Assembly: GCA_965205505.1 (NCBI GenBank)
Contig: CBDBHB010000007.1
Coordinates: 256,001-320,000, forward strand
From: Acidobacteriota bacterium
GTDB taxonomy: Bacteria; Acidobacteriota; UBA890; WLXD01
DNA: 64,000 nucleotides
Direction of reading: 5' to 3'
Each line of letters starts with the position of its first letter. Positions within the stretch are counted from its first letter, which is position 1. Shown here piece after piece: positions 1-64,000 of the stretch. A model generated the notes under the pieces. The model worked only from the letters and a program-made list of their open reading frames with translations, had not been told where the DNA came from and ran no database searches. The position numbers were made by a program, and so were the translations under genes.

Positions 1-1697
1 CCGGGTATGGCGGTGGCGGGCGCCCAGTGACCCGAATGGCACGTCTGCCCCGATTCGGGATCCTCACAGTCGCTCGGCTTCGGCACCTCCGTGTACCAGG
101 CACGCGAGCCGTCCTCGGCCCGCAGCGCCGCGAGGCCGCCCCTGCCGTCTTCGAGCGGGAACGGCTTCAGGTAGTACTCGCCGTCGAACGCGCCCCCGAA
201 TCCGGCACTCGGCATCGCCAGCTCGTTGCCGGCCTGCGCCACCCACAGGATCTCACCCTGGTTGTCGGGATCCATGGCGGTGATGCGGCCGCTCTCCTGT
301 CCTTGAATCAGAATTCGGCGACCGTCCTCGAGCGTGTGCAGTACGGGCGAGCCCGAGGCATCGTCGTTACTGCCGGTGACGAGGCCGGGACAGTTGATTC
401 GCCGCTCCTCCGGTTGTCGCCCACAGCCGCCGCCGAATCTCTCGAGAGCCACCAGCTGCCTCCACCACAGGCGTTCGCCGGTATCCATGTCGTACGCCGT
501 GACGGCGGCGCAAGTGCCGTCGTCGAACCCGACGTGTTGCTCGAAGAACTCGGTCATGTAGCAGTTGCCGGCGGCCGCGTAGAGAGTGCGGTGATCGATA
601 TCGAGCGTCGGTGCGTTCCATACGGAGGCACCGGCGGGCCCGTACATCTGTGTGCCGGCCGAGTTCTTGCGCAATGGGCGAGGACGCTCGGACATCGAGT
701 ATGTCTTCCAGGCCGTCTGCCCCGTGCTCACATCCACTGCGACGACGCTGCCCTGGAACTGGCAGCACTCGTACAACAGATCTCCGCTCGGGAGCTCCTC
801 CCAGGATGCGACCCCGACGTACAGATGACCTCCGGCCGAGGGATCGAGCACCGGTGTGCCGGTGATCTTGGCTGCCGCATGCTCGTCCGGACGCATGACC
901 CAGAGCTCCTCGCCGGTTTCGGCGTTGACGCCGGTGACGTAACCCCTGTAGTCCCCGAACATGGCTATGTAGCGGACTTCGGGTACATCGGTCACCTCGC
1001 TCACACTGACCGCGGTGCGCACCTGTCCTCTTGCCTCGTAGGACCAGTGCACGCAGCCCGTCTTGGCGTCGAGCGCGTAGACGAATTTGTTGTCACTGCC
1101 TATGAACAGCGCCCCGCCCACGACCGTCGGCTGCGCCCAGGATGCGGAAGCCGCATCCGGAATCGCGAACGCCCACTTCAGCTTCAGCTGCGACACCTGT
1201 GCTCCGGTAAGTCCGCCCGCTTCCGCCGGCTGGAACCGGTGGGACTTACCAGGATCGGGGGTCCAGCCGTTCCATCGCGGCCGGCTGAACGGGTCGTGCA
1301 GGGTCAACGGGCTGGTGCAAGGGTTGCTCATCGCCGCGGCGGTGCGGTCGGCGGCGTCGCCGAAGGGTTTGGCCGCCGCCAGCTCGGCCAAAGCGAGCAG
1401 GTTCTCCTCGTTCCACCCTTCGACATAGATAGCCATCGATCCCGTGGTGATCGACTCGAGCACTCGCTCGGCTGTCATCGCCGCCATGGCTTCCCGACTT
1501 GGCGCTCGGTTGCCGGCGGCGGTGTTGTCGTGGCAGGTGGCGCACCGTCCCTCGAACCCCGACCGCATGCTCGCCGGCGAGTTGCCGACCACCGGGGAGT
1601 ACTGTCCCCAAGCAATCGAGGTGGAGGAATGCCACGCCAGAGCGCTTGCAGCCAAGAACGTCACGGCACTCAACGAAAAGATGAATCGCCTCAACAT
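1..1697 (-). CDS. Cytochrome c (CxxCH) + PQQ beta-propeller dehydrogenase, polyvinyl-alcohol dehydrogenase-like; runs off the left edge
   Basis: Not in the ORF track because its stop lies outside the window. Manual translation from ATG 1697 (GGAGG RBS) gives MLRRFIFSLSAVTFLAASALA (signal peptide)...GRCATCHDN...RWNGW...RFQPAEAGGLTGAQVSQLKLKWAF...QPTVVGGALFIGS. Confidence 0.85.
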   Translation of the reverse strand, partial: MLRRFIFSLSAVTFLAASALAWHSSTSIAWGQYSPVVGNSPASMRSGFEGRCATCHDNTAAGNRAPSREAMAAMTAERVLESITTGSMAIYVEGWNEENLLALAELAAAKPFGDAADRTAAAMSNPCTSPLTLHDPFSRPRWNGWTPDPGKSHRFQPAEAGGLTGAQVSQLKLKWAFAIPDAASASWAQPTVVGGALFIGSDNKFVYALDAKTGCVHWSYEARGQVRTAVSVSEVTDVPEVRYIAMFGDYRGYVTGVNAETGEELWVMRPDEHAAAKITGTPVLDPSAGGHLYVGVASWEELPSGDLLYECCQFQGSVVAVDVSTGQTAWKTYSMSERPRPLRKNSAGTQMYGPAGASVWNAPTLDIDHRTLYAAAGNCYMTEFFEQHVGFDDGTCAAVTAYDMDTGERLWWRQLVALERFGGGCGRQPEERRINCPGLVTGSNDDASGSPVLHTLEDGRRILIQGQESGRITAMDPDNQGEILWVAQAGNELAMPSAGFGGAFDGEYYLKPFPLEDGRGGLAALRAEDGSRAWYTEVPKPSDCEDPESGQTCHSGHWAPATAIP

Positions 1698-2213
1698 GTT
1701 GCCTCCCTCGGGTTCAGCTCGAAACAACCGCTTCGGATCCGTGTCAGCCGCATGCTCGCCTCCGCTTCGGCGTCGGCGAAGGCCGTGCTCCAGGTTCCTT
1801 TGCCAGGCTAGCAGCGCCTTCGCCTGGATGTGGTCACAGCGTCACGGCCTTGTCAAGGGATTCACTGCGCAATCGATGGCTCCGCCTATCATGACCATAA
1901 CCCCCTGCTTTCCTTGCAGTTACGGGACCTGCGACAACCCGTTTGCATAGACCGCTGGCGTGCTCTCCCACGCGTCGGTACGGACCCTTCACCCGTCACC
2001 CTGGCTCCCACAGCGGGGCGATCAGAGCCGCTGAATCCTCTCCAGGATCACGGTGCCCGACGACTAGAAGTTCCTCTGTACCCGCCCCTACCACTTGCAG
2101 ACAATGCAGGGGTGATGCAGGTTGTGGAGTAGGGTCGGAAACTGGGTGGAGTTTGCGGCTGACTTCGTGTACAGACACCGTTGGAGAACGCCCGTCAGTT
2201 GAGAGCATCCACG

Positions 2214-3290
2214 ATGAACGAGAGGCTTCGGACCTCGCGCTCGCTCACGTTCCTCGCCAGCGCGGCGATAGCGCTGTCATCGTCTGCCGTGGCGCTGTCT
2301 GGCCCCGCGGCTGCGCAGACTCATGCCTCTGACGCCGAATTGTGGGAAGTATCCAGGACGCCGCATGGTCATCCGGACCTGCAAGGCAACTGGACCAACG
2401 CGACGCTTACCCCCTTCCAACGCCCTGCGAGCCTGGGCCCCGTTCTTACGTGGGAAGAGGTTGCCGACATCGAGGAGGGGCAGGCGGAAATCGTCGCCCA
2501 AGGGAACGCGCCGAGCGACCCGAACCGCCCGCCGCCTCCGGCGGGTGGTACTGATCCGGAATGCATCGATTCGGCTACCGGATGCTACAACGAGGTCTAC
2601 AGAGAGCCCGGTGAGCGGGTGGCCATTGTGAACGGTGAGCCCAGGAGCTCGCTCGTCACGCATCCGCCTAACGGACGCGTGCCGGAGCTGACGCCGGAGG
2701 GACGGCGACGGGTTGAGGAGCACAAGGCGTTCAGGAGCCAGTTCGGTCCATCAGACCATCCGGAGCTCCGACCCCTCGGCGAACGCTGCCTCGTATCGTT
2801 CGACTCCAGTGCCGGCCCGCCGATGCTTCCCAACTACTGGTACAACAACAACTACACGATCGTGCAGAACGCCGATCACGTGATGATCGTCACGGAGATG
2901 GTTCACGACGTACGCATCATCCGGCTCGGCGAGCCCACATCGCTACCGGAAGACATCCGTCCGTGGTTCGGTGACTCGTGGGGCCGATGGGACGGAAACA
3001 CGCTCGTGGTCGAGACCACCAACCTCAATCCGGATCACAGGTTCCGCGGCGTCGCTCCCTCGAAAGACCGGAAGTTGATCGAGCGCTTCACGCGCGTGGC
3101 CGCGGACACCATCCTTTACGAGTTCACCATCGACGATCCGACGATGTACACGAGCGTCTGGGGAGGCCAGGTTCCATTCAAGCAGTTCGACGACCGTCTC
3201 TACGAATATGCCTGTCACGAGGCCAACTATGGGCTCTCCAACGTGCTGAGCGGCGCGCGCTACGAGGAGAGGATGGAGGAGCACAGGTAG
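2214..3290 (+). CDS. Secreted conserved hypothetical protein (RTPxGxPDLQGxW ... YEYACHE family)
   Basis: Signal peptide; motifs RTPHGHPDLQGNW, GDSWGRWDGNTLVVETTN, YEYACHEANY. Confidence 0.75.
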   Translation: MNERLRTSRSLTFLASAAIALSSSAVALSGPAAAQTHASDAELWEVSRTPHGHPDLQGNWTNATLTPFQRPASLGPVLTWEEVADIEEGQAEIVAQGNAPSDPNRPPPPAGGTDPECIDSATGCYNEVYREPGERVAIVNGEPRSSLVTHPPNGRVPELTPEGRRRVEEHKAFRSQFGPSDHPELRPLGERCLVSFDSSAGPPMLPNYWYNNNYTIVQNADHVMIVTEMVHDVRIIRLGEPTSLPEDIRPWFGDSWGRWDGNTLVVETTNLNPDHRFRGVAPSKDRKLIERFTRVAADTILYEFTIDDPTMYTSVWGGQVPFKQFDDRLYEYACHEANYGLSNVLSGARYEERMEEHR

Positions 3291-3429
3291 CCCACCAACG
3301 CCCCCTGGAATACGGATTTCCGGCGCTAGCAGGCCGTGGTGGATTCGTGGCCTTCAAGGCACTCGTCCACTACAATCCGGCAACCAGAGCACCGATGCCC
3401 GCGGAAGTAAAACCGAGCATGTTGCCGTC

Positions 3430-5646
3430 ATGAGCAGTTCATCTGATGTTCATACGGATCCCCGGTTCACCCGGCGAGGGTTCCTGCAAGCGGCGGGGCT
3501 GACGTTCGGATTTGTCGTTGGTTCGCCTCCTCGGGATGGCGCCGCCTCGTCGTCGACAGCGGCTGAGACGCTGACGCCCAACATCTGGGTCAACATAGCG
3601 CCGGATGGAATCATCACCATCGTTAACCCGGCGGCCGAGATGGGCCAGGGATCGATGACGGCGCTGCCGATCATCCTTGCCGAGGAGCTCGATGCGGATT
3701 GGAGCGACGTTCGGATCGAGGTGTCACCCTCCGACGACGAGCTGTATGGAAATCCTGGATACGTCGGTATTCTCCGCTCCGGGGCAAGCGCCACGCTCGC
3801 GGGCTACTACGACACCTTGCGGTTGCATGGAGCGCAGGCACGTCGGGTGCTTCTCGACAGCACCGCGGCCAGATGGGGCGTGCCGGTGGAGGAGCTTGCT
3901 ACCGAGCCCAGCGTTGTCGTTCACAAAAAAAGCGGTCGCAGGTTGACCTATGGCGAGGTGGCCGGATTCACGTCCATGCCCGCGACTCCACCCGACATCA
4001 AACCGGGCGACCTCAAAGATCCAGCCGAGTTCCGGCTCATCGGCCACGACATTCCCCGGGCGGACATCCCGGACAAGGTGGACGGATCGGCGCAATACAG
4101 CATCGATGTGCGATTGCCGGGAATGCTCTACGCGACGGTGCTGAGGCCCCCGGTCAAGGGGGCGTTACCGGAGCGGGTCTCGGAGGGCGAGGCGCGCAGG
4201 ATCCCCGGTGTCGTGGAGGTCATCAGGCTCCCCTACGGGGTCGGTGTGGTCAGCGAGACCATCGAAGGGGCGCTCGCCGCCTCGGGCAAGATCGAGGTCG
4301 AGTGGCAGCAGGTAGAGGGCTCGACCTTCGACAGCGACGCAGAGCTCGAGGCCCAAGCTCGCCGAGCCCGCGAGTTGAGCAGCGAAGGTGCCAGCCGAGA
4401 AGACCGAGAGGTGAAGATCGCCCTCGATACTGCGCTCCACCACTACCGATCCGAGTACAGCACCGAGTTTGTCTATCAAGCTCAGATGGAGCCTTTGAAC
4501 GCGGTGGCCTGGGTCAAGGAGGACGGCCAACGAGCCGAGATCTGGGCCGGATCGCAAACGCCGACGTACCTGCTTCGCGTTGCCTCCGAGACGCTCGAGA
4601 TTCCTACCGAGAACATCACGCTCCACAGGATGTATCTCGGTGGCGGGTTCGGTCGCAGGTCCGATTGGAGGCACGAGTATGTCGTTGACGCCCTGTTGCT
4701 CTCTCGCGCGGTAGGCAAGCCGGTCAAGCTCGTCTGGAGCCGCGAGGACGACGTGCGCTACGGGCACTTCAAGCCCAGCAGCGCACACTATCTGCAGGCC
4801 GGCGTCGATGCCCGGGATCGGGTGATGGCCTGGGAGCACCGGATGGTGACGGACGATGTCCAGGCGCAAGCCGACCCCTACATCAGGAAGCTACGGTCAC
4901 GGCTCAGCCAGGAGGTCTTGGATGCATTGACCTTCAGCCGCAATCGAGGCATGGGCCGCTATGACTTCGGACACCGAACAAGACAAACCGAATACCGAGC
5001 CCTGCCGGTGCGTCTCGGGTGGATGCGAGGCGTCAGCACGACGCTCAACGAGTTTGCTGCCGAGTCGTTTGTCGACGAGATCGTGGTCGCCAGGGGTCTG
5101 GATCCGATCGAGTTTCGCCTGGCGCATTTGAACGAGCCCCTGGCGCGGAGAGTTCTGAACACCGTTGCCGAGATGGCGAGCTGGACTGCTGCCGGGGATC
5201 GAGGGCTAGGTGTCTCCTATGTGTCCTCCTTCGGATGCCTGATGGCAACCATCGCGGAGGTATCGGTCGATCGTAACGGATGGATCCGGGTCGCCGACGT
5301 CTGGGTCGCCGTCGACATCGGCATCCCGGTGCAGCCGCTCAACGTCGTCGGCCAGGTAGAGAGCTGTGTGGTGTATGCGCTCAGCAACGCTTTGACCGAG
5401 CGGATCTCTTTCAAGGATGGGCGTGTGCAGCAGTCCAACTTCCACGACTATCCGGTGCTCACCATGGAGTATTCGCCGCAGATCCACGTCCGCGTCGAGC
5501 GCTCGGAGAGATCGCCTATCGGAGTCGGAGACCGCTCCGGCCTCGGTGTGGCACCTGCAGTTGCCAGCGCCTTTGCCCGGCTGACCGGTCGACGATTGCG
5601 ACACATGCCCATGACCCCCGAACGCGTCCGGCAGGCGTTAGGGTAG
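3430..5646 (+). CDS. Molybdopterin-binding xanthine dehydrogenase-family large subunit (isoquinoline 1-oxidoreductase beta-like), Tat signal
   Basis: TRRGFL Tat motif; EMGQG, LGGGFGRR, QSNFHDY motifs. Confidence 0.88.
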   Translation: MSSSSDVHTDPRFTRRGFLQAAGLTFGFVVGSPPRDGAASSSTAAETLTPNIWVNIAPDGIITIVNPAAEMGQGSMTALPIILAEELDADWSDVRIEVSPSDDELYGNPGYVGILRSGASATLAGYYDTLRLHGAQARRVLLDSTAARWGVPVEELATEPSVVVHKKSGRRLTYGEVAGFTSMPATPPDIKPGDLKDPAEFRLIGHDIPRADIPDKVDGSAQYSIDVRLPGMLYATVLRPPVKGALPERVSEGEARRIPGVVEVIRLPYGVGVVSETIEGALAASGKIEVEWQQVEGSTFDSDAELEAQARRARELSSEGASREDREVKIALDTALHHYRSEYSTEFVYQAQMEPLNAVAWVKEDGQRAEIWAGSQTPTYLLRVASETLEIPTENITLHRMYLGGGFGRRSDWRHEYVVDALLLSRAVGKPVKLVWSREDDVRYGHFKPSSAHYLQAGVDARDRVMAWEHRMVTDDVQAQADPYIRKLRSRLSQEVLDALTFSRNRGMGRYDFGHRTRQTEYRALPVRLGWMRGVSTTLNEFAAESFVDEIVVARGLDPIEFRLAHLNEPLARRVLNTVAEMASWTAAGDRGLGVSYVSSFGCLMATIAEVSVDRNGWIRVADVWVAVDIGIPVQPLNVVGQVESCVVYALSNALTERISFKDGRVQQSNFHDYPVLTMEYSPQIHVRVERSERSPIGVGDRSGLGVAPAVASAFARLTGRRLRHMPMTPERVRQALG

Positions 5647-5673
5647 CGGGCGTAGGCCCACCAGGAGGTTCCG

Positions 5674-6132
5674 ATGCGGTTCACCCTCACGGTCAACGGT
5701 AACGAGAAAACCGTTGAGGCCGAGCCGGACACCCCCCTTCTCTGGGTCCTGCGCGAACATATCGGTTTGACGGGCACGAAGTTTGGATGCGGCATGGGAA
5801 TCTGCATGGCCTGCACGGTCCACCTCAACGGCGAACGAGCTCTGAGCTGCCAGACGCCGATCAGCTTGGCAGCAGACCAGGAGATCACGACGATCGAGGG
5901 CCTCGCGGCCAGTCAGCATGCTCTCCTGGGGGCATGGGTCGAGGAGCAGGTGCCCCAGTGCGGCTACTGCCAGCCGGGGATGATCATGAACGCGGCTGAT
6001 TTGTTGGCGAAGAATGAGAACCCCAGCCGCGAAGATATCGTTACCCACATGAGAAACATCTGCCGTTGTGGAACCTATCCGCGGGTGATCCGCGCCATCG
6101 AGCGAGTGGCCACGGAGCTCCAACGTAAGTAG
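5674..6132 (+). CDS. (2Fe-2S)-binding small subunit (IorA-like)
   Basis: GTKFGCGMGICMACTV, QCGYCQPG, NICRCGTY. Confidence 0.92.
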   Translation: MRFTLTVNGNEKTVEAEPDTPLLWVLREHIGLTGTKFGCGMGICMACTVHLNGERALSCQTPISLAADQEITTIEGLAASQHALLGAWVEEQVPQCGYCQPGMIMNAADLLAKNENPSREDIVTHMRNICRCGTYPRVIRAIERVATELQRK

Positions 6133-6154
6133 GCGACCCAGAGGGTTCACGCCA

Positions 6155-7285
6155 CTACTCGAGGAGAAGTGGCTGGCCGACCAGCTTGCTCGGATCAGCG
6201 CCGGACTTCGGCACGAACTTGGCCACGGACTCCCCGTCGAAGTTGGCGACATAGACGTTGCCCTCCTGGTCCACGTCCATCTGGTGCGGACGCATCAGGC
6301 CACCGGCAAAGCCGCCCGACGTGCCGCCGTACGTGCCCCAGTGATACAGGAGATGGCCGTCTCGGTCGTACTTGATGATCCGGTTGAGGACACGTTCCAC
6401 CACCCAGACGCTGTTGCTCTCATCGATGAAGATGCCGGCCGGGCTTACGATGTTGGGCCACTCTTCGATGAACTCGCCGTTCTCCGTGAAGACCTGGATG
6501 CGACTGTTGGCCCGGTCGACCACGTAGACGCGGCGATCCTTGTCTATAGCGAGTCCGTGGACGGTGTTGAACTGTCCAGGGCCGGTCCCGTTCTCCCCCC
6601 ATTCCATGATGTACTCGCCCTGCTCGTTGTACCTGACGACGCGGGAGTTCCAGTAGCCGTCCCCAAGCAGGAAGTCGCCGTTCGGGAAAAAGGCCAGCAC
6701 CGCCGGCTGGCCGTAGTTGTAGGGACCGGGATTCTTGTTCGCCCGTGCCGCTTCCCGAGTCTGTGGGATCGGTGTATCGCCGATCCGCAGCACCAACTCC
6801 TCTCCGTCGTTGGTGAACTTGAGGACCTGCATGTAAGGCCCCCCGCCGCCGCGCTCGACGACCCAGACGTGGCGCTCGGGATCGTAGGGATTCACGTAGA
6901 TCTGGTGGGGCCAGTTGAGGATCGAGTCCCACTGCGTCCAGACCTCCGTGATGTTGCCGTTCCGATCGGCGACCACGATGGCGTTCGAGCGGGGCAGTCT
7001 CACCTCCCCGGCGTCGTTCATATCCCCCCACGTCACCGCGAAGATCCGATCCGGGTTGTCCACCGCGACTCCCGAAACCTGCCCCCAGTGCCAGGTCTCG
7101 TCATGGTTCGGCGCCGGCTTCCACCAGTCTGCGACGCCCTCGTAGTCTCCGCTCCGGTCGTCCCCACCCTTCGCCATCGTGGCTCCCGCCGGGAGCGTAG
7201 CCTGGTCCTCTTCGACGCAGGCGGGGAGCACCGCCAGCCCAGCAGCGACAACTAGGGCCACGCCGAAGCGCTCCGGTCTCATCAT
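6155..7285 (-). CDS. NHL-repeat beta-propeller lipoprotein (peptidyl-alpha-hydroxyglycine lyase-like)
   Basis: Lipobox-like LPAC; WGENGTGPGQFNTVHGLAID, VYVVDRANSRIQVF. Confidence 0.8.
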   Translation of the reverse strand: MMRPERFGVALVVAAGLAVLPACVEEDQATLPAGATMAKGGDDRSGDYEGVADWWKPAPNHDETWHWGQVSGVAVDNPDRIFAVTWGDMNDAGEVRLPRSNAIVVADRNGNITEVWTQWDSILNWPHQIYVNPYDPERHVWVVERGGGGPYMQVLKFTNDGEELVLRIGDTPIPQTREAARANKNPGPYNYGQPAVLAFFPNGDFLLGDGYWNSRVVRYNEQGEYIMEWGENGTGPGQFNTVHGLAIDKDRRVYVVDRANSRIQVFTENGEFIEEWPNIVSPAGIFIDESNSVWVVERVLNRIIKYDRDGHLLYHWGTYGGTSGGFAGGLMRPHQMDVDQEGNVYVANFDGESVAKFVPKSGADPSKLVGQPLLLE

Positions 7286-7384
7286 TGCCTTCCCTCCCGT
7301 AGGGGCTTCCGTGGGAAGCCGGTTCAGACGACTTCACTGCTCGTGCAGGCGATCACGCAGTTCCTTTACCATGCATCGGGATAC

Positions 7385-7520
7385 CTAGCGAGCTGCATCC
7401 ACGAGCCAGCTCGACTTCAGGACGTAGCGGCTCACCTGGGCCCCGCGTGCAATGACCCGGCGAACCACGAGAAACCGAGATCCGTCGGCGCCGACGTCGA
7501 ACCCCGCCGAAGTGTACCCG
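7385..7520 (-). pseudogene. Orphan C-terminal fragment of a kinase-TolB/PD40-type protein
   Basis: Translates GFDVGADGSRFLVVRR...YVLKSSWLVDAAR*, resembling the YDVxxDGxRFL...W tail of these proteins; no start. Confidence 0.5.
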
Positions 7521-7554
7521 GGCACTGCTCGGGCGGGGGCCCCTTTCCGCCGAC

Positions 7555-9378
7555 TCACCACCCCAACACATAATCACTCTTCGCCGGACTGACCCCTCCG
7601 AACATCACTCCGCTTTCCGGGTCGATCATCAACATCTTCACGGCGCCCGCGCCTGATGTTGCCATCCGATAGGGTTGTTGCAGCGGTACCACCTCCACTC
7701 TGTGGCCCCGCCGGCCCAGCTCCTCGCTGATGACTTCTCCCAACACCGACGGCATGGTGAGCATGCCGCGCATCCGACCGGGATACATCGACGCCGCGAA
7801 GGCGCTGCTGGTCACGGTGGCGGCCTCGACCGCCTGCTGCACGTTCATGCCGAAGTGCACGACCGCGAGAAACGCTTGCAGCATGGCTTGCGGCTGGTTG
7901 TCTCCGCCGGGCGTGTTCCACGCCAGATACGGCTTCCCGTCCTTCAGTGCGAGCGCCGGGTTGACGGTGTGTCTGGTGCGTTTACCCGGTACGAGCTCGT
8001 TCACGTCCCCCTCGTCCAGCGAGTAGTAGGGCATGCGGTTGTTCAGAACGATGCCGGTCCCATCCACGAACATGCCACTGCCGAACGTGCCGTTCACGCT
8101 GTGTGTGACTGAGACGAGGTTGCCGAACCGGTCTGCGATGGAGAACGACGAGGTCTCGCCACTTTCTTCCTGAGCCGCTGCGGGCCGCTCTACGGGCAGT
8201 GATTCGGCTTGGTACTCTGCCGCTGCACCGTCGACCACTGCGCGTTCCCGTCGTGGGTCGCCGGCAGGCGCCACCGTCATGGCGCGGTCCATCCGGATAA
8301 GCTCGCGGCGCTTTGCCGCATAGTTCTTGGAGAGCAGCTCGTCGGTCGGCACGTCGGCAAACTTGGGATCGGCTACGTAGCGGTTACGGTCGGCGAACGC
8401 CAACTTCATCGCCTCCGTAACGACGTGGATGTAGTCCACCGAGTTGTGTCCCATCTCGACCAGATCGAACTCCTCGAGGATGTTGAGCGCGATGAGCATG
8501 ACGATCCCCTGCGAGTTGGGCGCGCTCTGGTATACGTCGAGTCCGGCGTAAGTCGTCGATATGGGAGACGTCTCTTCGGCGTCGTAGGCCGCGAGGTCCT
8601 CGTACCGCAAGAGACCTCCCTCCCGCTCGTAGACGCTCCCGATGCGCCTGGCAAGGTCGCCGCGATAGAGCACGTCGATGCCGCCGCGGGAAATCGCCTC
8701 CATAGACCGAGCGAGGTCACTTTGCACGTACACGTCACCGGCACCAAGCGGGTGCCCTTGCGGCATGAGCACCAAGAGTGAAGACGGGTACGGAGAGATC
8801 TTCTCGACTGCCCGCGCGTGGTACCCGGACGCCCAGAAATCCACCGGGTGGCCTTCGCGCGCAGCCCGAATGGCGGGTGCGAGAACCTTGGCGTAATTCA
8901 TCGTTCCGTATTCGCGGAGCGCCAAGTCGAATCCGCCTGCCGCGCCAGGAACGTCGGTCGCCAGAGGGCCCGCGTCCGGGATCTCGCCGAGCTCCGTGTA
9001 GTACTCACGCGTTGCCAAAGCCGGTGCGGGCCCGGTGCCGTTGATGAACACCACTCGGTCCTCGGCGCCGAGGTAGGCAAGTATGAACCCGTCTCCGCCG
9101 ATGCCGGCCTGATGCTGCTCGACCACCGTGGTCATGTAGAACACCGCGGCGGCTGCATCGAACGCGTTGCCCCCCGCCCGCAGGATCTCCATTCCAGCGA
9201 TCGTCTCGAGTGGATGTTCCGCCGCCACCATTCCAAAGGTGCCCATTACCACCGGGCGCCAGAACGGCCTCTCGTCCGGTTGTTGTGCGAACAACCCGCT
9301 GACGTCGAGGGTGGTGGTCGACAGCAACATGGCCAACACCACAAGAATCTTGAGTACTAGTCGGGTACCGGGTTGCAT
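7555..9378 (-). CDS. ggt: Gamma-glutamyltransferase family protein
   Basis: GGNAFDAAAA, GIGGDGF, catalytic Thr in ETSSFSIAD, TPGGDNQPQ; signal peptide. Confidence 0.9.
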   Translation of the reverse strand: MQPGTRLVLKILVVLAMLLSTTTLDVSGLFAQQPDERPFWRPVVMGTFGMVAAEHPLETIAGMEILRAGGNAFDAAAAVFYMTTVVEQHQAGIGGDGFILAYLGAEDRVVFINGTGPAPALATREYYTELGEIPDAGPLATDVPGAAGGFDLALREYGTMNYAKVLAPAIRAAREGHPVDFWASGYHARAVEKISPYPSSLLVLMPQGHPLGAGDVYVQSDLARSMEAISRGGIDVLYRGDLARRIGSVYEREGGLLRYEDLAAYDAEETSPISTTYAGLDVYQSAPNSQGIVMLIALNILEEFDLVEMGHNSVDYIHVVTEAMKLAFADRNRYVADPKFADVPTDELLSKNYAAKRRELIRMDRAMTVAPAGDPRRERAVVDGAAAEYQAESLPVERPAAAQEESGETSSFSIADRFGNLVSVTHSVNGTFGSGMFVDGTGIVLNNRMPYYSLDEGDVNELVPGKRTRHTVNPALALKDGKPYLAWNTPGGDNQPQAMLQAFLAVVHFGMNVQQAVEAATVTSSAFAASMYPGRMRGMLTMPSVLGEVISEELGRRGHRVEVVPLQQPYRMATSGAGAVKMLMIDPESGVMFGGVSPAKSDYVLGW

Positions 9379-9387
9379 GGTGCTGCC
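9357..9387 (-). repeat. Kinase start-module copy D (provides the ggt N-terminus MQPGTRL)
   Basis: CTAGTCGGGTACCGGGTTGCATGGTGCTGCC is near-identical to 17892-17922 and 26064-26093. Confidence 0.7.
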
Positions 9388-9528
9388 CACAGTCGGATCA
9401 CCTCGAGCGTTGCTTGGTCTGCTGGATTCCGCAAGGATACCGCCGAAGCGAAAGCAGTCGAATACAAGCCAGTTTGCACTTTCCTACGAGGATCAGCTTG
9501 CTGGCTGAAAGAGACGCGGCCGACGCCA

Positions 9529-9600
9529 CTAGTCGAGTACCGGGTTCCTTGGCGCTGCCAGAGCAGGGTGAGTGAGCGCCTGAAACCTATCGCCAGAGCG
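9529..9600 (-). repeat. Kinase promoter/start-module copy C (ATG mutated to AAG)
   Basis: CTAGTCGAGTACCGGGTTCCTTGGCGCTGCC...GAGCGCCTGAAACCTATCGCCAGAGCG. Confidence 0.75.
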
Positions 9601-9632
9601 GGCGAGGGACTGACCCGATCGCAACAGCTTCG

Positions 9633-10286
9633 TTAACTGGACAGGGCGAATGCGACCACCCCGATCAGGCCTACCGTGATCCCTGCCGCCCGCATCGCCA
9701 TGTCTCGCCCCGGCAAAGCTCGATCGTCGAATCGCCGTGCAACTGCGAATGCCCCCATCGCCACGGCATACTGGATCATTGCGAGTCCGAGCAAATAGCC
9801 GAAAATGGGCGTCGGCTCCGCTCCCACGATCGATTCGCCATAGGCGTAGCCATGAAAGGCTCCGGCGAGCGCCAAGCCGACCACGAGCCGCGACCGGCGA
9901 ACCTTCCTGTCCACGGCCAGGAACACGCCTGCGGCGACAACCGTAACTGCGACCGCGACCTCGCCCCCGGCGACGGTGACTCCCGTCAGGCGAAGCACAC
10001 AGCCTGCCATGGAGGTGCTCAAGAAAACGACCGGAAAGATGCCTCCTTTTGCGAAAGCCGCCGCGATAATCCCGACCGCGAGGATGAATGCGAGATGGTC
10101 AGGGCCGATGACCGGATGGGCAAGACCGGAGAAGAATCCTCCGAGAACGCTACGGGGCGCCGCGTCACCAATCATGTGATGCGCCATGGCTTCCTGTGGT
10201 TGAGTCAAGAGCACGACCGTGAGCGTCGCGAGAACTTTGCGCGCCGCAGCGGTTCGCGCAAACCAGGTATGTTGGCGAAAACCCAT
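9633..10286 (-). CDS. HupE/UreJ family Ni/Co permease
   Basis: AMAHH, SGLAHPVIGPDHLAF, FHGYAYG; GGAGG RBS before ATG 10286. Confidence 0.88.
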   Translation of the reverse strand: MGFRQHTWFARTAAARKVLATLTVVLLTQPQEAMAHHMIGDAAPRSVLGGFFSGLAHPVIGPDHLAFILAVGIIAAAFAKGGIFPVVFLSTSMAGCVLRLTGVTVAGGEVAVAVTVVAAGVFLAVDRKVRRSRLVVGLALAGAFHGYAYGESIVGAEPTPIFGYLLGLAMIQYAVAMGAFAVARRFDDRALPGRDMAMRAAGITVGLIGVVAFALSS

Positions 10287-10381
10287 GCTTTGTCCTCCCC
10301 TCTCGACCTCGTCTGCTACACCCAGAACCGATCGCTCACGCACAAGATGATCCCCTCGCGCTGGAAGGCGCATGAGGTGCT

Positions 10382-10762
10382 TCAATCCGACGGACGGAGC
10401 ACGACCGGTTCTCCGTGCGGCGTGTGCCGGTAGGCGTCAGTCCAGGCCTCCTTGCGCTCGAGGAGCGCCGGCGAATCCGTTAAGCCCTTCTCCGTGACCA
10501 GCCGCTCGAGGGCGGCCACCCAATGGTGGTAGTACCGCGAGCCATCGTCTGGCTCGCCGCGCGCCGCGGCCGCACTGAGCTCGTCGCCGAGTGCGTGCGA
10601 CCATTCTTTCCAGGTGAAATATCCCTGCTCAGAGAGCTTCACGGCGAGGGCGAACGCCTGCGCCTGCCATGGTCCCGCAAACACCGGCCCTTCCTCGTCT
10701 CGAGGGAGCGGCGGCAACGCCTGGAGGCGCTCGGGGTCGAGTCGTCGATCAGGCCGGCTCAA
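10382..10762 (-). CDS. Nitrile hydratase accessory/activator protein (P14K-like)
   Basis: GPVFAGPWQAQAFALAV, FTWKEW, YYHHWVAALERL, TPHGEP; TTG start with GGAGG RBS overlapping the end of nthB. Confidence 0.85.
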   Translation of the reverse strand: MSRPDRRLDPERLQALPPLPRDEEGPVFAGPWQAQAFALAVKLSEQGYFTWKEWSHALGDELSAAAARGEPDDGSRYYHHWVAALERLVTEKGLTDSPALLERKEAWTDAYRHTPHGEPVVLRPSD

Positions 10763-11384
10763 GGTAGTCCTCCCACAAGTCGGCATACACGGTGTCGCGC
10801 GCCACGGCCCGGTCGCCCCAGAGATCGCGGGCGGAGAACTGCACCGTGTACACATGCTGCGGGCGGTCACCGAGCCTCTGTCCATTCTCGTCGGTGTCCT
10901 GCAGGGCGAAGATGCCATGGTCCCGGATCACGGTTCCGCGCTTGCCGCGTGTGTAGCGCGGTAGCCGTATGTGACCACGCGCGTGTATGTTGCGGGCGCG
11001 CACGCGCTGCTGCGGACGGAACAGCGGGCTCACCGGAACACCCGGCCGCTCGGACTCAGGCGACGCACCTGTCGACGCCAGGGGTGGTGCCGGCGGCGGC
11101 CGGTTCGGGTCGACCTCACCGCTCTCGAGCTCGGCGGGTGTCGCGAGATTGTTCCTGAGCACCCCATTGACAAGTATCGTGAACCAGCGCTCGTAATACG
11201 ACATGCGCAAATAGTCGGCCGCCGGGATATTTTCGAGCTCGAACCTGAAGCTCCTCCCGAGGGAGATTGTCATGGAGAGCGCGAAAACCCGGCGTTCCCA
11301 GGCCTCGTGAAACACGGGCTCGTTGGGCTCCGGCTCGATGGGCCCCATGCCGGCCATCCCACCCATGTCGTGAATGCCGTTCAT
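10749..11384 (-). CDS. nthB: Nitrile hydratase beta subunit
   Basis: [40 protein letters not shown]. Confidence 0.95.
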
Positions 11385-12112
11385 GCGCCGCCTCCCGCTT
11401 GCGGCGACGCGACCTTTGCGACGCCTATCATCGAGTCGCGCGTGATGATCTCAGCGAGTTGCACCTCGGTCATGTTCGCCGTGCCGGTCGGCCGCTCCGG
11501 TAACACCAGGTAGCGAATCTCGGCCGTGCTGTCCCACACGCGCACCTCGACGTCGGCGGCGAGCTCGAGATCGAACTCGCGAAGAACCCCGCGCGGATCG
11601 ATCACCGCTTGGGCGCGGTATCCCGCGGACTTGTACCACACCGGTGGGAGGCCAAGCGTTGGCCACGGATAGCAGGAACAGAGCGTGCACACCACCAGGT
11701 TGTGGACCTTCGGTTCGTTCTCGACCACCACCATGTGGTCGCCTTCATCACCGCCATACCCCAGCTCTGCGATCGCCTCGGTGGCGTTGGCCAACAAGCG
11801 CGCCTTGTAAGCGGGATCGACCCAGGCACGCGCCACGACCCGGGCACCGTTGCGGGGACCGATCTTGTTCTCGTAGTTATCGATCAGCGCATCAAGGTCC
11901 GCGGGGTCGACCATCTCCTTCTCGACAAGCACCGATTCCAGCGCCCTGACCCGCAGCGCGATATCCGAAGGCACGGTCTGGTGGTCATGATCCTCTGTAG
12001 GGGGTTGCGGTGTGCCCGCGACCCGTCCTTCTCCGACAATCGAAGCGGTGACCGCGGCCGCACCCTTCAGGAACTTCCGCCGGCCAACTGCCTCGTCTTC
12101 GGTCTTCGCCAC
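11381..12112 (-). CDS. nthA: Cobalt-type nitrile hydratase alpha subunit with a Tat-like N-terminal extension
   Basis: VCTLCSCY Co-type metal motif; [13 protein letters not shown]; N-terminal GRRKFLK. Confidence 0.95.
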
Positions 12113-12196
12113 CTCTGATACTCCTCTCAGGAAGGAGTAGCAGTATATTCTCGTGCCGGCCGAACGCCCAGAGATCCTTGTGATAGAAAGCCGCGC

Positions 12197-15125
12197 ATGA
12201 AGAGTCTCTCGTCGATTGCCTCCGTACTGGGAACGGCGGTGATCCTCTCGCTCGCGGCGGGCGCCTGTTCCTCTCCCGACCCGATCGACGAGACGGGGTC
12301 GGAGCCGCCTGGCGATCTACCGCTGATGCCGGATTGGGACGCAGAGCGCAGCGAACGGCTGGCGTTCTCAGGCGAACGGTTTCGCACGCCGGAAGGCTTC
12401 CGGGTGGAGGAAGTAGCCGGCGACGAGCTCATCGGCTCGGTGGTGAACCTCGCCTTCACCTGGGATGGACGGCCGATCGTGGCGCTCGAGCAACGAGGCC
12501 TTGTCGTTCTCGACGACGACGACGGAGACAATCGCTACGATCGAATGACGCGCATCTCGGAAGAGATAGAAACTGCTCACGGCCTCTATGTGCTCGGCCC
12601 GGGTGACCTGCTTGCTCATGCCGACGGACCGGCCGAGGGAGCCGGGCTCTATCGCGTGCGGGGCTGGCACGACGACCCCTCCGAGAGCAGCGTGGAGCTG
12701 CTACGACTGTCGAGCGGAGGGATCCAGGAGCACGGCCCGCACACGATTACCCGGGGTCCGGACGGAGCGCTCTACCTGCTCTTCGGCAATCATGTCTCCC
12801 CTGAGGTGGAGCCTTCGGTGCGCTCGCCACTTCGCTCGCTCGAAGAGGATCAGCTCCTGCCCGTCATTCTCGATCCACGCGGTCACGCAAACAGCATTCG
12901 CGCCCCGGGCGGAACCATCTGGAGAGTCGATCTCGAGGCCGATTCCTGGGAGCTGCTCGTGGGCGGCCTGCGCAATCCCTTCGACATGGCCTTTTCTCCC
13001 GCCGGTGGCCTCTTCGTCTACGAGGCCGACATGGAATGGGATAGAGGCCTCCCCTGGTACCGACCCACGAGAGTTTTGCATGCGATTCCGGCCGCTGACT
13101 ACGGCTGGCGAACGGGCGCCGGCAAAGTGGCGTTCGACAACATCGACACCCTCCCCAGCGTTGCCGACATCGGCCGTGGCTCACCGGTAGGGATGACCTT
13201 CTATCGCCACGACGCCTATCCCGCGGCCTTCGATGGCGCCCTCTTCCTCGGCGACTGGGCGCGCGGGCGCATACGAGCACTGATGCCACAGAAGCAAGGC
13301 GCCAGCTGGCAGGGAGAGCCGGTCGACTTCGTTCTCGGTGAGCCCCTCAATGTGACCGATCTCGCCGTCGGGCCCGACGGCTATCTCTATTTCACCACCG
13401 GCGGTCGCCAGACGACGGGCGGGCTGTTCCGAGTCGTGTACACGGGGCCCGACGGTGGCGGGATGGCAGGTGTGCAGGTCGGGGAAGGGAGCCCTGCGGA
13501 GGCGGCTCTGCGCCAACCGATGCCGCGATCTGCCTGGGGGCGGGCGGCCATCGAGCAACGGCGAGCGGAGACCGGCCAGAGCTGCGGAGACGGCCTCCGT
13601 GCCGCCGTGGAGGACGCAGCAAGATCGAGCCTGGAAAGACAGAGTGCTTTGGAGATCCTGCAGGTCTTCGGACCGCAGCCGTCTGTGGAGGATCTTGAGA
13701 GAAACCTGGCCACGGACGACGCAGGGCTGCGCGCCGCCATCGTCGCTCTTCTCGGCTCCCATAGAGACCCCGGCGTTTACATGGCACTTGCCGGCGCACT
13801 CGAAGACTCGGACGCCCGCACCCGGCGCCGCGCCGCAGAGGGACTCGTGCGCTCTGGCGCGCTGACTGCGGCCCAGGACCAGGTTCTCGACGCCGTGCTC
13901 GCCGGCCTGGCCCGCCGGCTCGACGAAGAGGATCGGTTCGTTCGCTACGCGGCACGTGAGGCGCTCGCTCGAGTGCACCCGGATCTCTGGATTCCCAGGC
14001 TGAAGCTCTCCGGGGCGCCGACAAACGCGTCGCTCGAGGCGCTCCTGGCCCTCGTGCATCGTCCGGGCCTCCCCAATGCCGAGCTCGTTTTCGAGCATTT
14101 GATCCTCTACGCCCGGGAGCGCCCCGGCGAGGCACTGCTCGGCTCCTTTCTGCGAGTGTTCGAGCTGGCTCTCGTGCGCGCTAGGGAGGCCGAGGTCGGC
14201 GTTGTCGGACTCGAGGAGTTGGCTCCGTCCATGATGAGGTGGTTCCCGACGGGCCGACGCGAGCACGACCGCAAGCTCGAGCGCATCCTGGCGTACCTCG
14301 CTCCGCCTGGTGTGACCGCCGCCCTGGCGGCGCGGCTTTCGCCGGACAGGATCCAGGAAGACGAGATCCACACGCTCTACGCCCTGCGCGCCATCGAAGC
14401 CGACTGGGAGGAAGGCGAGCGCCAGATGATCGTCGCCTGGTTCGACCGCGGCCGATCATTCGCCGGCGCCGCCAGCATGGTCGGCTACATCGACGCCCCT
14501 CTGGCAGCAGGTTCTGGCCAAGCTACCGCCGGCAGAACGCTTCCTGGCGCTCGACCGTCGACAAGCCTGGCTAGCGAAGGAAGGGGAGCGGATCGCGGCC
14601 CTGGTTGCCGCCGATGAGCTACCGAGCGAAGAGGAACGAAGCCAGCTGCGTCAGATGAGCTTCGACGAGTTGGCGGACTACGTCGAGTACGACGTAATGG
14701 CCTACGTAAGCTACGACCCGGACCGCGGAGAGAGGATTTTTCAGCGCGCTCGTTGCGCCGACTGCCACGTGTTCGGCAACGTAGGGCGTGGTGGCGGACC
14801 CGACCTCTCCACCGTCGTCAGCCGCTTCCGGCGCAGAGAGATCCTGGAGTCGATCGTTTACCCGTCGCGCGTGATCTCCGACCAGTACGGTGCCCTTCGC
14901 GTCGAGCTCCGAGACGGACAGTCGTACATCGGCATGCACGCCGACGAGAGCGACGACGACCTCACGCTGATCACGGCCGTCGGCGAGCGCGTCGTGCTCG
15001 ACAAGCACGAGATCGCTTCCCGCGAGGTCGCACACGTCTCCCTGATGCCGGAGGGCCTGCTCGAGGCCATGAGCTTCGACGACTTGATGAGCCTGATGCG
15101 ATACCTGGAGGAAGGCGCAAACTGA
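12197..15125 (+). CDS. Lipoprotein with dehydrogenase-like propeller, HEAT repeats and C-terminal heme c (PVC-type heme-binding protein); one frameshift at ~14497
   Basis: ORFs 12197-14617 and 14655-15125 join if one C is removed from GACGCCCCTCTGG (giving [11 protein letters not shown]...RQMSFD). Motifs [34 protein letters not shown]. Confidence 0.8.
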
Positions 15126-15322
15126 GATCGCGTCCGGCGGCGGGCTCGACGCAAGCTGAGCGTACGTTTCCTACTCATTCCTCAGCGCTGCGAGAGGATC
15201 GACTCGAACCGCACGCCAGGCCGGCACCAGGCTGGCCACCAGCGATGTCGCCATTATCTACATCGAGAACATAGATGCTCGGCGAGAGTGAAAGGTTGGA
15301 ATCCGCGCGCTGCCCCGGGTGC

Positions 15323-17913
15323 TCAGCCCTCGCCCCGAGCGACATCCATGATCCAGATGTCGCCAAGGGCCTCCTCCCACGTGAAATAGAGAAAGTTGCC
15401 GTCGGTGGCGAGTGCCTCGCTTCCCGGTGCGCCGCGGCGACCAGCCAGGTCGGTGACTTGGCGTGCGGCACCGTCAACCACATCGATCTCCCACACGTTA
15501 CCGGCGCGGTGATCGACGCCGAGGGCATAGATGTGGGTGCCGTCCGGGGACCAATCGTGGTAGCCGAGGCCAGGCGGGCTGAGGGCCTCAGGGGAGCCTC
15601 CCTGGACAGGTACACGCCAGATCCGCACCCCATCACCTCGGTTCGAACGAAAGGCGATCCAATGACCGTCTGGCGACCACGTGGCCGAGCTGTCACCCGC
15701 CTCGTCGAACGTCATGCGTAGCGGCGTGCCGCCCTCGCGCGGCGCCACGTAGATGTCGTTGTTGAGGTCAGGACCTACGGCGCGGAAAGCCAACCGGCGC
15801 CCGTCTGGCGACCAGGCCGGTACGAACTGCTCGCCGACACCTGACAGCGGCACCGGCAGCGCCGCACCCCCGGCCGTCGGCATGATTCGGAGGGAACGGG
15901 CGCCATCGCGATACGCGTAGAGGGCGATCTCGGAACCATCCGGCGAGAACCGAGGAGACCAGTCGGGTTGGAGATCGGCGGTCAACTGCCGCATCTCGCC
16001 ACCCGTCGCTGGCAGCATCCAGATGTCCTTGTTGCCAGAGCGATCGGTGCTGACTGCCAAGTGCTCCGCGTCGGGAGATACGTCGACGAACTCGACCCAA
16101 GCCTGATCGAACGTGAGCTGCTCGGCGTCGGCCCACGTCGACATGCGGCTCGACAATATCGGCACGCGCCATAGGTTCGCCACGAACCGTCCTTTCGAGT
16201 AAGCAAGCTGCGACCGGTCAGGTGAGAATACCGCCTGCCGCATGCCAACACCGGCCGTGACCTGGACGGGCTCGCCATCGGGGCGCCCTGGCGCGTCCAG
16301 GCGCTGGCACCACATGTCCATGCTGGAGCCACGGTTCACCAGGTAACACAGGATGCTATCGCTCACCCACGTCGGGCTCAGATGGTGTAGCTCATCGGAT
16401 GTGATTCCCCAGCTCTCACGGTCAGAGAGCCGCAGGATGCGAATCTGCGAAGTCTCGTACTCGCGCTGCCACCCGGCGACGTAGGCAACGTGCGACCCGT
16501 CCGGCGACCAAACCGGATCGTAGCCGGGGACCTTACCCGGAAGGTCGACGCGCATCGTCGAACCTGACTCGAGGTTCATGACCTCGGCGTGACTGTCCGC
16601 CCAGGAGCGCACCACGTACAACAACTGCGTGCCGTCGCCCGACCACTGAGGGGGGCTCATGGGGATGTAGCGGACATCGGTTTGGACGCCCGGTGTCGAC
16701 GATCTTGCGAGGCAATCCTGCCAAGGCGTCGACTGCCCGTCCGGTGAATAGCTGGGATATCGATCTTCGCCGGCGTTGATCCGCGGTGCGGGTTGAGCGC
16801 ACCACTGCCGGGTTGGATGATCCATATGTCCCAATCACCGTCCTGATTGGACTGGTATGCGAGCGTTCGCCCGTCCGGCGACCAAGCCGGATAGTCCTCC
16901 ACGCCGGTTGCGCTGGTGACCTGCACCGGATTGACCAGCCTGAGTGTTGTGGGCTCCGAAGGTGCACCGAGCCATCCCCTGACCAGCCAGACGAGGCCGA
17001 CCCCGACAGCCACGAAGGCGAACAGAGCCGCCGTCGCGACTGCCACCGGGAAGACCCACTTTCGCGCCAGGCTGACCTCGATCCCGAGCTTCCCGAGGGC
17101 CTGCAGCAACTCCTCAGTGGATTGAAATCGGGCCTCGGGGTCCTTCTCGAGCGTTCGTGCGATCACTTGTCCGAGATGCGGCGACAGTCGCCCGTTGAGT
17201 CGCTCTGCAGAGACCGGCGTATGGTGGAGGATTGCGTCGAACACCGCCGCCGTCGTGTTGCCGTCGAACGGCCTCGTTCCGGTGGCCATCTCGTACCGCG
17301 TCACCCCGAGCGAGAACACGTCGCTTCGCGCATCAGTAGGCTCGCCCAGCAACTGCTCAGGCGACATATAGGGGACGGTGCCTATGGTCTGACCTGCTTG
17401 TGTCAGCTCCGTAGCTGCCTGCGTATCCTCCGAGGATTCTTCGAATAGCTTGGCGATGCCAAAATCCAGCACCTTCAACCGACCGTCGTCGGTCATCATG
17501 ACGTTGGCCGGCTTGATATCACGGTGAATCACTCCGTGGCGATGTGCAGCGTCGATTGCTTCCACCAGCGGAACCGCGAGCTCGAGCCACTCATCGGGTC
17601 GCAGACCGCCCTCCGGGATCAGTTCGTTGAGCGTCTTGCCCTGCACCAGTTGCATCGTGATGAAGGGCAGCGCGGCGCTGTCCTCGACCGAGTAAATGGT
17701 CACGATGCCTGGGTGATCGAGTGAAGCTAGGGTGCGAGCTTCCCGCTTGAAGCGCGCTATGCGCTCCGGATCGCCCGAAATGGCCCCGGGAAGAACCTTG
17801 ATCGCAACGTCACGGTCCAGGGTGGTATCCCGTGCTCGGTAGACCTCCCCCATACCGCCCGCACCGAGCGGCTTAATGATCTCGAAATGACCTAATCGGG
17901 TGCCGGGTTCCAT
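15323..17913 (-). pseudogene. Ser/Thr protein kinase with TolB/PD40 beta-propeller; frame disrupted at ~16700-16795
   Basis: LGAGGMGEVY, VAIKVL, HRDIKPAN, DFGIAK, GTVPYMSPEQ, a TM helix, then WSPDG repeats continuing in ORF 15323-16834. Confidence 0.85.
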
Positions 17914-18116
17914 GGCGCTGCCGTAGTAGGGCGGGGGAGCGCCTGAAGCCTATCGCCAGAGCGCACGAGATCCAACGTCAGGAGCCGGGAGAGCCCCCTG
18001 GACCCGGACTCCAAGCCAGGCAACCACCCGTGTGCACCCGGAGTGCGCGCAGATGAGGGCGGACGGTCGCTCGCCAGCGCTCGCGTACTTGTGGACCTTC
18101 CGAGCGCATCGCCAGC
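17892..18116 (-). repeat. Kinase promoter/start-module copy A (native context); sigma70-like TTGGAT-N17-TAGGCT on the minus strand
   Basis: Long similarity with 44910-45110; core CGCCTGAAGCCTATCGCCAGAGCGCACRAGATCCAAC. Confidence 0.75.
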
Positions 18117-18129
18117 ACGCGGGCGCAAG

Positions 18130-18426
18130 AGGCTCGCCGGCCCTGCGACGGCGTTCGCGCGCAATGTGCTCGGCAAGGGACACTTTCAGCAGGCTCTGGT
18201 AGGGCACGTCTCGCTCGTTGGCGAGCGCTTTCAGCTCCTCGAGCAACGGCTGCGGCAAGCGCAGCGAGATCGTGGTGGTCGACGGCTTGAGTGCCGGAAA
18301 GGAGCCTCACACGGACTTGTCCCAATCGAAGTAGTCGACTACTTCGTTCTCTGCCCAGAACTCGCGCTCCTCGTCTTCGCTGGTCGGTTCGGGCACGTGG
18401 ACATGGCGCTTACGTTTTTTGCTCAT
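18130..18426 (-). pseudogene. BrnA/CopG-type antitoxin with an in-frame TGA at 18307-18309
   Basis: MSKKRK...SEDEEREFWAENEVVDYFDWDKSV*GSFPALKPSTTTISLRLP...VPYQSLLK; 3' end approximate. Confidence 0.8.
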
Positions 18427-18496
18427 ACATCCTCCGCTCACGGCGGTCCATGTCACGAGCCGAGATGACTCGGATCAGCGTGTCTCGCCGCACGGT
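18410..18496 (-). pseudogene. C-terminal remnant of a BrnT toxin
   Basis: TVRRDTLIRVISARDMDRRERRMYEQKT* overlaps the antitoxin start; the 5' part is missing. Confidence 0.75.
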
Positions 18497-18519
18497 CGTT
18501 TGTCCGGCCAACTGAGCTA

Positions 18520-18573
18520 TTGACAGGACATGTCCTATGTAGTCAACTACTATCATCTATGTAGTCAACTACT
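18520..18573 (+). promoter_or_regulatory. TTGACA plus two 17-bp direct repeats (CTATGTAGTCAACTACT); probable PadR operator
   Basis: Repeats at 18535-18551 and 18557-18573, each containing the near-palindrome GTAGTCAACTAC, just upstream of padR. Confidence 0.6.
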
Positions 18574-18611
18574 CTGCTGCCCACGTAGTCCACTTCCGAC
18601 TGGATGCGACC

Positions 18612-18935
18612 GTGGCACGAATCACCTTCTCGACAGCGATCGTCCTGCAGGCGATTGCTACAGGTTACCGGTACGGCTTCGACATCATGGCAGCCACCGG
18701 ACTGCCCAGCGGCACCGTCTATCCGGCACTGCGCCGACTCGACCGTGACGGGTATCTAACGTCGAACTGGGAGGATCGCGAGGAGGCTCTCGAGGAGCAG
18801 CGCCCACCGCGGCGCTACTACGAGGTCGCGGAGGCGGGGCACCTCAGGCTGTCTGAGGCCCGCGGGCGCTTTCACGGTCTCGAACGGGTCGTACCGGAAC
18901 CGGCCCACGGCCCCGGGCCACGCGGAGCCGTCTAG
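18612..18935 (+). CDS. PadR family transcriptional regulator
   Basis: YGFDIM, GTVYPALRRL, PPRRYYE. Confidence 0.9.
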   Translation: MARITFSTAIVLQAIATGYRYGFDIMAATGLPSGTVYPALRRLDRDGYLTSNWEDREEALEEQRPPRRYYEVAEAGHLRLSEARGRFHGLERVVPEPAHGPGPRGAV

Positions 18936-21554
18936 TTGGCGCCGGACCCACTGCCGCTGCCGATCCGAGCACTAGTGCGCCTGGCGGCTCGGCTCGTGCC
19001 GCGCGCGGTTCGCGCGGAGTTCGTCGACGAATGGAGCGGCGAATTGCACCACCAGCGTGGCGTCGCCGGACCCTCCACTCGTGCCCAACTCACCACCTTG
19101 CGCCGCTCCCTCGGCTGTGTGACCGACGCAGTTTGGATCCGCACCCATGGATGGAGCCCTGAGATGCTGCTGCAAGATCTTCGCTTCGCGCTTCGAACGC
19201 ACATGAAACGACCTGGATTCGCAGCGCTCGCTGTGATCACCCTGGCAGTCGGGATCAGCGCCAACACGGCGCTGTTCAGCGTCGTCAACGCGCTTCTGCT
19301 TGAACCGCTGCCCTATTCTGAGCCCGACCGGCTGCTACGTCTGTACGGCACGAATTCGGCTCGTGGGCTCACACATTCGAACATGAACCCGAACGATCTT
19401 CTCGACCTGCGCGAGCATTCCGAAACGATCGCGGCAGTGTCCTACTACGGCGGCTTCTCCGGGACGATGCAGGTTGACGGTGAGCCGATCCGAGTTATTG
19501 GCAGTACCGTGCACTCGAGTTTCTTCGAACTCTTCGACGTGCAGCCCGCGCTCGGACGATTCTTCACCGAGGAAGAGAACATCGAGGGCAACGGCACCGT
19601 GGTCGTGCTCAGCTACGCGAGCTGGCAGGGGCTATTCGGTGGTGATCCCGACATCGTCGGACGGCGTCTGAATTTCGACGAGCCGCACACAGTAATCGGC
19701 GTGGCCCCCGCCGACTTTGGCGATCCCTTCGGACCACGCGACATGTGGGCGCCGTGGGCCATCGCCCCAGAGAATCGGCACGGCCACTTCATGCGCGGCG
19801 TCGCCCGCATGGGTCCGGGCGTAACGCTGGAACGCGCGCAGGCGGAAATCGACGCCATCTACGCGGGGATCGCCGAGGAACACGACAAGCCGACGCGCGG
19901 CATCGCCGCGGTGCCGCTGCAGAACTCGATCGTGCAGGATACCCGTCCGTTGCTGATGCTGCTGTTCGGTGCGGTCGGCTTCTTGTTACTGATCGTGTGT
20001 GCCAACGTCGCCTGCCTCATGCTGGCCCGCGCGATAAACCGCCGGCAGGAGGTCGCGGTACGCATGGCGCTGGGCGCCGGTCGTGGCCGTCTCGTCCGTC
20101 AACTGGTCAGCGAGAGCCTGCTGCTGGCGACAGCCGCCGGCGCAGTCGGATTGGCGATGGCTCGCGCCCTCGTCGGATTCGTCGAGGCCTCGGCAACCTC
20201 CGAGCTGCCACAGGTGTTCAACGTCGGGCTCGACGCGCGAGTCGTCGGCTTCTGCCTGCTCACTACGCTTGGCGCTGGGCTACTGTTTGGCGTCGCTCCA
20301 GCGTTGCATGGCACCCGCGCCGACCTAGCGAACAGCCTGCGAGACCGCAGCACGGAAACAGGCGCCGGACGACGGCGTGGCCTGCGAGGCGCGCTGGTGA
20401 TCATGGAGGTAGCGCTGTCGCTGATGCTGCTCGTCGGCGCTGGCCTGATGCTCCGCAGCCTGGGTAACCTGATGTCGGTCGATCCTGGCTTCGACCCTCG
20501 CGGCGTGCTGACCTTCCGGATCTCCGTACCGGCCACCGAGTATCCGGAGACGGTGACCGTGCCAGTCTTCTACGAGCAGTTCATCGAACGGCTGGAGAGC
20601 CTGCCGGGTGTCGCCGCCGCGGGTGCGACGAACCGTCTGCCATTCAGCGGCTCCTTCTCCTGCGATATGTTCATGCTGGAGGGCTGGCCAGCACCCGAGG
20701 CGGGTCGCTGGGAGTGCGCCGAGGAGCGTGTGATCGCCGGCGACTACTTCCGCGTCATGGGCATCGACATAATCGACGGCCGAAGCCTAACGCCCGAAGA
20801 CGGCGCCGATGCGCAGAATGTGGTGCTCGTGAGCCAGACCATGGCAGATCGTTACATGCCGAACCGCCCCCTCGGCCGGGGCTTCACCTGGGGCAAGATC
20901 GACGACGACACTGTCTATCGGCGCGTGGTCGGTGTGATCGAGGACGTCAAGCACGTAGACTTCGCTAGCGACTCTATGACCGAAGTGTACATGCCGCACC
21001 GGCAGTATCCGTACTACCGCACGATGTTCATCGTGGTGCGCGGCGGCGACGCGACGGCAATGGTCGCGCCGGTGCGGGGTGCGCTCCGCGAGCACGACCC
21101 CAACATCCCGATCTACCAGGTTGCAGCGCTCTCGGATCTGGTCGACGCCAGCTTTTCCAAGGCTCGCACTGGCGCGCAGGTGCTGGCCGGTTTCGCGACG
21201 CTTGCGCTGGTGTTGGCCTGCGTGGGGTTGTACGGCGTGCTCGCGTACATGGTGTCGCAGCGGAAGCACGAATTCGGCATCCGCATGGCGCTCGGCGCCC
21301 GCGGCAAGGACGTGGTGTCGATGGTGCTCCGGCAAGCCGGGACCATGGTCAGCGTCGGCGTGGGGCTAGGTCTGCTCGGGGCATGGGCTCTCTCGGGAGC
21401 ACTCGGTAGCGTGCTCTTTGGCGTGGAATCGAACGATCCGGAGACCTACGCCTTCATCTCCCTCCTGCTGTTTGCTGTGGCGGGCGCGGCGGGCTACCTG
21501 CCGGCCCACCGGGCGACCCGCGTCGATCCGGTTCGTGCATTGCGCGAGGATTAG
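18936..21554 (+). CDS. ADOP-type (duplicated MacB/FtsX) ABC permease
   Basis: QDLRFALR, LLIVCANVA, EVAVRMALGAGRGRL, GLYGVLAY, RATRVDPV. Confidence 0.92.
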   Translation: MAPDPLPLPIRALVRLAARLVPRAVRAEFVDEWSGELHHQRGVAGPSTRAQLTTLRRSLGCVTDAVWIRTHGWSPEMLLQDLRFALRTHMKRPGFAALAVITLAVGISANTALFSVVNALLLEPLPYSEPDRLLRLYGTNSARGLTHSNMNPNDLLDLREHSETIAAVSYYGGFSGTMQVDGEPIRVIGSTVHSSFFELFDVQPALGRFFTEEENIEGNGTVVVLSYASWQGLFGGDPDIVGRRLNFDEPHTVIGVAPADFGDPFGPRDMWAPWAIAPENRHGHFMRGVARMGPGVTLERAQAEIDAIYAGIAEEHDKPTRGIAAVPLQNSIVQDTRPLLMLLFGAVGFLLLIVCANVACLMLARAINRRQEVAVRMALGAGRGRLVRQLVSESLLLATAAGAVGLAMARALVGFVEASATSELPQVFNVGLDARVVGFCLLTTLGAGLLFGVAPALHGTRADLANSLRDRSTETGAGRRRGLRGALVIMEVALSLMLLVGAGLMLRSLGNLMSVDPGFDPRGVLTFRISVPATEYPETVTVPVFYEQFIERLESLPGVAAAGATNRLPFSGSFSCDMFMLEGWPAPEAGRWECAEERVIAGDYFRVMGIDIIDGRSLTPEDGADAQNVVLVSQTMADRYMPNRPLGRGFTWGKIDDDTVYRRVVGVIEDVKHVDFASDSMTEVYMPHRQYPYYRTMFIVVRGGDATAMVAPVRGALREHDPNIPIYQVAALSDLVDASFSKARTGAQVLAGFATLALVLACVGLYGVLAYMVSQRKHEFGIRMALGARGKDVVSMVLRQAGTMVSVGVGLGLLGAWALSGALGSVLFGVESNDPETYAFISLLLFAVAGAAGYLPAHRATRVDPVRALRED

Positions 21555-22054
21555 TGTGTGCGCTGGGAGCCTGAGCGTCGCCATTGTCGCCGTCGCCACC
21601 GGGGAGTGCTGACGCCGTGACGATCATGACGATGGAATCTCCGCGAGCCGGCCCAGCCCCCTTCTGAACGCCCTATGCGAACTCTCTACGAACTTGGGAT
21701 GGCCGACGAGTAGAACGGATGCCTACGGGACGGGGCTCGGCGCGTCATCCGCGTCATGTCAGGGGAATGGAGGATCAGGTGAAATGAGCCACCCAACGGA
21801 GAGCGCCAGCGTACTCTTTCAAGAGGCAGGGGAACCGGTCAACAGAACTACGCTCCCAGTCCAATCGTCACATATAAGCCCCGCCTCCCCGCTGATTGGA
21901 CGCTGGGGATGGGGCGCTTTGGCGGTCCCCTCGTCCGCAAGGCTACGCAAAGGCCCAGTGTTCAGGTGCCTAGCCGGCTTCGCCCCGTAGTAGTACCGCG
22001 AAAGGGTCGACGAAACGCCGCCGCACCGAAGATGGTGAACATGACGCTCGCCCA

Positions 22055-24250
22055 TCACCCGGTCTCCGTCACCCGCAGGGAGAGCAGGCGCACCGCCTGT
22101 TGTTCCGCTGCCACATCGACGATCTTCAGCTCGACCAGGTATTGACCCGGATCCAGATCGGGCAACGGCAGCACACCCTCGTGGATACCCGGGTAGGCAA
22201 GCGGCAGGGCCGTTAGCGAAACCGTTGCGATGGGTGCGTTGACCCCCTCGCGACGAACCGTGAGCGCGACCTCCGGGCTGGCCGCACCACTGACCTGCAC
22301 GCTCGTGGCAAGCTGAAGGCCGGCACGAACGGCCGAGGTCACCAGCGGCCGGAGCATCCTGGCTTCGGTGTCCAGGGCAACGAGCATGGGATCGGCGACG
22401 AGCCAGCGATCCTGGCTAGGCGGCACCTCGACCTGCAGCCTGGCGGTGCCGATGCGATCGCCCACTTCCTCACCCACGAACATGCGCACGTCATAGACAC
22501 CCGGGTCCACCTGGAATTGCCTCACGTAGTTAAAGAATCGTGCCGGGTTCGCTGTGGACGGCGTTCCTTCCGCAGCCTCAGGTGCCACTGTCGTATGGAA
22601 CTCTCCGCGCAGCTCGCCGACACTACTGTAGGCGACGGCGTGCACCTGGAAGCGCGAGATGCCGAGTCGCTGAACCATCTGCTCGTCCATCCCCGATTCA
22701 GCGTCGCCGGTCCCGAAGGCGGGCGCCCAGCTGCCGCGGACCGTCTCCTCCTGTCCCGGCAAGCCGATGACCAGGAAGATGCTCGAAGAGCCGTCTGCGG
22801 TGAATCGATGGAGCGCTTGCGCCGGCACAGGTCGACCCGCCACGGACCCCGGAAACGACAGTGCGGCAGTGACCTCGCGCTTGATCCGTTCCAAAGCCGG
22901 CTGCTCCCGGTACCCCGGGCGCGCACGCACTTCGGCGGCCGGAACGTCGACCCGGACCTGGATCTCGTGGTACTCGCCGTCCTCGTGAGGTTCCGGCGGC
23001 TCATAGAAGATCATGTAGAACTGCGTCGAGTCGACGTACTGCTCCTGGAAGGCGCGGTCGAGATCGGCCCAGCCGATGAACGATCGGCCTCCCGTGCTAG
23101 CCGCTACCTCCGCCAGTGGAGCCGTCAACTGGGCATACGCCGGGCGTATGTTTCGCCGCAGCGCCCTGCCCACCTGGTTATCTCCGACCGCTGCCCGGGT
23201 GCCCAGCGAACCGAGCTCCGAGATCGGTCGAGGGTCGATGGTGTAGATGCTGACGTTGCCGCTGTTGGCGGCCTCGATCAGAGTGGCCATCAGTTCGAGC
23301 GCCCTCTGGTCGGGCGATGACCAGGTTGTGAGGGTCGAGCTGCCCATACCCGCGGCCACGACCTCCTGCACTGTCGCGGCAAAGGCGCCGAAGGGTCCGC
23401 TTTCGGTGATCATGACGCCCGACGAGATCCACACCAGGGCCGTCCGGCCCTCCATGACCGAGAGGGCATGGGTAAGCTCCGTGAGCTGACGCAACGTGTA
23501 CCCGAGACGCTGTCGCGCCAGCTCGCCATCCCTCTTCGCCTTTTGCTCCGCGGCCCGGACCACTTCGCGGACTTTGTTCGACGAACTCCCAGGGCCGTTC
23601 AGTACAGCGAGCGCGGCCTTCATCATGGGGTCGTACTCGCGGCCTATGCGATCGAAGATCGAGTCGCTCGACGGCCCGGCGTCGATCACCAGCTGAGCAG
23701 CGTTCCGCAACGTATCTCGATCGGTGGTCAACGGTGCCAGCTGGCGCAGCGCACCGCCGTCGCCGAGCATGAACACGCTGCGCGGGACCGCCAGATCCCC
23801 CTCTCCCTCGAACAGATCTCGGAACGCCTCCGCCAGCTGTGGATAACCAACCCGATCAAGGCTCGGCTGATCGACGAAGTAGACGATTGCTCCGAGGGTG
23901 GCAGCGCTCCACATATCGGGAGTCGGCCCACTCGAGCCACGAGAGCCGACGCTCGTGACCCGTCCACTCTCCACGCGGACCAGCTGAACGCCGGTAATCT
24001 CCTGCACGACCCCGTCTTCGAGCAGGCGGAAATCCTCTGCTGTCAGGTCGTCGATGAAGTTGTCGTCGCCGTCGGTGACCACCGTGTCGACGCGGACGCG
24101 GGTGACGGCGGAGCGGAACTGCGTCGGCTCCTGCAGCAACAGGTGCCGGGCCTCAGCATGCGAACCAACGACGGCGACGGTCGACAGGCAAAGACACGCC
24201 GCCGTCAGCGCGAGCGCCTTGAAACGCGCCGAAACCAAGACTTTATCCAT
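22055..24250 (-). CDS. Acidobacterial VWA-related domain protein
   Basis: Signal peptide; FRSAVTRVRVDTVVTD...DLTAEDFRLLEDG, IYTIDPR, TGGR, DGEYHEIQVRV, VRARPGY. The ORF-track extension into the IS is spurious. Confidence 0.82.
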   Translation of the reverse strand: MDKVLVSARFKALALTAACLCLSTVAVVGSHAEARHLLLQEPTQFRSAVTRVRVDTVVTDGDDNFIDDLTAEDFRLLEDGVVQEITGVQLVRVESGRVTSVGSRGSSGPTPDMWSAATLGAIVYFVDQPSLDRVGYPQLAEAFRDLFEGEGDLAVPRSVFMLGDGGALRQLAPLTTDRDTLRNAAQLVIDAGPSSDSIFDRIGREYDPMMKAALAVLNGPGSSSNKVREVVRAAEQKAKRDGELARQRLGYTLRQLTELTHALSVMEGRTALVWISSGVMITESGPFGAFAATVQEVVAAGMGSSTLTTWSSPDQRALELMATLIEAANSGNVSIYTIDPRPISELGSLGTRAAVGDNQVGRALRRNIRPAYAQLTAPLAEVAASTGGRSFIGWADLDRAFQEQYVDSTQFYMIFYEPPEPHEDGEYHEIQVRVDVPAAEVRARPGYREQPALERIKREVTAALSFPGSVAGRPVPAQALHRFTADGSSSIFLVIGLPGQEETVRGSWAPAFGTGDAESGMDEQMVQRLGISRFQVHAVAYSSVGELRGEFHTTVAPEAAEGTPSTANPARFFNYVRQFQVDPGVYDVRMFVGEEVGDRIGTARLQVEVPPSQDRWLVADPMLVALDTEARMLRPLVTSAVRAGLQLATSVQVSGAASPEVALTVRREGVNAPIATVSLTALPLAYPGIHEGVLPLPDLDPGQYLVELKIVDVAAEQQAVRLLSLRVTETG

Positions 24251-24427
24251 GATCGAAGAGTACTTTGCGAACGACCCATGACACAGTGCCCTGCGACGGA
24301 TATCTGGCCAACCGGCTGGGCGGCATCTAGATGAGATGAGAAGGCCAACCTCCTGAACGCAGTAGCCTGACGGCTCTGCAAACGTTTCTTCAAACGTAAC
24401 GGGCTCGAAGCCCAAGGAGGTTGGCCG

Positions 24428-25470
24428 ATGACAAGTGTAACGATTGGACTGGACGTAAGCGACCGGTACAGCCGTATGTGCGTGCTCGACAGTAAGGGCA
24501 GGGTGATGGAGGAAGGGCGGGTGAGGACGAGCCCGGAGGGGCTGGCGAGGCGGTTCGGGTGCGAGGAGCCCGCTCGAGTAGTGCTGGAGGTTGGAACGCA
24601 CTCGCCGTGGATGAGTGAGCAGTTGAAGCAACTGGGTCATGAGGTGCTGGTGGCTAACCCGAGGCGGCTGAAGCTGATCTATGGCGAGCACGGACCGACC
24701 GGTTGGATGCCGAGCACCTGGCACGAGTGGGCAGAATGGACCCAAAGCTGCTTAAGACGGTGCAGCATCGAGGCAGACAAGCGCGAGCGGATCTAGCCGT
24801 GATTCGGAGCCGAGATGCTCTGGTAAAGAGCCGCACGCAGTTGGTGAGCCATGTGCGTGGTGCGGTCAAGTCGGCCGGTTGTCGTATTCCCAGGTGCTCG
24901 ACGCCGGCGTTCGCGCGCACCGCGCCAGAGCACATACCGGAGCGGCTCAAGGGAGCGCTCGAGCCGGTGCTTGAAACGATCGCCATGCTGACGGGCAACA
25001 TCCAGCAATACGAGCGTCAGATCGTGCAGCTGTGCCAGGGGCGATACCCGGAGACACAGCAGCTCCAGCAAGTGGCCGGGGTCGGAGCTCTGACCGCACT
25101 GGCGTATGTGCTGACGCTCGAGGAGCCGGAACGGTTCAATACCTCCAGAGCCGTGGGCCCGTACCTGGGACTGAGACCGAAGAAACGGCAGTCGGGGGAC
25201 AAGGACCCTGCGCTACGAATAACCAAGGCGGGCGACAAAATGCTCCGACGCCTGTTGGTGGGCTCGGCGCATTACATCCTGGGCCCCTTCGGGCCCGATA
25301 CTGAGCTCAGACGCTGGGGGCTCAAGCTGGCCGGACGCGGTGGTCCTCATGGCAACAAAAAGGCAGCAGTTGCTGTCGCCCGTAAGCTCGCCGTTGTGCT
25401 GCACCGACTGTGGCTGAGTGGAGACGAGTACGAACCGTTGCGCGCACCTGTAGAGGTTTCAGCAGCATGA
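24428..25470 (+). pseudogene. IS110-family DEDD transposase/recombinase, frameshifted at ~24690
   Basis: TIGLDVS, VVLEVG, (K)TDRLDAE split by a frame change, GVGALTA, YLGLRPKKRQSG, AVAVARKLA. Confidence 0.92.
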
Positions 25471-25716
25471 ACTAACTCGCAACCAGGAGGTCGGTAGGGC
25501 GACGCGACCCAACGGTTATCGATCTGACCGCCCGGTCCGGGCGACTGCGAAGGTCACTACGAGCTTCGAGCTCGGCAGCTAGATTGCAGCGCCTCGAATC
25601 GGGACGGACCCCAGAATGCACCGGACGACCTGAATCCTCGTCCACCAGAGTGCGAATAGGAGCATGGCGTGCAGATCGATTCTTCGCTGGCCACCACATT
25701 GCCCTTGACCGAACTA
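25471..25716 (+). ncRNA. Putative bridge/seekRNA region of the IS1111-type element
   Basis: Stem CTGCGA/TTGCAG enclosing AGGTCACTA, the hairpin CGAGCT-TCG-AGCTCG and GCAGCTAG; the two loop arms match the target strands. Boundaries approximate. Confidence 0.7.
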
Positions 25717-25730
25717 GGCCTTCTCATAGA

Positions 25731-26006
25731 AGTGGCCTGAGTCAGAGGTTCGTTGCATATTGCTGGGACGAGATGGGGGCAAGCTCAAGGCGCGGAGAGG
25801 AAGGCGATGCAGTGGGTATCGTCGACGAGGCGCAACGCCGATATCGCCCGCAACTGCCCATCTGTCCGGAGGATGGCGGCGAAATCGGCCCGTCTGCGGC
25901 GTTGCTCCTCCTCGAAGATGGGCAAACATCGTCTCGTCGTCGCGCCTGGCATCCGGACCCATTTCGCCACCACGATACGCAACGATCATCTGTTACAGGC
26001 CACTAG
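25731..26006. mobile_element. MITE-like element copy 1 (degenerate TIRs, CTAG ends), left terminus interrupted by the IS
   Basis: (CT)AGTGGCCTG...CAGGCCACTAG; internal motifs GAGGAAGGCGATGC and ACGCCGAxATCGCCCGCA are shared with 63430-63708. Confidence 0.72.
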
Positions 26007-26062
26007 TTCGGCCGACGATGCACCACTGCCATGTTCTCTGAGAAGGCGAAGGGACTCCTCGA

Positions 26063-26160
26063 CCTAGTCGGGTACCGGGTTCCATGGCGCTCCCCGAAGG
26101 GTGTCGGTTAGCGCGTGAAGCCTCCAGGCACAGGAAACGAGATCCAACATCAGGAGCCCG
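26063..26160 (-). repeat. Kinase promoter/start-module copy E (MEPGTRLG, then no kinase)
   Basis: CCTAGTCGGGTACCGGGTTCCATGGCGCT...GAGATCCAACATCAGGAGCC. Confidence 0.75.
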
Positions 26161-26812
26161 CCGCGTGGAGTGACTGCAGCGCCGTCGCGATGGCAACGTG
26201 ATATCCGGGGTCGATTGGCAGCTCCTGACGCAGCAAAACCTGGCGGTTCAGCGTGCCGCGCATCAAACCACGCTCGGAGTGCGAGTGCCCGGGTACGATC
26301 GCGTGGACGAGCTCGTGGACCACGACTCTGGCAAACGCCCGAGCTGTCGGGCGGTTGTACCGGGCGGCCGGCGGCCGGCCTGCTTGTTGATTTACATTCA
26401 ATACTCGAAGCACTCTCAGCGGGAAAACGATGACGTGCCTGCGAGGATGGGGCTCCGCTACGACGATGCCCATTGCCCGGCGCTTCACCCCCCATGCCGA
26501 CGGCGCTTTGCCGGAGAAGAGCACCAGAAACGATCCCGCGCCGTTCACCTGCCACTGATGATCTCCAGCCTCCGCGTGCACCTGCTCCTCGGGAGACCAT
26601 GTGGCGTCGATACCGGCGGCGCGAAGGATTGCCAGCGCATCATCGCCAATCGCGGCCAGGAAGTCGGGGCTGAAACCGAAGCGATCGGAAACCACGACAT
26701 GCACCCGCCAAGGCTCGTGAGTCCCTGGCGAAGGCGGCTCCACAGCGCCAAGGGCGGGGCCAGAGCAAGCGATTCGTAGTGCGACCAGCGCCAAGGGCGT
26801 AATGCGCCGCAA
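26150..26812 (-). CDS. Hypothetical secreted protein with a zincin-like HExxHxxxxxxxH motif
   Basis: VVVHELVHAIVPGHSHSERGLM; start uncertain. Confidence 0.6.
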   Translation of the reverse strand: MRRITPLALVALRIACSGPALGAVEPPSPGTHEPWRVHVVVSDRFGFSPDFLAAIGDDALAILRAAGIDATWSPEEQVHAEAGDHQWQVNGAGSFLVLFSGKAPSAWGVKRRAMGIVVAEPHPRRHVIVFPLRVLRVLNVNQQAGRPPAARYNRPTARAFARVVVHELVHAIVPGHSHSERGLMRGTLNRQVLLRQELPIDPGYHVAIATALQSLHAAGS

Positions 26813-27053
26813 ACCGATCCTGTCATCGGGGATACAGGAGGGGAGCTGGCAGCGTGGGCCGCTGCCGCGCAGTTTATAGATTGGCCGCGCGGCAGGCCAG
26901 TCTCACACCACCCGGACACGGCTGCGTGGCAGTCCGAGCGGGCTTCCTGCTGTCTTCAGGTCGAGGGTGCTTCCCGTGCGCTCAGGGTGCCCTGGACAAC
27001 TGCACCAGATGTTCCTGCGGCCCCTGCATCGCCACCAATGGGTCGAGACGCCC

Positions 27054-28469
27054 TTAGCCCTGCGGCTCGAGCCTTCGGACCACCCAATCCGAGGTCCAGT
27101 AGACCAGGAAGCACAGCACCAGCAGAATCACGGGGAAACCGGGCGACAGCACTTCCGTGTCCGCGCCACCCGAGGCGATGTTGCGGATGATCTCATAGAG
27201 CCACAGGCCGATGCCGGTGACCAGTGTCAGCGTACCAGGGATCTTACGTGCGTCTTCGTGGTATAGCGCCGCCCACAGCACGATGAATGACGGAAGCGTG
27301 GCGGCGTAACTGCCCTGTATGAGATCGAAGGCGCGCGTGCCCGAGAGCGCCACCCAGGCGCTGATCACGGCAATGACCACGACGGATATTCGGGTCAGGG
27401 TAATGAGGCTGATCCGGTCCTTGAGAATCGGGCCGACGACGTTGCGGGCGACGACGCTGGCTGGTGCCAGAAGCCCGCTGTCGACGCTGGACGTGACCGC
27501 GGCTGTGAGGGTCAACGCGAAGATAACCGAGAGGGTCGGCGAAAACAGCTGCTCGGCCAACGCCGGGATGACGCCCTGAACGACCGACTCGTCGAGAAGC
27601 AAGTTGCCGGCAAGTCCGAGGAGAACCGGGAATGCGCCGAAGAAGATGTACAGAACCCCGGCTGCGACGGTGGAGCGCGCGGCGGTCCTCGCGGACCGCG
27701 CCGCGAACATCCGTTGTGCGAGATCCTGCGTCGCGACGTTGGCGAACACGCCAATGAAGATCAGTCCGACCCACGTTTGCATCTCTTCCAACGAACCGGT
27801 GGGAACCCAAACGAGCAGTTCGGCGTCGAGCTGGTCGAACAGTGCGGCAGTACCGGACAACGGACCGTCACCCAGCTCCGCAAGAACACGGAACGTGAGG
27901 ATGACGATACCGATCAACAGCAGGCCCAGCTGCACGATGTCGGTCATCGCGACCGACCACAGGCCGCCGACCAACGTGTACAGGGTCAGCACCGTCGTGA
28001 TCAGGATGACGCCCGTCGAGATCGGCAGGTCGAAATAGACGTTGAGCACGCCAGCAAGCCCCAGCAGCTGGACCGCCACCCAACCGATGTAGCTGATCGA
28101 TACGAACGCCTGCAGCTTCTCCGCAATCGTACCGAATCGCGCGCCGATGACATCAGCAAGCGTGAGGAGCTTCGTTTCCCAAAGGCGCCGGGCAAAGACC
28201 CCGCCGGCCAAGATCAGGCAGAACCCGATGCCGATAGGCTCGAGAACCGTTATCTGGATTCCGTCGGTGCGTACCGTGTCTGCGGTGACGAGGATGGTCT
28301 CCGCGGCGTACCAGGTGGCCATTATCGTGGCCGTCGTCATGATGCCTGACAGGCCGCGGCCAGCGACGATGTAGTCCTCGCCCGTGTGGATTCGCTTGCT
28401 CGCCCACAACGAGATCCCCACCATCAAGGTGAAGAACACTACGAGGCCGATCCCTAGTGCCAGTTGCAT
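27054..28469 (-). CDS. Sodium:solute symporter family protein
   Basis: DYIVAGRGL, YTLVGGLWSVAMTDIVQ, QDLAQRMFAA; many TM segments. Confidence 0.9.
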   Translation of the reverse strand: MQLALGIGLVVFFTLMVGISLWASKRIHTGEDYIVAGRGLSGIMTTATIMATWYAAETILVTADTVRTDGIQITVLEPIGIGFCLILAGGVFARRLWETKLLTLADVIGARFGTIAEKLQAFVSISYIGWVAVQLLGLAGVLNVYFDLPISTGVILITTVLTLYTLVGGLWSVAMTDIVQLGLLLIGIVILTFRVLAELGDGPLSGTAALFDQLDAELLVWVPTGSLEEMQTWVGLIFIGVFANVATQDLAQRMFAARSARTAARSTVAAGVLYIFFGAFPVLLGLAGNLLLDESVVQGVIPALAEQLFSPTLSVIFALTLTAAVTSSVDSGLLAPASVVARNVVGPILKDRISLITLTRISVVVIAVISAWVALSGTRAFDLIQGSYAATLPSFIVLWAALYHEDARKIPGTLTLVTGIGLWLYEIIRNIASGGADTEVLSPGFPVILLVLCFLVYWTSDWVVRRLEPQG

Positions 28470-28532
28470 CGCGACTCGGTTCTTTGTCCTTCTCAGATGT
28501 GTGACAACGTCGCCGGTTCGGAGATAGCCGAG

Positions 28533-29372
28533 CTACGGTCGAGGGTTCCCGATCCCCTCCACCTCGGCGATGAAAGCCAAGGTGTGTTCCGTCACCTCGT
28601 CGGTGACCGACATGTGGCCACGGTCTTCGTAGTGGACGAAGCGGTGGTGAACACCGGCCCCATCGAGTGCGGCGGCCATGTCTACGGCCTGCTGCATCGG
28701 CACGGAACGGTCGTCATCCGAGTGCACGATGAGGATCGGCTTGGTCCCGGGGCCGATGTTGTGGATCGGCGACGCGATCCTGCGTGCCTCGCGGGCGGCG
28801 CCCTCGACCGGCGTCCAGAGATCCCCCCACGACAGCGTATTCAGGTCGTAAGGACCGGCGGCGCTGATGACGGCCCGCACGTCGGTGCGAAAGTTCTCCC
28901 AGCCGCCGACCCGCTCGTAGGGTCCCTCGCCCAGGGTGGCCACCAGGGCCACGAGATGGCCGCCGGACGAGTTGCCGATCAGGTAGATGCGATCCTGATC
29001 GATGCTGTACTCGTCGGCGTGCGCGTGCACCCAGCGAATCGCCGTCTGGACGTCCTGATAGGCGGCCGGCGCGGGAGAGGCACCGACCAGGCGATAGTCG
29101 ATCGTCATGGCGAAAAACCCCCGACCGGCCCACTCGGCGACCTGGAGTCCGGCATCGTTGACCCGCTGGCCGGCGCGCCACCGACCACCGTGCACGTACA
29201 TGATGACGGGCAGGTCCTCGCCGCCGACCGGGTAGGCGAGGTCCGCAAGGACCGCCGAGCCAAGCGTGCGACTGTAGATGACGTCCGTCTCGACGGTTAC
29301 CGGTACCTGCGCCTGTGCAACGGTCGGTACCAGTAGCGTCAGAACCACGAGGGTAGTGATCGATCTCGACAT
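28533..29372 (-). CDS. Secreted alpha/beta hydrolase (BD-FAE/HSL-like)
   Basis: VHGGRW, GNSSGGHL, HSDDDRSVP, GH. Confidence 0.87.
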   Translation of the reverse strand: MSRSITTLVVLTLLVPTVAQAQVPVTVETDVIYSRTLGSAVLADLAYPVGGEDLPVIMYVHGGRWRAGQRVNDAGLQVAEWAGRGFFAMTIDYRLVGASPAPAAYQDVQTAIRWVHAHADEYSIDQDRIYLIGNSSGGHLVALVATLGEGPYERVGGWENFRTDVRAVISAAGPYDLNTLSWGDLWTPVEGAAREARRIASPIHNIGPGTKPILIVHSDDDRSVPMQQAVDMAAALDGAGVHHRFVHYEDRGHMSVTDEVTEHTLAFIAEVEGIGNPRP

Positions 29373-29528
29373 TCCGGTCTCCCGATCGATGGTGTATCCC
29401 AAATGCTCTGGCCATGCGATTCTGGTGGGCCTTCAGGTCAGTCTTCCACGCGTCGCCCAGCTCTCTCCGCGCGGAGGAAGCATATAGTCATGCCGGCTGC
29501 ACAAGAGGCTGTCAGGGAGGTAGTCGAG

Positions 29529-30629
29529 ATGTCACATACCAGCCGATTCAGATCAACACTCGTCGCAACGCTTGCAGCGCTGGCCGTGGTGATGGCTCCC
29601 GCGGAGTCAAGCGCCCAACACAGTAATCCGTATCGCGCCTTGTACGGATGGGCAAAGCTCCCGGAGGGGAGGACTCTGGGGGTGGTGGCCGGCATATACC
29701 TGGATCCCGATGGCCAACACATGTGGCTGATGGACAGGTGTGGTGGGAACAACTGCGCTGGCGTTGACGTAGACCCGATCCTCAAATTCGACCTGCACGG
29801 GAACCTGGTGACGAGCCTTGGCAAGGGGCTCTTCGGGTGGCCTCACGGTTTCTTCGTGGACCACAACGGAAATCTCTGGGTGACCGAGGGATCGCCGGCA
29901 GGAGAACCTCGAGGAGAAGCGGGATTCAAACTCGGCCGGGGGCACCAGGTCTTCAAGTTGAGCCCGGAGGGAGAGGTATTGATGACCCTGGGCGAAGCCG
30001 CCGCCCCCGGCGACGACGAGACGCACTTCAATGGACCCTCCCATGTGCTGGTCGCCCCCAATGGCGAGATCTGGGTCACGGACGGGCATCGCGGTGGCAA
30101 CAACCGCCTGGTTAAATTCTCGCCGGATGGGACGTTCGTCATGCAGATCGGAGGTGGCGTGGACGCGGCGACCGCTGAACGCGGTCTGTTCAACGATCCC
30201 CATCACCTCGCAATGGATTCCCGAGGTCGGCTCTTCGTTTCCGACCGGGGCAACAATCGGATCCAGATCTTCGACCAGGAGGGGACTTTCATCGGGCTGT
30301 GGACTCATTTCGGGAGACCGAGCTCGATCGCCATTGATGATCACGACAGGATTTATGTGGTCGATGGCACGACATCATTGACCGGTGTCCTGGACACAGA
30401 GTTCCCGGGCGGCGGGAGCTATGGGTACGACCGGGGTATCTGGATCGGCAGCGCCAAGACCGGTTCGATCGAGACCTTCATTCCCGAGCTTCAGCTCTCC
30501 GGATTTGCGGAGAACGGCCAACCTCTCGGCGTCGCTCAGGAGTTCATTGGATTGCATCCCGATGGCAGCATCCTCGTGGGGGAAGTCACGGGCCAGCGCC
30601 TGGTGCAGTGGATCCGGGTCAGGAATTAG
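29529..30629 (+). CDS. NHL-repeat beta-propeller (peptidyl-alpha-hydroxyglycine lyase-like)
   Basis: Signal peptide; WPHGFFVD, FNGPSHV, VSDRGNNRIQIFD. Confidence 0.82.
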   Translation: MSHTSRFRSTLVATLAALAVVMAPAESSAQHSNPYRALYGWAKLPEGRTLGVVAGIYLDPDGQHMWLMDRCGGNNCAGVDVDPILKFDLHGNLVTSLGKGLFGWPHGFFVDHNGNLWVTEGSPAGEPRGEAGFKLGRGHQVFKLSPEGEVLMTLGEAAAPGDDETHFNGPSHVLVAPNGEIWVTDGHRGGNNRLVKFSPDGTFVMQIGGGVDAATAERGLFNDPHHLAMDSRGRLFVSDRGNNRIQIFDQEGTFIGLWTHFGRPSSIAIDDHDRIYVVDGTTSLTGVLDTEFPGGGSYGYDRGIWIGSAKTGSIETFIPELQLSGFAENGQPLGVAQEFIGLHPDGSILVGEVTGQRLVQWIRVRN

Positions 30630-30815
30630 CCGACTCGTGATGACGCAGGCATGTCCGGGGGAGACACTGGCTCAACCGCCTTGCCCTGTGTTCTCGCGTT
30701 CTGCTAGTTTCGCCAAGCACTCAATCGGAGTCCCCGGTCCTGTCTCAGGACGGCACTTCGTGCGGACTGGGGCTGGACACTATCGATCTTCCGGTTCTTC
30801 CTTATCGGGGCTGTC

Positions 30816-32674
30816 ATGAAACAAATCATTTCATTGTCCATACTCTTTCTGCTCTGGGCCATGGGCCTTGCGGCCAACACAGAGTTTGACGTCAGGGCAC
30901 ATTACGACCGTTCGGTTTACAAGATTCCGGTACGCGACGGCATCAAACTACATACTGTCGTCTACACCCCCAAGAACAAATCACAGACATATCCTTTCCT
31001 GATGGTACGCACCCCCTATTCCGCCAGCCCGTATGGTCCCGACGAATTTCATCCGCCTGAATGAATAGCACCAAGTGATGATTTTCTGGAAGATGGCTAT
31101 ATTTTTGTATTTCAAGATGGACGCGGTACGTATCAGTCTGAAGGAGAATGGATCAATCTTCGACCGGTCCGCAGCGACGACAGCGGCATAGATGAAGCGA
31201 CGGATAGTTACGATACGATCGAGTGGCTGGTCACGAACATTTCAGGAAATAGCGGACGGCTGGGCCAGTGGGGGATCTCCCATCCCGGCTGGTATACGGT
31301 GATGGGCATCATTGGTGCACATCCGGCACTCAAGGCAGCGTCCCCTCCGGCGACGACATTTGATCCCTTTCTCGGTGATGATTCCCATCATAACGGCGCT
31401 TTCACGCTGCTGGGCACGGAATGGTGGTTTGCCATGAGCGTTGCCAGTGGCCCCAATCGCGGCAGGCTGAATGGAATCCGTCCCAAGCCTATGGATCACG
31501 GCACGCCGTGGGCTTATGAGTTCTTTCTGAATGCCGGACCGACGGATCAACTCAACGAGCGACACTATGAAGGGCAGATGACCCAAGTATGGCAGAACGT
31601 AATCCAACATCCGGACTACGATGAGTTTTGGAAGAGCATAAATGTCGCGCGGTCGCTCGGCAATGTCACGATACCTGTCTTGAATGTGGCGGGATGGTTC
31701 GACTCGCCTGACCCCTACGGGGCCATCGCAACGTATCAGACCATCGAGGAAAAGAACCGCGAAAACCACAGCACGCTTGTCGTTGGCCCCTGGCGGCATG
31801 GCGGTTGGCGTGCGGATGACGGATCAACGCTGGGAGACATCCAGTTTGGCGCCAAGACTTCTGAATATTTTCAGAAGGATATTATTTTCCCCTTTCTTCC
31901 AGTACTACTTGAAAGATAAGGGGAGCTGGTCCCCTTCCGAGGCCACAATGTTTGAAACCGGGAACAACAGGTGGCGTCGCTTCCAACAGTGGCCTCCAAA
32001 CCATGTAGGCAAGACAAATATCTATCTTCAGGAAGACGATGGGCTCTCCTTCGACCAACCAACGGAGACCAACCACAAATACCCATGACAGCTATATAAG
32101 CGACCCGGCGAAACCTGTGCCGTTTTCACTCGAGATACCCATGGCACCGTACAACCATATGGTGGGAGACCAGCGTCATGCCTCCACTCGCACTGATGTC
32201 CTGACTTACCGGACAAAGGCACTGGAAGAAGAAATAACCATAGCCGAGCCTATTCGCGCCAACCTCTTTGCCTCAACCTCCGGAACGGACAGTGACTGGT
32301 TTGTAAAGCTCATCGATGTTTATCCGGGAGACGCCCCGGATAATGGGAATGTCAAAATGGGTGGTTATCAGATGCTGCTGGGCATCGAGGTGATGAGGGG
32401 CAAATACCGCAACAGCTACTCGAACCCCGAACCCATGGAACCGGACGAAGTAACAGCCATCAGCTTTGAAATAAGGGACAAGTTTCATACTTTCAAGAAA
32501 GGGCACAAGATCATGGTTCAGGTTCACAGTTCCTGGTTCCCGGCATTTGACCGCAACCCGCAGACCTTCACCAACATTTACCGCGCCAAGAAGAACGAGT
32601 ATCAAAAAGCGACACAAAAGATATATCGCTCCCAAGAATCGCCGTCTCACCTGGTTTTGCCGATTATCGAGTAG
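30816..32674 (+). pseudogene. CocE/NonD family hydrolase, disrupted (TGA 31062-31064; frameshifts at ~31890 and ~32085)
   Basis: IPVRDGIKL, RTPY, QDGRG, GISHPG, GPWRHG, DPAKPVP, SSWFPAFDRNPQ spread over several frames; visibly AT-richer than the flanks. Confidence 0.88.
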
Positions 32675-32786
32675 CAGGACCCGAAGGCCAGGGACGTCTG
32701 AGGGCCGGACTCGTCGCGGGGCCGCGGTGTATGGTGTGGTGCCGATTCAGATTTCAATCAGACCCCAAACTCCAGGAGGCCGCTCC

Positions 32787-33242
32787 ATGAGGCTCCTTCG
32801 CGCCGCCGGCGCTTCGCTGCTCGTGCTCATTTGTCTGATCTCGGGCAGCGGGACGGTCGCTGCCCAAGAAACCAGCGGGGCCGATGTCGATGCCGTGCTT
32901 GCCGCGATGACAACCATCAGCGACGCCCTGCGCGCCGGTGACGAAGAGACATTCCTGGCGGGTTACACGGACGATTTGTTCTTCATGTGCCAAAACAGCG
33001 CACCGGTGATCGGCAGGGCCGCGCTCGATGCACAGACTGACTTCGGCGGGCAGTCGAGGGAATGGGTCGAAACCTACATCGAGGTCATGGTGAACGGCGA
33101 TTGGGGGCACATCATCGGCGACTGGACGTCGGGTGACCGCAGCGGCAAAGCGATCTACATGTTCGCGCGCCAGGACGATGCCTCTTGGAAGATCTCGCAC
33201 GAGTTCGTCAATTCCAATGGCACCCCGGAGGAAAGCCGGTGA
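32787..33242 (+). CDS. NTF2/SnoaL-like (DUF4440) secreted protein
   Basis: Signal peptide; YTDD, APVIGRAA, GDWG, QDDASWKI. Confidence 0.75.
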   Translation: MRLLRAAGASLLVLICLISGSGTVAAQETSGADVDAVLAAMTTISDALRAGDEETFLAGYTDDLFFMCQNSAPVIGRAALDAQTDFGGQSREWVETYIEVMVNGDWGHIIGDWTSGDRSGKAIYMFARQDDASWKISHEFVNSNGTPEESR

Positions 33243-33700
33243 AGCTCGATAACCGCGCGACTACGTTGTTGATATCGCTGGCCACAATCTCCACTCTCGC
33301 CTGCGGCCCGACGGCAGAGCCGGCGGCCCCCGACCCGGAGCCCACACCGACCGCTGGCGATGACCGCGCCGCCATCGACGCGCTGATGGACCGCCTCGAG
33401 GCTGCCTACGCGAAGACCGACATCGACGAGCTGATGGATGTCTACACCGACGACCTCGTTTATATGGGTGCCGGTGCGCCGCTGGTGCAGGGCGCTGCGG
33501 ACTTTCGCGCCGCCAACGACCCGGTGGGCGCCTACGACCTCGTAATGCACAACGACGAGGTGATGGTGACCGGAGACTGGGGCTACGCCCGCGGTACCTA
33601 CGATGGCAACGATCGGTACGTGATGATCGTACGCCGCGGCGATGACGGCGTGTGGAGGATCGCGAGAGAGATCTGGAACGTGGCCCCGGACGAGGAGTAA
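33239..33700 (+). CDS. NTF2/SnoaL-like (DUF4440) lipoprotein, tandem paralog
   Basis: GTG start overlapping the upstream TGA; LAC lipobox; YTDD, GDWGY, DGVWRIAREIWN. Confidence 0.75.
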   Translation: MKLDNRATTLLISLATISTLACGPTAEPAAPDPEPTPTAGDDRAAIDALMDRLEAAYAKTDIDELMDVYTDDLVYMGAGAPLVQGAADFRAANDPVGAYDLVMHNDEVMVTGDWGYARGTYDGNDRYVMIVRRGDDGVWRIAREIWNVAPDEE

Positions 33701-33791
33701 GTACCGCTACGTGGACCACTTCGACCCTGGGTTGCGGACTCGTCACCGGCAGCATGAAGTCAGCTTCCTGAATCGCGCGGTGTGATCGAAG

Positions 33792-36377
33792 CTAGCGCTG
33801 CATCGTGAAGGTGAACTTCGCCGTCAGCGTGCGGTCGTCCAGGCGGTCGAACAGCCCGCTGAACGCCGTCGACTGCCGGTACACCAGGTAGAAGTCGTCG
33901 CCGGTGCGATAGATGTAGCGCAGCCGCGCGAACGCCGATAGCTGGTCGGTGACGCTACTGTGCTGCAGCAGCGAGTCGAACAGCAGGCGGTCCGAGAACG
34001 ACAGGTTGGCGCGCAGTCGTACCAGGTGCGTGTTGAAGCTGCCCCCCGGTAGATGGATGCGGTTGAAGTTGTACTGCGGGCTCAGTGTGAAGCGGTCGCT
34101 GAAGCGGAAGCTGGGGCCCCCACCGACCCCGAGGCGCGTGCCGTCGTAGAACTCGCCGAGGTTGAAGGTCAGGTTGCCGCTCAGCGCGCGTCGCGGGGCA
34201 GTGCGCAGCGAGATCTCACCGTCGGTCCACGAGTAGTCGCCGATGGGAATTGACACGTTTTCGTCGATGGGGAAATCGAAGTCCAGCACCTCGTAGTTGC
34301 GGTTGATGCGGAAACGAACCGTGTCCGAAGACTCGAGATCCAACCGCGTTCTCAAGCTATTCAACCGGGATACCAATCGCCCGCTGGTATCGGTGATGCG
34401 TTCCAGCGAGGGGTTGAACGAAACGCGCCGCAACAGCGGCCAGCTCGGGCGTACCGACCAGCGCCCTTGGGCAGTGGTGCGCACGATGTCCCGCCGCAAG
34501 ACGAAGCCGAGATCGGTATCGAAGTCGTCGGCTACGTACGTGACATCGGCGCCGAGCGACCATTCTTCGGTGTCCCATCCGGCGCTGAGCTGCCCGACCC
34601 AGGAGGTGCCGTCGACGTCGTTGTCCTGGCCGCCGGCCACGAACCCCGTCACGAACAGGTGGTCGAAGAGTATGAAGTCGAGGTCGACGCCGAAGACACG
34701 ATTGTACTGGCCGTCGGGCCCCTGAACGTTGGTGACCAGCGCGCCGACACTGGATCGACCGAAGACGGGCTGTTTCCAGCGGAAGGCGGCGAAGTTCTGG
34801 GCGACGCCGAACTGTGAGTCCCTGGTCTGCACGTTGACGAAGCCGAGGTTGCCGTTGCCGATCTTCCCCGTCAGCTTGCCGCCGAAGCGGATCGGAACCG
34901 GTTGCCCCTCGGGCCCAAGACCGATCCGCCGCGAGAAGAACAGCAGCGCCAGCGGCGGCTGTCGCTGGAAGCCGAAACCCTCACCCTCACCCGATGCTCG
35001 CCGCGGCAGGGTACCGAAGGTGAAGTTGTTCGCCGACTCGAGGAAGAACTCGCGTTGCTCGGGAAAGAACAGCGAGAAGCGCGTCAGGTTCACCTGCTGG
35101 GTGTCGGCCTCGACCTCGGCGAAGTCGGTATTCGCCGTCAGGTTGGCGGTGAGGCTGGGCGTGAGCTGCACCTTGAACACCTCGATGCCGATATCGCTCC
35201 TGCCCTCGGAGAGCGGATCGTCACGCTGCTGGAAGGAGTCGTAGGCGCCGGTAACGAACGGCTTGAGACGGAACCGACCCGTGAGCCCCACGTTCTGCAG
35301 CCCGAGCAGATGGCCGTACTGTGATACGGCGAGAAAGTTGTAGTCGCGGCTGGTGTTGTTCCAGTTGATGCGCTCTTGGTTATGGATTACCTCGCGCTCG
35401 TATTCGATTCCCCAAACGTCGCTTCCGGGGTTGAACCGGAGCGCCGCGAACGGGATGGCCATTTCGGCTTCCCAGCCGCGCTCGGTGATGCTCGCCGCAG
35501 CTTCCCAGTTCTCGTCCCAGGCCGTGTTGAGCTGACTCTCGTCACGAATGGTGTAGTCGAACTTGGCGCCGAGCGGGTTGACCTCGAAGCCGAGGGTGTT
35601 GCGATGGTCGTGGAACGTGTCGATGTAGATCGCCACCCAGTCATCCCCGGAGTGGAATTCGTCGCGGCGCATCACCGAAGCGCCGATATTCTCCGGCTCA
35701 TTGTCGTAGTTGATCCACCCGAAGTAGAGGTGTTCCTCGTCGTACAGGACGTATACCTCGGTGCGCTTCGTCGGCGCCGCTCCGTTGTTGGGCTCCTTCT
35801 GCACGAAGTCGCTCACGACCTCGGCCAGCGCCCATTGCGCCTCGTCGATCCGCCCATCGAGCACCGGGGGCGAGTCCGTCCATGTCGCGACAGAGATCTT
35901 GCCATCGCGGGGCAGGTCAGCCGCGGATCCCGAGACCACCCCGGCATTCGTCGACGGAGCTGCGGCGCTGGCAGGGAGCATCAGCGTCGGAGCTCCGGTT
36001 TCTGGCAGCGTCGGGGCTTCGGTTGCCGGGTACGTCGTGTTGTCTGCCGGCGTGAGGGCAGGGGCAGCTTCGGCGGGGGGTCGGGGCACCGATTCGACGG
36101 CGTTGGATCCATCCGGGCTTGGGCTCGGTGTATCGGACACCGACGGCGGCGGGGCCGACGGCAACGCCACCGGGCCGGTCTCACCGGATCGGACCATTCG
36201 TACCGGGATGTTGCGACCCGGCGCCGGCCGCACCGACCTCGCCGACTCGCCTGGACGGACCATCCGGACCGGAATCTGCCGGCGACGACGTTCTTGCTCG
36301 GCGCCTTCCTGTTCCGCGGCGACGGCCGTGCTGGCAAGCATCACGCAGACGGCCGCGAGCGTCAGCCCCCTGCGCAT
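33792..36377 (-). CDS. CBM9-like + DUF5916 outer-membrane protein with a Pro/Ala-rich N-terminal linker
   Basis: PPVLDGRIDEAQW, EMAIPFAALRF, NTDFAEVEAD, NLTRFSLFFPEQREFFLE, LFFSRRIGL. Confidence 0.85.
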   Translation of the reverse strand: MRRGLTLAAVCVMLASTAVAAEQEGAEQERRRRQIPVRMVRPGESARSVRPAPGRNIPVRMVRSGETGPVALPSAPPPSVSDTPSPSPDGSNAVESVPRPPAEAAPALTPADNTTYPATEAPTLPETGAPTLMLPASAAAPSTNAGVVSGSAADLPRDGKISVATWTDSPPVLDGRIDEAQWALAEVVSDFVQKEPNNGAAPTKRTEVYVLYDEEHLYFGWINYDNEPENIGASVMRRDEFHSGDDWVAIYIDTFHDHRNTLGFEVNPLGAKFDYTIRDESQLNTAWDENWEAAASITERGWEAEMAIPFAALRFNPGSDVWGIEYEREVIHNQERINWNNTSRDYNFLAVSQYGHLLGLQNVGLTGRFRLKPFVTGAYDSFQQRDDPLSEGRSDIGIEVFKVQLTPSLTANLTANTDFAEVEADTQQVNLTRFSLFFPEQREFFLESANNFTFGTLPRRASGEGEGFGFQRQPPLALLFFSRRIGLGPEGQPVPIRFGGKLTGKIGNGNLGFVNVQTRDSQFGVAQNFAAFRWKQPVFGRSSVGALVTNVQGPDGQYNRVFGVDLDFILFDHLFVTGFVAGGQDNDVDGTSWVGQLSAGWDTEEWSLGADVTYVADDFDTDLGFVLRRDIVRTTAQGRWSVRPSWPLLRRVSFNPSLERITDTSGRLVSRLNSLRTRLDLESSDTVRFRINRNYEVLDFDFPIDENVSIPIGDYSWTDGEISLRTAPRRALSGNLTFNLGEFYDGTRLGVGGGPSFRFSDRFTLSPQYNFNRIHLPGGSFNTHLVRLRANLSFSDRLLFDSLLQHSSVTDQLSAFARLRYIYRTGDDFYLVYRQSTAFSGLFDRLDDRTLTAKFTFTMQR

Positions 36378-36663
36378 GGCCGCACCGAGTTCCGGCCGCG
36401 TTTCGTCGGCTTCCGTAACTGCATCCATCGCTCGTCGATCGAGGGGTCTCCCGCAAGGTTCCCGATTGGCTTCATGCGGGCACAACTCACCCCAATCTAG
36501 CAGAGCAGAAGTTGCGACCCCGAGTAGCTGAGTTCGTTGCTATCCCGACAAGGGGCCAATCGCGGACACAGCGCACCACAGAGTTGAAAGCGCCGTGTAC
36601 TGGATGCGTGAAGCGTCGAGCGAGCGAGGCTGTGCGCTAGGCGCATCCCTGTTCGCCGGCCCG

Positions 36664-37299
36664 TCAGGTGCTCGAGGTCATCTCCACGTAGATCGCCAGG
36701 ATCTCGGAGCCGTACTCCGGGTGGCCAGGAAGGTACGGGCGAGGCTCCGACCAGTTGACGGAGCAGCGCCCCTCCCGCTCCAGACCGGACAACAGGCTGT
36801 CGTAGGAGCGCTCGGCCCAAAGATCGCTGCGCTGGCTGAAGACAATCGACCCGCCCGGCCTGACGAGCCGAAGAAACTCGGTCAGGAGTTGGAGGCCGTC
36901 GTGCACGTAGGTGAACACGCCCGTGCTGACCACGGCCTCGAATCGATCGTCGACGAACGGCAGCTCCCGAGTCAGATCGATCTGGACCACGCTCCGATAC
37001 ACACCGCGCTTCTGTGCCCGTTCCAGAGAGTCCCAGGACACGTCGACCCCCAGCAGATTGTCGAAGCCGAGCTTCTGGAGCGCCGCTCCCAATCGCCCGG
37101 TGCCGCATCCGGCATCCAGCACGGTTTCGGCGGCGTCGAGCCCGCGCGCTGCCAGCCGGCTGGCGACGACGTCGGGAGCGCGGTAGCCCCAAGCGTCCAG
37201 GTCGGCATCGTAGTCCTCGGACCAATCGTCATAAAACGCTTCGAGCTCGCGCGGTGTCGCATCGATGAACGAGCTCAGGTTCTCAGGACCCTGTCGCAT
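36664..37299 (-). CDS. Class I SAM-dependent methyltransferase
   Basis: YDDWSEDYD, VLDAGCGTG, GVDVS, LVRPGG. Confidence 0.88.
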   Translation of the reverse strand: MRQGPENLSSFIDATPRELEAFYDDWSEDYDADLDAWGYRAPDVVASRLAARGLDAAETVLDAGCGTGRLGAALQKLGFDNLLGVDVSWDSLERAQKRGVYRSVVQIDLTRELPFVDDRFEAVVSTGVFTYVHDGLQLLTEFLRLVRPGGSIVFSQRSDLWAERSYDSLLSGLEREGRCSVNWSEPRPYLPGHPEYGSEILAIYVEMTSST

Positions 37300-37601
37300 C
37301 GGAACCTGCCAGAAACGAGCGTGTCGCGGATCGCCGGGAAGTATACCGACAATCTGCTTACGCGGGTCGGGCTTCCAGGGGTTTCGCGAGCGAAGCCGAT
37401 CGCGTAGTTGCGGCGGCCGGCGGTCCGGCCTGCTACTTCCCTTCGCGCCGTGTGACGCGTCTGGATCCGGCGATGGTGCTCACCGGCGACTGGCCACGAT
37501 TCCCCTTCAGTTGATCATGTCTCTTCGCAGAGGCTACCCTGGCGCTGTTTTCCCCGATGTCAAACTTTGTTCCCAGCCCTGCCACACACGTGGAGCAAGC
37601 C

Positions 37602-38633
37602 ATGAGAGCTACCGCTCTTCTGATCCTGACCCTCGCCCTGTCTGGCTGCCGTTCACCCGCACCCGAGCCTGCGGGTGAGGATCCGGCGACCGCACCTGAC
37701 GCTGAGGTCGAGATCACGGAATGGCTAGTTCCGTGGGAGGACACAACTCCTCGAGATCCGTACGTGGGCCCGCAGAACCATGTTTGGTTCGTTGGGCAGG
37801 GAGGAGACTACATCGCATCGTTCGACCCAACGACTGGCGATTTCGCCCGCTTCGACCTGGATCCTGGAACCGGCCCTCACAACCTGATCGTGGATGATGA
37901 CGGCAGCGTCTGGTACGCGGGAAATGCAGCCGCCCATATCGGCAAGCTGGATCCGGAGAGCGGGGAGATCACCAAGCTCCCCATGCCGGATCCGGCAGCC
38001 GGGGATCCGCACACGCTCGTGTTCGATCAGAACGGCGACATATGGTTTACGGTGCAGGCTGGGAACTTCGTCGGCAAACTGCAGCCTCGGTCTGGCGAGA
38101 TTCAGTTGATCGCTGTGCCGACAGAAGCTGCGCGTCCGTACGGCATTGTCATCGACTCCAACAACCGGCCGTGGATCGTCGAATTCGGCGTCAACAAGAT
38201 TGCGACTGTTGATCCCGACACGATGGCACTTGAAGAGATAACGCTGCCGCGCCCGGAGACCCGGCCCCGCCGACTCGCAGTAACCTCAGACGACAAGATC
38301 TGGTACGTCGACTACGGTCACGGATTCCTTGGCCGGCTCGATGGTTTCACCCACGAAATCGAAGAATGGCCTGTGCCTGCCGGGAGCGGTGCCCTGGCGT
38401 ATGCCATGGCGGTAGATGATCGCGACCGCCTTTGGTTCGTGGAGAGCGGCCCGCAGCCAAATCGATTGGTCGGATTCGACCCGGCTACGTCCGAGTTCTT
38501 CAGCATCACCGAGATTGAAAGCGGTGGTGGGACGGTACGTCACATGTACTTCGATGAACGTAGTCGAGAGATCTGGTTTGGGACCGACACCAACTACATC
38601 GGCAGAGCCCGGCTCAAGGCACTGTCAACCTAA
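37602..38633 (+). CDS. Virginiamycin B lyase (Vgb)-like beta-propeller lipoprotein
   Basis: LSGC lipobox; GPHNL, DPHTL, RPYGI, RPRR, VRHM repeats. Confidence 0.85.
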   Translation: MRATALLILTLALSGCRSPAPEPAGEDPATAPDAEVEITEWLVPWEDTTPRDPYVGPQNHVWFVGQGGDYIASFDPTTGDFARFDLDPGTGPHNLIVDDDGSVWYAGNAAAHIGKLDPESGEITKLPMPDPAAGDPHTLVFDQNGDIWFTVQAGNFVGKLQPRSGEIQLIAVPTEAARPYGIVIDSNNRPWIVEFGVNKIATVDPDTMALEEITLPRPETRPRRLAVTSDDKIWYVDYGHGFLGRLDGFTHEIEEWPVPAGSGALAYAMAVDDRDRLWFVESGPQPNRLVGFDPATSEFFSITEIESGGGTVRHMYFDERSREIWFGTDTNYIGRARLKALST

Positions 38634-38672
38634 CCGCCCGAGTTTTCCGCTTGGTGACTGCCTCCTGGAGGA

Positions 38673-38782
38673 TCAGGTCACTCGCTCGACTTGCGAACCA
38701 CCCGGTGTCCACGTGCTGTCTTCGATCTCATCGAGCACGTGCGCGTAGACGTTCAGCGTCATCGACGCCGGGGGATGGCTGA
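38673..38782 (-). pseudogene. C-terminal remnant of a tyrosine recombinase/integrase
   Basis: SHPPASMTLNVYAHVL resembles the GH...T..Y.H catalytic-Tyr box. Confidence 0.55.
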
Positions 38783-39963
38783 CGCTGTCGTGGAGCTCGG
38801 GCTCGCATCGCCTCGAACAGCTCGATGTGGCTCTCGACGATCCGACGCCGCGCCGCCTCGTTCGGCTCGAGATCCCAGACGCCCTCTTCGCTCGTGCCAC
38901 CGAGCGCGATGCCGTCGCTGCGCGGCGCCATGTGGATGAACCCGCCGCGCGCGTTGGGGCTGCCGGGCACGCCACCGAACGTCGCGTAGTCGACCTCGGG
39001 CTGAGGCACCAGCATGGTGAGCTGGCCCTTCAGCGGGATCAGCTCGTCGTCCTTGAAGAGCTCGCGCGCCCCGAGCCCGGTGCAGTTGACGATGAGCGAC
39101 TCGCGCAGCGACATCAGATCTCGCGACGTCGCAAACTGGCAAATCACGATGCGGCCGCCGAACAGGAGAACGTCGCGCACCAGCGCGTCCAGGTAGATCG
39201 CAGGCTCGATCAGGAGCCACGGGGCGCGGGTGGCGAACCTGGAAGGGAACGGGTGCTCACCGGGCTCCAGCACCACCCGGCCCGTTCGCAAGGACGCGGG
39301 CCGCAGCGGCGAGAGCGAACCTCCCTCCGGCGTTGCGGGCGGCTCGTTCATCATCCCGTAGATGTTGCTCCACGAGACTCCGTAGCCGCGGCCCACCAGC
39401 AGCTGCAGCTGCTCGTACGCGATCTCCGCAGCGCGCTGGAACTGCGCATCCCATTCCGGCGTGCGCCGGTTCCCGTCAATCAGCCCGGACGTCGGCGTGA
39501 AGGCGGCCAGAGCCTTGTTGGAGGTTGTGTCTGGAGGCACCGACTTGGCGTAGATGGTCACGTCGAAGCCGCGCCGCTGCAGCTGCCGCGCCGTGGTCAG
39601 CCCAACGGTGCCGCAGCCGATGACTGCCGCGTGCCGGTCGCCGTGCTCCATCGCGATCTCGGCCGCCAGTTCGGCCGTACCCCAACCGATCGAGTGGCCG
39701 GCTCCGCCGTGGCCGTAGTTGTGGATGACGGTCTTGGCGTCGAGCTTCTGAGCCCTGAGCACGAACCCGGAGGGCCGGTGCGGACGCAACCCGACCGTGG
39801 TGCGGATAACCCGATCCCAGGAAGCTTCGACAGGGGCGAGGTTGACTCTGAACCTCGGCAGCTCGTTGGGCCTCGGCGCGCGCGCCGCACACCCACCCAC
39901 ACCGAGACCGAGCACCGCCAGGCCACCGGTTTTGAGTAACGCGCGCCTGTCCACCGCTGTCAC
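38728..39963 (-). CDS. FAD-dependent D-amino-acid oxidase-like protein, circularly permuted, Tat lipoprotein signal
   Basis: DRRALLK...VGGC; GLRPHR and HNYGHGGAG precede VIGCGTVG; IVNCTGLGA, PLKGQ. Confidence 0.85.
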   Translation of the reverse strand: MTAVDRRALLKTGGLAVLGLGVGGCAARAPRPNELPRFRVNLAPVEASWDRVIRTTVGLRPHRPSGFVLRAQKLDAKTVIHNYGHGGAGHSIGWGTAELAAEIAMEHGDRHAAVIGCGTVGLTTARQLQRRGFDVTIYAKSVPPDTTSNKALAAFTPTSGLIDGNRRTPEWDAQFQRAAEIAYEQLQLLVGRGYGVSWSNIYGMMNEPPATPEGGSLSPLRPASLRTGRVVLEPGEHPFPSRFATRAPWLLIEPAIYLDALVRDVLLFGGRIVICQFATSRDLMSLRESLIVNCTGLGARELFKDDELIPLKGQLTMLVPQPEVDYATFGGVPGSPNARGGFIHMAPRSDGIALGGTSEEGVWDLEPNEAARRRIVESHIELFEAMRARAPRQRQPSPGVDDAERLRARAR

Positions 39964-39966
39964 CCG

Positions 39967-40285
39967 CTACGGGTCCGTCGGCACGAGCCGCCTCAGCTCG
40001 TCGAACCAGTTGATGATCACCGGAACCTGGGTCACTGGCGGCGCTGTCTCTTGGACCATTAGAAAACGCTGGCCGTCATCGGCGATGTCGTAATTCGCGT
40101 TGCCGAACTGATCGAACGTGAAGCGCCGTTCAAACAGCTCCACTGGCCTGCACCCAGACGTCGCGCCCTCGGGTGGGAGTGACCTCGCAAGAAAAGCAGG
40201 GTGTCATCCTCTGACAACGACATTGGAACTATGGGAGTCTCGGCCCTCGACAAGAAGCTCCAGATCACTTCCGTCCACCGCAGAG
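39967..40285 (-). pseudogene. C-terminal remnant of a kinase-TolB/PD40-type protein
   Basis: GRPVELFE...NYDIADDGQRFLMV...VIINWFDELRRLVPTDP*, with upstream broken propeller fragments. Confidence 0.75.
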
Positions 40286-40360
40286 GAATGGATACTATAG
40301 GGCCGGACTGAGAAAAGCCGGCGTTCCGCGCAGTTCCCGCGTTAGAGAACCGGAGGAGCT

Positions 40361-42373
40361 ATGTCCAGGAGTGGGGATCGTGATCTCGGGATGCATCGGG
40401 ATATCAGCCGGCGCGACTTTGTCAATGGCGTGGGGGTTGCGATTGGGGGGTCGCTGATCGCACCTGGCTGGCTGTCGGCGCGCGAGGGCACACCCCATGC
40501 GCCCCTGGCGCAGGAATACTATCCACCGGCCCTGACTGGAATGCGCGGAAGTCACCCCGGTTCGTTCGAGGTCGCCCATGCGCTCCGCGACGGGAACACA
40601 TGGACCGATGTCGCCGACACGCGTGAGAGCTACGATCTGGTGGTGGTCGGAGGGGGGCTGAGCGGGCTCTCGGCAGCCTATTTCTTCCTGACCTCGGCCG
40701 GTCCCGGCGCCCGTGTGCTGGTCCTCGACAACCATGATGACTTCGGTGGCCATGCCACGCGCAACGAGATGACATATCGAGGCCGTACGCTGATGCTCAA
40801 CGGCGGCACCTCGGAGGTCGAGTCCGTGGGCCAATACAGCGCCGTGTCCCAGACGCTGCTCGCAGCGATCGGCATCGACGTGGAAAGTGCGAATGCCACC
40901 AGCACCGCGGGTAGGGGGTTCTACGGGTCGCTGGGACTCGGTAGCGCCACTTTCTTCGCCAAAGAGGTGTTCGGCGAGGATCGGCTGGTGATGGGACGCG
41001 GAGGGGAATCCGGGGGTCGCGGATGGGCCGATTGGCTCGCACAGACCCCGCTGTCTCCGGAGGCGCGGCGGGACATCGCGCGGCTCTACGATGACGGTGC
41101 GAACCCAGACTATATGCCCGGACTGTCGGATGCCGACAAGAAGGAGCGCCTGGCCCGGATCAGTTATCGGGACTTTCTCCTCGACCTCGCCAAGGCTCAC
41201 CCCGATGTGATCGCGTTCTTCGATGACCTCCCGAAGGGCAGGTTCTGCGTGGGCATCGACGGCCATCCGGCGCTCTATGGATGGGTCCTGGGCTATCCCG
41301 GGTTCCAGGGGATGAACCTCGAGCCCTTCCCCCGCGTGAGCCCCCTCAGCCACATCGGGGGCGGACAACACGGTCGTGAGAGCGAGTGGAACACAGGACC
41401 GAACATCCACTTTCCCGACGGCAACGCGACGGTGGCCCGGTTGCTGGTTCGTGCGATGATTCCCGACGCGCTTCCGGGCACCTCGCAGGAAGACTCGATG
41501 ACCTCGCGCCTGGCGTACGACCGCATCGACCGCGCGGGCTCCGACGCCCGAATTCGTCTCAACAGCATGGTGGTCTCCGCCCGGCACCTGGGCGATCCCG
41601 ACGCGGCCCGCGGGGTCGAGATCACGTATGTGCGCGGCGGCAAGGCCGAGAAGGTACGGGCGGATCACTGTGTGATGGGGTGCTACAACGGGGTCATCCC
41701 GCACCTGTGCCCCGAGATGTCCGACGAGCAGAAGGTGGCGCTCAAGTATGGCGTCAAGATGCCCCTCGTCTACACCAACGTCCTCATCCGAAATTGGACG
41801 GCCTTCACGAACCTGGGCATCTCACGGGTGACCGCTCCGGGGATGTACCACAGCGGGGTCAGCCTGGGCCGCTCCGTGCAGTTCGGTGACTACCGACCCT
41901 CCAGATCGCCTGACGACCCAATGATCCTGCACATGACCAGGGCGCCTTGCGCTCCTGGACACCCGAAGAAGGAGCAGCATCGCATCGGGCGAGAGGATCT
42001 GTTGGCCACCACCTTCGAGACCTTCGAGCGCAACATCCGGGACCAACTCGGTCGAACCCTACAGAGTGGGGGTTTCGACCCGGCCCGGGACATCGAAGCG
42101 ATCACAGTGAATCGCTGGCCGCACGGTCCTGCCTATCACTACAACACCCTGGACGATCCGATCGAGTGGGCGCTGTTCGCCCCCGACGATCGGCCGTGCG
42201 TCATCGGCAGGCGGCGATTCGGTCGGATTTCCATCGCCAACTCCGATGCCGCTGCCTCCTCGCACACGGACGCAGCCATCGACGAGGCGCATCGAGCGGT
42301 CCGGGAGCAGCTCCTCGTTCGAAGCCGCGACCGGCGAAGAACCTCCATTACGGACGAGATGCCGTCCCGGTAG
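40361..42373 (+). CDS. FAD-dependent oxidoreductase, spermidine dehydrogenase-like, Tat signal
   Basis: SRRDFVNG, YYPPALTGMRGSHPGSF, VGGGLSGL, LDNHDDFGGHA, TVNRWPHG. Confidence 0.85.
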   Translation: MSRSGDRDLGMHRDISRRDFVNGVGVAIGGSLIAPGWLSAREGTPHAPLAQEYYPPALTGMRGSHPGSFEVAHALRDGNTWTDVADTRESYDLVVVGGGLSGLSAAYFFLTSAGPGARVLVLDNHDDFGGHATRNEMTYRGRTLMLNGGTSEVESVGQYSAVSQTLLAAIGIDVESANATSTAGRGFYGSLGLGSATFFAKEVFGEDRLVMGRGGESGGRGWADWLAQTPLSPEARRDIARLYDDGANPDYMPGLSDADKKERLARISYRDFLLDLAKAHPDVIAFFDDLPKGRFCVGIDGHPALYGWVLGYPGFQGMNLEPFPRVSPLSHIGGGQHGRESEWNTGPNIHFPDGNATVARLLVRAMIPDALPGTSQEDSMTSRLAYDRIDRAGSDARIRLNSMVVSARHLGDPDAARGVEITYVRGGKAEKVRADHCVMGCYNGVIPHLCPEMSDEQKVALKYGVKMPLVYTNVLIRNWTAFTNLGISRVTAPGMYHSGVSLGRSVQFGDYRPSRSPDDPMILHMTRAPCAPGHPKKEQHRIGREDLLATTFETFERNIRDQLGRTLQSGGFDPARDIEAITVNRWPHGPAYHYNTLDDPIEWALFAPDDRPCVIGRRRFGRISIANSDAAASSHTDAAIDEAHRAVREQLLVRSRDRRRTSITDEMPSR

Positions 42374-42653
42374 GACACTGGAAGTGGCTCCCCTCAATGT
42401 GGAGGTGGGCACGGGGCAGGAGGTAGACGGGCCACCGGGGTCAAAGCGCCGGGATGGTCAGGCCTGCCGAGGGATGTGCGGCATTGTCACCATCGTCACA
42501 GCGTCATCCACACGGCCGGCGACGGCGACACTGGCGACGCCGTGGCGCGACGCCTCCGGGCGTAGCGAGGTGCGGCCTTGAGCGGGGAGCACGCCCCATG
42601 ATTCGATTCGACCGCGGCGAACGCTTGAACGGATCGTAGAGGGGGAGTCGAGT

Positions 42654-44339
42654 ATGAAATCCCGAGCGACGATGAAGCATCGGTCGACGGAGCCTACCAA
42701 GCGGAGGTTCCTGGCCGGTGTGCTGATCACTGGTTTCCTTGCGGGGGGCGGCCACCTCGTAGGAGCCAGCCTCGGTGCCCAGGCGAGCCCCGTGACCTCG
42801 GACGCCGTCGCCCCTGCCGGGACCGGAGAACCACCCACGTCATGGCCGCGACCACCCGGCATGCCGACGCGACAGCTCACGGTGCACGGTGATCCGCCCG
42901 ATCCGACGGAGGTGTCGGACGAGCTCAAGCGCGTCTATCGACACATCGACGCCAACTTCGGCACCCACGTGGACCGTCTGCGCGAGTGGATCAAGATCCC
43001 CAGCATTTCGAACCTCGTGGAAGGACAGCCGGGGATCTGGGACTCTGCGCTCTTCCTGCGCGATCTGATCACCGAGGCCCTCGGTTGCCAGGCGGAGATT
43101 CACCATCCCGGCATCGGTGACTGGGGAACACCCGGCAACCCGGTCGTTTACGGGCGCTGCGATGTCGGCGCCGAGAAGACCATCATCGACTACGTGATGG
43201 CCGACGTGATGCCGATCTGGCCCGAGGAAGACTGGCCGGCGCCCCCCTTCGGTGGGCAGATCATCGAGAAGCCACCGTACAAGAGGGTGTTGGTGGGACG
43301 CGGCGCCAGTAACCAGAAGGGCCACGAAATGGCGCAGCTCAACGCGCTGATCTCGATCAAGGCGACGACCGGCACGCTGCCCGTGAACATGATCTTCATC
43401 GTCGACCACGACGAGGAGCGCGCCGAGATCGGTATCCGGTCCTTCATGATGAAGCACCCGGAGCTCTTCGAGGCGGATGCCGTCTTCGGCCTCGGGGCGG
43501 GCCAGGGGTCGAACGGCCAGGGCCGCGTCGGTGGCGCGGCCTCGATCGGCAATCTGGTCTTCGACCTGGAGACCCATCCGCTCGCCGGCCTCAACGCTTC
43601 AGACGGTATGTCACCGGGCGTCGGGCTCTGGCTCCCGGAGCAACCGATGTGGCGGCACATGCAGATGCTGCAGGTCTTTGCCGAAGACTCCGAGCTGCGC
43701 CGGCAGATGGCGGAAGGCGTGATCCAACCGTCTCCCCCGGAGATGGAGTACCTCCGCCGTCGCGCCGAGGCGAGCGGTAGGAGCTTCGAGGAGATCCTCA
43801 GGGTCCGCACCGGCGTTCGGGTGGCTATCATGGGGACCTGGGGTGGCAACATGGTGCCCGGATACGCTGGACATCACCGGCCGCCGGTCGCCGCATCGAA
43901 GATGGACATCCGCTACCCACCGAACGGCGACGGCGAAGTCCTCGCCGAGTTGATCCGCGACTATCTCGACGATCACGGCTATGCGGATGTCAAGATGAAC
44001 GTCATCGGCGATGTTCCCTGGTCGTACGCCAATACGGACACCGAGATCGCCGACGCCATCCGCGCGATGTACCGCCAGTTCGACGTCCCCTTCGATGAAC
44101 CGCCCACGGGAGACTTCCTCGGTACCGCAACGGCGCGGTGGCCGGACTACCTGTTCACGCGCATGCCGTTGCAGTTACCGACCGCCCGCGGCGGCCTCGG
44201 CTACGGAACGGGAGCCCATTTCCATCCGGAGGGCGAGTATTACGTCATCGAGGGGGACGGCGAGCGAGTGTACGGGTTTGCCGGGGCGATGAAGAGTTAC
44301 GCGACGACGCTTTACAACTATGCGGGACTCAACCCTTGA
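42654..44339 (+). CDS. M20/M25/M40 family metallohydrolase, Tat-like signal, atypical ligands
   Basis: KRRFL; GNPVVYG, WPAPPFGG, GRGASNQKG, LPVN, DEE, GAH. Confidence 0.78.
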   Translation: MKSRATMKHRSTEPTKRRFLAGVLITGFLAGGGHLVGASLGAQASPVTSDAVAPAGTGEPPTSWPRPPGMPTRQLTVHGDPPDPTEVSDELKRVYRHIDANFGTHVDRLREWIKIPSISNLVEGQPGIWDSALFLRDLITEALGCQAEIHHPGIGDWGTPGNPVVYGRCDVGAEKTIIDYVMADVMPIWPEEDWPAPPFGGQIIEKPPYKRVLVGRGASNQKGHEMAQLNALISIKATTGTLPVNMIFIVDHDEERAEIGIRSFMMKHPELFEADAVFGLGAGQGSNGQGRVGGAASIGNLVFDLETHPLAGLNASDGMSPGVGLWLPEQPMWRHMQMLQVFAEDSELRRQMAEGVIQPSPPEMEYLRRRAEASGRSFEEILRVRTGVRVAIMGTWGGNMVPGYAGHHRPPVAASKMDIRYPPNGDGEVLAELIRDYLDDHGYADVKMNVIGDVPWSYANTDTEIADAIRAMYRQFDVPFDEPPTGDFLGTATARWPDYLFTRMPLQLPTARGGLGYGTGAHFHPEGEYYVIEGDGERVYGFAGAMKSYATTLYNYAGLNP

Positions 44340-44506
44340 TCTATCGTTGCCCACCTCCTGCTCCTGCGAGTCGAATCAGGTTTCTCGTACGGACAGAGGT
44401 CTTCAGTAGGGACAGGTGTGGAGATGCACCGGCCGCTCGAGTCCACCGGGATGCCGACGCACTTCTATCTCGCCCCTCGCAAGGGCGGGTTCGCCGAGCT
44501 TCGCTG

Positions 44507-44839
44507 TCAGGCGTCGGGCATGATCCTGACCTTGAGCTGCAGCAGCACGAACGCGACGGCCATGCCCTGGATGCCGGTCGCAACGCCGTCGAGCACTGCA
44601 TTCACCCAGACACCGACGACTGGGATGGCGTCCAGACTGTTGGAGAAGACGGGGAGTGCCAAGGCGGCGACGTAGATTGCCGTCCGTTGGTTGACATCAG
44701 GACTCTCGCCCATCACACCTGCAAGCAAACCGAGGATGACGAGGGCGAGTCCCACGTACGGGACCGCGTCGGCAACGGCCGGGATGGTTCCCAAGATCGC
44801 GACGACTACGATCAGGGATATGAGGATACGTTCGGACAT
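44507..44839 (-). CDS. Small membrane protein of unknown function
   Basis: 110-aa hydrophobic ORF with GGAG RBS. Confidence 0.65.
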   Translation of the reverse strand: MSERILISLIVVVAILGTIPAVADAVPYVGLALVILGLLAGVMGESPDVNQRTAIYVAALALPVFSNSLDAIPVVGVWVNAVLDGVATGIQGMAVAFVLLQLKVRIMPDA

Positions 44840-44909
44840 TCTCAGATGCTCCTGTCACTGCGCTTCCGCGACCAACGCGAAAACGTGAGCTTCGAAAGCC
44901 ACCAGCGAG

Positions 44910-45110
44910 CCTAGGGGAGCCGGTGACATGGGTGCAGCTACCAGCGGGAGGTGGGTGAACGCCTGAAGCCTATCGCCAGAGCGCACAAGATCCAACTGGG
45001 AGGGGACCCGTGCAGCATCTCCCTCCCGGACTCCGAGCCACGCAACAATCCGAGTGCACCCGGAGTGTGCGCTCATGAGCGCCTACGCACGCTCACCAGC
45101 GCTCACCCAC
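44910..45110 (-). repeat. Kinase promoter/start-module copy B (degenerate start MSPAPLG)
   Basis: Aligns with 17892-18116, including an intact TTGGAT-N17-TAGGCT. Confidence 0.75.
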
Positions 45111-45119
45111 CTCCAGACC

Positions 45120-47819
45120 CTACTCCGACCGCATCGCCACCAGCGGATCCACCCGCGTGGCCCGCCGTGCCGGCAGATAGCTCGCCACCAGCCCGGTCGC
45201 CGTCAGGATGACCACGATGCCGCCGAACACGACCGGGTCGAGCGGCTGCACGTCGTACAGCACGAACGACAGCAAGCGCCCCAATCCGGCCGCCAGCAGG
45301 AGCCCAATGACGGTTCCCGTCACCAGCTGCCGCAATCCCTGGCGCATCACCAGGCACACCACATCGCCGGGTGCCGCCCCCAGGGCGACGCGAAGGCCTA
45401 CCTCGTGGGTTCGCTGGCTGACCGAGAACGCCAGTACGCCATAGAGCCCGACGGTGGCAAGGAACAGTGCGGCGGCGCCGAAGATGGTGAACATGACGCC
45501 GAAGATGCGCAGAAATTGCTGGGTGTTGTTGATCGCCACCCGGAGCGTCGACACCCCCGAGATCGGCAGATCGGGGTCGATGGCGGTCACCGCTTTGCGC
45601 ACAGCATCGGTCAGCTCCAGCGGATCACCGATGCTACGCACCATCACGCTTGCTGCGGAGGCTGGCCGTTGGGCAAACGGCGTATAGATCGCCTCCACGC
45701 CGAGAATGAAAAGCTGGGCGTCGAGGTACAGATCGGGCACCACCCCGACGATCGTGTACCAGATGTCATCGTCGCGCTCGGTCTGGCCCGTGGTGAGTAC
45801 CCCTCGTATCGACACCCGCCGCTCGATGGCCGACTCGTTTGCAAAGTGTGTCGCGACGAAGGCCTGGTTCACGATTGCCACCGGCATCCCGTCGGCGTTA
45901 TCGGCCATGGTGAACGCACGACCCTCCAGGACGGGCGCTTCGAGGCTCGCGAAGTAGTCGGGGTCGACGGAGCCGATCCGGGCGCTTGGATAGTCACGAT
46001 CGGCCTGATACGTCTGCCCTTCGATCGCATAGCGCCCGTTGTCGAAGCCAACGACCGGAAGGTCGGTGGCGATCGATGCGGCCTCGGCACCTGGAATGGC
46101 GTGCAAGCGACTACCTAGCTCCTCGAAGAACTGCCGCTGCGTGATCGCGTCGGGGTAGCCCGACGGCGGCCGCGCCACCTGCGCTGTAAGCAAGCCATCG
46201 ACCTCGAACGGGTAGTCGATGCTGGACAAGTTGGTGACGCTGCGCACCATCAGCCCGGCCGCCACCAGCAAAGCGCAGCAGAACGCCACCTCCACCACGA
46301 CAAGAGCTCGGCTGAGCCTGCCGATGCGAAGGCTCGATCCACCGCGGGTGACGTCTTTGAGCACATCGCTCAGATCGGCGCCCGACGCCTGCACGGCCGG
46401 CAATAGCCCGGACAATAGGCTGGCGGCACCGGTCAAACCGACGACGAACAGCAGCACATCGGGATCGATGCTGATGTCGAACCAGAAGGGTAGGCTCCCA
46501 GGTAGTGCCGTCAGCGCACGGTTGAACAGGTCGATCCCCAGTTTGCCGAGCCCGATACCTACCAGCGCTCCGAGGCTGGCAATCATCGCCGCTTCCATCA
46601 GCAGCTGACCGAACACGCGTGCCCGGCTCGCACCGAGCGCGCTGCAAACGGCGACCTCCTTGCTGCGTAAGCTGGCGCGCGCCAGCAAGAGGTTGGCGAC
46701 GTTGGCGCAGGCAATGACGAGCACCAGCGCCACCGCACCGAGCATGGTGAAGAGAAATTGCGGTATCTGGTATCCGATGATCTCGCGCACGTACAGGCCG
46801 ATGATCATCGTCATTCCCTCGTTGGTCTCCGGGTACTCCTCGCCGAGACCACCCATGATGCGCTCGAGATCGCCCTGCGCCTGGACCATCGTCACCCCGT
46901 CCGCCAAGCGCCCAACCATCAAGAGGCTGGGGCCGTCGCTGCGCCCGAGGGCGTCGATGTCGACCTGCAGCGGCAGCCAGAGTTGCTGGTTGAACGGGAA
47001 CTCGAATCCCTCGGGCATCACCCCGATCACCGTCGTCTGGGCGCCGTTCACCCGCAACGTGCTGCCCACCACGTCGGACGCCCCGCTCAGCCGGTCCTGC
47101 CAGAATCGGTACCCGACAACCACTACCGGCGGCCCCCCGGGTGCCTCCTCGTCGAGCGAGAACGTTCGCCCGCGCGCCGGGGTTGTTCCCAGCAACGTAA
47201 ACATGTTGGCGGTCACCGAGGCGGCGTTGAGAAACTCCGGGTCTTGCCCCGGCGGACTGACATTGGCTGGCACGCTCTCCATGCCGGCGAGGTACTCGAA
47301 GGTCGTCTGTCTCTCGACCAGGTCGCGATAGTCGTGGATACGTCCGATCAGGCGACTCGGACCCTCAGACAGATTCACGCGGTTGAGCGCCACGACCTCG
47401 TGCGGCTCGTCGAACGGCAACCCCTTGAGCATGACGCCGTTGATGATGCTGAACATCGCGGTGGTCAGGCCGATTCCCAATCCCATGGCAAGGACCGCGA
47501 TCATGGCGAGCCCCGGCTTGTGAACCAGCCGGCGGAAGACGGTACGCAGGTCGGCGACGAGGTTGCTCATGGCGGGTGTTTCCTCGGAGGGGGAAAGGAC
47601 CCGCGACCGGCGAGGCGGTCCATACGTCAACCAGACACGGGGTAGTGCGAAGGCCAGGTCACGAAACAACACGCTCGCCAGTCGGCCGGGGCGGCGGCCG
47701 TCGCGGTACAGCTCGTCACGCCGTGACTGCATGGCGGCCAGCACTTCGTCGCCGTAGCGACGGCGGAAGCGGCGTGGATACAGCGCCAGGAGGATGCCGA
47801 AGAGAAGCGGTGACTGCAT
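45120..47819 (-). CDS. ADOP-type ABC permease
   Basis: LYPRRFRRRYGDE leader; VIACANVANLLLARA, GLYGVLAFSVSQRTHE, RRATRVDPL. Confidence 0.92.
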   Translation of the reverse strand: MQSPLLFGILLALYPRRFRRRYGDEVLAAMQSRRDELYRDGRRPGRLASVLFRDLAFALPRVWLTYGPPRRSRVLSPSEETPAMSNLVADLRTVFRRLVHKPGLAMIAVLAMGLGIGLTTAMFSIINGVMLKGLPFDEPHEVVALNRVNLSEGPSRLIGRIHDYRDLVERQTTFEYLAGMESVPANVSPPGQDPEFLNAASVTANMFTLLGTTPARGRTFSLDEEAPGGPPVVVVGYRFWQDRLSGASDVVGSTLRVNGAQTTVIGVMPEGFEFPFNQQLWLPLQVDIDALGRSDGPSLLMVGRLADGVTMVQAQGDLERIMGGLGEEYPETNEGMTMIIGLYVREIIGYQIPQFLFTMLGAVALVLVIACANVANLLLARASLRSKEVAVCSALGASRARVFGQLLMEAAMIASLGALVGIGLGKLGIDLFNRALTALPGSLPFWFDISIDPDVLLFVVGLTGAASLLSGLLPAVQASGADLSDVLKDVTRGGSSLRIGRLSRALVVVEVAFCCALLVAAGLMVRSVTNLSSIDYPFEVDGLLTAQVARPPSGYPDAITQRQFFEELGSRLHAIPGAEAASIATDLPVVGFDNGRYAIEGQTYQADRDYPSARIGSVDPDYFASLEAPVLEGRAFTMADNADGMPVAIVNQAFVATHFANESAIERRVSIRGVLTTGQTERDDDIWYTIVGVVPDLYLDAQLFILGVEAIYTPFAQRPASAASVMVRSIGDPLELTDAVRKAVTAIDPDLPISGVSTLRVAINNTQQFLRIFGVMFTIFGAAALFLATVGLYGVLAFSVSQRTHEVGLRVALGAAPGDVVCLVMRQGLRQLVTGTVIGLLLAAGLGRLLSFVLYDVQPLDPVVFGGIVVILTATGLVASYLPARRATRVDPLVAMRSE

Positions 47820-47834
47820 CGGCTCGTAGTGTCC

Positions 47835-48173
47835 CTAGAGGACTCGCTTGGCGCGAGCGAAGCTCAGCACCTTGGACAGCGTCTCGGTCTCGCGGCGGAG
47901 CGTGGTGCGGCCGAGATCGGTCAGTCGATAGTAGCGGCGCCGGCCGTGGGCTCTCTCGGCGGGGCGGCGGGATTCCTCGATCAAACCGGCGTCGGCGAGG
48001 CGTCCCAACGACCAGTAAAGCGACCCGGGCCCGAGATCGATGCTGCCCTCGGAGCGCTCGGCCACCTCCTTGGCCATCGCGTAGCCATGACCCTCGCCGT
48101 CGACGAGGGTCAGCAGCAGGAAGAAAAAGGCGGGCGTGATGCGGATTGAGGTCTCAGGGCCGGTGGGGCTCAT
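47835..48173 (-). CDS. PadR family transcriptional regulator
   Basis: HGYAM, GPGSLYWSLGRL, RRRYYRLT. Confidence 0.9.
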   Translation of the reverse strand: MSPTGPETSIRITPAFFFLLLTLVDGEGHGYAMAKEVAERSEGSIDLGPGSLYWSLGRLADAGLIEESRRPAERAHGRRRYYRLTDLGRTTLRRETETLSKVLSFARAKRVL

Positions 48174-48185
48174 GCGGCGCCGCTC

Positions 48186-48215
48186 CTACAGAAACTGTTA
48201 TGTCGGTTTCTGTAG
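48186..48215. promoter_or_regulatory. Perfect 10-bp inverted repeat CTACAGAAAC-N10-GTTTCTGTAG; probable PadR operator
   Basis: Lies 12 bp upstream of the padR start. Confidence 0.6.
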
Positions 48216-48363
48216 TAATGACGGTGGCGATGCGGTTGAGTTTCGAATTTTCCTCTCCACCTGCGACGGGTCCTCAGATCCCCTGCTCCGGACGAGTCGC
48301 TGGCATCGTAACATCGAACGCCAAACCGGGCGCTCGGAAGAAGCCCAAAGCTGGAGAATGGAC

Positions 48364-48843
48364 ATGGGAGATGTCGTCTACCGGTCGGAGATCGCCCTGA
48401 CGCGAAACAGCGGCCCACTGCGAACCGCAACGATGCCCGCCGGCGAGTCGGTGGAGTTCGGCGTGCACGGCGCCATCGCCGAGCACTATGGGGTCTCGAT
48501 GACCAACCTCTCTCCGGTCAGCACGACGCTCGATTACGTCGTCGCCGCAGCCGCCGGCTGAATGACAGGTACCTTCGGCGGTGCGCTGGAGAAGCGAGGT
48601 GTATTGGCGGGTGAAGGTCGACTGCGATCGAGCACCGTCGGCGAGATCGAGTTAGACGGCGGTACGTTGGTGATCCGTCGTATTCACGTGAGGTATCACC
48701 TCAGCGCCGACGCCGACGCCGACGCCGACCGCACCGTGATCGACCGGGTCATGGAAGTGCATCCAGGCGGCTGCCCGGTCTACCGGAGCCTCCACCCGCA
48801 GATCGAGATCACAGCATCGCTCGACCTCGAGACGGCGGACTGA
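48364..48843 (+). CDS. OsmC-like selenoprotein (Sec at TGA 48559-48561)
   Basis: ORFs 48136-48561 and 48562-48843 are in frame: DYVVAAAAG-U-MTGTFGGAL...GCPVYRSL. SECIS-like hairpin at 48573-48591. Confidence 0.85.
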
Positions 48844-48925
48844 CCTTCTAGCAGGGCGCGGTGGTCCCACGATCCGAGCCACAACGCTTGATGCAGGACC
48901 GCCTGTTTGCAGTCGGCACCCGCTG

Positions 48926-49909
48926 TCAGAGCCAGCCGTGCTGCCGATACCAGTCCGCAGTGTCTTCGAACCCATGAGCCGCGTCGATTCGCGCCACGTG
49001 ACCCACGGCGCGCTCGATCTTCGCCACCTCGCAGACAAGTCCGGGAGCACCGAGCTCGCGCAGGCGATCGCGGTTTAGCAGCGCCGGCCGTCCGGTGAGT
49101 CGGCCACTGAGCTCACCGGCCTCGGCGAGGGCGTACAACAGCCACCGTGGCACCGGAACCACGCGTACACGACGGTCGTAGGCCTCCGAGAGCAACCGGG
49201 CGAAGTCGACTTGCCGGACCGGCTCCGAGTGACCGACGAAGAAAGTCTCGCCCATGACGACGTCGTTCTCGGCGGCCCCCGTCTCGCCTACCGCCCGCAG
49301 ACCAGCGACGAGGTCGGCGACGTGGATCAGCGTGTAGGCTCTCTCCGCATCGCCGAGCACTGGACACAGGCCGCGCTTGCCGCCGCGGAACAGAGCGAGG
49401 AAGTCGCGGTCTCGTGGACCATAAACGCCCGGCGGTCGGATAATCGCATGTCGCAAGCCTTCGATCTTCTGCACCGCAAGCTCGCCGGCGCGCTTGCTCT
49501 TTCCGTACATGCTCAGCGGCGCGGGCTCGTGTTTCTCAGTGCGCGGCTGCTCGGGGGTGCCTGCGCCGGCGGCGGCCTGACTGGACACGAGCACGAAGAA
49601 AGCACCGGCGCGGCGCGCCGCGAGCGCCGCCTGGCGGGCGCCCTCGTCGTTGACTCGAGCGAACGACACGTAGTCGATGGCGCGCGTCAGCCCGGCCAGG
49701 TGGTAGACAATCGCGGCGCCCTCACAGGCAGCTGTCATGGCGCCCTGGTCGAGCTCGCAATCGACTCGCTGTACGCGGTCCGGAAGGGCGTTGGGACTCG
49801 ACGGGCGCACCACGGCGCGCACTTCCCAACCGGAGTCACGCAGGCTCTCGCCCAGGTTCCACCCGATGAACCCGGTGCCGCCGGTTATGACAGCGATGCT
49901 AGCAGGCAT
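48926..49909 (-). CDS. NAD-dependent epimerase/dehydratase (ceramide reductase CerR-like)
   Basis: ITGGTGFIG, YGKSK, RPPGVYGPRD; context with spt and bcerS-like genes. Confidence 0.8.
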   Translation of the reverse strand: MPASIAVITGGTGFIGWNLGESLRDSGWEVRAVVRPSSPNALPDRVQRVDCELDQGAMTAACEGAAIVYHLAGLTRAIDYVSFARVNDEGARQAALAARRAGAFFVLVSSQAAAGAGTPEQPRTEKHEPAPLSMYGKSKRAGELAVQKIEGLRHAIIRPPGVYGPRDRDFLALFRGGKRGLCPVLGDAERAYTLIHVADLVAGLRAVGETGAAENDVVMGETFFVGHSEPVRQVDFARLLSEAYDRRVRVVPVPRWLLYALAEAGELSGRLTGRPALLNRDRLRELGAPGLVCEVAKIERAVGHVARIDAAHGFEDTADWYRQHGWL

Positions 49910-49977
49910 CAGATTCCTCGACGGGTGCGGCAAGAGCGCCGCCCAGAATCAACGTAACAACCAGCAGGTGGCCGAAC

Positions 49978-51117
49978 CTACAAGCGCTTTTGGTACAGTC
50001 GATAGGTCTTGGAATGCTGGCCGCCGACCAGCCGGATCGCCTTGTTGATGCCGTCGTTGTCTTCCAGGGTCCACCCGCACTCCCCGCCGACCCAGCCAAG
50101 CCTCTCGACGACGCGGATCGAGTGCGCGATCAGGGCGAGCTCGAGGCCCTTTTGGCGATGTTCGGCCACCACTCCCAGAAGCATCAGCCGGCATCGGTCG
50201 ATGATGCTGCTCTTGCGCAGCAGGTGCAAGAAACCGAACGGAAACAGGCGGCCGCGCATGCGCTTGAATACCTGGTTTATGTCCGGAACCGTGAGGCAAA
50301 ACGCGATCGGCTCACCCTCGAGCTCCATGATGAGCGCCAGCTCGAAGTTGAGGATCATCTTCATGTCCTTGGCGGTATGCAGAAACTCCTCCTCGGTGGG
50401 CGCCACGAAACCCCAGTTGTCCACCCAGGCGTCGGAGAAGATACGCAGTATGGTCAGCGCGTCCTTCTCGAAATTCCGCTTGCTCAACTGGCGGATCGTC
50501 GGCTTGGGGTCGAGGCGAGTCTCGATGCGCCGCAGGATCCGCTGGGCGCGCCGGTTGACGCTGGTGTCCATATCGAACCACCAGGTCCAAAGATCCTTCG
50601 CTTTTTCGTAGCCGGCCGCCTCCACCCAACCTGGATAGGTCGCCGGGTTGTGGGTCGTCTGAATGAGCGGATCGAGATCGAAAGGTCCGACTAGCATGCC
50701 CGCCGTATCGTTCAACGAAGGGTTGGCGGGACCACGCAGAGCATCACGACCGCGCTTTCGAGCCCACTCCTCGGCGGCCTCTAGGAGTACACCGGCCACC
50801 TCGGCGTCTTCGGCCTCGAAGAAGCCGAAGAAGCCCAGGTTGTCACCATGCGTCTCGTTGTGCCGGTCGTCGTCGATAGCGGCGATCCGTCCCACCAGCT
50901 TGCCGCCCCGCCACGCCAGATAAAGCTCGATCTCGGCGTGCTGGAAGAACGGGTTCTTGGCGGTATCGAGCAGCTCTCGCTCGGCGAGGATCAGTGGCGG
51001 AACCCAGTTCGGGTCGTCGGCGTACAGGCGGAACGGCAGCTTGATGAACACGTCGCGCTCACGCTTGCTCGTCGCCCGACGAATCGATACCCCGGGTACG
51101 CAAACGGCCTCGGTCAT
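49978..51117 (-). CDS. GNAT-fold acyltransferase (bacterial ceramide synthase bCerS-like)
   Basis: FIKLPFRLYADDPNWVPPL, GRIAAI, GFFGFFE, RGPANPSLND, NWGF, WTLEDN. Confidence 0.8.
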   Translation of the reverse strand: MTEAVCVPGVSIRRATSKRERDVFIKLPFRLYADDPNWVPPLILAERELLDTAKNPFFQHAEIELYLAWRGGKLVGRIAAIDDDRHNETHGDNLGFFGFFEAEDAEVAGVLLEAAEEWARKRGRDALRGPANPSLNDTAGMLVGPFDLDPLIQTTHNPATYPGWVEAAGYEKAKDLWTWWFDMDTSVNRRAQRILRRIETRLDPKPTIRQLSKRNFEKDALTILRIFSDAWVDNWGFVAPTEEEFLHTAKDMKMILNFELALIMELEGEPIAFCLTVPDINQVFKRMRGRLFPFGFLHLLRKSSIIDRCRLMLLGVVAEHRQKGLELALIAHSIRVVERLGWVGGECGWTLEDNDGINKAIRLVGGQHSKTYRLYQKRL

Positions 51118-51177
51118 GCGTAGGTCGAGCCTATCAGGCCGTGGTGGAAGTGTGGCGGGCCTGGTTACGGCGAGTTG

Positions 51178-52410
51178 CTAGGCAGCCGTACTGATCACGC
51201 CGTGCCGGCGACCGGCGTCGGCGAAGGCGCTCAGCACGCGCTCGATCTCCTCGCGCTTGTGGCTAGCGTTGACCGCCATTCGGATGAGCGCCTCGCCCTC
51301 AGGGACGGCAGGCGGCAACGCCGGCAAAGCGAAGATCCCAGCGTCCCAGACGTCTTTCCACATCGCCATGGCCAGATCGACATCGCCGATCGACACGGGC
51401 ACGATCGGGCCTTCGGAGCCCAAGGTATTGAACCCCAGCCCGCGCAGCCCCTTACGGAACATCATGACGCGCTTCCACAGCCGCTCGCGATGCTCCGGCT
51501 CGCTGGCCAGAATCTCCAGTGCCTTGTGGGTGGTCGCCACTTGGGCCGGAGGCAAAGCTGCGGTGAATACGAACGGCCGCGCCAGGCACTTGATGTAGTC
51601 GACGATCTGGGCGTTGCCGCCGACGAAGCCGCCCACCGAAGCGAACGCTTTCGAGAAAGTGCCGATGACCAGGTCGACCTCGTCCTCGAGGCCGAAGTGG
51701 TTCGCCGTGCCCCGACCATTAGGACCCAGGACACCGGTCGAGTGCGCATCGTCAACGAGAACTCGAGCACCGTAGCGGCGGGCCAGCGCGACGACGCCGG
51801 GCAGATCGGCGATCTCGCCGCTCATCGAGAACACACCGTCCGTGACGATGAGCTTTCCGGCATCGCGATTGGCATCGCGCTTCAGTAGCGACTCCAGATG
51901 ATCCATGTCGCCGTGACGATACTTACGCAGCTCGCCGTAGGAGAGCCGCGCTCCGTCATACAGGCTGGCGTGGTTCTCGCGGTCGAAGTACATGATGTCG
52001 CGACGGCCGACGACAGCGGCCAGAACGCCGAGCGAGCCCAGGAACCCGGTGCTGAATGTCAGCACCGACTCCTTCTTCAGAAACTCCGCCAGGTCTCGCT
52101 CTAAGTTCTCGTGGATGCCCAGCGTGCCGTTGAGGAAGCGTGAGCCCGTGCAGCTCGTTCCGAACTCGCGCAACGCCGGCAAGCCGGCGCTCTGCACGCG
52201 CTCGTCCTGGCTGAGGCCGAGGTAGTCGTTGGAGCAGACCATGATCATCGGCTTGCCGTCGACCGTAACTTCGTTGCCATTCTGGGCCCGAAGCGCCTTG
52301 AAGTACGGGAAGAGCCCCATCTCGCGCAGCTCGTTGGCGCGCGCGTAGTACTTGGAGCTTGTCTTGTCGAAGATGTCCACCTTCATGGCGGTGATTTCGG
52401 CTTGAGCCAT
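51178..52410 (-). CDS. spt: PLP alpha-oxoamine synthase, probable serine palmitoyltransferase
   Basis: GLFPYF, SNDYLGL, GTSCTGSRFLNGT, DDAH, GTFSK; adjacent to bCerS/CerR-like genes. Confidence 0.75.
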   Translation of the reverse strand: MAQAEITAMKVDIFDKTSSKYYARANELREMGLFPYFKALRAQNGNEVTVDGKPMIMVCSNDYLGLSQDERVQSAGLPALREFGTSCTGSRFLNGTLGIHENLERDLAEFLKKESVLTFSTGFLGSLGVLAAVVGRRDIMYFDRENHASLYDGARLSYGELRKYRHGDMDHLESLLKRDANRDAGKLIVTDGVFSMSGEIADLPGVVALARRYGARVLVDDAHSTGVLGPNGRGTANHFGLEDEVDLVIGTFSKAFASVGGFVGGNAQIVDYIKCLARPFVFTAALPPAQVATTHKALEILASEPEHRERLWKRVMMFRKGLRGLGFNTLGSEGPIVPVSIGDVDLAMAMWKDVWDAGIFALPALPPAVPEGEALIRMAVNASHKREEIERVLSAFADAGRRHGVISTAA

Positions 52411-52525
52411 TTCAGTCTCGCTCGCTCGAGGAGAGCGTCGACAGCCGGGGCAAAACGCGCTTCGCGCCGGGCATGCCTTCAGATCCTGGCCTGGTAGACA
52501 ACGTCGGGGTGGCGGGAACGCGGAA

Positions 52526-53140
52526 TCAGGAGTCCGTGTGGTACTCCTCGATCCGGTCCCGCAGCCGCCGAATAACGTCGTCGACGGTTTCGGTCTTCAG
52601 CAGGCGGATAAAGCGGCGGTTCCAACTACGAGCGGTGTCAACGTCGTCGACGACGTAGTTGACGATCAGCCACCGGTCGTCGCGCAGCATGAGCTCGTAG
52701 TCGAGGGCAATGTCTTCGCCCTCGAAGTAGGCCAGGGTGTTGACCACCGCTTGCTCGCCGTCGATCTCCTCGTTCAGGTAGTCGAAGCGGTCCGCTCGGT
52801 AGCGGCCCACCCCCTTTATGGAACGAATGCGTAGCAAATCACCGAAGACGGTCTTCCACTCACCGCACTTCTCGCCGCTCAGCTCGTGCTCTGCACAGAT
52901 CTGATCGATCGCGCCGGTCGACATCGTTACGAAGTCGGTGACGTCGTTCATGATCTGGTAGACACGTGCCTCCCCCTCGGCATCGAGAGGGTCATGCTCG
53001 TCGAGAATGGCGGAAATCGCCTCGTTCGACGCGCGGACCGTCTCCATCGGGGTCGTGATGTTCTCCGCGGCCTGGCCAACCGCTATCACGCCCAGAAAGA
53101 GCACCGACGCCACGAGGCTAGTCGAGGACGACTTGGCCAT
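52526..53140 (-). CDS. MlaC/Ttg2D-like periplasmic lipid shuttle
   Basis: Signal peptide; TDFVTMS, LDYEL...WLIVNYVVDDV...RRF; size typical of the family. Confidence 0.75.
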   Translation of the reverse strand: MAKSSSTSLVASVLFLGVIAVGQAAENITTPMETVRASNEAISAILDEHDPLDAEGEARVYQIMNDVTDFVTMSTGAIDQICAEHELSGEKCGEWKTVFGDLLRIRSIKGVGRYRADRFDYLNEEIDGEQAVVNTLAYFEGEDIALDYELMLRDDRWLIVNYVVDDVDTARSWNRRFIRLLKTETVDDVIRRLRDRIEEYHTDS

Positions 53141-54542
53141 CAGCAATCCACTGTAGGTATGAAGAAAGGTCCCCGATAACAAAGGCCAACTCGGCCAAGG
53201 AGACCATCAACTCATATTCTCTCTTAACGACTTCCTGCTGTAAACGATAGTCTGCGCGGTATGCCTTGATGAGGGGCTGCGCCTCACCGATCCCCAGATC
53301 GAAGTCGTCGCCCGCAGACCGTAGCCAGCGACGCGTTTCCCGCCGCGTCTCACGGGCCGCGTCATGCAAAACAACGTTCTTCAGCACGGCTTCGAGGGCA
53401 CGCGCGACGTCGAGCTCGACACTCATTCGCAACGCTTGTCGGCGCGCCAGCGTGGCGTCGCGCTCGATTCTCCGACGGGCAACATCCAGGCTGTGGCGGG
53501 CAAAGTTCAGGTCCCAGCGCACATTCACCGCAGCTCCGACGCGTGTGAAGTTGAACTCGTCGTAGGCAAACGGATTTTTCTGATCGTCGCGCGCCGACGA
53601 GCGCGCGTAGCCGAACCCGCCACCGATCAGGATGAACGGCCAGCGATTGCTCTGGCTCAGCCCAATGGCCTCGTCGAGCGCGCCGGCGGTAGCGGCAAGG
53701 GCGCGGAGCTGCGGATTACGCTCCATGGCCGCCGCCTGCAGGGCCGGCAGCGCGGCGCGGGCAAGAGCCACCTGCGGCATCCCATCGTCCCTGAGCTCAA
53801 AGGCATTGCTGCTGTCAAAGCCCATCAGCTTGCCGAGCGCCTCGCGCAGCAGCCGCTCGGTCTGACTTGCCTCCAGGTAGACCGCTTCGACGTCGTACTT
53901 GCCGGCGCGGATTTCCCAGACATCGTTGGGGTCGATATCGCCTGTGTCGAGCTTTTGGTCGGCCTGCTCGACAAGCTCGTCGTAGGAACTGCGCATGTCG
54001 TCCGCGATACCGAAGGCGCGGCCGGCTGACAGCGCCCCCCAATAGGTTCGGATGACCTCCCTCGACAGCTCGTCGCGGGCCCGCTGGCTCTCCGATGCCT
54101 TGGCCTCCACCACTCCACGCGCTGCCGCCGTTCCATGTCGCTGTCGCCCGAATCCGTACACCGGAATGGCAAACCCGATCTGGCCTCTGAAGAACGGGCC
54201 GAGGTCGTTCAGGTCGCTGGATGTATCGGGGGAATTGAAGATGTCGCCGCGCGCACCGGGAACCACACCCGAGTAGCTGTCCAGCTGTACTTCCGGCAGC
54301 GACCAGAAGCTCTGCCATTGGTCGAGGTCAACTTCGGCGCGAGCCACGTCCAGTCGGTAAGCTCGCATCAGCGGGTTGGAGTCCACCACCCTCGCCAGCA
54401 CGGCAGCAAGACCGAGACGCACGGTGGTACCCGCGGCTGGCTGCGTCTCCTGTCCGCTGGCGGTCGCAGCCCCCAGCAGCGTGGTCACCAACAACAGGCT
54501 GGCGGCCGGGGACAGCTGGCGCCCGTGGGGCTCGGCGCGCAT
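53118..54542 (-). CDS. TolC family outer-membrane protein
   Basis: Signal peptide, NPxL helical repeats, two OEP-like halves. Confidence 0.75.
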   Translation of the reverse strand: MRAEPHGRQLSPAASLLLVTTLLGAATASGQETQPAAGTTVRLGLAAVLARVVDSNPLMRAYRLDVARAEVDLDQWQSFWSLPEVQLDSYSGVVPGARGDIFNSPDTSSDLNDLGPFFRGQIGFAIPVYGFGRQRHGTAAARGVVEAKASESQRARDELSREVIRTYWGALSAGRAFGIADDMRSSYDELVEQADQKLDTGDIDPNDVWEIRAGKYDVEAVYLEASQTERLLREALGKLMGFDSSNAFELRDDGMPQVALARAALPALQAAAMERNPQLRALAATAGALDEAIGLSQSNRWPFILIGGGFGYARSSARDDQKNPFAYDEFNFTRVGAAVNVRWDLNFARHSLDVARRRIERDATLARRQALRMSVELDVARALEAVLKNVVLHDAARETRRETRRWLRSAGDDFDLGIGEAQPLIKAYRADYRLQQEVVKREYELMVSLAELAFVIGDLSSYLQWIADGQVVLD

Positions 54543-54828
54543 GGAGTCTCCTGTACGGATCTGGCTAGAGGATCAGTTCATGGTTAAGCGTAGCATCGCG
54601 CCGCGCAGCAGCAGAGTTCGGCAGCTTCGGCAGCTTGCCACCTCGCGTGTGCCACACGCCGTGGCACGAGCCGGGGCTTGACGCATGCGAACCCTTCCTA
54701 GAGCCTTGAAAGATGAGCCGCGCATTTCCGGCGCGATCGACCCCCGTCACGGCCGTTAGCGGGCATCGCCTGTCTGCCGCTTGCGCTGTCGGCTGGTCGT
54801 ACGACAAGCCTGCCCAACCCATGCGCCC

Positions 54829-57270
54829 GTGACCGACAAGCTGCAAATCCAGCGTCGCACCGCTCGCGAGAGCACGATCTTCTACCGGGGGATCATCGCG
54901 GTCTGCCGCTGGTCGCATCGGTTGGCTTTCCTGTGGGTCGGGCTGACCGTGCTGCTCACTGTTCCGGCGTTCATGCGCGCGCGCACTCTCGGCCTCGACT
55001 CCGACCTGACGCGGCTCCTGCCACAGGACAGCCCGGCGGTGCAGTGGAGTCGTGACTTGGAGCCACTGGTCGGCGACGGCGGGTACTTCAGCCTCATCTT
55101 CGAGCACGGCGACCCCGAATCGCTACAAACGGCAGTCGATCAAACGGTGGCGCGATTGCAATTGCTCGAAGAGATCACCGATATCAACCACCGCTATCCG
55201 ACCGAGTTTGTCGAGCGCTACCGCTATGGGCTCGTGCCTTCCGATCAGCTCGAGACGGCCATCGAGACGATCGAGGACTGGGAAGCAGAGGTAAACCCGT
55301 TCCTCGACGATCTCGACGATTCGGCAAGCGAGGAGGAATCCGACCTCGAGCGCATCGTGCGGCTGTACAGCGAGCTGCCCGAGTACCACCGTGACGCCGA
55401 CGACACGATGTACGGAGTGATCCTGAGGACCAGCGAAGGTCTGACCGACCTGACGGGGTTGCGAAACCTTTACCAGCGCATAGATGGAATCGCCGGCGAG
55501 GCGGCGGAGGCCGCTGGGGTGGTCGTCTCCATCGGCGGCTCGCTGCGCACGCGGGTGGAGGAGTTCGACGTCATCATTTCCGACGTCACCCGAACTGGCG
55601 CGGTAGCGGCAGCGGCTATTCTGTTGATGCTGGCGATCAGCTTCCGGTCGGTGCGCGTGCTGCCGGTGCTGCTGTATCCGATCGCGGCCGGCTTGATATG
55701 GGCGTTCGCCTTCGTGCCCGATCTGGTCGGCGATCTCAACACCATCACCTCGTTCCTGCTGATGGTGTTGTTCGGCATGGGGGTCGACTATTCCATTCAC
55801 CTGGTGAAGCGCTTCCGACACGAAATCCTCAGCCAGACACCCGAGGTCGCGCTCGCCGAGACATTCACCTCTACCGGACGCTCGGTCTTCACCTCGGGGC
55901 TTACGACGTCGTTCGGGCTGTTCATCCTGGCGGTATCGGACTTCCGAGGCTTCTCGGACTTCGGGCTGATCGGCGGTACGGCGATCCTGGTGGTGACCGC
56001 GTGCATGCTGTTGGTCATGCCGGCAACGTTGAGCGCCGGTCATCGACTCGGGCTGGTTACGCCGAGCGCCCCCCGCTATCCGAGTGCTCGGCTCGCAATC
56101 CCTCCAAGCTGGTCGGCAGCTTTGCTGAGCACGCTGGTGATCGTCTCGGCCTATGCCTCGGCGTTCCTGCTCGAGTTCGACTACGACTTCGCCAACTTCA
56201 GCGCCAACCTCGAGGAGCTCGACGCGATCCGCGACAAACAGGAAGAGGTGTACCCGATCTTCTTCGGGCCCTCGGCGATCTACGTCGCACAGGACCTCGA
56301 GGCGCTCGACGAGATGCTGGCGTTGATCGCCAGCGCCGCGGCGGAACCGGGGTCGGTGATCGGGCGAGTCGCGAGCGTGCGTGACTTCGCCCCCGATGAG
56401 GCCGAGGTGCAGTTGCGACGCGACTCCTTGGAGCTGATCCAGGAGATGCTCGCTCGGCGATGGGTACGCCGCGTCGAGGACCCGGAACGCATCCGTGTCA
56501 TCGAGGATGTGCTCGGCTTCGAGATGCCAGACCGCTTGCCGCAGGTCGACGACCTGCCGGACTCGGTGCTGCAAGACATGGTCACGCTGGACGGCTCCGG
56601 CGCCTACATCCTGGGACTGCACGCCACCGGTCCGGGTAAGGACGGCATCATCACAATGCGTTTCACGCGCGAGCTCTACGACCTGGAGATGCCCGACGGC
56701 ATCCTCGGTCCGACGGGCGACAAGCCGGTACTGGCTGAGATTCTCTGGCTGGTTACGCGCGAGGGACCTCTCATCGTCGTCCTGACGTTCCTCGGGGTGT
56801 TCATTCTGGTGGTCATCGACCGTCGCGACGTGAACCAGGCGGCCTGGGTGCTGGTACCACTGGTGGCCAGCCTGCTTTTGACCTTCGGCGCCGTGATCGC
56901 TCTCGGATGGCGGGTGAACTTCTTCAATATGGTCGTGCTGCCAACGCTGCTCGGTCTCGGAGTGGATCACGGAGTGCACTACTACCGCCGCTGGCGAGAG
57001 CTCGAAGGCGATACGGCCGCAACTCAACTGGAGCTCTTCGAGCCGATCACCGTAGCAACGTTGACGACAATCATGGGGTACGCCGGGATGGCTTTCGCAC
57101 ATCATCCCGGGTTGCGCTCGATCGGCCTGCTGGCGGTCGTCGGGTTGCTGTGCACCTGGTTAACAGCTGTGGTGTTGCTGCCCGGCTTGCTCGTCTGGCA
57201 TCGCGACATAAGCAACGGCACCAAAGGCGAGGGGGCCCTCGCCGACGCCGACGTGCCTCTCGACGCCTAG
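54829..57270 (+). CDS. MMPL/RND family lipid transporter
   Basis: Two halves with GMGVDYSIHL and GLGVDHGVH; start approximate; its TAG lies in the mini-MITE. Confidence 0.87.
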   Translation: MTDKLQIQRRTARESTIFYRGIIAVCRWSHRLAFLWVGLTVLLTVPAFMRARTLGLDSDLTRLLPQDSPAVQWSRDLEPLVGDGGYFSLIFEHGDPESLQTAVDQTVARLQLLEEITDINHRYPTEFVERYRYGLVPSDQLETAIETIEDWEAEVNPFLDDLDDSASEEESDLERIVRLYSELPEYHRDADDTMYGVILRTSEGLTDLTGLRNLYQRIDGIAGEAAEAAGVVVSIGGSLRTRVEEFDVIISDVTRTGAVAAAAILLMLAISFRSVRVLPVLLYPIAAGLIWAFAFVPDLVGDLNTITSFLLMVLFGMGVDYSIHLVKRFRHEILSQTPEVALAETFTSTGRSVFTSGLTTSFGLFILAVSDFRGFSDFGLIGGTAILVVTACMLLVMPATLSAGHRLGLVTPSAPRYPSARLAIPPSWSAALLSTLVIVSAYASAFLLEFDYDFANFSANLEELDAIRDKQEEVYPIFFGPSAIYVAQDLEALDEMLALIASAAAEPGSVIGRVASVRDFAPDEAEVQLRRDSLELIQEMLARRWVRRVEDPERIRVIEDVLGFEMPDRLPQVDDLPDSVLQDMVTLDGSGAYILGLHATGPGKDGIITMRFTRELYDLEMPDGILGPTGDKPVLAEILWLVTREGPLIVVLTFLGVFILVVIDRRDVNQAAWVLVPLVASLLLTFGAVIALGWRVNFFNMVVLPTLLGLGVDHGVHYYRRWRELEGDTAATQLELFEPITVATLTTIMGYAGMAFAHHPGLRSIGLLAVVGLLCTWLTAVVLLPGLLVWHRDISNGTKGEGALADADVPLDA

Positions 57271-57312
57271 TGCTCCTGATCATAAGTACGGTGACGTTTG
57301 CAGGAGCACTAG
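57267..57312. repeat. 46-bp collapsed MITE derivative
   Basis: CTAGTGCTCCTGATCATAAGTACGGTGACGTTTGCAGGAGCACTAG equals the two ends of 63430-63708 joined at CAGGAGC. Confidence 0.85.
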
Positions 57313-57436
57313 TGGGTGGAAGTGTGGCGGGCCGGGTTGGGGCCAGTTGGAAGGCAGCCTGACGCTGGTGGCGTGTCGAATGCCGCTTGCTCGATTGCGG
57401 GCGATACCCCCGCCGCTTACCATCTCGTTTCCAGGT

Positions 57437-57511
57437 TGGGGCGTCGTCCAATTGGCAAGACATACGGCTCTGGACCGTAGAATCGGGGTTCGAGTCCCTG
57501 CGCCCCAACCA
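57437..57511 (+). tRNA. tRNA-Gln (anticodon CTG)
   Basis: Acceptor TGGGGCG/CGCCCCA, anticodon stem TACGG/CCGTA with loop CT-CTG-GA, GGTTCGAGTCC T-arm, encoded CCA. Confidence 0.95.
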
Positions 57512-57661
57512 CTTCACCCTCGGTCGAACTTAACTCCTACTGCAGCGCGACGGGCCGCACGGACGCGCTTGGCGGCACCGCCTCCGGCTGCCTGAGCGCG
57601 ACCGAATCCGCTTGCCGAGCTTCGGCGGCTCCCTTCGAACTGTTCCGCTGTTGAGTACGAA

Positions 57662-60652
57662 ATGATCGGTAGTCGCTGGCAACCACGATTCGCGGTCCTC
57701 ACGCTGGTCATTGCCGTCGTCGCACCGGCCATGGCGCAGGATGGCACGGAGCTCGATGCGCGCTACGGCGCCGAGATTCGTGCCCACACCACCGACGAGA
57801 AGTTCCTCACGCCCATCGTCGAAGTGCTGCCGGCCTCGAGCACCGTCCCCACGCCGCTCGACTTCCACGGTTACATCGCCGGAGCCGAGGGACACCTCAC
57901 CTACGCCGCCGACGTGCACTCGTACATGCGAGCCGTCGCCGATGCGTCGCCACGCGTACAGGTCTTTCGCATGGGAGAGACCGAGGAGGGCCGCGAGCGC
58001 GTTCTCGTAGTCGCCGGCAGCGACGAGTCGATGGCCAACCTCGATCGCTATCGCGAGATCACTGGTCGCCTCGCCGATCCCCGCCACCTGACCGACGAAG
58101 AGGCGGCCGAGCTGATCGGCCGCGGCAAGGCGATCTACTGGGCGACCGGCGGGCTTCACTCGCCTGAGACCGGCTCACCGGAGATGCTCATGGAGCTGAT
58201 CTATCGTTTCGCGGTAGACGAGCGACCCATCTTCGACGAGATTCGCGACAACTTGATCTTCATGGCCACCCCGGTCGTCGAGGTGGACGGTCGCGAGCGC
58301 ATGATCGACATCATGCGCTATCGGGCCGCCAACCCAGGCAAGGCCGCACCGAACCTCGTGTACTGGGGCAAGTACATCGCCCACGACAACAACCGCGACG
58401 GCATCGGGCTGGCGCTGACCCTCTCTCGGCAGGCCATCGACACGTACCTGCAGTGGCACCCACAGGTGATGCACGACCTGCACGAGTCGGTGCCGTTTCT
58501 CTACATCATGAGTGGCCACGGCCCGTTCAACTCCTGGCTCGACCCCATTACCACCGAGGAGTGGGTGGAGATGGCGTGGACCGAGGTGCGGAAAATGAAC
58601 GAGTGGAACGTGCCTGGTGTCTGGACGTTCAACTTCTTCGATGGCTGGGCCGCCAACTACATGATCTACGCGGCCATGGGGCGGAACTCGGTGGGCCGCT
58701 TCTACGAGACGTTCGGCAATAGCGTTCCGGAAACGCAAATGCGTGAGATCGGCGGCCGGTCGCAACGTGCCTGGTACCGCATGAACCCACCCACCCCCAA
58801 GGTGCTGTGGTCGCTGCGCAACAACACCAACCTGATGCAAAGCGCGCTCGTCGTCGGGCTGCACAACGTGGCGACGAACAAGAATCGCTTTCTGGAAACG
58901 TTCTATCGGAAGGGCAAGCGCGCGGTCGAAAAGCCACAGCGCGAGGGCCCCGCAGCCTGGGTGATTCCCGCCGACGGCCCACGCCCGCGGCTCACACGGC
59001 GTCTTATCGACCTGCTGCGAGCACAGACCATCGAGCTCCACGTCGCTGCCGAGGCGTTCGAGATCGAAGCCTCGCGCCAGCCCGACGACAGCGAGACGGT
59101 GCAGTTCGCCGCCGCCGACATCATCGTGCGCATGGATCAGCCCTACAGCCGGCTCGCCGACATGCTGCTCGACTACCAGTACTACAACCCCAGCGACCCC
59201 CGACCCTATGACGACACCGGCTGGTCGCTCGGCCCGCTTTTCAACGTCGACACCTACCGCGTGAAGGACATCGCGGTGCTCGATGTCAGCATGACGGCGC
59301 TCGACGACGCCGCTCCGGAGGGCGGAATCTCCGGTGACGGGTCGACCCTCGTGCTTGCAGCCACCGGCGAGCCCGAGGTGGCGAGCTTCCGCTTCGCCCT
59401 TGCCGACCTGCAGATGAGCGCCGCCGAGGACGAGTTCACCATCGGCGAGGCGACCTATCCGGCGGGCAGCATGCTGATCGACGGCAGCGACCCGGAAGTG
59501 CGACGGCGGGCGGCCACCGCGGCATCCGAGCTCGGCTTGCTACTGAGCGCCGTCTCCTCGACGCCGGAGGTCGTGGCGCACGACATGCCGGTACCGCGGA
59601 TCGGCCTGGTCCACACCTGGATCAACACTCAGAGCGAAGGCTGGTGGCGGTATGCATTCGACGACGCCGGCGTTCCTTATGAGTACATCTCGACCGACGC
59701 CATCGGCGAAACCGACAATCTGAACGAGCGCTGGGACGTGCTCGTCATGGCCCCGGGTTGGGGCAACGTCGACCGCCTAGTGCAGGGAGCTCGCAGCAAT
59801 CAGCCGATCGCCTGGAAGTCTACCGAGACGACACCCAACCTGGGCCGCATTGACTCCACCGACGATATGAGCGCGGGCATCGGATTCGACGGCGTGGCCA
59901 AGATCCAGCGCTTCGTCGAGCACGGCGGCGTCATCATTGCAGCCACCAGCTCCGTCGGATTCCTGACGCAGACCGGCATCGCGCCCTACGTGCGGATAGA
60001 TGACACCCCCTCCGACATGAAGGCTCGCGGCGCCCTGTTCAGCGCCAAGATCACCGACGAGCTCAGCCCCATCGCCTACGGTTACGATGAGAACATGGCG
60101 GTGTACTTCAGCAACGCTCCGTTGCTGCGCGTGAACGCCGCGCCCAGCGGCTTCGGCGGTGGCGGGGGCAACGGAGACGAGCGCGCTTCCGGCCGGCGGG
60201 GCGAGGACGCGGTTCCAGGTCATTCGCCATACGTAGACCCGGAAGGTGAGGCGGATGATCCGCAAGGTGAGGCGGCCGATCCGGAAGGCGAGGCGGACGA
60301 GGCGGAAGGCGAGGCGGATGATGAAGATGCCGACGAGGAGCTCTACTTCGACGACGGCCAGGATCTCAGTGATCGCATGCGCCTGCTGGCGGGCCATCTG
60401 GTTCCGGCGCCCGATCACGTTCCCCGTGTCGTGATGCGCTTCCATGATTCCAGCAGCGAGCTGCTGATCTCGGGATTGCTCGGCAACGGGGGCGCGCTGG
60501 CGTCGCGACCGGCGATCATCGACGTCCCGGTGGGCGACGGCCATGCGGTCTTGTTTGCCATCAACCCGATGTGGCGTAATCAAACCCACGGGCAGTACGG
60601 ATTGGTACTCAACACGCTGTTACACTTCGCGGCTCTCGACGCCGGGAGATAA
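57662..60652 (+). CDS. M14 family zinc carboxypeptidase-like secreted protein
   Basis: GETEEGR, GLHSPE, HDNNRD, HDLHE. Confidence 0.87.
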   Translation: MIGSRWQPRFAVLTLVIAVVAPAMAQDGTELDARYGAEIRAHTTDEKFLTPIVEVLPASSTVPTPLDFHGYIAGAEGHLTYAADVHSYMRAVADASPRVQVFRMGETEEGRERVLVVAGSDESMANLDRYREITGRLADPRHLTDEEAAELIGRGKAIYWATGGLHSPETGSPEMLMELIYRFAVDERPIFDEIRDNLIFMATPVVEVDGRERMIDIMRYRAANPGKAAPNLVYWGKYIAHDNNRDGIGLALTLSRQAIDTYLQWHPQVMHDLHESVPFLYIMSGHGPFNSWLDPITTEEWVEMAWTEVRKMNEWNVPGVWTFNFFDGWAANYMIYAAMGRNSVGRFYETFGNSVPETQMREIGGRSQRAWYRMNPPTPKVLWSLRNNTNLMQSALVVGLHNVATNKNRFLETFYRKGKRAVEKPQREGPAAWVIPADGPRPRLTRRLIDLLRAQTIELHVAAEAFEIEASRQPDDSETVQFAAADIIVRMDQPYSRLADMLLDYQYYNPSDPRPYDDTGWSLGPLFNVDTYRVKDIAVLDVSMTALDDAAPEGGISGDGSTLVLAATGEPEVASFRFALADLQMSAAEDEFTIGEATYPAGSMLIDGSDPEVRRRAATAASELGLLLSAVSSTPEVVAHDMPVPRIGLVHTWINTQSEGWWRYAFDDAGVPYEYISTDAIGETDNLNERWDVLVMAPGWGNVDRLVQGARSNQPIAWKSTETTPNLGRIDSTDDMSAGIGFDGVAKIQRFVEHGGVIIAATSSVGFLTQTGIAPYVRIDDTPSDMKARGALFSAKITDELSPIAYGYDENMAVYFSNAPLLRVNAAPSGFGGGGGNGDERASGRRGEDAVPGHSPYVDPEGEADDPQGEAADPEGEADEAEGEADDEDADEELYFDDGQDLSDRMRLLAGHLVPAPDHVPRVVMRFHDSSSELLISGLLGNGGALASRPAIIDVPVGDGHAVLFAINPMWRNQTHGQYGLVLNTLLHFAALDAGR
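60239..60322 (+). repeat. Four imperfect 21-bp coding tandem repeats (PEGEADD-like)
   Basis: CCGGAAGGTGAGGCGGATGAT and three variants. Confidence 0.85.
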
Positions 60653-60671
60653 CGAACAGAGGGACGAATCG

Positions 60672-60908
60672 ATGGCACACATCACCGTTTACAGCAGCCC
60701 TAGCTGAGCACCGTGCAAACAAGCGAAGGAGTTTCTTTCGCAGAAGGGAGTCGAATTCGACTCCATCGACATCACGACCCTCGACGACGCGTTCGGTACG
60801 CTACGGGCTATCACGGGCGGCCCGGTGGCGACGCCGACGGTGGTGATTGGTGATGAGTTCCGCGTCGGCTTCGCACCCGCCTGGATCGAGAAGCATCTAT
60901 CCGAATAG
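60672..60908 (+). CDS. Glutaredoxin/NrdH-like selenoprotein, UxxC active site (Sec at TGA 60705-60707)
   Basis: Absent from the ORF track. MAHITVYSSPS-U-APCKQAKEFLSQKGVEF...ATPTVVIGDEFRVGF; SECIS-like hairpin at 60723-60741. Confidence 0.88.
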
Positions 60909-61018
60909 CCGGTAACTTTCCGGCCCTGGAGACCAAACACCCTGAGACGGGCCGTGGCCGCAGTAGCACGCCACGCCCGGGTCGTGAGACTGAGCTTCCT
61001 CGAGCCAGGAGTACCGAA

Positions 61019-61858
61019 ATGCACCGTTTCGTCGCAATTGCCGCACTCGTCGTCATCGCCACCGGCGGTAGCGGTATCGGTGTGGGCGAGTTGGCGGCCG
61101 CCGGGACGCTAGCCTCCGACGACGATCTGTACGCGCCGTGGGCGCGGGTGCTCGCCGGCTATGTCGACGATGAGGGGCTGGTGGACTATGCCGGACTGAA
61201 GGCCGCCGGGTTCGCTGATCTCGAGGCGTTCATGACAGCGATCGCCGCCGTCGACCCGACCTCGTTCACCAACGACACGGAGCGTATGGCGTTCTGGATC
61301 AATGCCTACAACGCCGTGGTGATCTGGGGGGTCGTGGAACGCTACCCGCTCGAGAGCGTGCGCGATGTCGGGGCCTTGTGGGGACTGATCGGCGGCTTCT
61401 TCAAGCAGAAGTATCCGGTGGCCGGCGACCAAATGAGCCCCGACAATATCGAGCACGATACGCTTCGCGCGAAATTCGACGACGAGCGCATTCACTGGGC
61501 GCTGGTCTGCGCTGCGTTCGGCTGTCCTCGGCTGCTGAACGAACCGTATCGAGCCGAGAATCTCGACGAGATGCTCGGGCAACAGTCGTACGAGTTCCTG
61601 CGACAGCCGCGGGCACTGCAACTCGACCGCGATTCGGGCACGTTGTACCTGACGAAGTACTTCGACTGGTACGAAGGCGACTTCGAGATGGTCGCGGAAG
61701 ACGTGGTCGACTACGTGCTCCGATACGCCCCCGACGCCGACGCGGCGTATATCCGCGAGCATCGCGACACGTTACGCGTGAAGATCATGGGCTACGACTG
61801 GACGCTCAACGACCAGCCGAGCGGGCCTAGGAGTCGGCGGCCCGTGCCGCGCGACTGA
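61019..61858 (+). CDS. DUF547 domain protein
   Basis: GLVDY, AFWINAYNA, IEHDTLR, RIHWALVCAAFGCPRL, YFDWY..DF, YDWTLN. Confidence 0.9.
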   Translation: MHRFVAIAALVVIATGGSGIGVGELAAAGTLASDDDLYAPWARVLAGYVDDEGLVDYAGLKAAGFADLEAFMTAIAAVDPTSFTNDTERMAFWINAYNAVVIWGVVERYPLESVRDVGALWGLIGGFFKQKYPVAGDQMSPDNIEHDTLRAKFDDERIHWALVCAAFGCPRLLNEPYRAENLDEMLGQQSYEFLRQPRALQLDRDSGTLYLTKYFDWYEGDFEMVAEDVVDYVLRYAPDADAAYIREHRDTLRVKIMGYDWTLNDQPSGPRSRRPVPRD

Positions 61859-62612
61859 GTCTCCAGAGTTTCCGTATCGTTTGGTAGTCCGACAGCATCG
61901 CCATTTTCGCGATCCGCAGGCCGGTACGCCCGCCGCGCCAGCCGCCCTGGACGAGCAACTCACGCAGGAATGCGGCCGCCGGCACGACGCCCATCCACCA
62001 GATGGCGTTCAGCCAGTTGACGCGACGACCGGTGTCATACCAGTCTGCCGCCGCGAGGCTCGAGTAGCGTTGGCGCTTCGATTCCAGCTCATCGAAATCT
62101 GCGTATGTGTGATGGTCCAGATGGCCTGGTAGTGTGCCCAGCGGTCCATCGTTTATCAGCACCGGGTATTCGTGCACCCGCCGATCGACGTACCGGGCGC
62201 AGCCGCGACGAAACAGACGCAGGTGCACGCATTTGTACCACCCAGAGAAGCTCACGGGCTCACCGAACAGCCACGTTAGCCGTCGCAGCCGATAGCCATC
62301 GAAACGGGTTTCGTCAGCCGCAACGACCTCGCGGATACCGTCGGTCAGCTCGTCCGTGAGCCTCTCGTCGGCGTCCAGGACGAGGATCCAATCGCAGGTC
62401 GCCTGCTCGATGGCGAACTGCTTCTGGCGCCCGAAGCGGTCCAGTTTCCTTCGGTAGACCTTGTCGGTATGGCGACGGGCGATTTCACGGGTCGCGTCGG
62501 TCGATTCGTCGTCGACGACGACGATCTCGTCGCACCATGCGGCCGAGTCGAGGCATTCGGCGAGATTGTCTTCCTCGTTGCGCGTGATGACAACGAGCGA
62601 GAGGGTGGCCAT
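61827..62612 (-). CDS. Glycosyltransferase family 2 (WaaE/KdtX-like)
   Basis: ITRNEE, VVDDESTD, WILVLDADE, VHE. Confidence 0.9.
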   Translation of the reverse strand: MATLSLVVITRNEEDNLAECLDSAAWCDEIVVVDDESTDATREIARRHTDKVYRRKLDRFGRQKQFAIEQATCDWILVLDADERLTDELTDGIREVVAADETRFDGYRLRRLTWLFGEPVSFSGWYKCVHLRLFRRGCARYVDRRVHEYPVLINDGPLGTLPGHLDHHTYADFDELESKRQRYSSLAAADWYDTGRRVNWLNAIWWMGVVPAAAFLRELLVQGGWRGGRTGLRIAKMAMLSDYQTIRKLWRLSRAARAADS

Positions 62613-62817
62613 GCTCTCTGTCCCGGCACATCATCGGCGGCTAGCCGCTCGGATCGCCGAGCCTGTCTCCGTTGAAACCGCCCATCCCGCCGAGTATACA
62701 GGTGCCATCGTAGTCCCCACGGAAAGGAGGAAGCATGAGAGCCACGAGGCGAATCTTCGTGGGAATCGCCCTGTCGACGGCCGTCGGCGCAGCGGCGCCC
62801 CGCTACAGGAGACTCCG

Positions 62818-63421
62818 ATGACTAGAAGGATCTCGTTCCGAAGCGCCGCAACCGTGGCCTTCGTGCTGTTGCTCGGCGTGGCACCGGGAGCCGCCGATGA
62901 CGCATTAGTCACAGTCAACAAGCAGATCACGATCGTGCACGAGGCAGGCGACGGCGCCAAGGGAAGCGATGCCGCCATCGAGTTCGACGACATCGACGTC
63001 CAGGTCGAGCATGGCGACTGGCAGGCGAGAACGGATCTGAACGACAACAAGAACGCGACGTTCTGCCTCCGCTACGTCGCCGGTACTCTTGCCTACAGTT
63101 CGGCCCTGCAGGTCGCGTGGACGGGCGTGACCATCAATGGGCAGCTCGTCAGCAATCAAGGCAAATGGCAAGGAAGTCAAGCTCATCAACTCGTTCAAGC
63201 TCAAGGCGGTGCGGGGCGATACTGATCGCGTGTGCAAACCTGTTGCGCTCAGCAAGATGCGCGATGTGATCCGCGTCGTGTTGCGCCACAAGAGCGTGAA
63301 GAAAAACAAGGACGTCGACGGCATCTATTTCTGCCTCTTCGAGCTCTTCAGGTCGGTGAACTCAAGATCCGCCGAGCGCCGCACGGCGCTACCGTTCGCG
63401 GCACCAGCGCCGCGGGGATAA
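62818..63421 (+). pseudogene. Hypothetical secreted protein, apparently frameshifted at ~63155
   Basis: GGAG RBS, signal peptide MTRRISFRS...APGAA; plausible coding continues in ORF 63137-63421. Confidence 0.45.
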
Positions 63422-63429
63422 GGCTCCAT

Positions 63430-63708
63430 CTAGTGCTCCTGATCATAAGTACGGTGACGTTTGCAGGAGCGAGATGCGGGCGAGATCAAGGAAGGGTGAG
63501 GAAGGCGATGCCTTAGCCATCCTCGACGAGCCCTGACGCCGAGATCGCCCGCATATCGCTCCTCCCCTCTGGGTGGCCGCGGGACCGGCCACCTTGGGCG
63601 TCGCGGCGCCTCGACGATACACCCAGCATCGCCCTCGTCGCCGCTCCTACAATTCGCCCCGGTCGCGCGCGCCACAAACGTCACCGTACTTATGATCAGG
63701 AGCACTAG
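63430..63708. mobile_element. MITE-like element copy 2, 279 bp, perfect 34-bp TIRs starting with CTAG
   Basis: 63430-63463 is the reverse complement of 63675-63708; no credible coding capacity. Confidence 0.88.
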
Positions 63709-63760
63709 TGGTCTGTGCAGGAACCTACGGCGTTGGCCCGAGGTGAAGGCCGAGACCTGC

Positions 63761-64000
63761 TCAGACTTTTATTCCCTTCTTCACCGCGTGCTCGATTGCA
63801 TCACAGAACCGATCGAGCTCTTCGAGCGTCGTGAACACGCTCGGGGAGATGCGCAGGCCGGTGAACTCCGCGTGGTTGATCGCCACCGTGATGATGCGGC
63901 GCTCGTTCCAAAGCCAGTCGTTGAGCGCCGACGTGTCGATGCCCTCGACGCCCACGTTGGCGATCCCGGCAGCCTTGCCGGGCGCCTGGCTCGTATTCAG
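63761..64000 (-). CDS. C-terminus of a class V PLP aminotransferase-fold protein (partial)
   Basis: GIANVGVEG, GLRISPSVFTTLEELDRF. Confidence 0.75.
   Translation of the reverse strand: MNTSQAPGKAAGIANVGVEGIDTSALNDWLWNERRIITVAINHAEFTGLRISPSVFTTLEELDRFCDAIEHAVKKGIKV

Follow-up and report, generated by a model that had tools for sequence, protein, structure and literature searches.

An IS1111-type insertion sequence carrying a predicted two-guide RNA, inserted at the CTAG-flanked end of a MITE in an Acidobacteriota genome

The window analyzed here is a stretch of 64,000 nucleotides from an Acidobacteriota genome, and all positions refer to it. An IS1111-type insertion sequence of the IS110 family occupies positions 24331-25732 on the plus strand (1402 bp including the right-hand AG core), its ends having been set by comparison with empty sites. 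The transposase gene (24428-25470, plus strand) is broken in this copy into open reading frames at 24428-24796 and 24703-25470; it is followed by 246 nt of non-coding DNA (25471-25716), whereas the spacer from the left repeat to the start codon measures 81 nt. To the left of the element lies the left target half, CGGCATCT-AG (24321-24330, plus strand), of which only CTAG (24327-24330) is common to the insertion sites and AG is the core dinucleotide. To the right, AG-TGGCCT is found at 25731-25738, and its TGGCCT (25733-25738) constitutes both the right target half and the first bases of a 270-bp MITE (25733-26002, plus strand) with the inverted ends TGGCCTGAGTCAG ... CTGTTACAGGCCA and CTAG on both sides. 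The coordinates in a first-pass annotation of this locus, re-read from the sequence, were all correct.

The element belongs to the IS1111 group of the IS110 family, as had been proposed; the assignment is borne out by the family models, the GLxPxxxxSG motif and the structure of the ends. The transposase, whose intact 348-aa form (P0001) was taken from the copy at C7:9916-11321, matches the NF033542 model "IS110 family RNA-guided transposase" with 205.5 bits (cut-off 140) as well as PF01548 (1.1e-17) and PF02371 (5.7e-17), so that both the DEDD (RuvC-like) N-terminal domain and the PF02371 C-terminal domain are present. The IS1111-type motif reads GLRPKKRQSG in P0001; according to excerpts of a published study (PMC11187229), the group has a GL-P----S(T)G motif and transposases of 330-350 aa. 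The genome contains 28 full-length copies with an identity of 98-100%. The frameshift that had been noticed is indeed present in the window copy and is a 4-bp deletion, ACAA being absent after 24692, within the K-T-D-x-x-D-A motif; the deletion is shared by 12 of the 28 copies. The repair of the frameshift that had been suggested is not needed, because ten copies have an intact gene. It should be noted that the haplotypes are mosaic with respect to the deletion and other variants, and therefore lineage spread, gene conversion and assembly mixing of repeats cannot be told apart.

The left subterminal inverted repeat, ATGAGAAGGCC (24336-24346, plus strand), starts 5 nt inside the left end (ATGAG, 24331-24335), and its right counterpart, GGCCTTCTCAT (25717-25727), is followed by AGA and the core AG (25731-25732), which together fill 25717-25732 of the plus strand. 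The repeats are perfect and 11 bp long, the IS1111 group having subterminal repeats of 7-17 bp and short terminal extensions. The extensions here measure 5 nt; assigning the core to the left side gives 7 and 3 nt, which agrees with the approximate values given at first reading. Relatives in other genomes have the same end structure, namely the core, AT(G/A)GG and ATGAGAAGGCC. Just inside the right inverted repeat lies TTGACC (25705-25710, plus strand), a -35-like hexamer, and CTTGAC is found at the equivalent place in every relative displayed. By analogy with the junction promoter of ISEc11, as described in excerpts of PMC11187229, the hexamer is a candidate half promoter that would be complete only once the ends are joined. 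In a single study, four metatranscriptome libraries yielded contigs (X1-X4) that span 24327-25760 piecewise in the ACAA-containing form, contigs being unable to show transcription, ends or strand; none of these covering contigs contained a joined-end (circle) junction.

Only AG is repeated at the insertions, with no target duplication beyond the core, and all copies occupy the same site in one orientation. The insertion-site logo of the 28 copies shows directly that positions -4 to -1 of the left flank are occupied by C (26 copies), T (27), A (28) and G (28), and that there is no base preference beyond -4. CTAG is present on the left in 27 of 28 cases and TGGCCT on the right in 30 of 31, the remaining one being TGACCT; thus, the other copies lie at the same arm-matching site. 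The target that had been rebuilt by removing the element in silico is real, and it can be observed in its unoccupied state at 109 CTAGTGGCCT sites of the same genome, along with two CTAGTGACCT sites. CT at -4/-3 is found in 27/28 filled sites versus 111/368 empty sites with the right half (Fisher p = 1.4e-12) and, among TAG sites, C at -4 in 27/28 filled versus 111/178 empty ones (p = 1.4e-4), the CT preference being confounded with the MITE context. The members of the MITE family itself measure about 270 bp, the length at which homology ends, and BLAST queries with its subfamilies gave 40-79 hits each; an autonomous partner was not found within 4 kb between paired ends, the paired sizes being 17-614 bp.

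The non-coding region downstream of the transposase gene contains a predicted target-binding module (25531-25603, plus strand), in which an outer stem (CCCGGU/AUCGGG, GGCG/CGCC and CUGCGA/UUGCAG, the last corresponding to CTGCGA at 25545-25550 and TTGCAG at 25584-25589) encloses an internal loop and an inner hairpin (25560-25574). The minimum free energy fold of 25531-25603 has -35.8 kcal/mol and z = -4.11, with none of 200 shuffles being as stable, and in it the outer stem and the inner hairpin are formed, with one arm on either side of the loop. Thus, the region folds into the internal loop that the first-pass annotation had described, but one detail has to be corrected: its 3' arm, GGCAGCTAG at 25574-25582, includes G25574, with which the inner hairpin ends, and the free 3' arm is therefore GCAGCUAG (25575-25582, plus strand), the left target guide. 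The 5' arm, AGGUCACUA (25551-25559, plus strand; AGGTCACTA in DNA letters), is the right target guide and would pair with the top-strand TAG-TGGCCT from -3 to +6 with a single rU-dG wobble at +3; it is the perfect complement of TAGTGACCT. The view that the arms match both target strands and span the core is upheld; within the 3' arm, the insertion sites bear out only CUAG (25579-25582). The match of 8/9 that the longer 3' arm has in the window copy is partly luck, because only CUAG is used across the insertions. Selection for GGCAG at -9 to -5 of the left flank was considered and rejected, the mean number of matches being 1.79 in filled and 1.67 in empty sites. Recognition in the target extends as far as the arms do.

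The loop (25545-25589) is invariant in all 28 copies. A scan of the genome with the scaffold pattern retrieved 31 loops with identical arms throughout and two unrelated pattern matches; guide loops with other arms and orphan copies were not among the results. In 246 nt of this genome, a 9-mer that differs from one or the other target strand at no more than one position would be expected only 0.02-0.03 times. The non-coding region of 246 nt contains CTAG twice. An Rfam scan of 24000-26100 with E values up to 10 gave chance-level matches only, all of them outside the region and none overlapping 25471-25732.

The scaffold CUGCG-arm-hairpin-arm-AU(U/G)GCAG is also found in relatives with 47-68% identity in 15 other genomes. 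The alignment and the pair counts, for which RNAalifold was used, comprise 18 sequences, which come from 16 genomes; excluded from both the alignment and the statistics were L071 (G351, 1991 bp) and L075 (G370, 1787 bp), which have no scaffold in their last 330 nt, L065 (G166, unpublished), L077 and L033, which have no end motifs, and L063 and L070, which are cut by contig ends, and the permutation test was in addition done without L084 and L073, near-duplicates of L074 and L083. In the 18 sequences, 93.5% of the cells are paired, versus 27-47% when the partners are slid by 1-3 columns, and compensatory changes occur at ten pairs, versus one or two in the slid controls; none of 500 shuffles reached the observed values. 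The conserved fold is thus a direct observation from the alignment, and the guide-loop structure is supported by compensatory changes.

The arms, in contrast to this common scaffold, change together with the target, which is the covariation of arms and flanks that had been suggested as a check. The 5' arm scores 8.03 with its own target versus 4.34 (sd 1.25) with the targets of other elements and ranks its own target first in 10 of 16 cases; the 3' arm scores 6.87 versus 3.95 and ranks its own target first in 8 of 15. None of 20,000 permutations attained the sum of the own-target scores, be it for the 5' or for the 3' arm. The top rank is missed by the own target in 6/16 (5' arm) and 7/15 cases (3' arm), with three poor cases of the 3' arm at ranks 9, 11 and 13, and most relatives are single-copy elements, so that each of their flanks was observed once. 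When the last 300 nt were scanned without restriction, the own target took the top rank in 9 of 16 cases, and the metagenome contigs L088/L089 and L091 are additional examples of guide-target covariation. An order-level search yielded only G006, a broken element with 63-68% identity, and a scan of GTDB contigs with a single protein yielded one relative with 43% identity; at the protein level, closer relatives with identities of 92-93%, 86% and 77% exist. The identities between G000 and G006 are 7/10 and 4/8 in the arms versus 96/122 in the rest of the RNA, and retargeting was rejected as a conclusion from this pair alone, the arms being not clearly more diverged than the rest.

The folding also suggests that a longer guide RNA would span 25518-25680 (plus strand) and be closed by a long-range helix between AUCGAUCUG (25518-25526) and CAGAUCGAU (25672-25680). 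These 9-mers are paired in the minimum free energy fold (z = -2.4), and the closest relative, G006, has a different complementary pair, CGACCC/GGGTCG, at the equivalent places (by eye). The longer RNA would contain a second module (25606-25663, plus strand), which consists of GGACCCCA (25606-25613), a stem of UGCAC (25617-25621) and GUGCG (25650-25654) with an inner hairpin, and AAUAGGAGC (25655-25663), and which is the proposed donor-binding part. The stem is conserved and paired across the 18 relatives, and, in 17 of the 18 sequences, the right-end terminus has the same letters as the motif AU(A/G)GAA(G/A), which tracks both the A/G and the AG/AA variants. The weak resemblance of ATAGGAG (25656-25662) to the donor junction, remarked upon at first reading, is therefore real and better supported than it had seemed, and AUAGGAG of the window element agrees with its own right-end terminus at 6/7 positions. 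On the 5' side, the module is weakly complementary to its own left end (4/7 positions); its CCCA is conserved and complementary to TGGG, with a few covarying variants among the relatives.

It is possible, at slightly less than even odds, that the RNA of about 163 nt (25518-25680) is a complete two-module bridge RNA, in which AUAGGAG would read the right end plus core, ACCCCA would read the left end, the helix would close both modules, and imperfect pairing would be tolerated. If this were true, the second module would give the "long seekRNA" a function, a point left open by Siddiquee et al. The pairing is imperfect in that there is a U-G wobble to the main target and there are mismatches to the element's own left end; yet 28 near-identical copies exist, and there may therefore be a natural tolerance, from which the least pairing required might be deduced, namely a left guide of 4 nt.

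Taken together, these data support the RNA-guided reading of the first-pass annotation with the corrections given above, and the element is very probably an active member of the IS1111 group with its own seekRNA/bridge RNA, the two guides of which would specify the 10-bp sequence CTAG-TGGCCT. The 3' non-coding region would be co-transcribed with the transposase gene and processed into the seekRNA/bridge RNA, and the internal loop (25551-25582) would present the two guides to the target. The RNA would be bound by the protein, and, the pairings of the guides overlapping at the AG core, strand exchange by the DEDD/serine recombinase would there connect the target to an excised circle at its joined ends. 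We infer such a circular intermediate with the predicted junction ...CTCATAGA-AG-ATGAGATGAG..., at which the putative promoter would be completed, and the second module, in which AUAGGAG copies the right-end terminus plus core, would most likely hold the donor ends. The two guides together would specify a site that is supplied about 136 times in the genome, mostly by the CTAG-flanked ends of the 270-bp MITE, and the element would therefore land in a safe harbour and in a fixed orientation.

Three other explanations have to be weighed against this RNA-guided targeting. The conserved right flank, TGGCCTGTAACAG..., might be part of the mobile unit, so that the element and the MITE would form a composite without a specific right target. 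Indeed, a repeat can be recognized in the continuation of 24 of 31 right flanks, but 109 copies of the same CTAG-preceded repeat end carry no IS, the repeat falls into three or more diverged subfamilies, in contrast to the IS copies with their identity of 98-100%, and in 7 of 31 cases the strict terminal-repeat pattern is lost past +6/+7 (a 1-nt insertion being the sole cause in one case). The empty sites already refute the composite, the probability of which is close to negligible. Alternatively, target choice might rest with the protein on its own or with the inverted repeats, the 3' region being an ordinary untranslated region that matches by chance. The effective length of only 4 nt of the 3' arm and the double occurrence of CTAG would be in accord with this, as would the fact that the RNA has so far been predicted from sequence. 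Nevertheless, both arms were found in the right order within 60 nt in only 2 of 5000 shuffles of the non-coding region, and a chance match would explain neither the compensatory changes in the stems nor the tracking of targets at homologous loop positions of the relatives (0/20,000 permutations), so that this explanation is extremely unlikely.

The loop could also act as a single-stranded DNA guide that pairs DNA-DNA with the target, as in IS200/IS605. In the loop region, the minus strand gives a fold of about the same quality (z = -3.48), and sequence data alone do not separate DNA from RNA. However, the conserved stems contain 22 G-U cells, which favour the transposase-sense RNA strand and would be C-A mismatches on the other strand, weak in DNA (one pair is U-G in 13 of 18 sequences), the mismatch between arm and target is likewise a U-G wobble, and excerpts of PMC11187229 report that the family of this protein binds such RNAs. 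A DNA guide is thus highly unlikely, and guidance by RNA is preferred.

RNA guidance of this kind was described in 2024, and the element is a new example that leaves the known mechanism unchanged. Its value lies in a natural experiment that is rare among described IS1111 elements: one guide RNA can be confronted with 28 occupied and 109 unoccupied cognate sites and 257 half-sites, and the sites reveal how far each guide effectively reaches, the right one from -3 to +6 and the left one from -4 to -1. In addition, the relatives with a common scaffold and different arms form a panel from which programmable recombinases of a high-GC environmental lineage could be selected or engineered, and the element itself appears to be an RNA-guided IS that exploits MITE ends as a safe harbour.

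The similarity to ISEc11, ISKpn4 and ISPa11, as far as these are described in excerpts of Siddiquee et al. 2024 (PMC11187229), is extensive and includes a transposase of about 340 aa with GLxPxxxxSG, subterminal inverted repeats, a long non-coding region 3' of the gene, segments that overlap at the insertion point, and the natural retargeting of related elements via changes of the arms. The order of the arms is also the same, the complement of the top strand lying 5' of the complement of the bottom strand in IS1111 seekRNAs, and the predicted target module (about 73 nt) and long form (about 163 nt) compare with RNAs of 70-100 nt and 145-170 nt. The differences, from a comparison by text rather than by base-by-base folds, are that the target here is a MITE end plus CTAG, that the left guide is effectively 4 nt long and the right guide has one U-G wobble, and that the present element is known from its sequence.

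The bridge RNA of IS621 (Durrant et al. 2024, PMC11208160; structure 8WT6), again according to excerpts, also has two guides per loop, one long and one short (9 + 4 nt, as is effectively the case here), and a separate donor-recognizing part, as is proposed here. In contrast, IS621 is of the IS110 type, with the RNA in the left end, the reversed order of guides and a CT instead of an AG core, whereas the same source places the bridge RNAs of IS1111 elements in the right end; the putative donor segments of the present element, if read correctly, flank a stem-loop rather than lying inside the loop of their own hairpin. The relationship to the IS621 protein is distant, with E = 5.9e-8 for a match over the C-terminal half. 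A known IS1111-type case likewise uses the terminal repeat of another transposon as a specific and oriented landing site, but the host here is a 270-bp MITE, and the site straddles the junction between the flanking CTAG and the terminal repeat.

The element occupies positions 24331-25732 of the plus strand, between an AG at 24329-30 that forms its left boundary and the AG of its own final two bases (25731-32). It contains 11-bp subterminal inverted repeats at 24336-46 (ATGAGAAGGCC) and 25717-27 (GGCCTTCTCAT), two overlapping reading frames (24428-24796 and 24703-25470) that match the two halves of IS110-family transposases, and, 3' of these frames, a non-coding region of 246 nt (25471-25716); every coordinate of the first-pass annotation was right when rechecked on the sequence. 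In the assembly with the window (5.98 Mb, 9 contigs), full-length copies number 28, are 98-100% identical and are accompanied by fragments. Read in element orientation, the left flank ends with CTAG in 27 of the 28 copies and with TTAG in one, without conservation among the 28 copies beyond the CTAG, while the right flank starts with TGGCCT at 30 of 31 right ends and with TGACCT at the other. Because unoccupied sites exist in the same genome (109 with CTAGTGGCCT and 2 with CTAGTGACCT), the empty site that had previously been rebuilt by removing the element at its AG core is now directly observed, and AG represents the sole bases repeated on insertion. Two copies, at C9:2702238 and C6:103356 of the same assembly (G000), have small changes in the element's own first bases: one carries extra ATGAG at the left end (CTAG-ATGAG-ATGAG-ATGAG) and the other a T>G change at the second base.

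Most target sites are ends of a MITE family of about 270 bp, with inverted ends TGGCCTG(TAA/TAG/AGT)CAG and CTAG on both sides. The family comprises three or more diverged subfamilies, and each query gave 40-79 BLAST hits genome-wide; the window copy lies at 25733-26002 on the plus strand. The idea that the conserved right flank is a part of the IS is ruled out, as the same repeat ends occur unoccupied and the MITE subfamilies are diverged. The inverted ends have the form TGGCCTG...CAGGCCA, and some 17-bp "end-to-end" minimal palindromes are also present. An autonomous MITE partner was not found within 4 kb; the candidate affiliations are IS630-like (TA duplication) and IS5-like (CTAG duplication).

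A guide loop in the 3' non-coding region, with a 5' arm (25551-59) and a 3' arm (25574-82) matching both target strands, had been proposed from the sequence; G25574 proved to be the final base of the inner hairpin, which leaves 25575-82 as the free 3' arm. In silico, 25531-25603 folds into a long stem with an internal loop and an inner 6-bp hairpin (-35.8 kcal/mol, z = -4.11, 0 of 200 shuffles as good), which contains the CUGCGA/UUGCAG stem recognized earlier, and in the MFE fold a 9-bp long-range helix (25518-26/25672-80) closes both this loop and a second stem module downstream of it. When the region was shuffled 5000 times, both arms appeared in this order within 60 nt in two cases. Positions 25478-25596 are invariant across all 28 copies, and a scan of the genome with the scaffold pattern recovered 31 loops, all with identical arms.

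Protein searches identified relatives at 47-58% identity in 18 genomes out of a sample of 400 others of this phylum; further relatives are a broken one in G006 (63-68% identical), one in a Myxococcota MAG (43%) and six on metagenome contigs (51-60%). Most share the end structure core + AT(G/A)GG + ATGAGAAGGCC ... GGCCTTCTCAT(A/G)GA + core, both end motifs being found in 23 of 30 relative loci, with AG as the core, or AA in two species, and with flanks that are all different. Their 3' regions share the scaffold GGGCGA-CUGCG-[about 10 nt]-hairpin-[about 9 nt]-AU(U/G)GCAG-CGCCC, followed downstream by GGACCCCAnnAUGCAC-hairpin-AGAGUGCG-nAU(A/G)GAA(G/A)C. RNAalifold predicted three helices for 18 sequences from 16 genomes, in which 93.5% of cells are paired, compared with 27-47% for slid partners, and 10 pairs show compensatory changes, compared with 1-2 in the slid controls; none of 500 shuffles reached the observed values. 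Since 22 cells are G-U pairs, the sense RNA strand is favoured.

The first-pass annotation had named covariation of the arms with the flanking targets as a check, and such covariation was found. When the loop columns of the alignment were scored against each element's own flanks and those of all other elements, the 5' arm scored 8.03 for its own target and 4.34 (sd 1.25) for others, with the own target first in 10 of 16 cases (ranks 1,1,1,1,2,4,6,1,1,1,5,1,1,3,6,1), and the 3' arm scored 6.87 and 3.95, with the own target first in 8 of 15 (ranks 1,2,1,13,2,1,1,3,9,1,11,1,1,2,1); for either arm, 0 of 20,000 permutations reached the own sum. Some ties in rank arise because related elements share half-targets. 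The 5' arm misses are G090, G302 and G262, and those of the 3' arm include G388, G334 and G217; in the latter two the left flank itself varies across multiple copies, as in the window element. With fewer constraints, scanning the final 300 nt gave the own target the top rank in 9 of 16 cases. In the metagenomic loci L088/L089, the flanks CAGAC-AG|AGCCTAGT have their counterparts in the arms ACUAGGCUC and CAGACAG, and L091 is a second clear case. The right junction of L091 reads CATAGA-TG, while its left junction and internal motif imply an AG core; a donor/target core mismatch may have been fixed on one side.

The reach of recognition can be delimited at the insertion sites, with positions counted from the insertion point after the AG core. 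The strict MITE terminal-repeat pattern is lost beyond +6/+7 in 7 of 31 right flanks, in one of them by a 1-nt insertion only. Among sites with AG plus TG(G/A)CCT, CT stands at -4/-3 in 27 of 28 filled and 111 of 368 empty ones (Fisher p = 1.4e-12), and for TAG sites the counts with C at -4 are 27 of 28 and 111 of 178, respectively (p = 1.4e-4), both comparisons being confounded with MITE context. At -9 to -5 the GGCAG of the guide is not enriched, with 1.79 of 5 positions matching at filled and 1.67 at empty sites. Of the 8/9 match between the 3' arm and GGCAGCTAG in the window copy, four positions are luck, the GGCAG part being unselected at insertion sites. The sequence recognized is CTAG|TGGCCT, just as would be specified by AGGUCACUA (-3 to +6) together with CUAG (-4 to -1).

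On the donor side, 17 of 18 sequences have, after the second stem, a motif AU(A/G)GAA(G/A) that repeats the final seven bases of their element exactly, and the motif tracks both variable positions, the A/G and the core AG/AA. What had been noted in the window as a weak resemblance of ATAGGAG to the donor junction is thus a conserved feature; in the window element AUAGGAG faces the terminus ATAGAAG, and the differing G could still wobble-pair. The simplest reading of the motif is a putative guide for the right end, directed at its bottom strand. A tentative guide for the left end, on the strand 5' of the second stem, contains CCCA, complementary to TGGG of the usual left end, and a few variants covary with that end (CCUUA/TAAGG in G129, CUCA/TGAG in G090); the window element's own left end (ATGAG) is matched at only 4 of 7 positions.

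All of these features fit the IS1111 seekRNA or bridge RNA, as far as the published text descriptions allow comparison. Such RNAs are described as derived from the 3' non-coding region, as co-purifying with the transposase in forms of ~70-100 nt and 145-170 nt, as having overlapping matches in which the complement of the top strand lies 5' of that of the bottom strand, and as reprogrammable on condition that the flanks of the donor are altered as well (PMC11187229). Durrant et al. locate the bridge RNAs of IS1111 elements in the right end, and the core belongs to both the left and the right guide as they define them (PMC11208160). The earlier observation is confirmed and its interpretation as a putative RNA guide supported, with the corrections made here. 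The element adds a new member to a known kind and does not represent a new one. The region is covered by metatranscriptome contigs of a single study, which are no proof of transcription.

The window copy lacks ACAA after 24692, within the catalytic K-T-D-x-x-D-A motif of the transposase. This 4-bp deletion is common to 12 of the 28 copies, at different loci, and 10 copies are intact; variable sites occur in mosaic combinations, and the deletion is found on mosaic backgrounds. Possible explanations are trans-mobilization of dead copies, gene conversion or mixing of repeats in the assembly. The intact gene of another genomic copy encodes 348 amino acids, and the protein meets the thresholds of both Pfam domains and of NF033542 ("IS110 family RNA-guided transposase") and contains GLRPKKRQSG, the IS1111-type motif as described in PMC11187229; the ISCro4 and IS621 recombinases, for which structures have been solved, are distant relatives. 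A minus-strand ORF of 896 aa that runs across the IS results from read-through and is artefactual.

Several further observations concern the ends and surroundings. CTTGAC (25705-25710), 6-7 nt before the right inverted repeat, is kept in all relatives compared and may serve as the -35 box of a promoter that would be completed at the joined ends. L071 (G351, 1991 bp) and L075 (G370, 1787 bp) have the same ends, with the guide scaffold absent from the last 330 nt, and may contain passenger DNA between RNA gene and right end. In L078 (G268), the 30 nt beyond the right end recur identically within its own non-coding region, which suggests insertion into, or a tandem arrangement with, a partial copy of itself; this flank is not matched by its 5' arm. 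A solitary 95-bp left-end fragment at a CTAG site (G000 C9:2875347-2875441), directly followed by TTCTCATCTAG, looks like an internally deleted remnant or a miniature derivative. At 24248-24330 of the window, a gene for a large protein with a signal peptide starts on the minus strand (ATG, 24250-24248), and the IS and MITE lie ~80 bp upstream of this start.

Follow-up and report, generated by a model that had tools for sequence, protein, structure and literature searches.

An IS1111-family insertion sequence lying in the terminal inverted repeat of a MITE, probably placed there by RNA-guided recombination

In a 64-kb stretch of DNA, which was analysed as a whole and is called the window here, an IS1111-family insertion sequence (IS) lies within the extreme left end of a MITE that measures 278 bp when rebuilt. 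Considering the structure of the two elements, the fit of a predicted guide RNA loop to the rebuilt target and a second junction of the same kind on another contig, we think it likely that RNA-guided site-specific recombination brought the IS into the terminal inverted repeat (TIR) of this pre-existing MITE.

The insertion sequence and the MITE that it interrupts

The features of the IS and of the MITE copies in the window are the following.

24327..24330, plus strand: left terminal CTAG of MITE A, parted from the remaining MITE by the IS; AG at 24329-30 is the left core copy
24329..25730, plus strand: IS1111-family insertion sequence, 1402 bp, its ends drawn by the convention that counts one AG copy with the IS
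24336..24346, plus strand: left subterminal inverted repeat ATGAGAAGGCC, 11 nt, 100% complementary to 25717-25727
24428..24796, plus strand: transposase piece 1, DEDD/RuvC-like domain (PF01548), with homology ending at about 24691
24703..25470, plus strand: transposase piece 2, in another frame, with a coiled coil and C-terminal PF02371 (GLRPKKRQSG)
25717..25727, plus strand: right subterminal inverted repeat GGCCTTCTCAT, partner of 24336-46
25731..26006, plus strand: remainder of MITE A, with the right core copy (AG) at 25731-32 followed by the body, 25733-26006, which ends in CAGGCCACTAG
57267..57312, plus strand: 46-bp deletion derivative of a B-type MITE, its left repeat joined to the final 12 bp of the right repeat
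63430..63708, plus strand: MITE B, intact, of a second subfamily with ends CTAGTGCTCC, 279 bp, a perfect 34-bp TIR and both ends free

The IS, which belongs to the IS110 superfamily and carries both transposase domains of the IS110 family, occurs once in the 64-kb window (n = 1), and its 11-bp subterminal repeat has just two copies there. Beyond these repeats are asymmetric terminal extensions: with one AG counted in, AGATGAG (7 bp) at the left end and AGA (3 bp) at the right. Extensions of 7 and 3 bp in this order are what the Hall/Ataide laboratories give for the IS1111 family, whose subterminal inverted repeats are usually of 11-13 bp and perfect or nearly so (excerpts of PMC11187229). The non-coding region 3' of the transposase gene (25471-25716) has 246 nt, as against 81 nt on the 5' side (24347-24427); such a long non-coding stretch downstream of the gene is the IS1111 arrangement (excerpts of PMC11187229). 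Apart from an intact reading frame, the element shows every IS1111-family sequence characteristic against which we compared it.

A single-frame transposase of 330-350 aa was not found, the span 24428-25470 being one that would hold about 347 codons. The frame is lost at 24692-24693, two bases where the protein of a relative, L001, has codons; this position was set by reading both window translations against the L001 protein. The match to PF01548 (E = 5.8e-6) reaches 26.6 bits, under the Pfam curated cutoff of 29, because the frameshift leaves only profile positions 1-82 of 155 in frame, which are the positions that the match covers. PF02371 is matched with 63 bits against a cutoff of 21.3, and the C-terminal IS1111 motif GL-P----S(t)G is present as GLRPKKRQSG (YLGLRPKKRQSGD). 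Given the frameshift, this copy has probably lost the ability to move autonomously, provided that the break is no error of sequencing. Its ends and guide module look intact, and it could move if another copy supplied transposase. Transposase relatives in the plasmid collection are at most 40% identical over the queried part, and the IS non-coding region and the MITE are without any DNA match in that collection; L002, the best plasmid-collection match of the transposase, was dropped, being without recognisable homologous ends.

The left flank of the IS ends in GGCGGCATCTAG at 24330 and the right flank opens with TGGCCTG at 25733. Joined (24327-30 plus 25733-39), the flanks give CTAGTGGCCTG, the exact reverse complement of CAGGCCACTAG at 25996-26006, which has a single exact copy in the window; joining CTAG to 25733 onwards also restores the alignment with the start of the intact MITE B at 63430. 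The MITE A rebuilt in this way is 278 bp long, and its TIRs match at 29 of 40 positions, the first 11 perfectly. Those of MITE B, which start CTAGTG, have 34 perfect positions and match at 35 of 40 overall. Rebuilt MITE A aligns end to end with MITE B (199 identical residues in 291 columns), so the match of 11 nucleotides is no chance event. A first-pass annotation of this DNA had held that the rebuilt target is the exact complement of 25996-26006 and that the IS sits precisely in the left end of a TIR element of about 278 bp, and both statements stand: the flanks rejoin as described, to a sequence whose complement has one copy in the window, and the rebuilt length of 278 bp has its counterpart in the intact 279-bp relative.

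The position of the terminal CTAG on the far side of the IS fixes the order of events, in that the MITE was there first and the IS entered it. MITE A therefore predates the IS insertion, and the empty allele at this locus would read GGCATCTAGTGGCCTG.

There are three MITE copies in the window (278, 279 and 46 bp). The two subfamilies differ in their repeat: A carries CTAGTGGCCTG at both ends, and B copies carry CTAGTGCTCCTG. Both ends of the 46-bp B-type derivative at 57267-57312 are free; it sits 125 bp upstream of a tRNA gene (57437-57508). All window copies are bounded by CTAG on both sides, a palindrome, so that a CTAG or TA duplication would look like the end of a repeat. The ORFs that cross the MITE belong to no Pfam family, and a search of Rfam gave no family for the MITE or the IS non-coding region (its matches were a tRNA elsewhere and one at chance level, E = 2.4). 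Within the 64-kb window, no parent element with matching ends and a transposase was found. Spurious ORFs of the A subfamily occur on other contigs (P0001, P0002, P0003, P0006, P0007 and P0009).

Other repeats lie close by. At 26034-26047, 27 bp past the free right end of the MITE, TTCTCTGAGAAGGC is a copy of the inverted IS right end at 13 of 14 positions, and CTAGTTCGG at the right flank of the MITE (26003-26011) is the reverse complement of 25708-16 inside the IS. These two IS-like pieces may be the relic of an earlier right-end insertion, or they may be due to chance, 63 of 387 control windows scoring as high against the whole IS. A family of repeats that start with CTAG is found at 9357-9388, 9529-9623, 17889-18097, 26061-26158 and 44909-45119. 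On the minus strand its members read ATG GAA CCC GGT ACC CGA CTA G (MEPGTRL...), preceded by a conserved leader some 70-200 nt long, and they make up the 5' ends of genes that are not related to each other (the one at 17889 is kinase-like); the piece at 26064-26085 has kept only some 8 codons. This repeat could be a mobile module of promoter and start codon, or a paralogous 5' region.

The predicted guide and its target

A target-binding module of the seekRNA or bridge RNA type is predicted in the non-coding region downstream of the transposase gene.

25540..25593, plus strand: predicted target-binding module of seekRNA/bridge RNA, its fold shared with L001
25540-43/25590-93, plus strand: outer stem, from the folds
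25545-50/25584-89, plus strand: stem of CUGCGA and UUGCAG, from the folds
25551..25559, plus strand: 5' guide arm (T) AGGUCACUA, complementary to the top strand TAGTGGCCT (MITE TIR) with one U-G wobble
25561-73, plus strand: distal hairpin, from the folds
25574..25582, plus strand: 3' guide arm (B) GGCAGCUAG, in the sense of the left target GGCATCTAG with one G-A mismatch

The comparison on which this prediction depends is with L001, an element of a Myxococcota MAG with 43% transposase identity, which was the sole relative in the genome-contig collection scanned (a collection without the source genome). Its ends are ATGAGGAGGCC and GGCCTCCTCAT, with extensions AGATGGG (7 bp) and GGA (3 bp) and AG on both sides, and its transposase holds the whole PF01548 domain (60 bits). 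When the non-coding regions of the window IS and of L001 were folded separately, we observed the same module architecture in both: an outer stem of 4 bp, a bulged A, an identical 6-bp stem (CUGCGA/UUGCAG), an internal loop, and a hairpin that differs in sequence and length. The outer stem is GGCG/CGCC in the window and GGCA/UGCC in L001, a compensatory change from G-C to A-U. In both elements the 5' side of the loop is complementary to the top-strand AG and right flank, and the 3' side is the left flank and AG in the sense orientation. The correspondence of the arms rests on the two separate folds, the alignment by MAFFT and RNAalifold having misaligned the loops because the hairpin lengths differ. 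The z-scores of the minimum free energies of the two target-binding modules are modest, at -1.7 and -2.3.

Each pair of arms is specific to its own target. The window arms score 15.5/17 on their own rebuilt target versus 7.5/17 on that of L001; the L001 arms (5' CACGCGCU on AGCGTGTG with one wobble, and 3' UCUAAAG on CCTAAAG, also with one wobble) score 14/15 on their own rebuilt target versus 7/15 on that of the window. None of 22,746 positions in L001 and none of 127,960 in the window match the L001 arms as well as the L001 target does. For the window IS, the 5' arm scores 7.5/8 over the core and right target, and the 3' arm 8/9. With the arms taken as 25551-25560 and 25574-25583, the rebuilt target scores 16.5/18, which is equalled at 0 of 127,972 window positions, the best other position having 15.5. 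A fully matching site, GGCAGCTAGTGACCT, was not found in the window when one mismatch was allowed.

The guides specify 15 bases: ten of them, CTAG and TGGCCT, are MITE sequence, and the other five, GGCAT, are flank sequence and match at 4 of 5. The 9-nt target of the 5' arm is wholly inside the MITE repeat. The 3' arm is predicted to pair with the bottom strand of GGCATCTAG, whose GGCAT portion is outside the MITE. This agrees with the first-pass annotation in two respects, namely that one guide arm reads TIR sequence, which is what the complementarity of 25551-59 to TAGTGGCCT gives, and that the other arm matches DNA outside the MITE, where 5 of its 9 bases fall and 4 of those 5 match. The right end of MITE A carries an identical TAGTGGCCT with a different flank; it scores 14/18 and is empty. 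The B-type MITE ends, whose repeat fits the 5' arm poorly, are empty as well (4 of 4).

With the top-strand arm in the 5' position and the two arms overlapping on the target, the module has, in silico, the layout by which an IS1111-type seekRNA is recognised. Candidate donor-binding matches of 7-8 nt are found in both elements: AAUAGGAG at 25655-62 against the IS right end ATAGAAG, and in L001 GAUGGAAG at 10926-33 against ATGGAAG. Another sequence considered as a right-hand guide, GGCCAC at 25689-94, was dropped, the comparison with L001 placing both arms in one internal loop.

From these observations, we hypothesize that the 5' arm of the seekRNA/bridge-RNA loop would pair with the top strand of TAG plus TGGCCT, the first bases of the MITE repeat, and that the 3' arm would pair with the bottom strand of GGCAT plus CTAG, that is, with the flank and the terminal CTAG of the MITE. 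The crossover would be at the AG inside CTAG, an AG that is now present at either side of the IS. By analogy with ISEc11, ISPa11 and ISKpn4, we infer that this RNA is produced and directs the recombinase.

The surroundings of L001 may be described here. A repeat search on L001 gave no matching repeat, and it is in no visible MITE. In the region around 11068-11393 of L001, the IS follows immediately on the stop codon of an ORF of 430 aa, a gene for a DUF4096 (IS4/5-type) transposase begins 84 bp further downstream, and the IS may also sit at the end of another transposable element; a search with the right flank of L001 matched only the coding part of IS4/5-type genes. Given the IS4/5-type gene 84 bp from L001, the targeting of the ends of other transposable elements may be a clade-wide trait.

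A second junction and the alternative explanations

Junctions between the IS and the MITE were surveyed at the protein level, using the spurious ORFs that gene callers predict through GC-rich repeats. In the window, P0004, an ORF that crosses the MITE in the plus frame, has ...QRSSVTGH as its last residues and stops at the TAG within the CTAG on the right, and the minus-frame ORF (P0005) leaves the left end of the MITE into the IS right end and ends ...SGHFYEKA-stop. Searches of 5.8 billion proteins gave five relatives of these junction ORFs.

P0001: 162 aa, on a 127,748-bp contig; past GH it continues with FYEKA and a stop (...VTGHFYEKA-stop)
P0002: 79 aa; halts after VTGH, a free right end
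P0003: 225 aa; its frame passes CTAG and enters an unrelated flank, so that this right end is free as well
P0006: 68 aa; halts after SGH, a free left end
P0007: 68 aa; uninformative on ends

P0001 is identical to the window plus-frame MITE ORF at 67 of 101 positions, and the final 41 residues differ at 2 positions. Read back from its translation, it is the right end of another A-type MITE joined, at the same nucleotide, to an inverted IS right end, this junction being seen at the protein level as five residues and a stop, or 18 nt. The MITE right end that is joined to the IS in P0001 is free in the window. The IS is thus found at 2 of the 6 readable A-type MITE ends, a count that includes the two window ends and whose sample is set by the ORFs that happened to be called. 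When the junction ORF was used to look for shorter proteins, none turned up among 45 candidates, and a profile search of 1.84 billion representatives gave 17 matches to a wider repeat-ORF family, among which there was no further FYEKA junction. This wider family of spurious ORFs (P0008-P0022) has the pattern IVDDEQRRYRP...SAALALLDD...RRRRAALHL, in tandem arrays in P0012 and P0015 and in one and a half units in P0001; its existence makes the MITE part of a larger, widespread repeat family.

Because the MITE is multicopy and has the same repeat at both ends, each A-type copy would offer two half-matched sites, and the use of a given MITE end would depend on the few flank bases that the 3' arm reads. 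On another contig, the same IS end adjoins the opposite end of the MITE at the equivalent nucleotide, which points to recurrent use of these ends, and we infer that MITE ends are a habitual target of this IS. The proposal in the first-pass annotation that the MITE family is a multicopy landing pad is accordingly upheld in part: the exact TIR site, the guide arm on the TIR and the second junction in P0001 speak for it, and the occupation of only 2 of 6 A ends, the four empty B-type ends and the need of the second arm for flank sequence leave it short of full support.

The window alone could not separate an IS directed to the MITE from a lucky 15-mer. An unlikely, though by no means negligible, explanation is that this was a one-off insertion, in which the 15-nt site of the guides happens to straddle the MITE boundary and MITE ends are no regular target. 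The match of the 3' arm to 4 of 5 flank bases outside the MITE is consistent with such an accident, as are the empty state of the other MITE A end and the 4 B-type ends, the single IS in 64 kb, and the location of the L001 relative in no visible MITE. The 9 nt read by the 5' arm are, on the other hand, entirely in the repeat, and in P0001 this IS end is met again, at the mirror position, in a second MITE copy belonging to the same subfamily; that an unrelated 15-nt site should recur in such a manner is very unlikely. As an independent event, the mirror image that P0001 appears to represent is hard to explain unless the MITE repeat is a regular target.

It is scarcely credible that the order was the reverse and that the MITE inserted beside an IS already present. 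Elements with TIRs commonly insert at CTAG or TA, and there are several CTAG-bounded repeats in the neighbourhood. A later MITE would nevertheless have both ends on one side of the IS, yet here its terminal CTAG is 1.4 kb off, on the far side; the junction at the IS right end reads GAAG-TGG and not CTAG-TGG; and the guides of the IS match the rebuilt, uninterrupted MITE end. Very improbable, too, is the notion that the 278-bp element is a module owned by the IS, in the manner of MITEPpu9/ssr9, travelling with the IS or mobilised by its transposase. The element does lie directly downstream of the IS, there is a precedent in ISPpu9, where a small element downstream of the transposase gene is also found solitary (excerpts of PMC12288879), and the 13/14 inverted copy of the IS right end at 26034-47 means that the MITE is bracketed by IS-end-like sequence. 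That similarity is not significant, as the control windows indicate (63 of 387 score as high), and the MITE has its own terminal repeats of 11-34 bp, unrelated to the IS ends, with its first four bases on the other side of the IS. Moreover, the MITE occurs alone, both in the window and on other contigs, it faces the IS with its other end in P0001, and the guide module is inside the IS and not in the MITE. Guided insertion of the IS into the end of a MITE already in place is the explanation that we retain.

Relation to known systems and significance

The target of IS4321/IS5075 is the 38-bp repeat of large Tn3-family transposons, a repeat of a large transposon and not of a MITE. These elements resemble the window IS in that they are IS1111-family members with subterminal repeats and insert in the TIR of another transposable element; the literature, as excerpted, gives their target as the terminal repeats of Tn21-family transposons. 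Other IS1111-family members use REP and attC sequences (excerpts of PMC11187229 and PMC12288879). A close case is that of Coxiella burnetii RSA 493, where 20 of 21 IS1111 copies are in the MITE QMITE2 (excerpts of PMC5896051). As in the window, IS1111 there uses a multicopy MITE, and the missing MITE bases are on the other side of the IS; however, the QMITE2 target is an internal GTAG palindrome (REP), whereas the window target is the extreme TIR with a few flank bases, and the MITE family, the host lineage and the target sequence all differ (excerpts of PMC5896051). The suggestion of the first-pass annotation that this MITE family is a landing pad not known as an IS1111 target was therefore too strong, in view of IS1111 in QMITE2 (excerpts of PMC5896051) and of IS4321/IS5075 in Tn21-family repeats, as excerpted. 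The habit as such is already known for the IS1111 family; the present case is set apart by its position at the very end of the MITE, which makes the site part MITE and part flank.

The predicted guide shares with the seekRNAs of ISEc11, ISPa11, ISKpn4 and ISPst6 and with the bridge RNA of IS621 that the arms overlap at the crossover and that the top-strand arm is 5' (excerpts of PMC11187229 and PMC11208160). Stems that are kept and arms that are changed, as between the window IS and L001, would be a natural redirection like that of ISEc11 and ISXne4 (excerpts of PMC11187229). The targets of ISEc11, ISPa11, ISKpn4, ISPst6 and IS621 are, as far as the excerpts go, a linear site, REP or attC, whereas that of the window IS is a MITE end, read from sequence alone. 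MITEPpu9/ssr9 is alike in being a small MITE-like element directly downstream of an IS110-family transposase gene that is also found solitary, but it carries ISPpu9's own ends and an sRNA, whereas the window MITE has unrelated ends and is a target, not a derivative (excerpts of PMC12288879). In the open-access literature on the IS1111/IS110 family and MITEs we found the Coxiella case and MITEPpu9, and no target made up of a MITE TIR and flank.

The window IS leaves the picture of the family unchanged and adds a class of target, the extreme MITE end, to the REP, attC, Tn21-repeat and QMITE2 targets. It is a clean natural case: the sequence by itself reveals the guide loop, its target and the order of events, and the guide arms came to light through a comparison of two distant relatives whose stems are conserved and whose arms differ. 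The number of flank bases that the second arm needs bears on the mismatch tolerance of recombinases used as programmable tools. Tentatively, and with more doubt than confidence, we suggest a two-part address for the sites of this IS lineage, with one arm fixed on the TIR of a MITE subfamily and a short, mismatch-tolerant arm reading the flank. If this were true, the spread of the MITE would create landing sites for the IS, and the flank would rank them.

What the first reader, a model, noticed from the sequence alone, without database searches (positions are those of the whole stretch)
48926..57270. Ceramide synthesis genes clustered with a TolC-MlaC-MMPL set: candidate sphingolipid export pathway
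Seen: a minus-strand run tolC, mlaC-like, spt, GNAT, epimerase, with a divergent MMPL gene. Known: Spt, bCerS (GNAT) and CerR (epimerase-like) form the bacterial ceramide pathway described in Caulobacter, and HpnN (RND/MMPL) with HpnM (MlaC-like) are linked to hopanoid trafficking. Inference: an inner-membrane MMPL, periplasmic shuttle and outer-membrane channel dedicated to sphingolipids, a route I do not know to be characterised.
Basis: partly seen in the sequence, partly recalled or inferred. Interest (0 to 1): 0.7.

Follow-up and report, generated by a model that had tools for sequence, protein, structure and literature searches.

The report
Ceramide operon with candidate lipid exporter
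An uncultured soil-type bacterium keeps its three ceramide-making genes in one block with a membrane pump, a small lipid-carrier protein and an outer-membrane channel, which could be a so far untested way for bacteria to move sphingolipids to their surface.

Summary
Six genes lie at 48926-57270: oep, mlaC-like, spt, bcerS and cerR on the minus strand, and a divergent HpnN-like MMPL gene.

**Biosynthesis: well supported.**
- The oxoamine synthase groups with verified Spt enzymes, not with BioF, Kbl or HemA.
- The 379-aa protein is a bCerS-type N-acyltransferase. It has spt directly upstream in 69 of 80 related loci, spread over three phyla.

**Transport: plausible, not shown.**
- For: the oep stop overlaps the mlaC-like start by 23 nt in 6 of 7 genomes. 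The carrier folds like MlaC. A docking prediction with the pump gave weak support (0.51, best control 0.01). A different, MmpL3-like MMPL gene follows the same ceramide operon in 7 Trueperaceae-type loci.
- Against: the trio sits beside spt in only 6 of 80 loci, all in one acidobacterial clade, so this is a single evolutionary event. Local synteny there also covers unrelated genes. The trio's wider relatives could not be examined.

A 2026 preprint calls bacterial sphingolipid transport unsolved outside Caulobacter. It already notes an MmpL gene next to spt in Myxococcus.

**Verdict:** a new variant of known RND plus carrier lipid-trafficking systems, of moderate to high interest.

The parts
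48926..49933 (-). cerR-like NAD-dependent SDR (ceramide reductase candidate), 335 aa
   Evidence: Pfam Epimerase, 95 bits. 31% identical (E 1e-28) to the epimerase-family gene inside the Caulobacter-type spt cluster on a Klebsiella plasmid. An SDR lies within 1.2 kb downstream of the bCerS-type gene, on the same strand, in 58 of 80 loci. My hydropathy check found no hydrophobic N-terminal segment.
49978..51117 (-). bCerS-type N-acyltransferase (GNAT superfamily), 379 aa
   Evidence: It has no Pfam or NCBIfam hit of its own. Relatives carry PF00583. It is 34% identical over its full length (E 2e-67) to the N-acetyltransferase beside an aasR-cerR-acpR-spt cluster. It is 49% identical to the gene between spt and an oxidoreductase on Rubrobacter radiotolerans plasmid 1.
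51178..52410 (-). serine palmitoyltransferase (Spt) candidate, 410 aa
   Evidence: The best NCBIfam model is SerpalmtaseCFB at 439 bits, below its 640 cut-off. The best solved relative is Sphingobacterium SPT at 365 bits; the next best scores 292. The GTFSK and DDAHS motifs align with that SPT. On the tree it falls in a cerS-linked clade (support 100/99) that is sister to verified Spt (90/88) and apart from Kbl, BioF and HemA.
52526..53140 (-). periplasmic MlaC-fold lipid carrier candidate, 204 aa from the ATG (the ORF extends to a TTG at 53182)
   Evidence: Pfam MlaC, 50 bits; HpnM model 31 bits against a cut-off of 160. It has a hydrophobic N-terminal segment and two invariant cysteines. The AlphaFold model has pLDDT 86.6, and its top 12 PDB fold matches are all MlaC/Ttg2D proteins (TMq 0.59-0.69, 11-17% identity). 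There is no sequence-level PDB hit.
53118..54542 (-). outer-membrane factor (TolC/OEP family) protein, 474 aa
   Evidence: Pfam OEP, 117 bits, two stretches. NCBIfam TolC scores 39 bits against a cut-off of 225. The model is of low confidence (pLDDT 61.6). Its fold matches are all OMF channels, but with TM of only about 0.33. Its stop codon overlaps the mlaC-like ATG by 23 nt.
54543..54828 (.). divergent intergenic region between oep and the MMPL gene
   Evidence: Read directly. The consensus promoter scan of the region was no better than shuffles: 2 found, 1.1 expected.
54829..57270 (+). HpnN-like MMPL/RND inner-membrane transporter, 813 aa (the ORF opens at a TTG at 54781)
   Evidence: Pfam MMPL, 104 bits. 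HpnN TIGR03480 scores 208 bits (cut-off 752) and the HpnN equivalog 143 bits (cut-off 1100). The closest solved structure is HpnN 5khn, at 104 bits. The hydropathy profile fits 12 TM segments with two periplasmic loops of about 190 aa. Asp is kept in the GVDYSIH (19 of 20) and GVDHGVH (20 of 20) motifs of the family alignment.

Best explanation
The locus is a ceramide (dihydroceramide) synthesis operon that one acidobacterial lineage has fused with its own envelope-trafficking module.

**Synthesis (by homology).** Spt condenses serine with an acyl thioester. The bCerS-type GNAT N-acylates the product. The SDR CerR reduces the 3-keto group.

**Trafficking (inferred).** The divergently transcribed HpnN-like MMPL pump uses the proton gradient to lift the lipid out of the inner membrane. 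It passes the lipid to the secreted MlaC-fold carrier. The carrier ferries it across the periplasm to the TolC-family protein, whose gene is translationally coupled to the carrier's gene.

**What is shown:** gene identities, folds, operon layout, conservation, and a weak predicted docking of carrier on pump.

**What is inferred:** the substrate, the direction of transport, the role of the outer-membrane protein, and how the lipid first crosses the inner membrane (no flippase is evident).
For: **Enzymes**
- The oxoamine synthase sits with Spt rather than Kbl, BioF or HemA on a 23-row tree, and matches Sphingobacterium SPT best among solved structures.
- The GNAT is homologous to the acyltransferase of a Caulobacter-type cluster.
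- Of 80 loci found with the GNAT profile, 76 hold an Spt-like gene, 69 have it directly upstream on the same strand, and 58 have an SDR just downstream.
- Other lineages add sphingolipid-type accessory genes: a GINT1_N protein, PAP2, PEP mutase, glycosyltransferases and a flippase-like protein.

**Trio**
- oep, mlaC-like, spt, bcerS and cerR are co-directional. The gaps are -23, 115, 60 and 44 nt.
- The 23-nt oep/mlaC overlap is kept in 6 of 7 genomes checked.
- All six genes are kept together at 52-99% identity in L001-L006.
- The carrier has the MlaC fold and export features.
- The pump is HpnN-like with conserved transmembrane Asp residues.
- Complex prediction gave **weak support**. The median score was 0.51 and the best control 0.01. 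All three runs agreed in contacts, and the partner pLDDT was 81. The mark was reached by 116 of 157 solved complexes and 2 of 215 mismatched pairs. At 0.60 or under it was reached by only 18 of those 157 solved complexes, and by both mismatches that passed. My own alignments were used, so the counts hold only roughly.

**Recurrence**
- A different, MmpL3-like MMPL gene ends the same-strand string spt-bcerS-cerR-GT-flippase-like-MacB/ABC in 7 loci: 6 labelled Trueperaceae and 1 unlabelled.
- A preprint notes an MmpL gene just downstream of spt in M. xanthus.
Against: - **One event.** The trio is beside the ceramide genes in only 6 of 80 loci (6 of 12 labelled Acidobacteriota). Profile HMMs found no distant copies in the other 74. 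On the bCerS tree these loci form one clade, which is one change. The linkage therefore counts as a single event.
- **Wider synteny.** In that clade synteny also covers tRNA-Gln, DUF547 and GT2 beyond the pump. Shared ancestry alone could keep the genes together.
- **Possible counter-examples.** Two long contigs (4,360,038 and 1,020,281 bases) appear in both the MlaC-like and MMPL hit lists. They do not appear among the 120 listed GNAT hits. The trio may exist there without a close bCerS, or this may be a limit of the listing.
- **Wider family unexamined.** The pump's wider clade (37-52% identity; Acidobacteriota, Nitrospinota, Desulfomarina) could not be checked for context.
- **Missing parts.** No membrane-fusion adaptor and no flippase is present, so the role of the TolC-family protein has no precedent.
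- **Weak docking pass.** Passes in this score range are more often wrong than right unless the guess was likely beforehand.
- **No lipid data** exist for this lineage. Nothing turned up in the listings.
Confidence: 0.5

Rival explanations
1. The trio is a general envelope-lipid or solvent-handling module, for phospholipid homeostasis or efflux of hydrophobic compounds. It merely sits next to the ceramide operon in one lineage, through inherited gene order.
For: - The trio-spt linkage is a single evolutionary event.
- Local synteny in the clade extends to unrelated genes.
- MlaC-family proteins solved so far bind phospholipids (descriptions).
- OMF proteins are typical efflux parts.
- Two long contigs carry MlaC-like and MMPL hits without a listed close GNAT.
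Against: - The oep-mlaC pair lies on the same strand, immediately upstream of spt, with short gaps. Its 23-nt overlap is conserved.
- No MlaFEDB, MlaA or membrane-fusion genes are nearby.
- MMPL pumps recur beside ceramide operons in Trueperaceae and reportedly in Myxococcus.
Confidence: 0.25
2. The trio handles a sphingolipid, but not for outer-membrane assembly. It either secretes a ceramide-derived product through the TolC-family channel to the outside or into vesicles, or it runs in the retrograde or uptake direction.
For: - TolC-family proteins are exit ducts rather than lipid insertases (matches).
- The Mla system that defines the carrier's fold is usually described as retrograde (recalled).
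- Nothing in the sequence gives the direction.
Against: - No adaptor links the pump to the channel.
- HpnN-type pumps, the closest solved relatives, are tied to outward lipid delivery (passages of PMC12324291).
Confidence: 0.15
3. The pump and carrier are true HpnN/HpnM hopanoid transporters that happen to lie here.
For: HpnN and HpnM are the best-scoring named NCBIfam models for the two proteins. HpnN is the closest solved structure.
Against: - Scores are far below the curated cut-offs: 208 against 752, 143 against 1100, and 31 against 160.
- No hopanoid synthesis gene was found among the window ORFs of 130 aa or more that were scanned.
- No HpnS/MlaA-like gene is present.
Confidence: 0.05

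Closest known systems
Caulobacter crescentus Spt-bCerS-CerR ceramide pathway (Stankeviciute et al. 2022, which I could not read; it is described in PMC11087976 and PMC9393093, of which I read passages)
   Same: The same three enzyme families are present. An oxoamine synthase, a GNAT-type N-acyltransferase and an epimerase-family reductase are clustered together.
   Different: There is no dedicated ACP or acyl-ACP synthetase here. The Spt is nearer the Sphingobacterium/CFB type. The genes form a compact spt-bcerS-cerR operon rather than being spread over a larger locus. I made no direct comparison with CCNA_01212.
HpnN-HpnM(-HpnS) hopanoid trafficking (HpnN structures 5khn/5khs; HpnM/HpnS proposal in preprint PMC12324291, passages read)
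   Same: An HpnN-like RND pump is paired with an MlaC-fold periplasmic protein next to the genes that make the lipid.
   Different: Both proteins fall well below the HpnN and HpnM cut-offs. The neighbouring pathway is ceramide, not hopanoid. The outer-membrane partner is a TolC-family protein, not an MlaA-like lipoprotein.
LptF2-LptG2-LptC2 sphingolipid transport in Caulobacter (bioRxiv 10.64898/2026.04.12.717747; part 1 of the text and found passages read)
   Same: Transport genes are embedded in a sphingolipid synthesis locus. The presumed aim is the same: inner membrane to cell surface.
   Different: That machine is entirely different: an ABC/Lpt-type system against an RND pump plus soluble carrier. 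No LptF/G-type protein was found among the scanned window ORFs.
MmpL gene downstream of spt in Myxococcus xanthus (one-sentence hypothesis in the same preprint)
   Same: An MMPL-family pump lies adjacent to spt and is proposed as an alternative sphingolipid exporter.
   Different: Myxococcota MMPL hits are only 24-25% identical to this pump. No MlaC-like or OMF partner is mentioned there. I could not inspect that locus.
Mla phospholipid transport system (MlaC with MlaFEDB and MlaA-OmpC/F)
   Same: The carrier has the same fold and the Pfam MlaC domain.
   Different: Identity to solved MlaC proteins is 11-17%. No MCE/MlaD, MlaE, MlaF or MlaA genes are nearby. The carrier's partners here would be an RND pump and an OMF protein.
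Tripartite RND efflux pumps (AcrAB-TolC, MexAB-OprM)
   Same: An RND-superfamily inner-membrane protein is encoded together with an OMF-family outer-membrane protein.
   Different: There is no membrane-fusion adaptor gene. The pump is of the HpnN/MMPL type rather than the AcrB type. A soluble MlaC-fold protein takes the middle position.
BstA-BstB-BstC sterol transport in Methylococcus (account PMC11713862, passages read)
   Same: The logic is the same: an MMPL-family inner-membrane pump plus periplasmic and outer-membrane-associated lipid binders, encoded near the lipid's synthesis genes. BstA is among the weaker NCBIfam matches to this pump, at 114 bits.
   Different: The carrier families differ: PhnD-like and TRAP-type there, MlaC-fold and OMF here.

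Membership tests
Serine palmitoyltransferase (Spt) | Meets a curated Spt equivalog model | tested here: not met
   SerpalmtaseCFB is the best model but scores 439 bits against a cut-off of 640. The BetaP model scores 383 against 500. The reference Spt sequences used in the tree do pass.
Serine palmitoyltransferase (Spt) | Groups with Spt rather than BioF, Kbl or HemA on a tree | tested here: met
   On the 23-row IQ-TREE, the cerS-linked clade (100/99) is sister to four NCBIfam-verified Spt (90/88). Spt plus one PKS-linked enzyme split from Kbl at 100/98. The BioF rows are long-branched and not monophyletic. The rows were hand-picked from what was available.
Serine palmitoyltransferase (Spt) | PLP-lysine and neighbouring active-site motifs | tested here: met
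   GTFSK and DDAHS align with Sphingobacterium SPT 8guh. These motifs are shared by the whole oxoamine synthase family, so they do not discriminate.
Serine palmitoyltransferase (Spt) | Condenses serine with a long-chain acyl thioester | not testable with these tools
   This needs an enzyme assay or lipidomics.
Bacterial ceramide synthase (bCerS) | Homology to the N-acyltransferase of a proven-type sphingolipid cluster | tested here: met
   34% identity over 380 columns, E 2e-67, to the N-acetyltransferase beside aasR-cerR-acpR-spt on plasmid NZ_CP106839. I did not compare it with Caulobacter CCNA_01212 itself, having no stored sequence for it.
Bacterial ceramide synthase (bCerS) | Genomic linkage with spt and cerR | tested here: met
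   spt lies directly upstream in 69 of 80 loci. An SDR lies within 1.2 kb downstream in 58 of 80.
Ceramide reductase (CerR) | Epimerase-family SDR homologous to the reductase of a sphingolipid cluster | tested here: met
   Pfam Epimerase, 95 bits. 31% identity, E 1e-28, to the cluster's epimerase-family gene.
Ceramide reductase (CerR) | Periplasmic location, as reported for Caulobacter (PMC11087976) | tested here: inconclusive
   My simple hydropathy scan found no hydrophobic N-terminal segment. No dedicated signal-peptide predictor was available.
HpnN hopanoid transporter | Meets the HpnN models and lies among hopanoid genes | tested here: not met
   TIGR03480 scores 208 against 752, and NF052374 scores 143 against 1100. 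No hopanoid synthesis genes were found in the scanned window ORFs.
RND/MMPL transporter superfamily | 12-TM pseudo-repeat with two large periplasmic loops and charged TM4/TM10 residues | tested here: met
   The hydropathy profile fits this layout. Pfam MMPL matches in two stretches. Asp320 is kept in 19 of 20 aligned relatives and Asp713 in 20 of 20. That these residues form the proton relay is recalled from MmpL3 work, not tested here.
MlaC family | Pfam MlaC domain and MlaC fold | tested here: met
   PF05494 scores 50.4 bits against a cut-off of 26. The top 12 PDB fold matches are all MlaC/Ttg2D.
MlaC family | Works with MlaFEDB and MlaA (gene context) | tested here: not met
   No MCE, MlaE, MlaF or MlaA-type hits among the scanned window ORFs.
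HpnM | Meets TIGR03481 | tested here: not met
   31 bits against a cut-off of 160.
Outer-membrane factor (TolC/OEP) | Two OEP repeats | tested here: met
   PF02321 scores 117 bits in two stretches. The NCBIfam TolC and NodT subfamily cut-offs are not met: 39 against 225, and 34 against 210.
Outer-membrane factor (TolC/OEP) | Alpha-barrel plus beta-barrel fold | tested here: inconclusive
   The monomer model has pLDDT 61.6. The long helices are confident but the beta segments are poor. All significant fold matches are OMF channels, but TM is only about 0.33.
Tripartite RND efflux pump | Membrane-fusion (HlyD-type) adaptor encoded with the pump | tested here: not met
   No such Pfam hit among the window ORFs scanned.
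Lpt-type sphingolipid transporter (LptF2G2C2) | LptF/LptG/LptC paralogues in the sphingolipid locus | tested here: not met
   No such Pfam hit among the window ORFs scanned.

The most novel reading that the evidence does not exclude
Bacteria have recruited MMPL-type proton-driven pumps to sphingolipid operons several times independently: in Acidobacteriota, in Trueperaceae and in Myxococcota.

In the acidobacterial version the machine has a new architecture with no membrane-fusion adaptor. An HpnN-like pump loads ceramide onto a soluble MlaC-fold carrier. The carrier's gene is translationally coupled to that of a TolC-family protein, which serves as the outer-membrane acceptor. A channel family known only for efflux would then be used to deliver a structural lipid.
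Probability: 0.2. Interest if true: 0.8.

Novelty: new variant of a known kind. Interest (0 to 1): 0.6.

Why it matters
[quoted passage not shown] The one study I found (an April 2026 preprint) says nothing was known before its Lpt-paralogue system in Caulobacter. It expects other taxa to use other routes.

This locus offers a concrete, compact candidate for such a route. It has six genes, small enough to move into a laboratory host, and each part makes a testable prediction. The second MMPL linkage, in Trueperaceae, suggests the theme is general.

If it holds, it would:
- add a substrate class to the HpnN/MmpL lipid pumps;
- add a non-Mla partner set for the MlaC fold;
- give the TolC family a possible role in lipid delivery.

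It would also help interpret sphingolipid signals from soils and sediments, where Acidobacteriota are abundant.

Tried and rejected
- **Hopanoid reading: rejected.** Scores are far below the HpnN and HpnM cut-offs, and there are no hopanoid genes.
- **BioF/Kbl reading of the synthase: rejected** by the tree.
- **Sequence search of solved structures:** nothing for the MlaC-like protein or the OEP.
- **tblastn against plasmids:** the pump gave only partial hits at 21-32% identity, and the carrier gave none. This was no help for context.
- **Promoter/terminator scan:** not informative. 2 promoter-like sites against 1.1 expected, and 10 terminator-like sites against 4.9 expected.
- **Rfam:** only a tRNA.
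- **OEP structure model:** low confidence, so it is used only as weak family-level support.
- **Atlas look-ups:** these only restated the GNAT and MlaC families.
I had hoped to infer gene adjacency from accession numbers in other lineages, so that stayed undone.
- **Stankeviciute et al. 2022** (PMC8891067) is not held. I also opened no supplements. Its lists of bCerS/CerR homologues, and the supplementary tables of PMC11334938, may already include this acidobacterial clade.
- **Matching 'longest contig' lengths** between hit lists is only a rough proxy for co-location. I do not lean on it.
- **Still unchecked:** The neighbourhoods of the wider MMPL and MlaC-like clades therefore remain unchecked.

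Full report
**What is there**

The stretch 48926-57270 holds six well-supported genes.

On the minus strand, in transcription order:
- an OEP/TolC-family gene, 53118-54542;
- an MlaC-like gene, 52526-53140 (ATG start; the ORF opens at 53182);
- an alpha-oxoamine synthase, 51178-52410;
- a 379-aa gene, 49978-51117;
- an epimerase-family SDR, 48926-49933.

The gaps between them are -23, 115, 60 and 44 nt.

On the plus strand an MMPL gene diverges from them. It runs 54829-57270 from a GTG, matching an 813-aa database protein that is 100% identical. The ORF opens at 54781.

The flanking genes are a PadR regulator and an ADOP permease. The closest genome locus is 96% identical in the GNAT and is labelled Acidobacteriota. 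Both point to an uncultured member of that phylum. G+C is even, at 0.62-0.66 across the locus.

**The three enzymes**

*Oxoamine synthase.* It scores best against NCBI's Spt model for the CFB group, at 439 bits. That is below the model's cut-off of 640. Among solved structures it matches Sphingobacterium serine palmitoyltransferase at 365 bits, against 292 for the next entry. The PLP-lysine motif is aligned.

I built a tree of 23 hand-picked rows:
- ten synthases that sit beside the GNAT gene in different genomes;
- four Spt references that pass NCBI's Spt cut-offs;
- three Kbl, three BioF, two HemA and one PKS-linked enzyme, taken from annotated plasmids.

The window enzyme lies in a cerS-linked clade (support 100/99). 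That clade is sister to the verified Spt (90/88). Together they separate from Kbl (100/98) and from BioF and HemA. The BioF rows are long-branched and not monophyletic, so that part of the tree is soft.

*The 379-aa protein.* It gets no Pfam or NCBIfam hit itself. It has more than 6,000 relatives, many carrying the GNAT domain. It is 34% identical end to end (E 2e-67) to the N-acetyltransferase next to an aasR-cerR-acpR-spt cluster on a Klebsiella michiganensis plasmid. That is the gene set described for Caulobacter (passages).

*The SDR.* It is 31% identical to that cluster's epimerase-family gene.

I could not compare any of these directly with the Caulobacter proteins. The founding paper is not held.

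**How general the enzyme cluster is**

One genome scan with a profile of the GNAT family matched 583 stretches. Of these, 218 were confirmed relatives, and the best 80 were kept. By label they are 12 Acidobacteriota, 30 Deinococcota (mostly Trueperaceae), 25 Actinomycetota (Rubrobacter relatives) and 13 unlabelled.

| Feature | Loci (of 80) |
|---|---|
| Spt-like gene anywhere in the locus | 76 |
| Spt-like gene directly upstream, same strand | 69 |
| SDR within 1.2 kb downstream, same strand | 58 |

Different lineages add different lipid-type accessory genes:
- a GINT1_N protein, an MsbA-like ABC exporter and an acyl-AMP ligase in one acidobacterial group;
- PAP2, PMT_2 and PEP mutase in another;
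- glycosyltransferases and a flippase-like protein in Trueperaceae and Rubrobacter.

This pattern is what one expects of a ceramide core with lineage-specific head-group and export genes.

**The transport trio**

*Pump.* Its closest solved relative is the hopanoid transporter HpnN, at 104 bits. Its best named NCBIfam model is also HpnN, but far below the cut-offs. Its hydropathy fits 12 membrane segments with two periplasmic loops of about 190 residues. Aspartates in the GVDYSIH and GVDHGVH motifs are kept in 19 and 20 of 20 aligned relatives.

*Carrier.* The small protein has a hydrophobic N-terminal segment and two invariant cysteines. It folds with confidence (pLDDT 86.6). Its twelve best structural matches are all MlaC/Ttg2D lipid carriers, at 11-17% identity.

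*Outer-membrane protein.* It has two OEP repeats. Its model is poor (pLDDT 61.6) and matches only OMF channels, with low TM scores.

No membrane-fusion adaptor, Mla partner, Lpt paralogue, MsbA-type flippase or hopanoid gene was found among the window ORFs scanned.

**Evidence that the trio serves the ceramide genes**

- The oep-mlaC pair lies immediately upstream of spt on the same strand.
- The oep stop overlaps the mlaC ATG by 23 nt in the window and in L001, L002, L004, L005 and L006. That is 6 of 7 genomes. My motif did not find the gene in L003.
- All six genes stay together at 52-99% identity in L001-L006.
- A docking prediction of the mature carrier on the pump gave weak support. The median score was 0.51 and the best control 0.01. 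The three runs agreed, and the partner pLDDT was 81. The mark was reached by 116 of 157 solved complexes and 2 of 215 mismatches. At 0.60 or under it was reached by only 18 of the 157, and by both mismatches that passed. My own alignments were used.
- I know of no solved MlaC-RND complex, so memory of a template seems unlikely. That is recollection, not a test.

**A second linkage, found in passing**

Profile HMMs of the three trio proteins were run over all 7,960 stop-to-stop ORFs of the 80 loci. They found the carrier and the OEP only in L001-L006. They also picked up weak MMPL hits in seven other loci.

These are a different, MmpL3-like MMPL: Pfam 242-286 bits, and NCBIfam MmpL3 259 bits, below cut-off. 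It closes a same-strand string of spt, bcerS, (Rce1-like), cerR, a glycosyltransferase, a flippase-like protein and a MacB/LolCE-type ABC permease with its ATPase.

It is present in 6 of 19 Deinococcota loci that have at least 8 kb of downstream sequence, and in 1 of 10 unlabelled ones. It is patchy on the bCerS tree, with 6 changes among 44 scored rows. Some absences may be cut-offs at the locus end.

Together with the Myxococcus remark in the preprint, MMPL pumps beside ceramide genes appear in three phyla.

**Evidence against, told in full**

- The trio accompanies the ceramide genes in only 6 of 80 loci. Those six plus the window form one clade on the bCerS tree: one change, support 100. 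Statistically this is one event.
- In that clade the gene order is conserved beyond the six genes on the pump side. tRNA-Gln(CTG) is present in all seven genomes. DUF547 is found in L004-L006, with a fragment at the end of L002. GT2 is found in L004-L006. Order breaks on the cerR side. Plain inheritance could therefore explain the adjacency.
- The carrier family is small in the word-indexed search: 63 clusters, all at least 48% identical. A full profile search, however, shows a graded series: 49 representatives at E <= 1e-30, 1,219 at 1e-10 and 4,209 at 1e-3.
- The pump has a wider clade at 37-52% identity in Acidobacteriota, Nitrospinota and Desulfomarina. I could not see the neighbourhoods of any of these.
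- Contig lengths shared between hit lists suggest co-location in many assemblies. Three lengths occur in all three lists, and several more occur pairwise. Two long contigs carry carrier and pump hits without a listed close GNAT.
Seen from bCerS, most loci lack the trio. Seen from the trio, the question is open.

**Literature**

- An April 2026 preprint states that nothing was known about sphingolipid transport to the bacterial surface. It shows that Lpt paralogues are needed in Caulobacter. Its Discussion proposes that the MmpL gene downstream of spt in M. xanthus may be an alternative (I read part 1 and found passages).
- It is the only paper in the held library containing 'sphingolipid', 'MmpL', 'ceramide' and 'outer membrane' together. 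A search adding 'serine palmitoyltransferase' found none.
- A 2025 preprint proposes HpnN-HpnM-HpnS as a hopanoid route by analogy with Mla (passages).
- Ding et al. 2024 widen putative sphingolipid producers to 40 phyla (passages).
- I saw no report of an MMPL/MlaC-like/OMF set beside spt, and none of sphingolipids in cultured Acidobacteria. This rests on the search listings. Supplements were not opened.

**Verdict**

- The ceramide assignment is strong, at about 0.85 in my judgement.
- Dedication of the trio to sphingolipid trafficking is the best single reading, at about 0.5.
- It is a new variant of the known 'RND pump plus periplasmic carrier' lipid routes. The TolC-family partner is unusual and no adaptor is present.
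- It touches an open question and is testable with six genes.

Noticed in passing
L061:11106-20785 (+); also L010, L016, L043, L049, L060, L076: In Trueperaceae-type genomes the spt-bcerS-cerR operon continues on the same strand. It runs into a glycosyltransferase, a flippase-like protein (which passes TIGR00374), a MacB/LolCE-type ABC permease with its ATPase, and an MmpL3-like MMPL transporter. This looks like a complete glycosphingolipid synthesis and export string.
   Followed up: partly
L083:1-5188 and L084:214-1923 (plasmid NZ_CP106839.1): A conjugative IncFIB plasmid of Klebsiella michiganensis carries a Caulobacter-type sphingolipid cluster. It comprises a fatty acyl-AMP ligase, an epimerase-family reductase, an ACP, an Spt that passes the BetaP Spt model, a bCerS-type N-acetyltransferase and a diacylglycerol kinase.
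   Followed up: partly
L081:7908-13500 (Rubrobacter radiotolerans plasmid 1): A cultured actinobacterium carries spt, a bCerS-type gene (annotated hypothetical) and an oxidoreductase on a 191-kb plasmid. An LTA-synthase-family gene follows them, and a type I-D CRISPR-Cas set lies next to them.
   Followed up: no
window 57437-57511 (+): A tRNA-Gln(CTG) lies directly after the MMPL gene. The same tRNA sits in the same place in L001-L006.
   Followed up: yes
window 61019-61858 (+) and 61827-62612 (-): A DUF547 gene and a family-2 glycosyltransferase lie beyond the pump. They are conserved at 64-67% identity in L004-L006 (a DUF547 fragment also sits at the end of L002). In the window, L001, L002 and L003 a 996-aa M14-peptidase-like gene (57662-60652) lies between the pump and this pair. 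Whether the GT2 acts on ceramide is unknown.
   Followed up: partly
L052:721-14928: A group-6 acidobacterial locus arranges the pathway differently. bCerS and the SDR lie on one strand, with a BetaP-type Spt and an acyl-AMP ligase on the other. Nearby are an MsbA-like ABC exporter, a GINT1_N-domain protein, a GT2 and a TonB-dependent-receptor-like gene.
   Followed up: no
window 30000-34000: A stretch of lower G+C (0.56-0.59 against about 0.64) holds an X-Pro dipeptidyl-peptidase that appears split into two ORFs, 31299-31919 and 32039-32674.
   Followed up: no
window 24703-25470 (+): An ORF with an IS110-family transposase domain (Transposase_20, 63 bits) overlaps the end of a large 896-aa ORF that has no family match (22055-24745).
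   Followed up: no
window 18936-21554 (+) and 45120-47819 (-): Two ADOP/MacB-type duplicated permeases are present. The second is paired with a PadR regulator (47835-48173) right next to cerR. This is typical of Acidobacteriota and is probably unrelated to the ceramide genes. The pair is present in L001 but not in L004-L006.
   Followed up: partly
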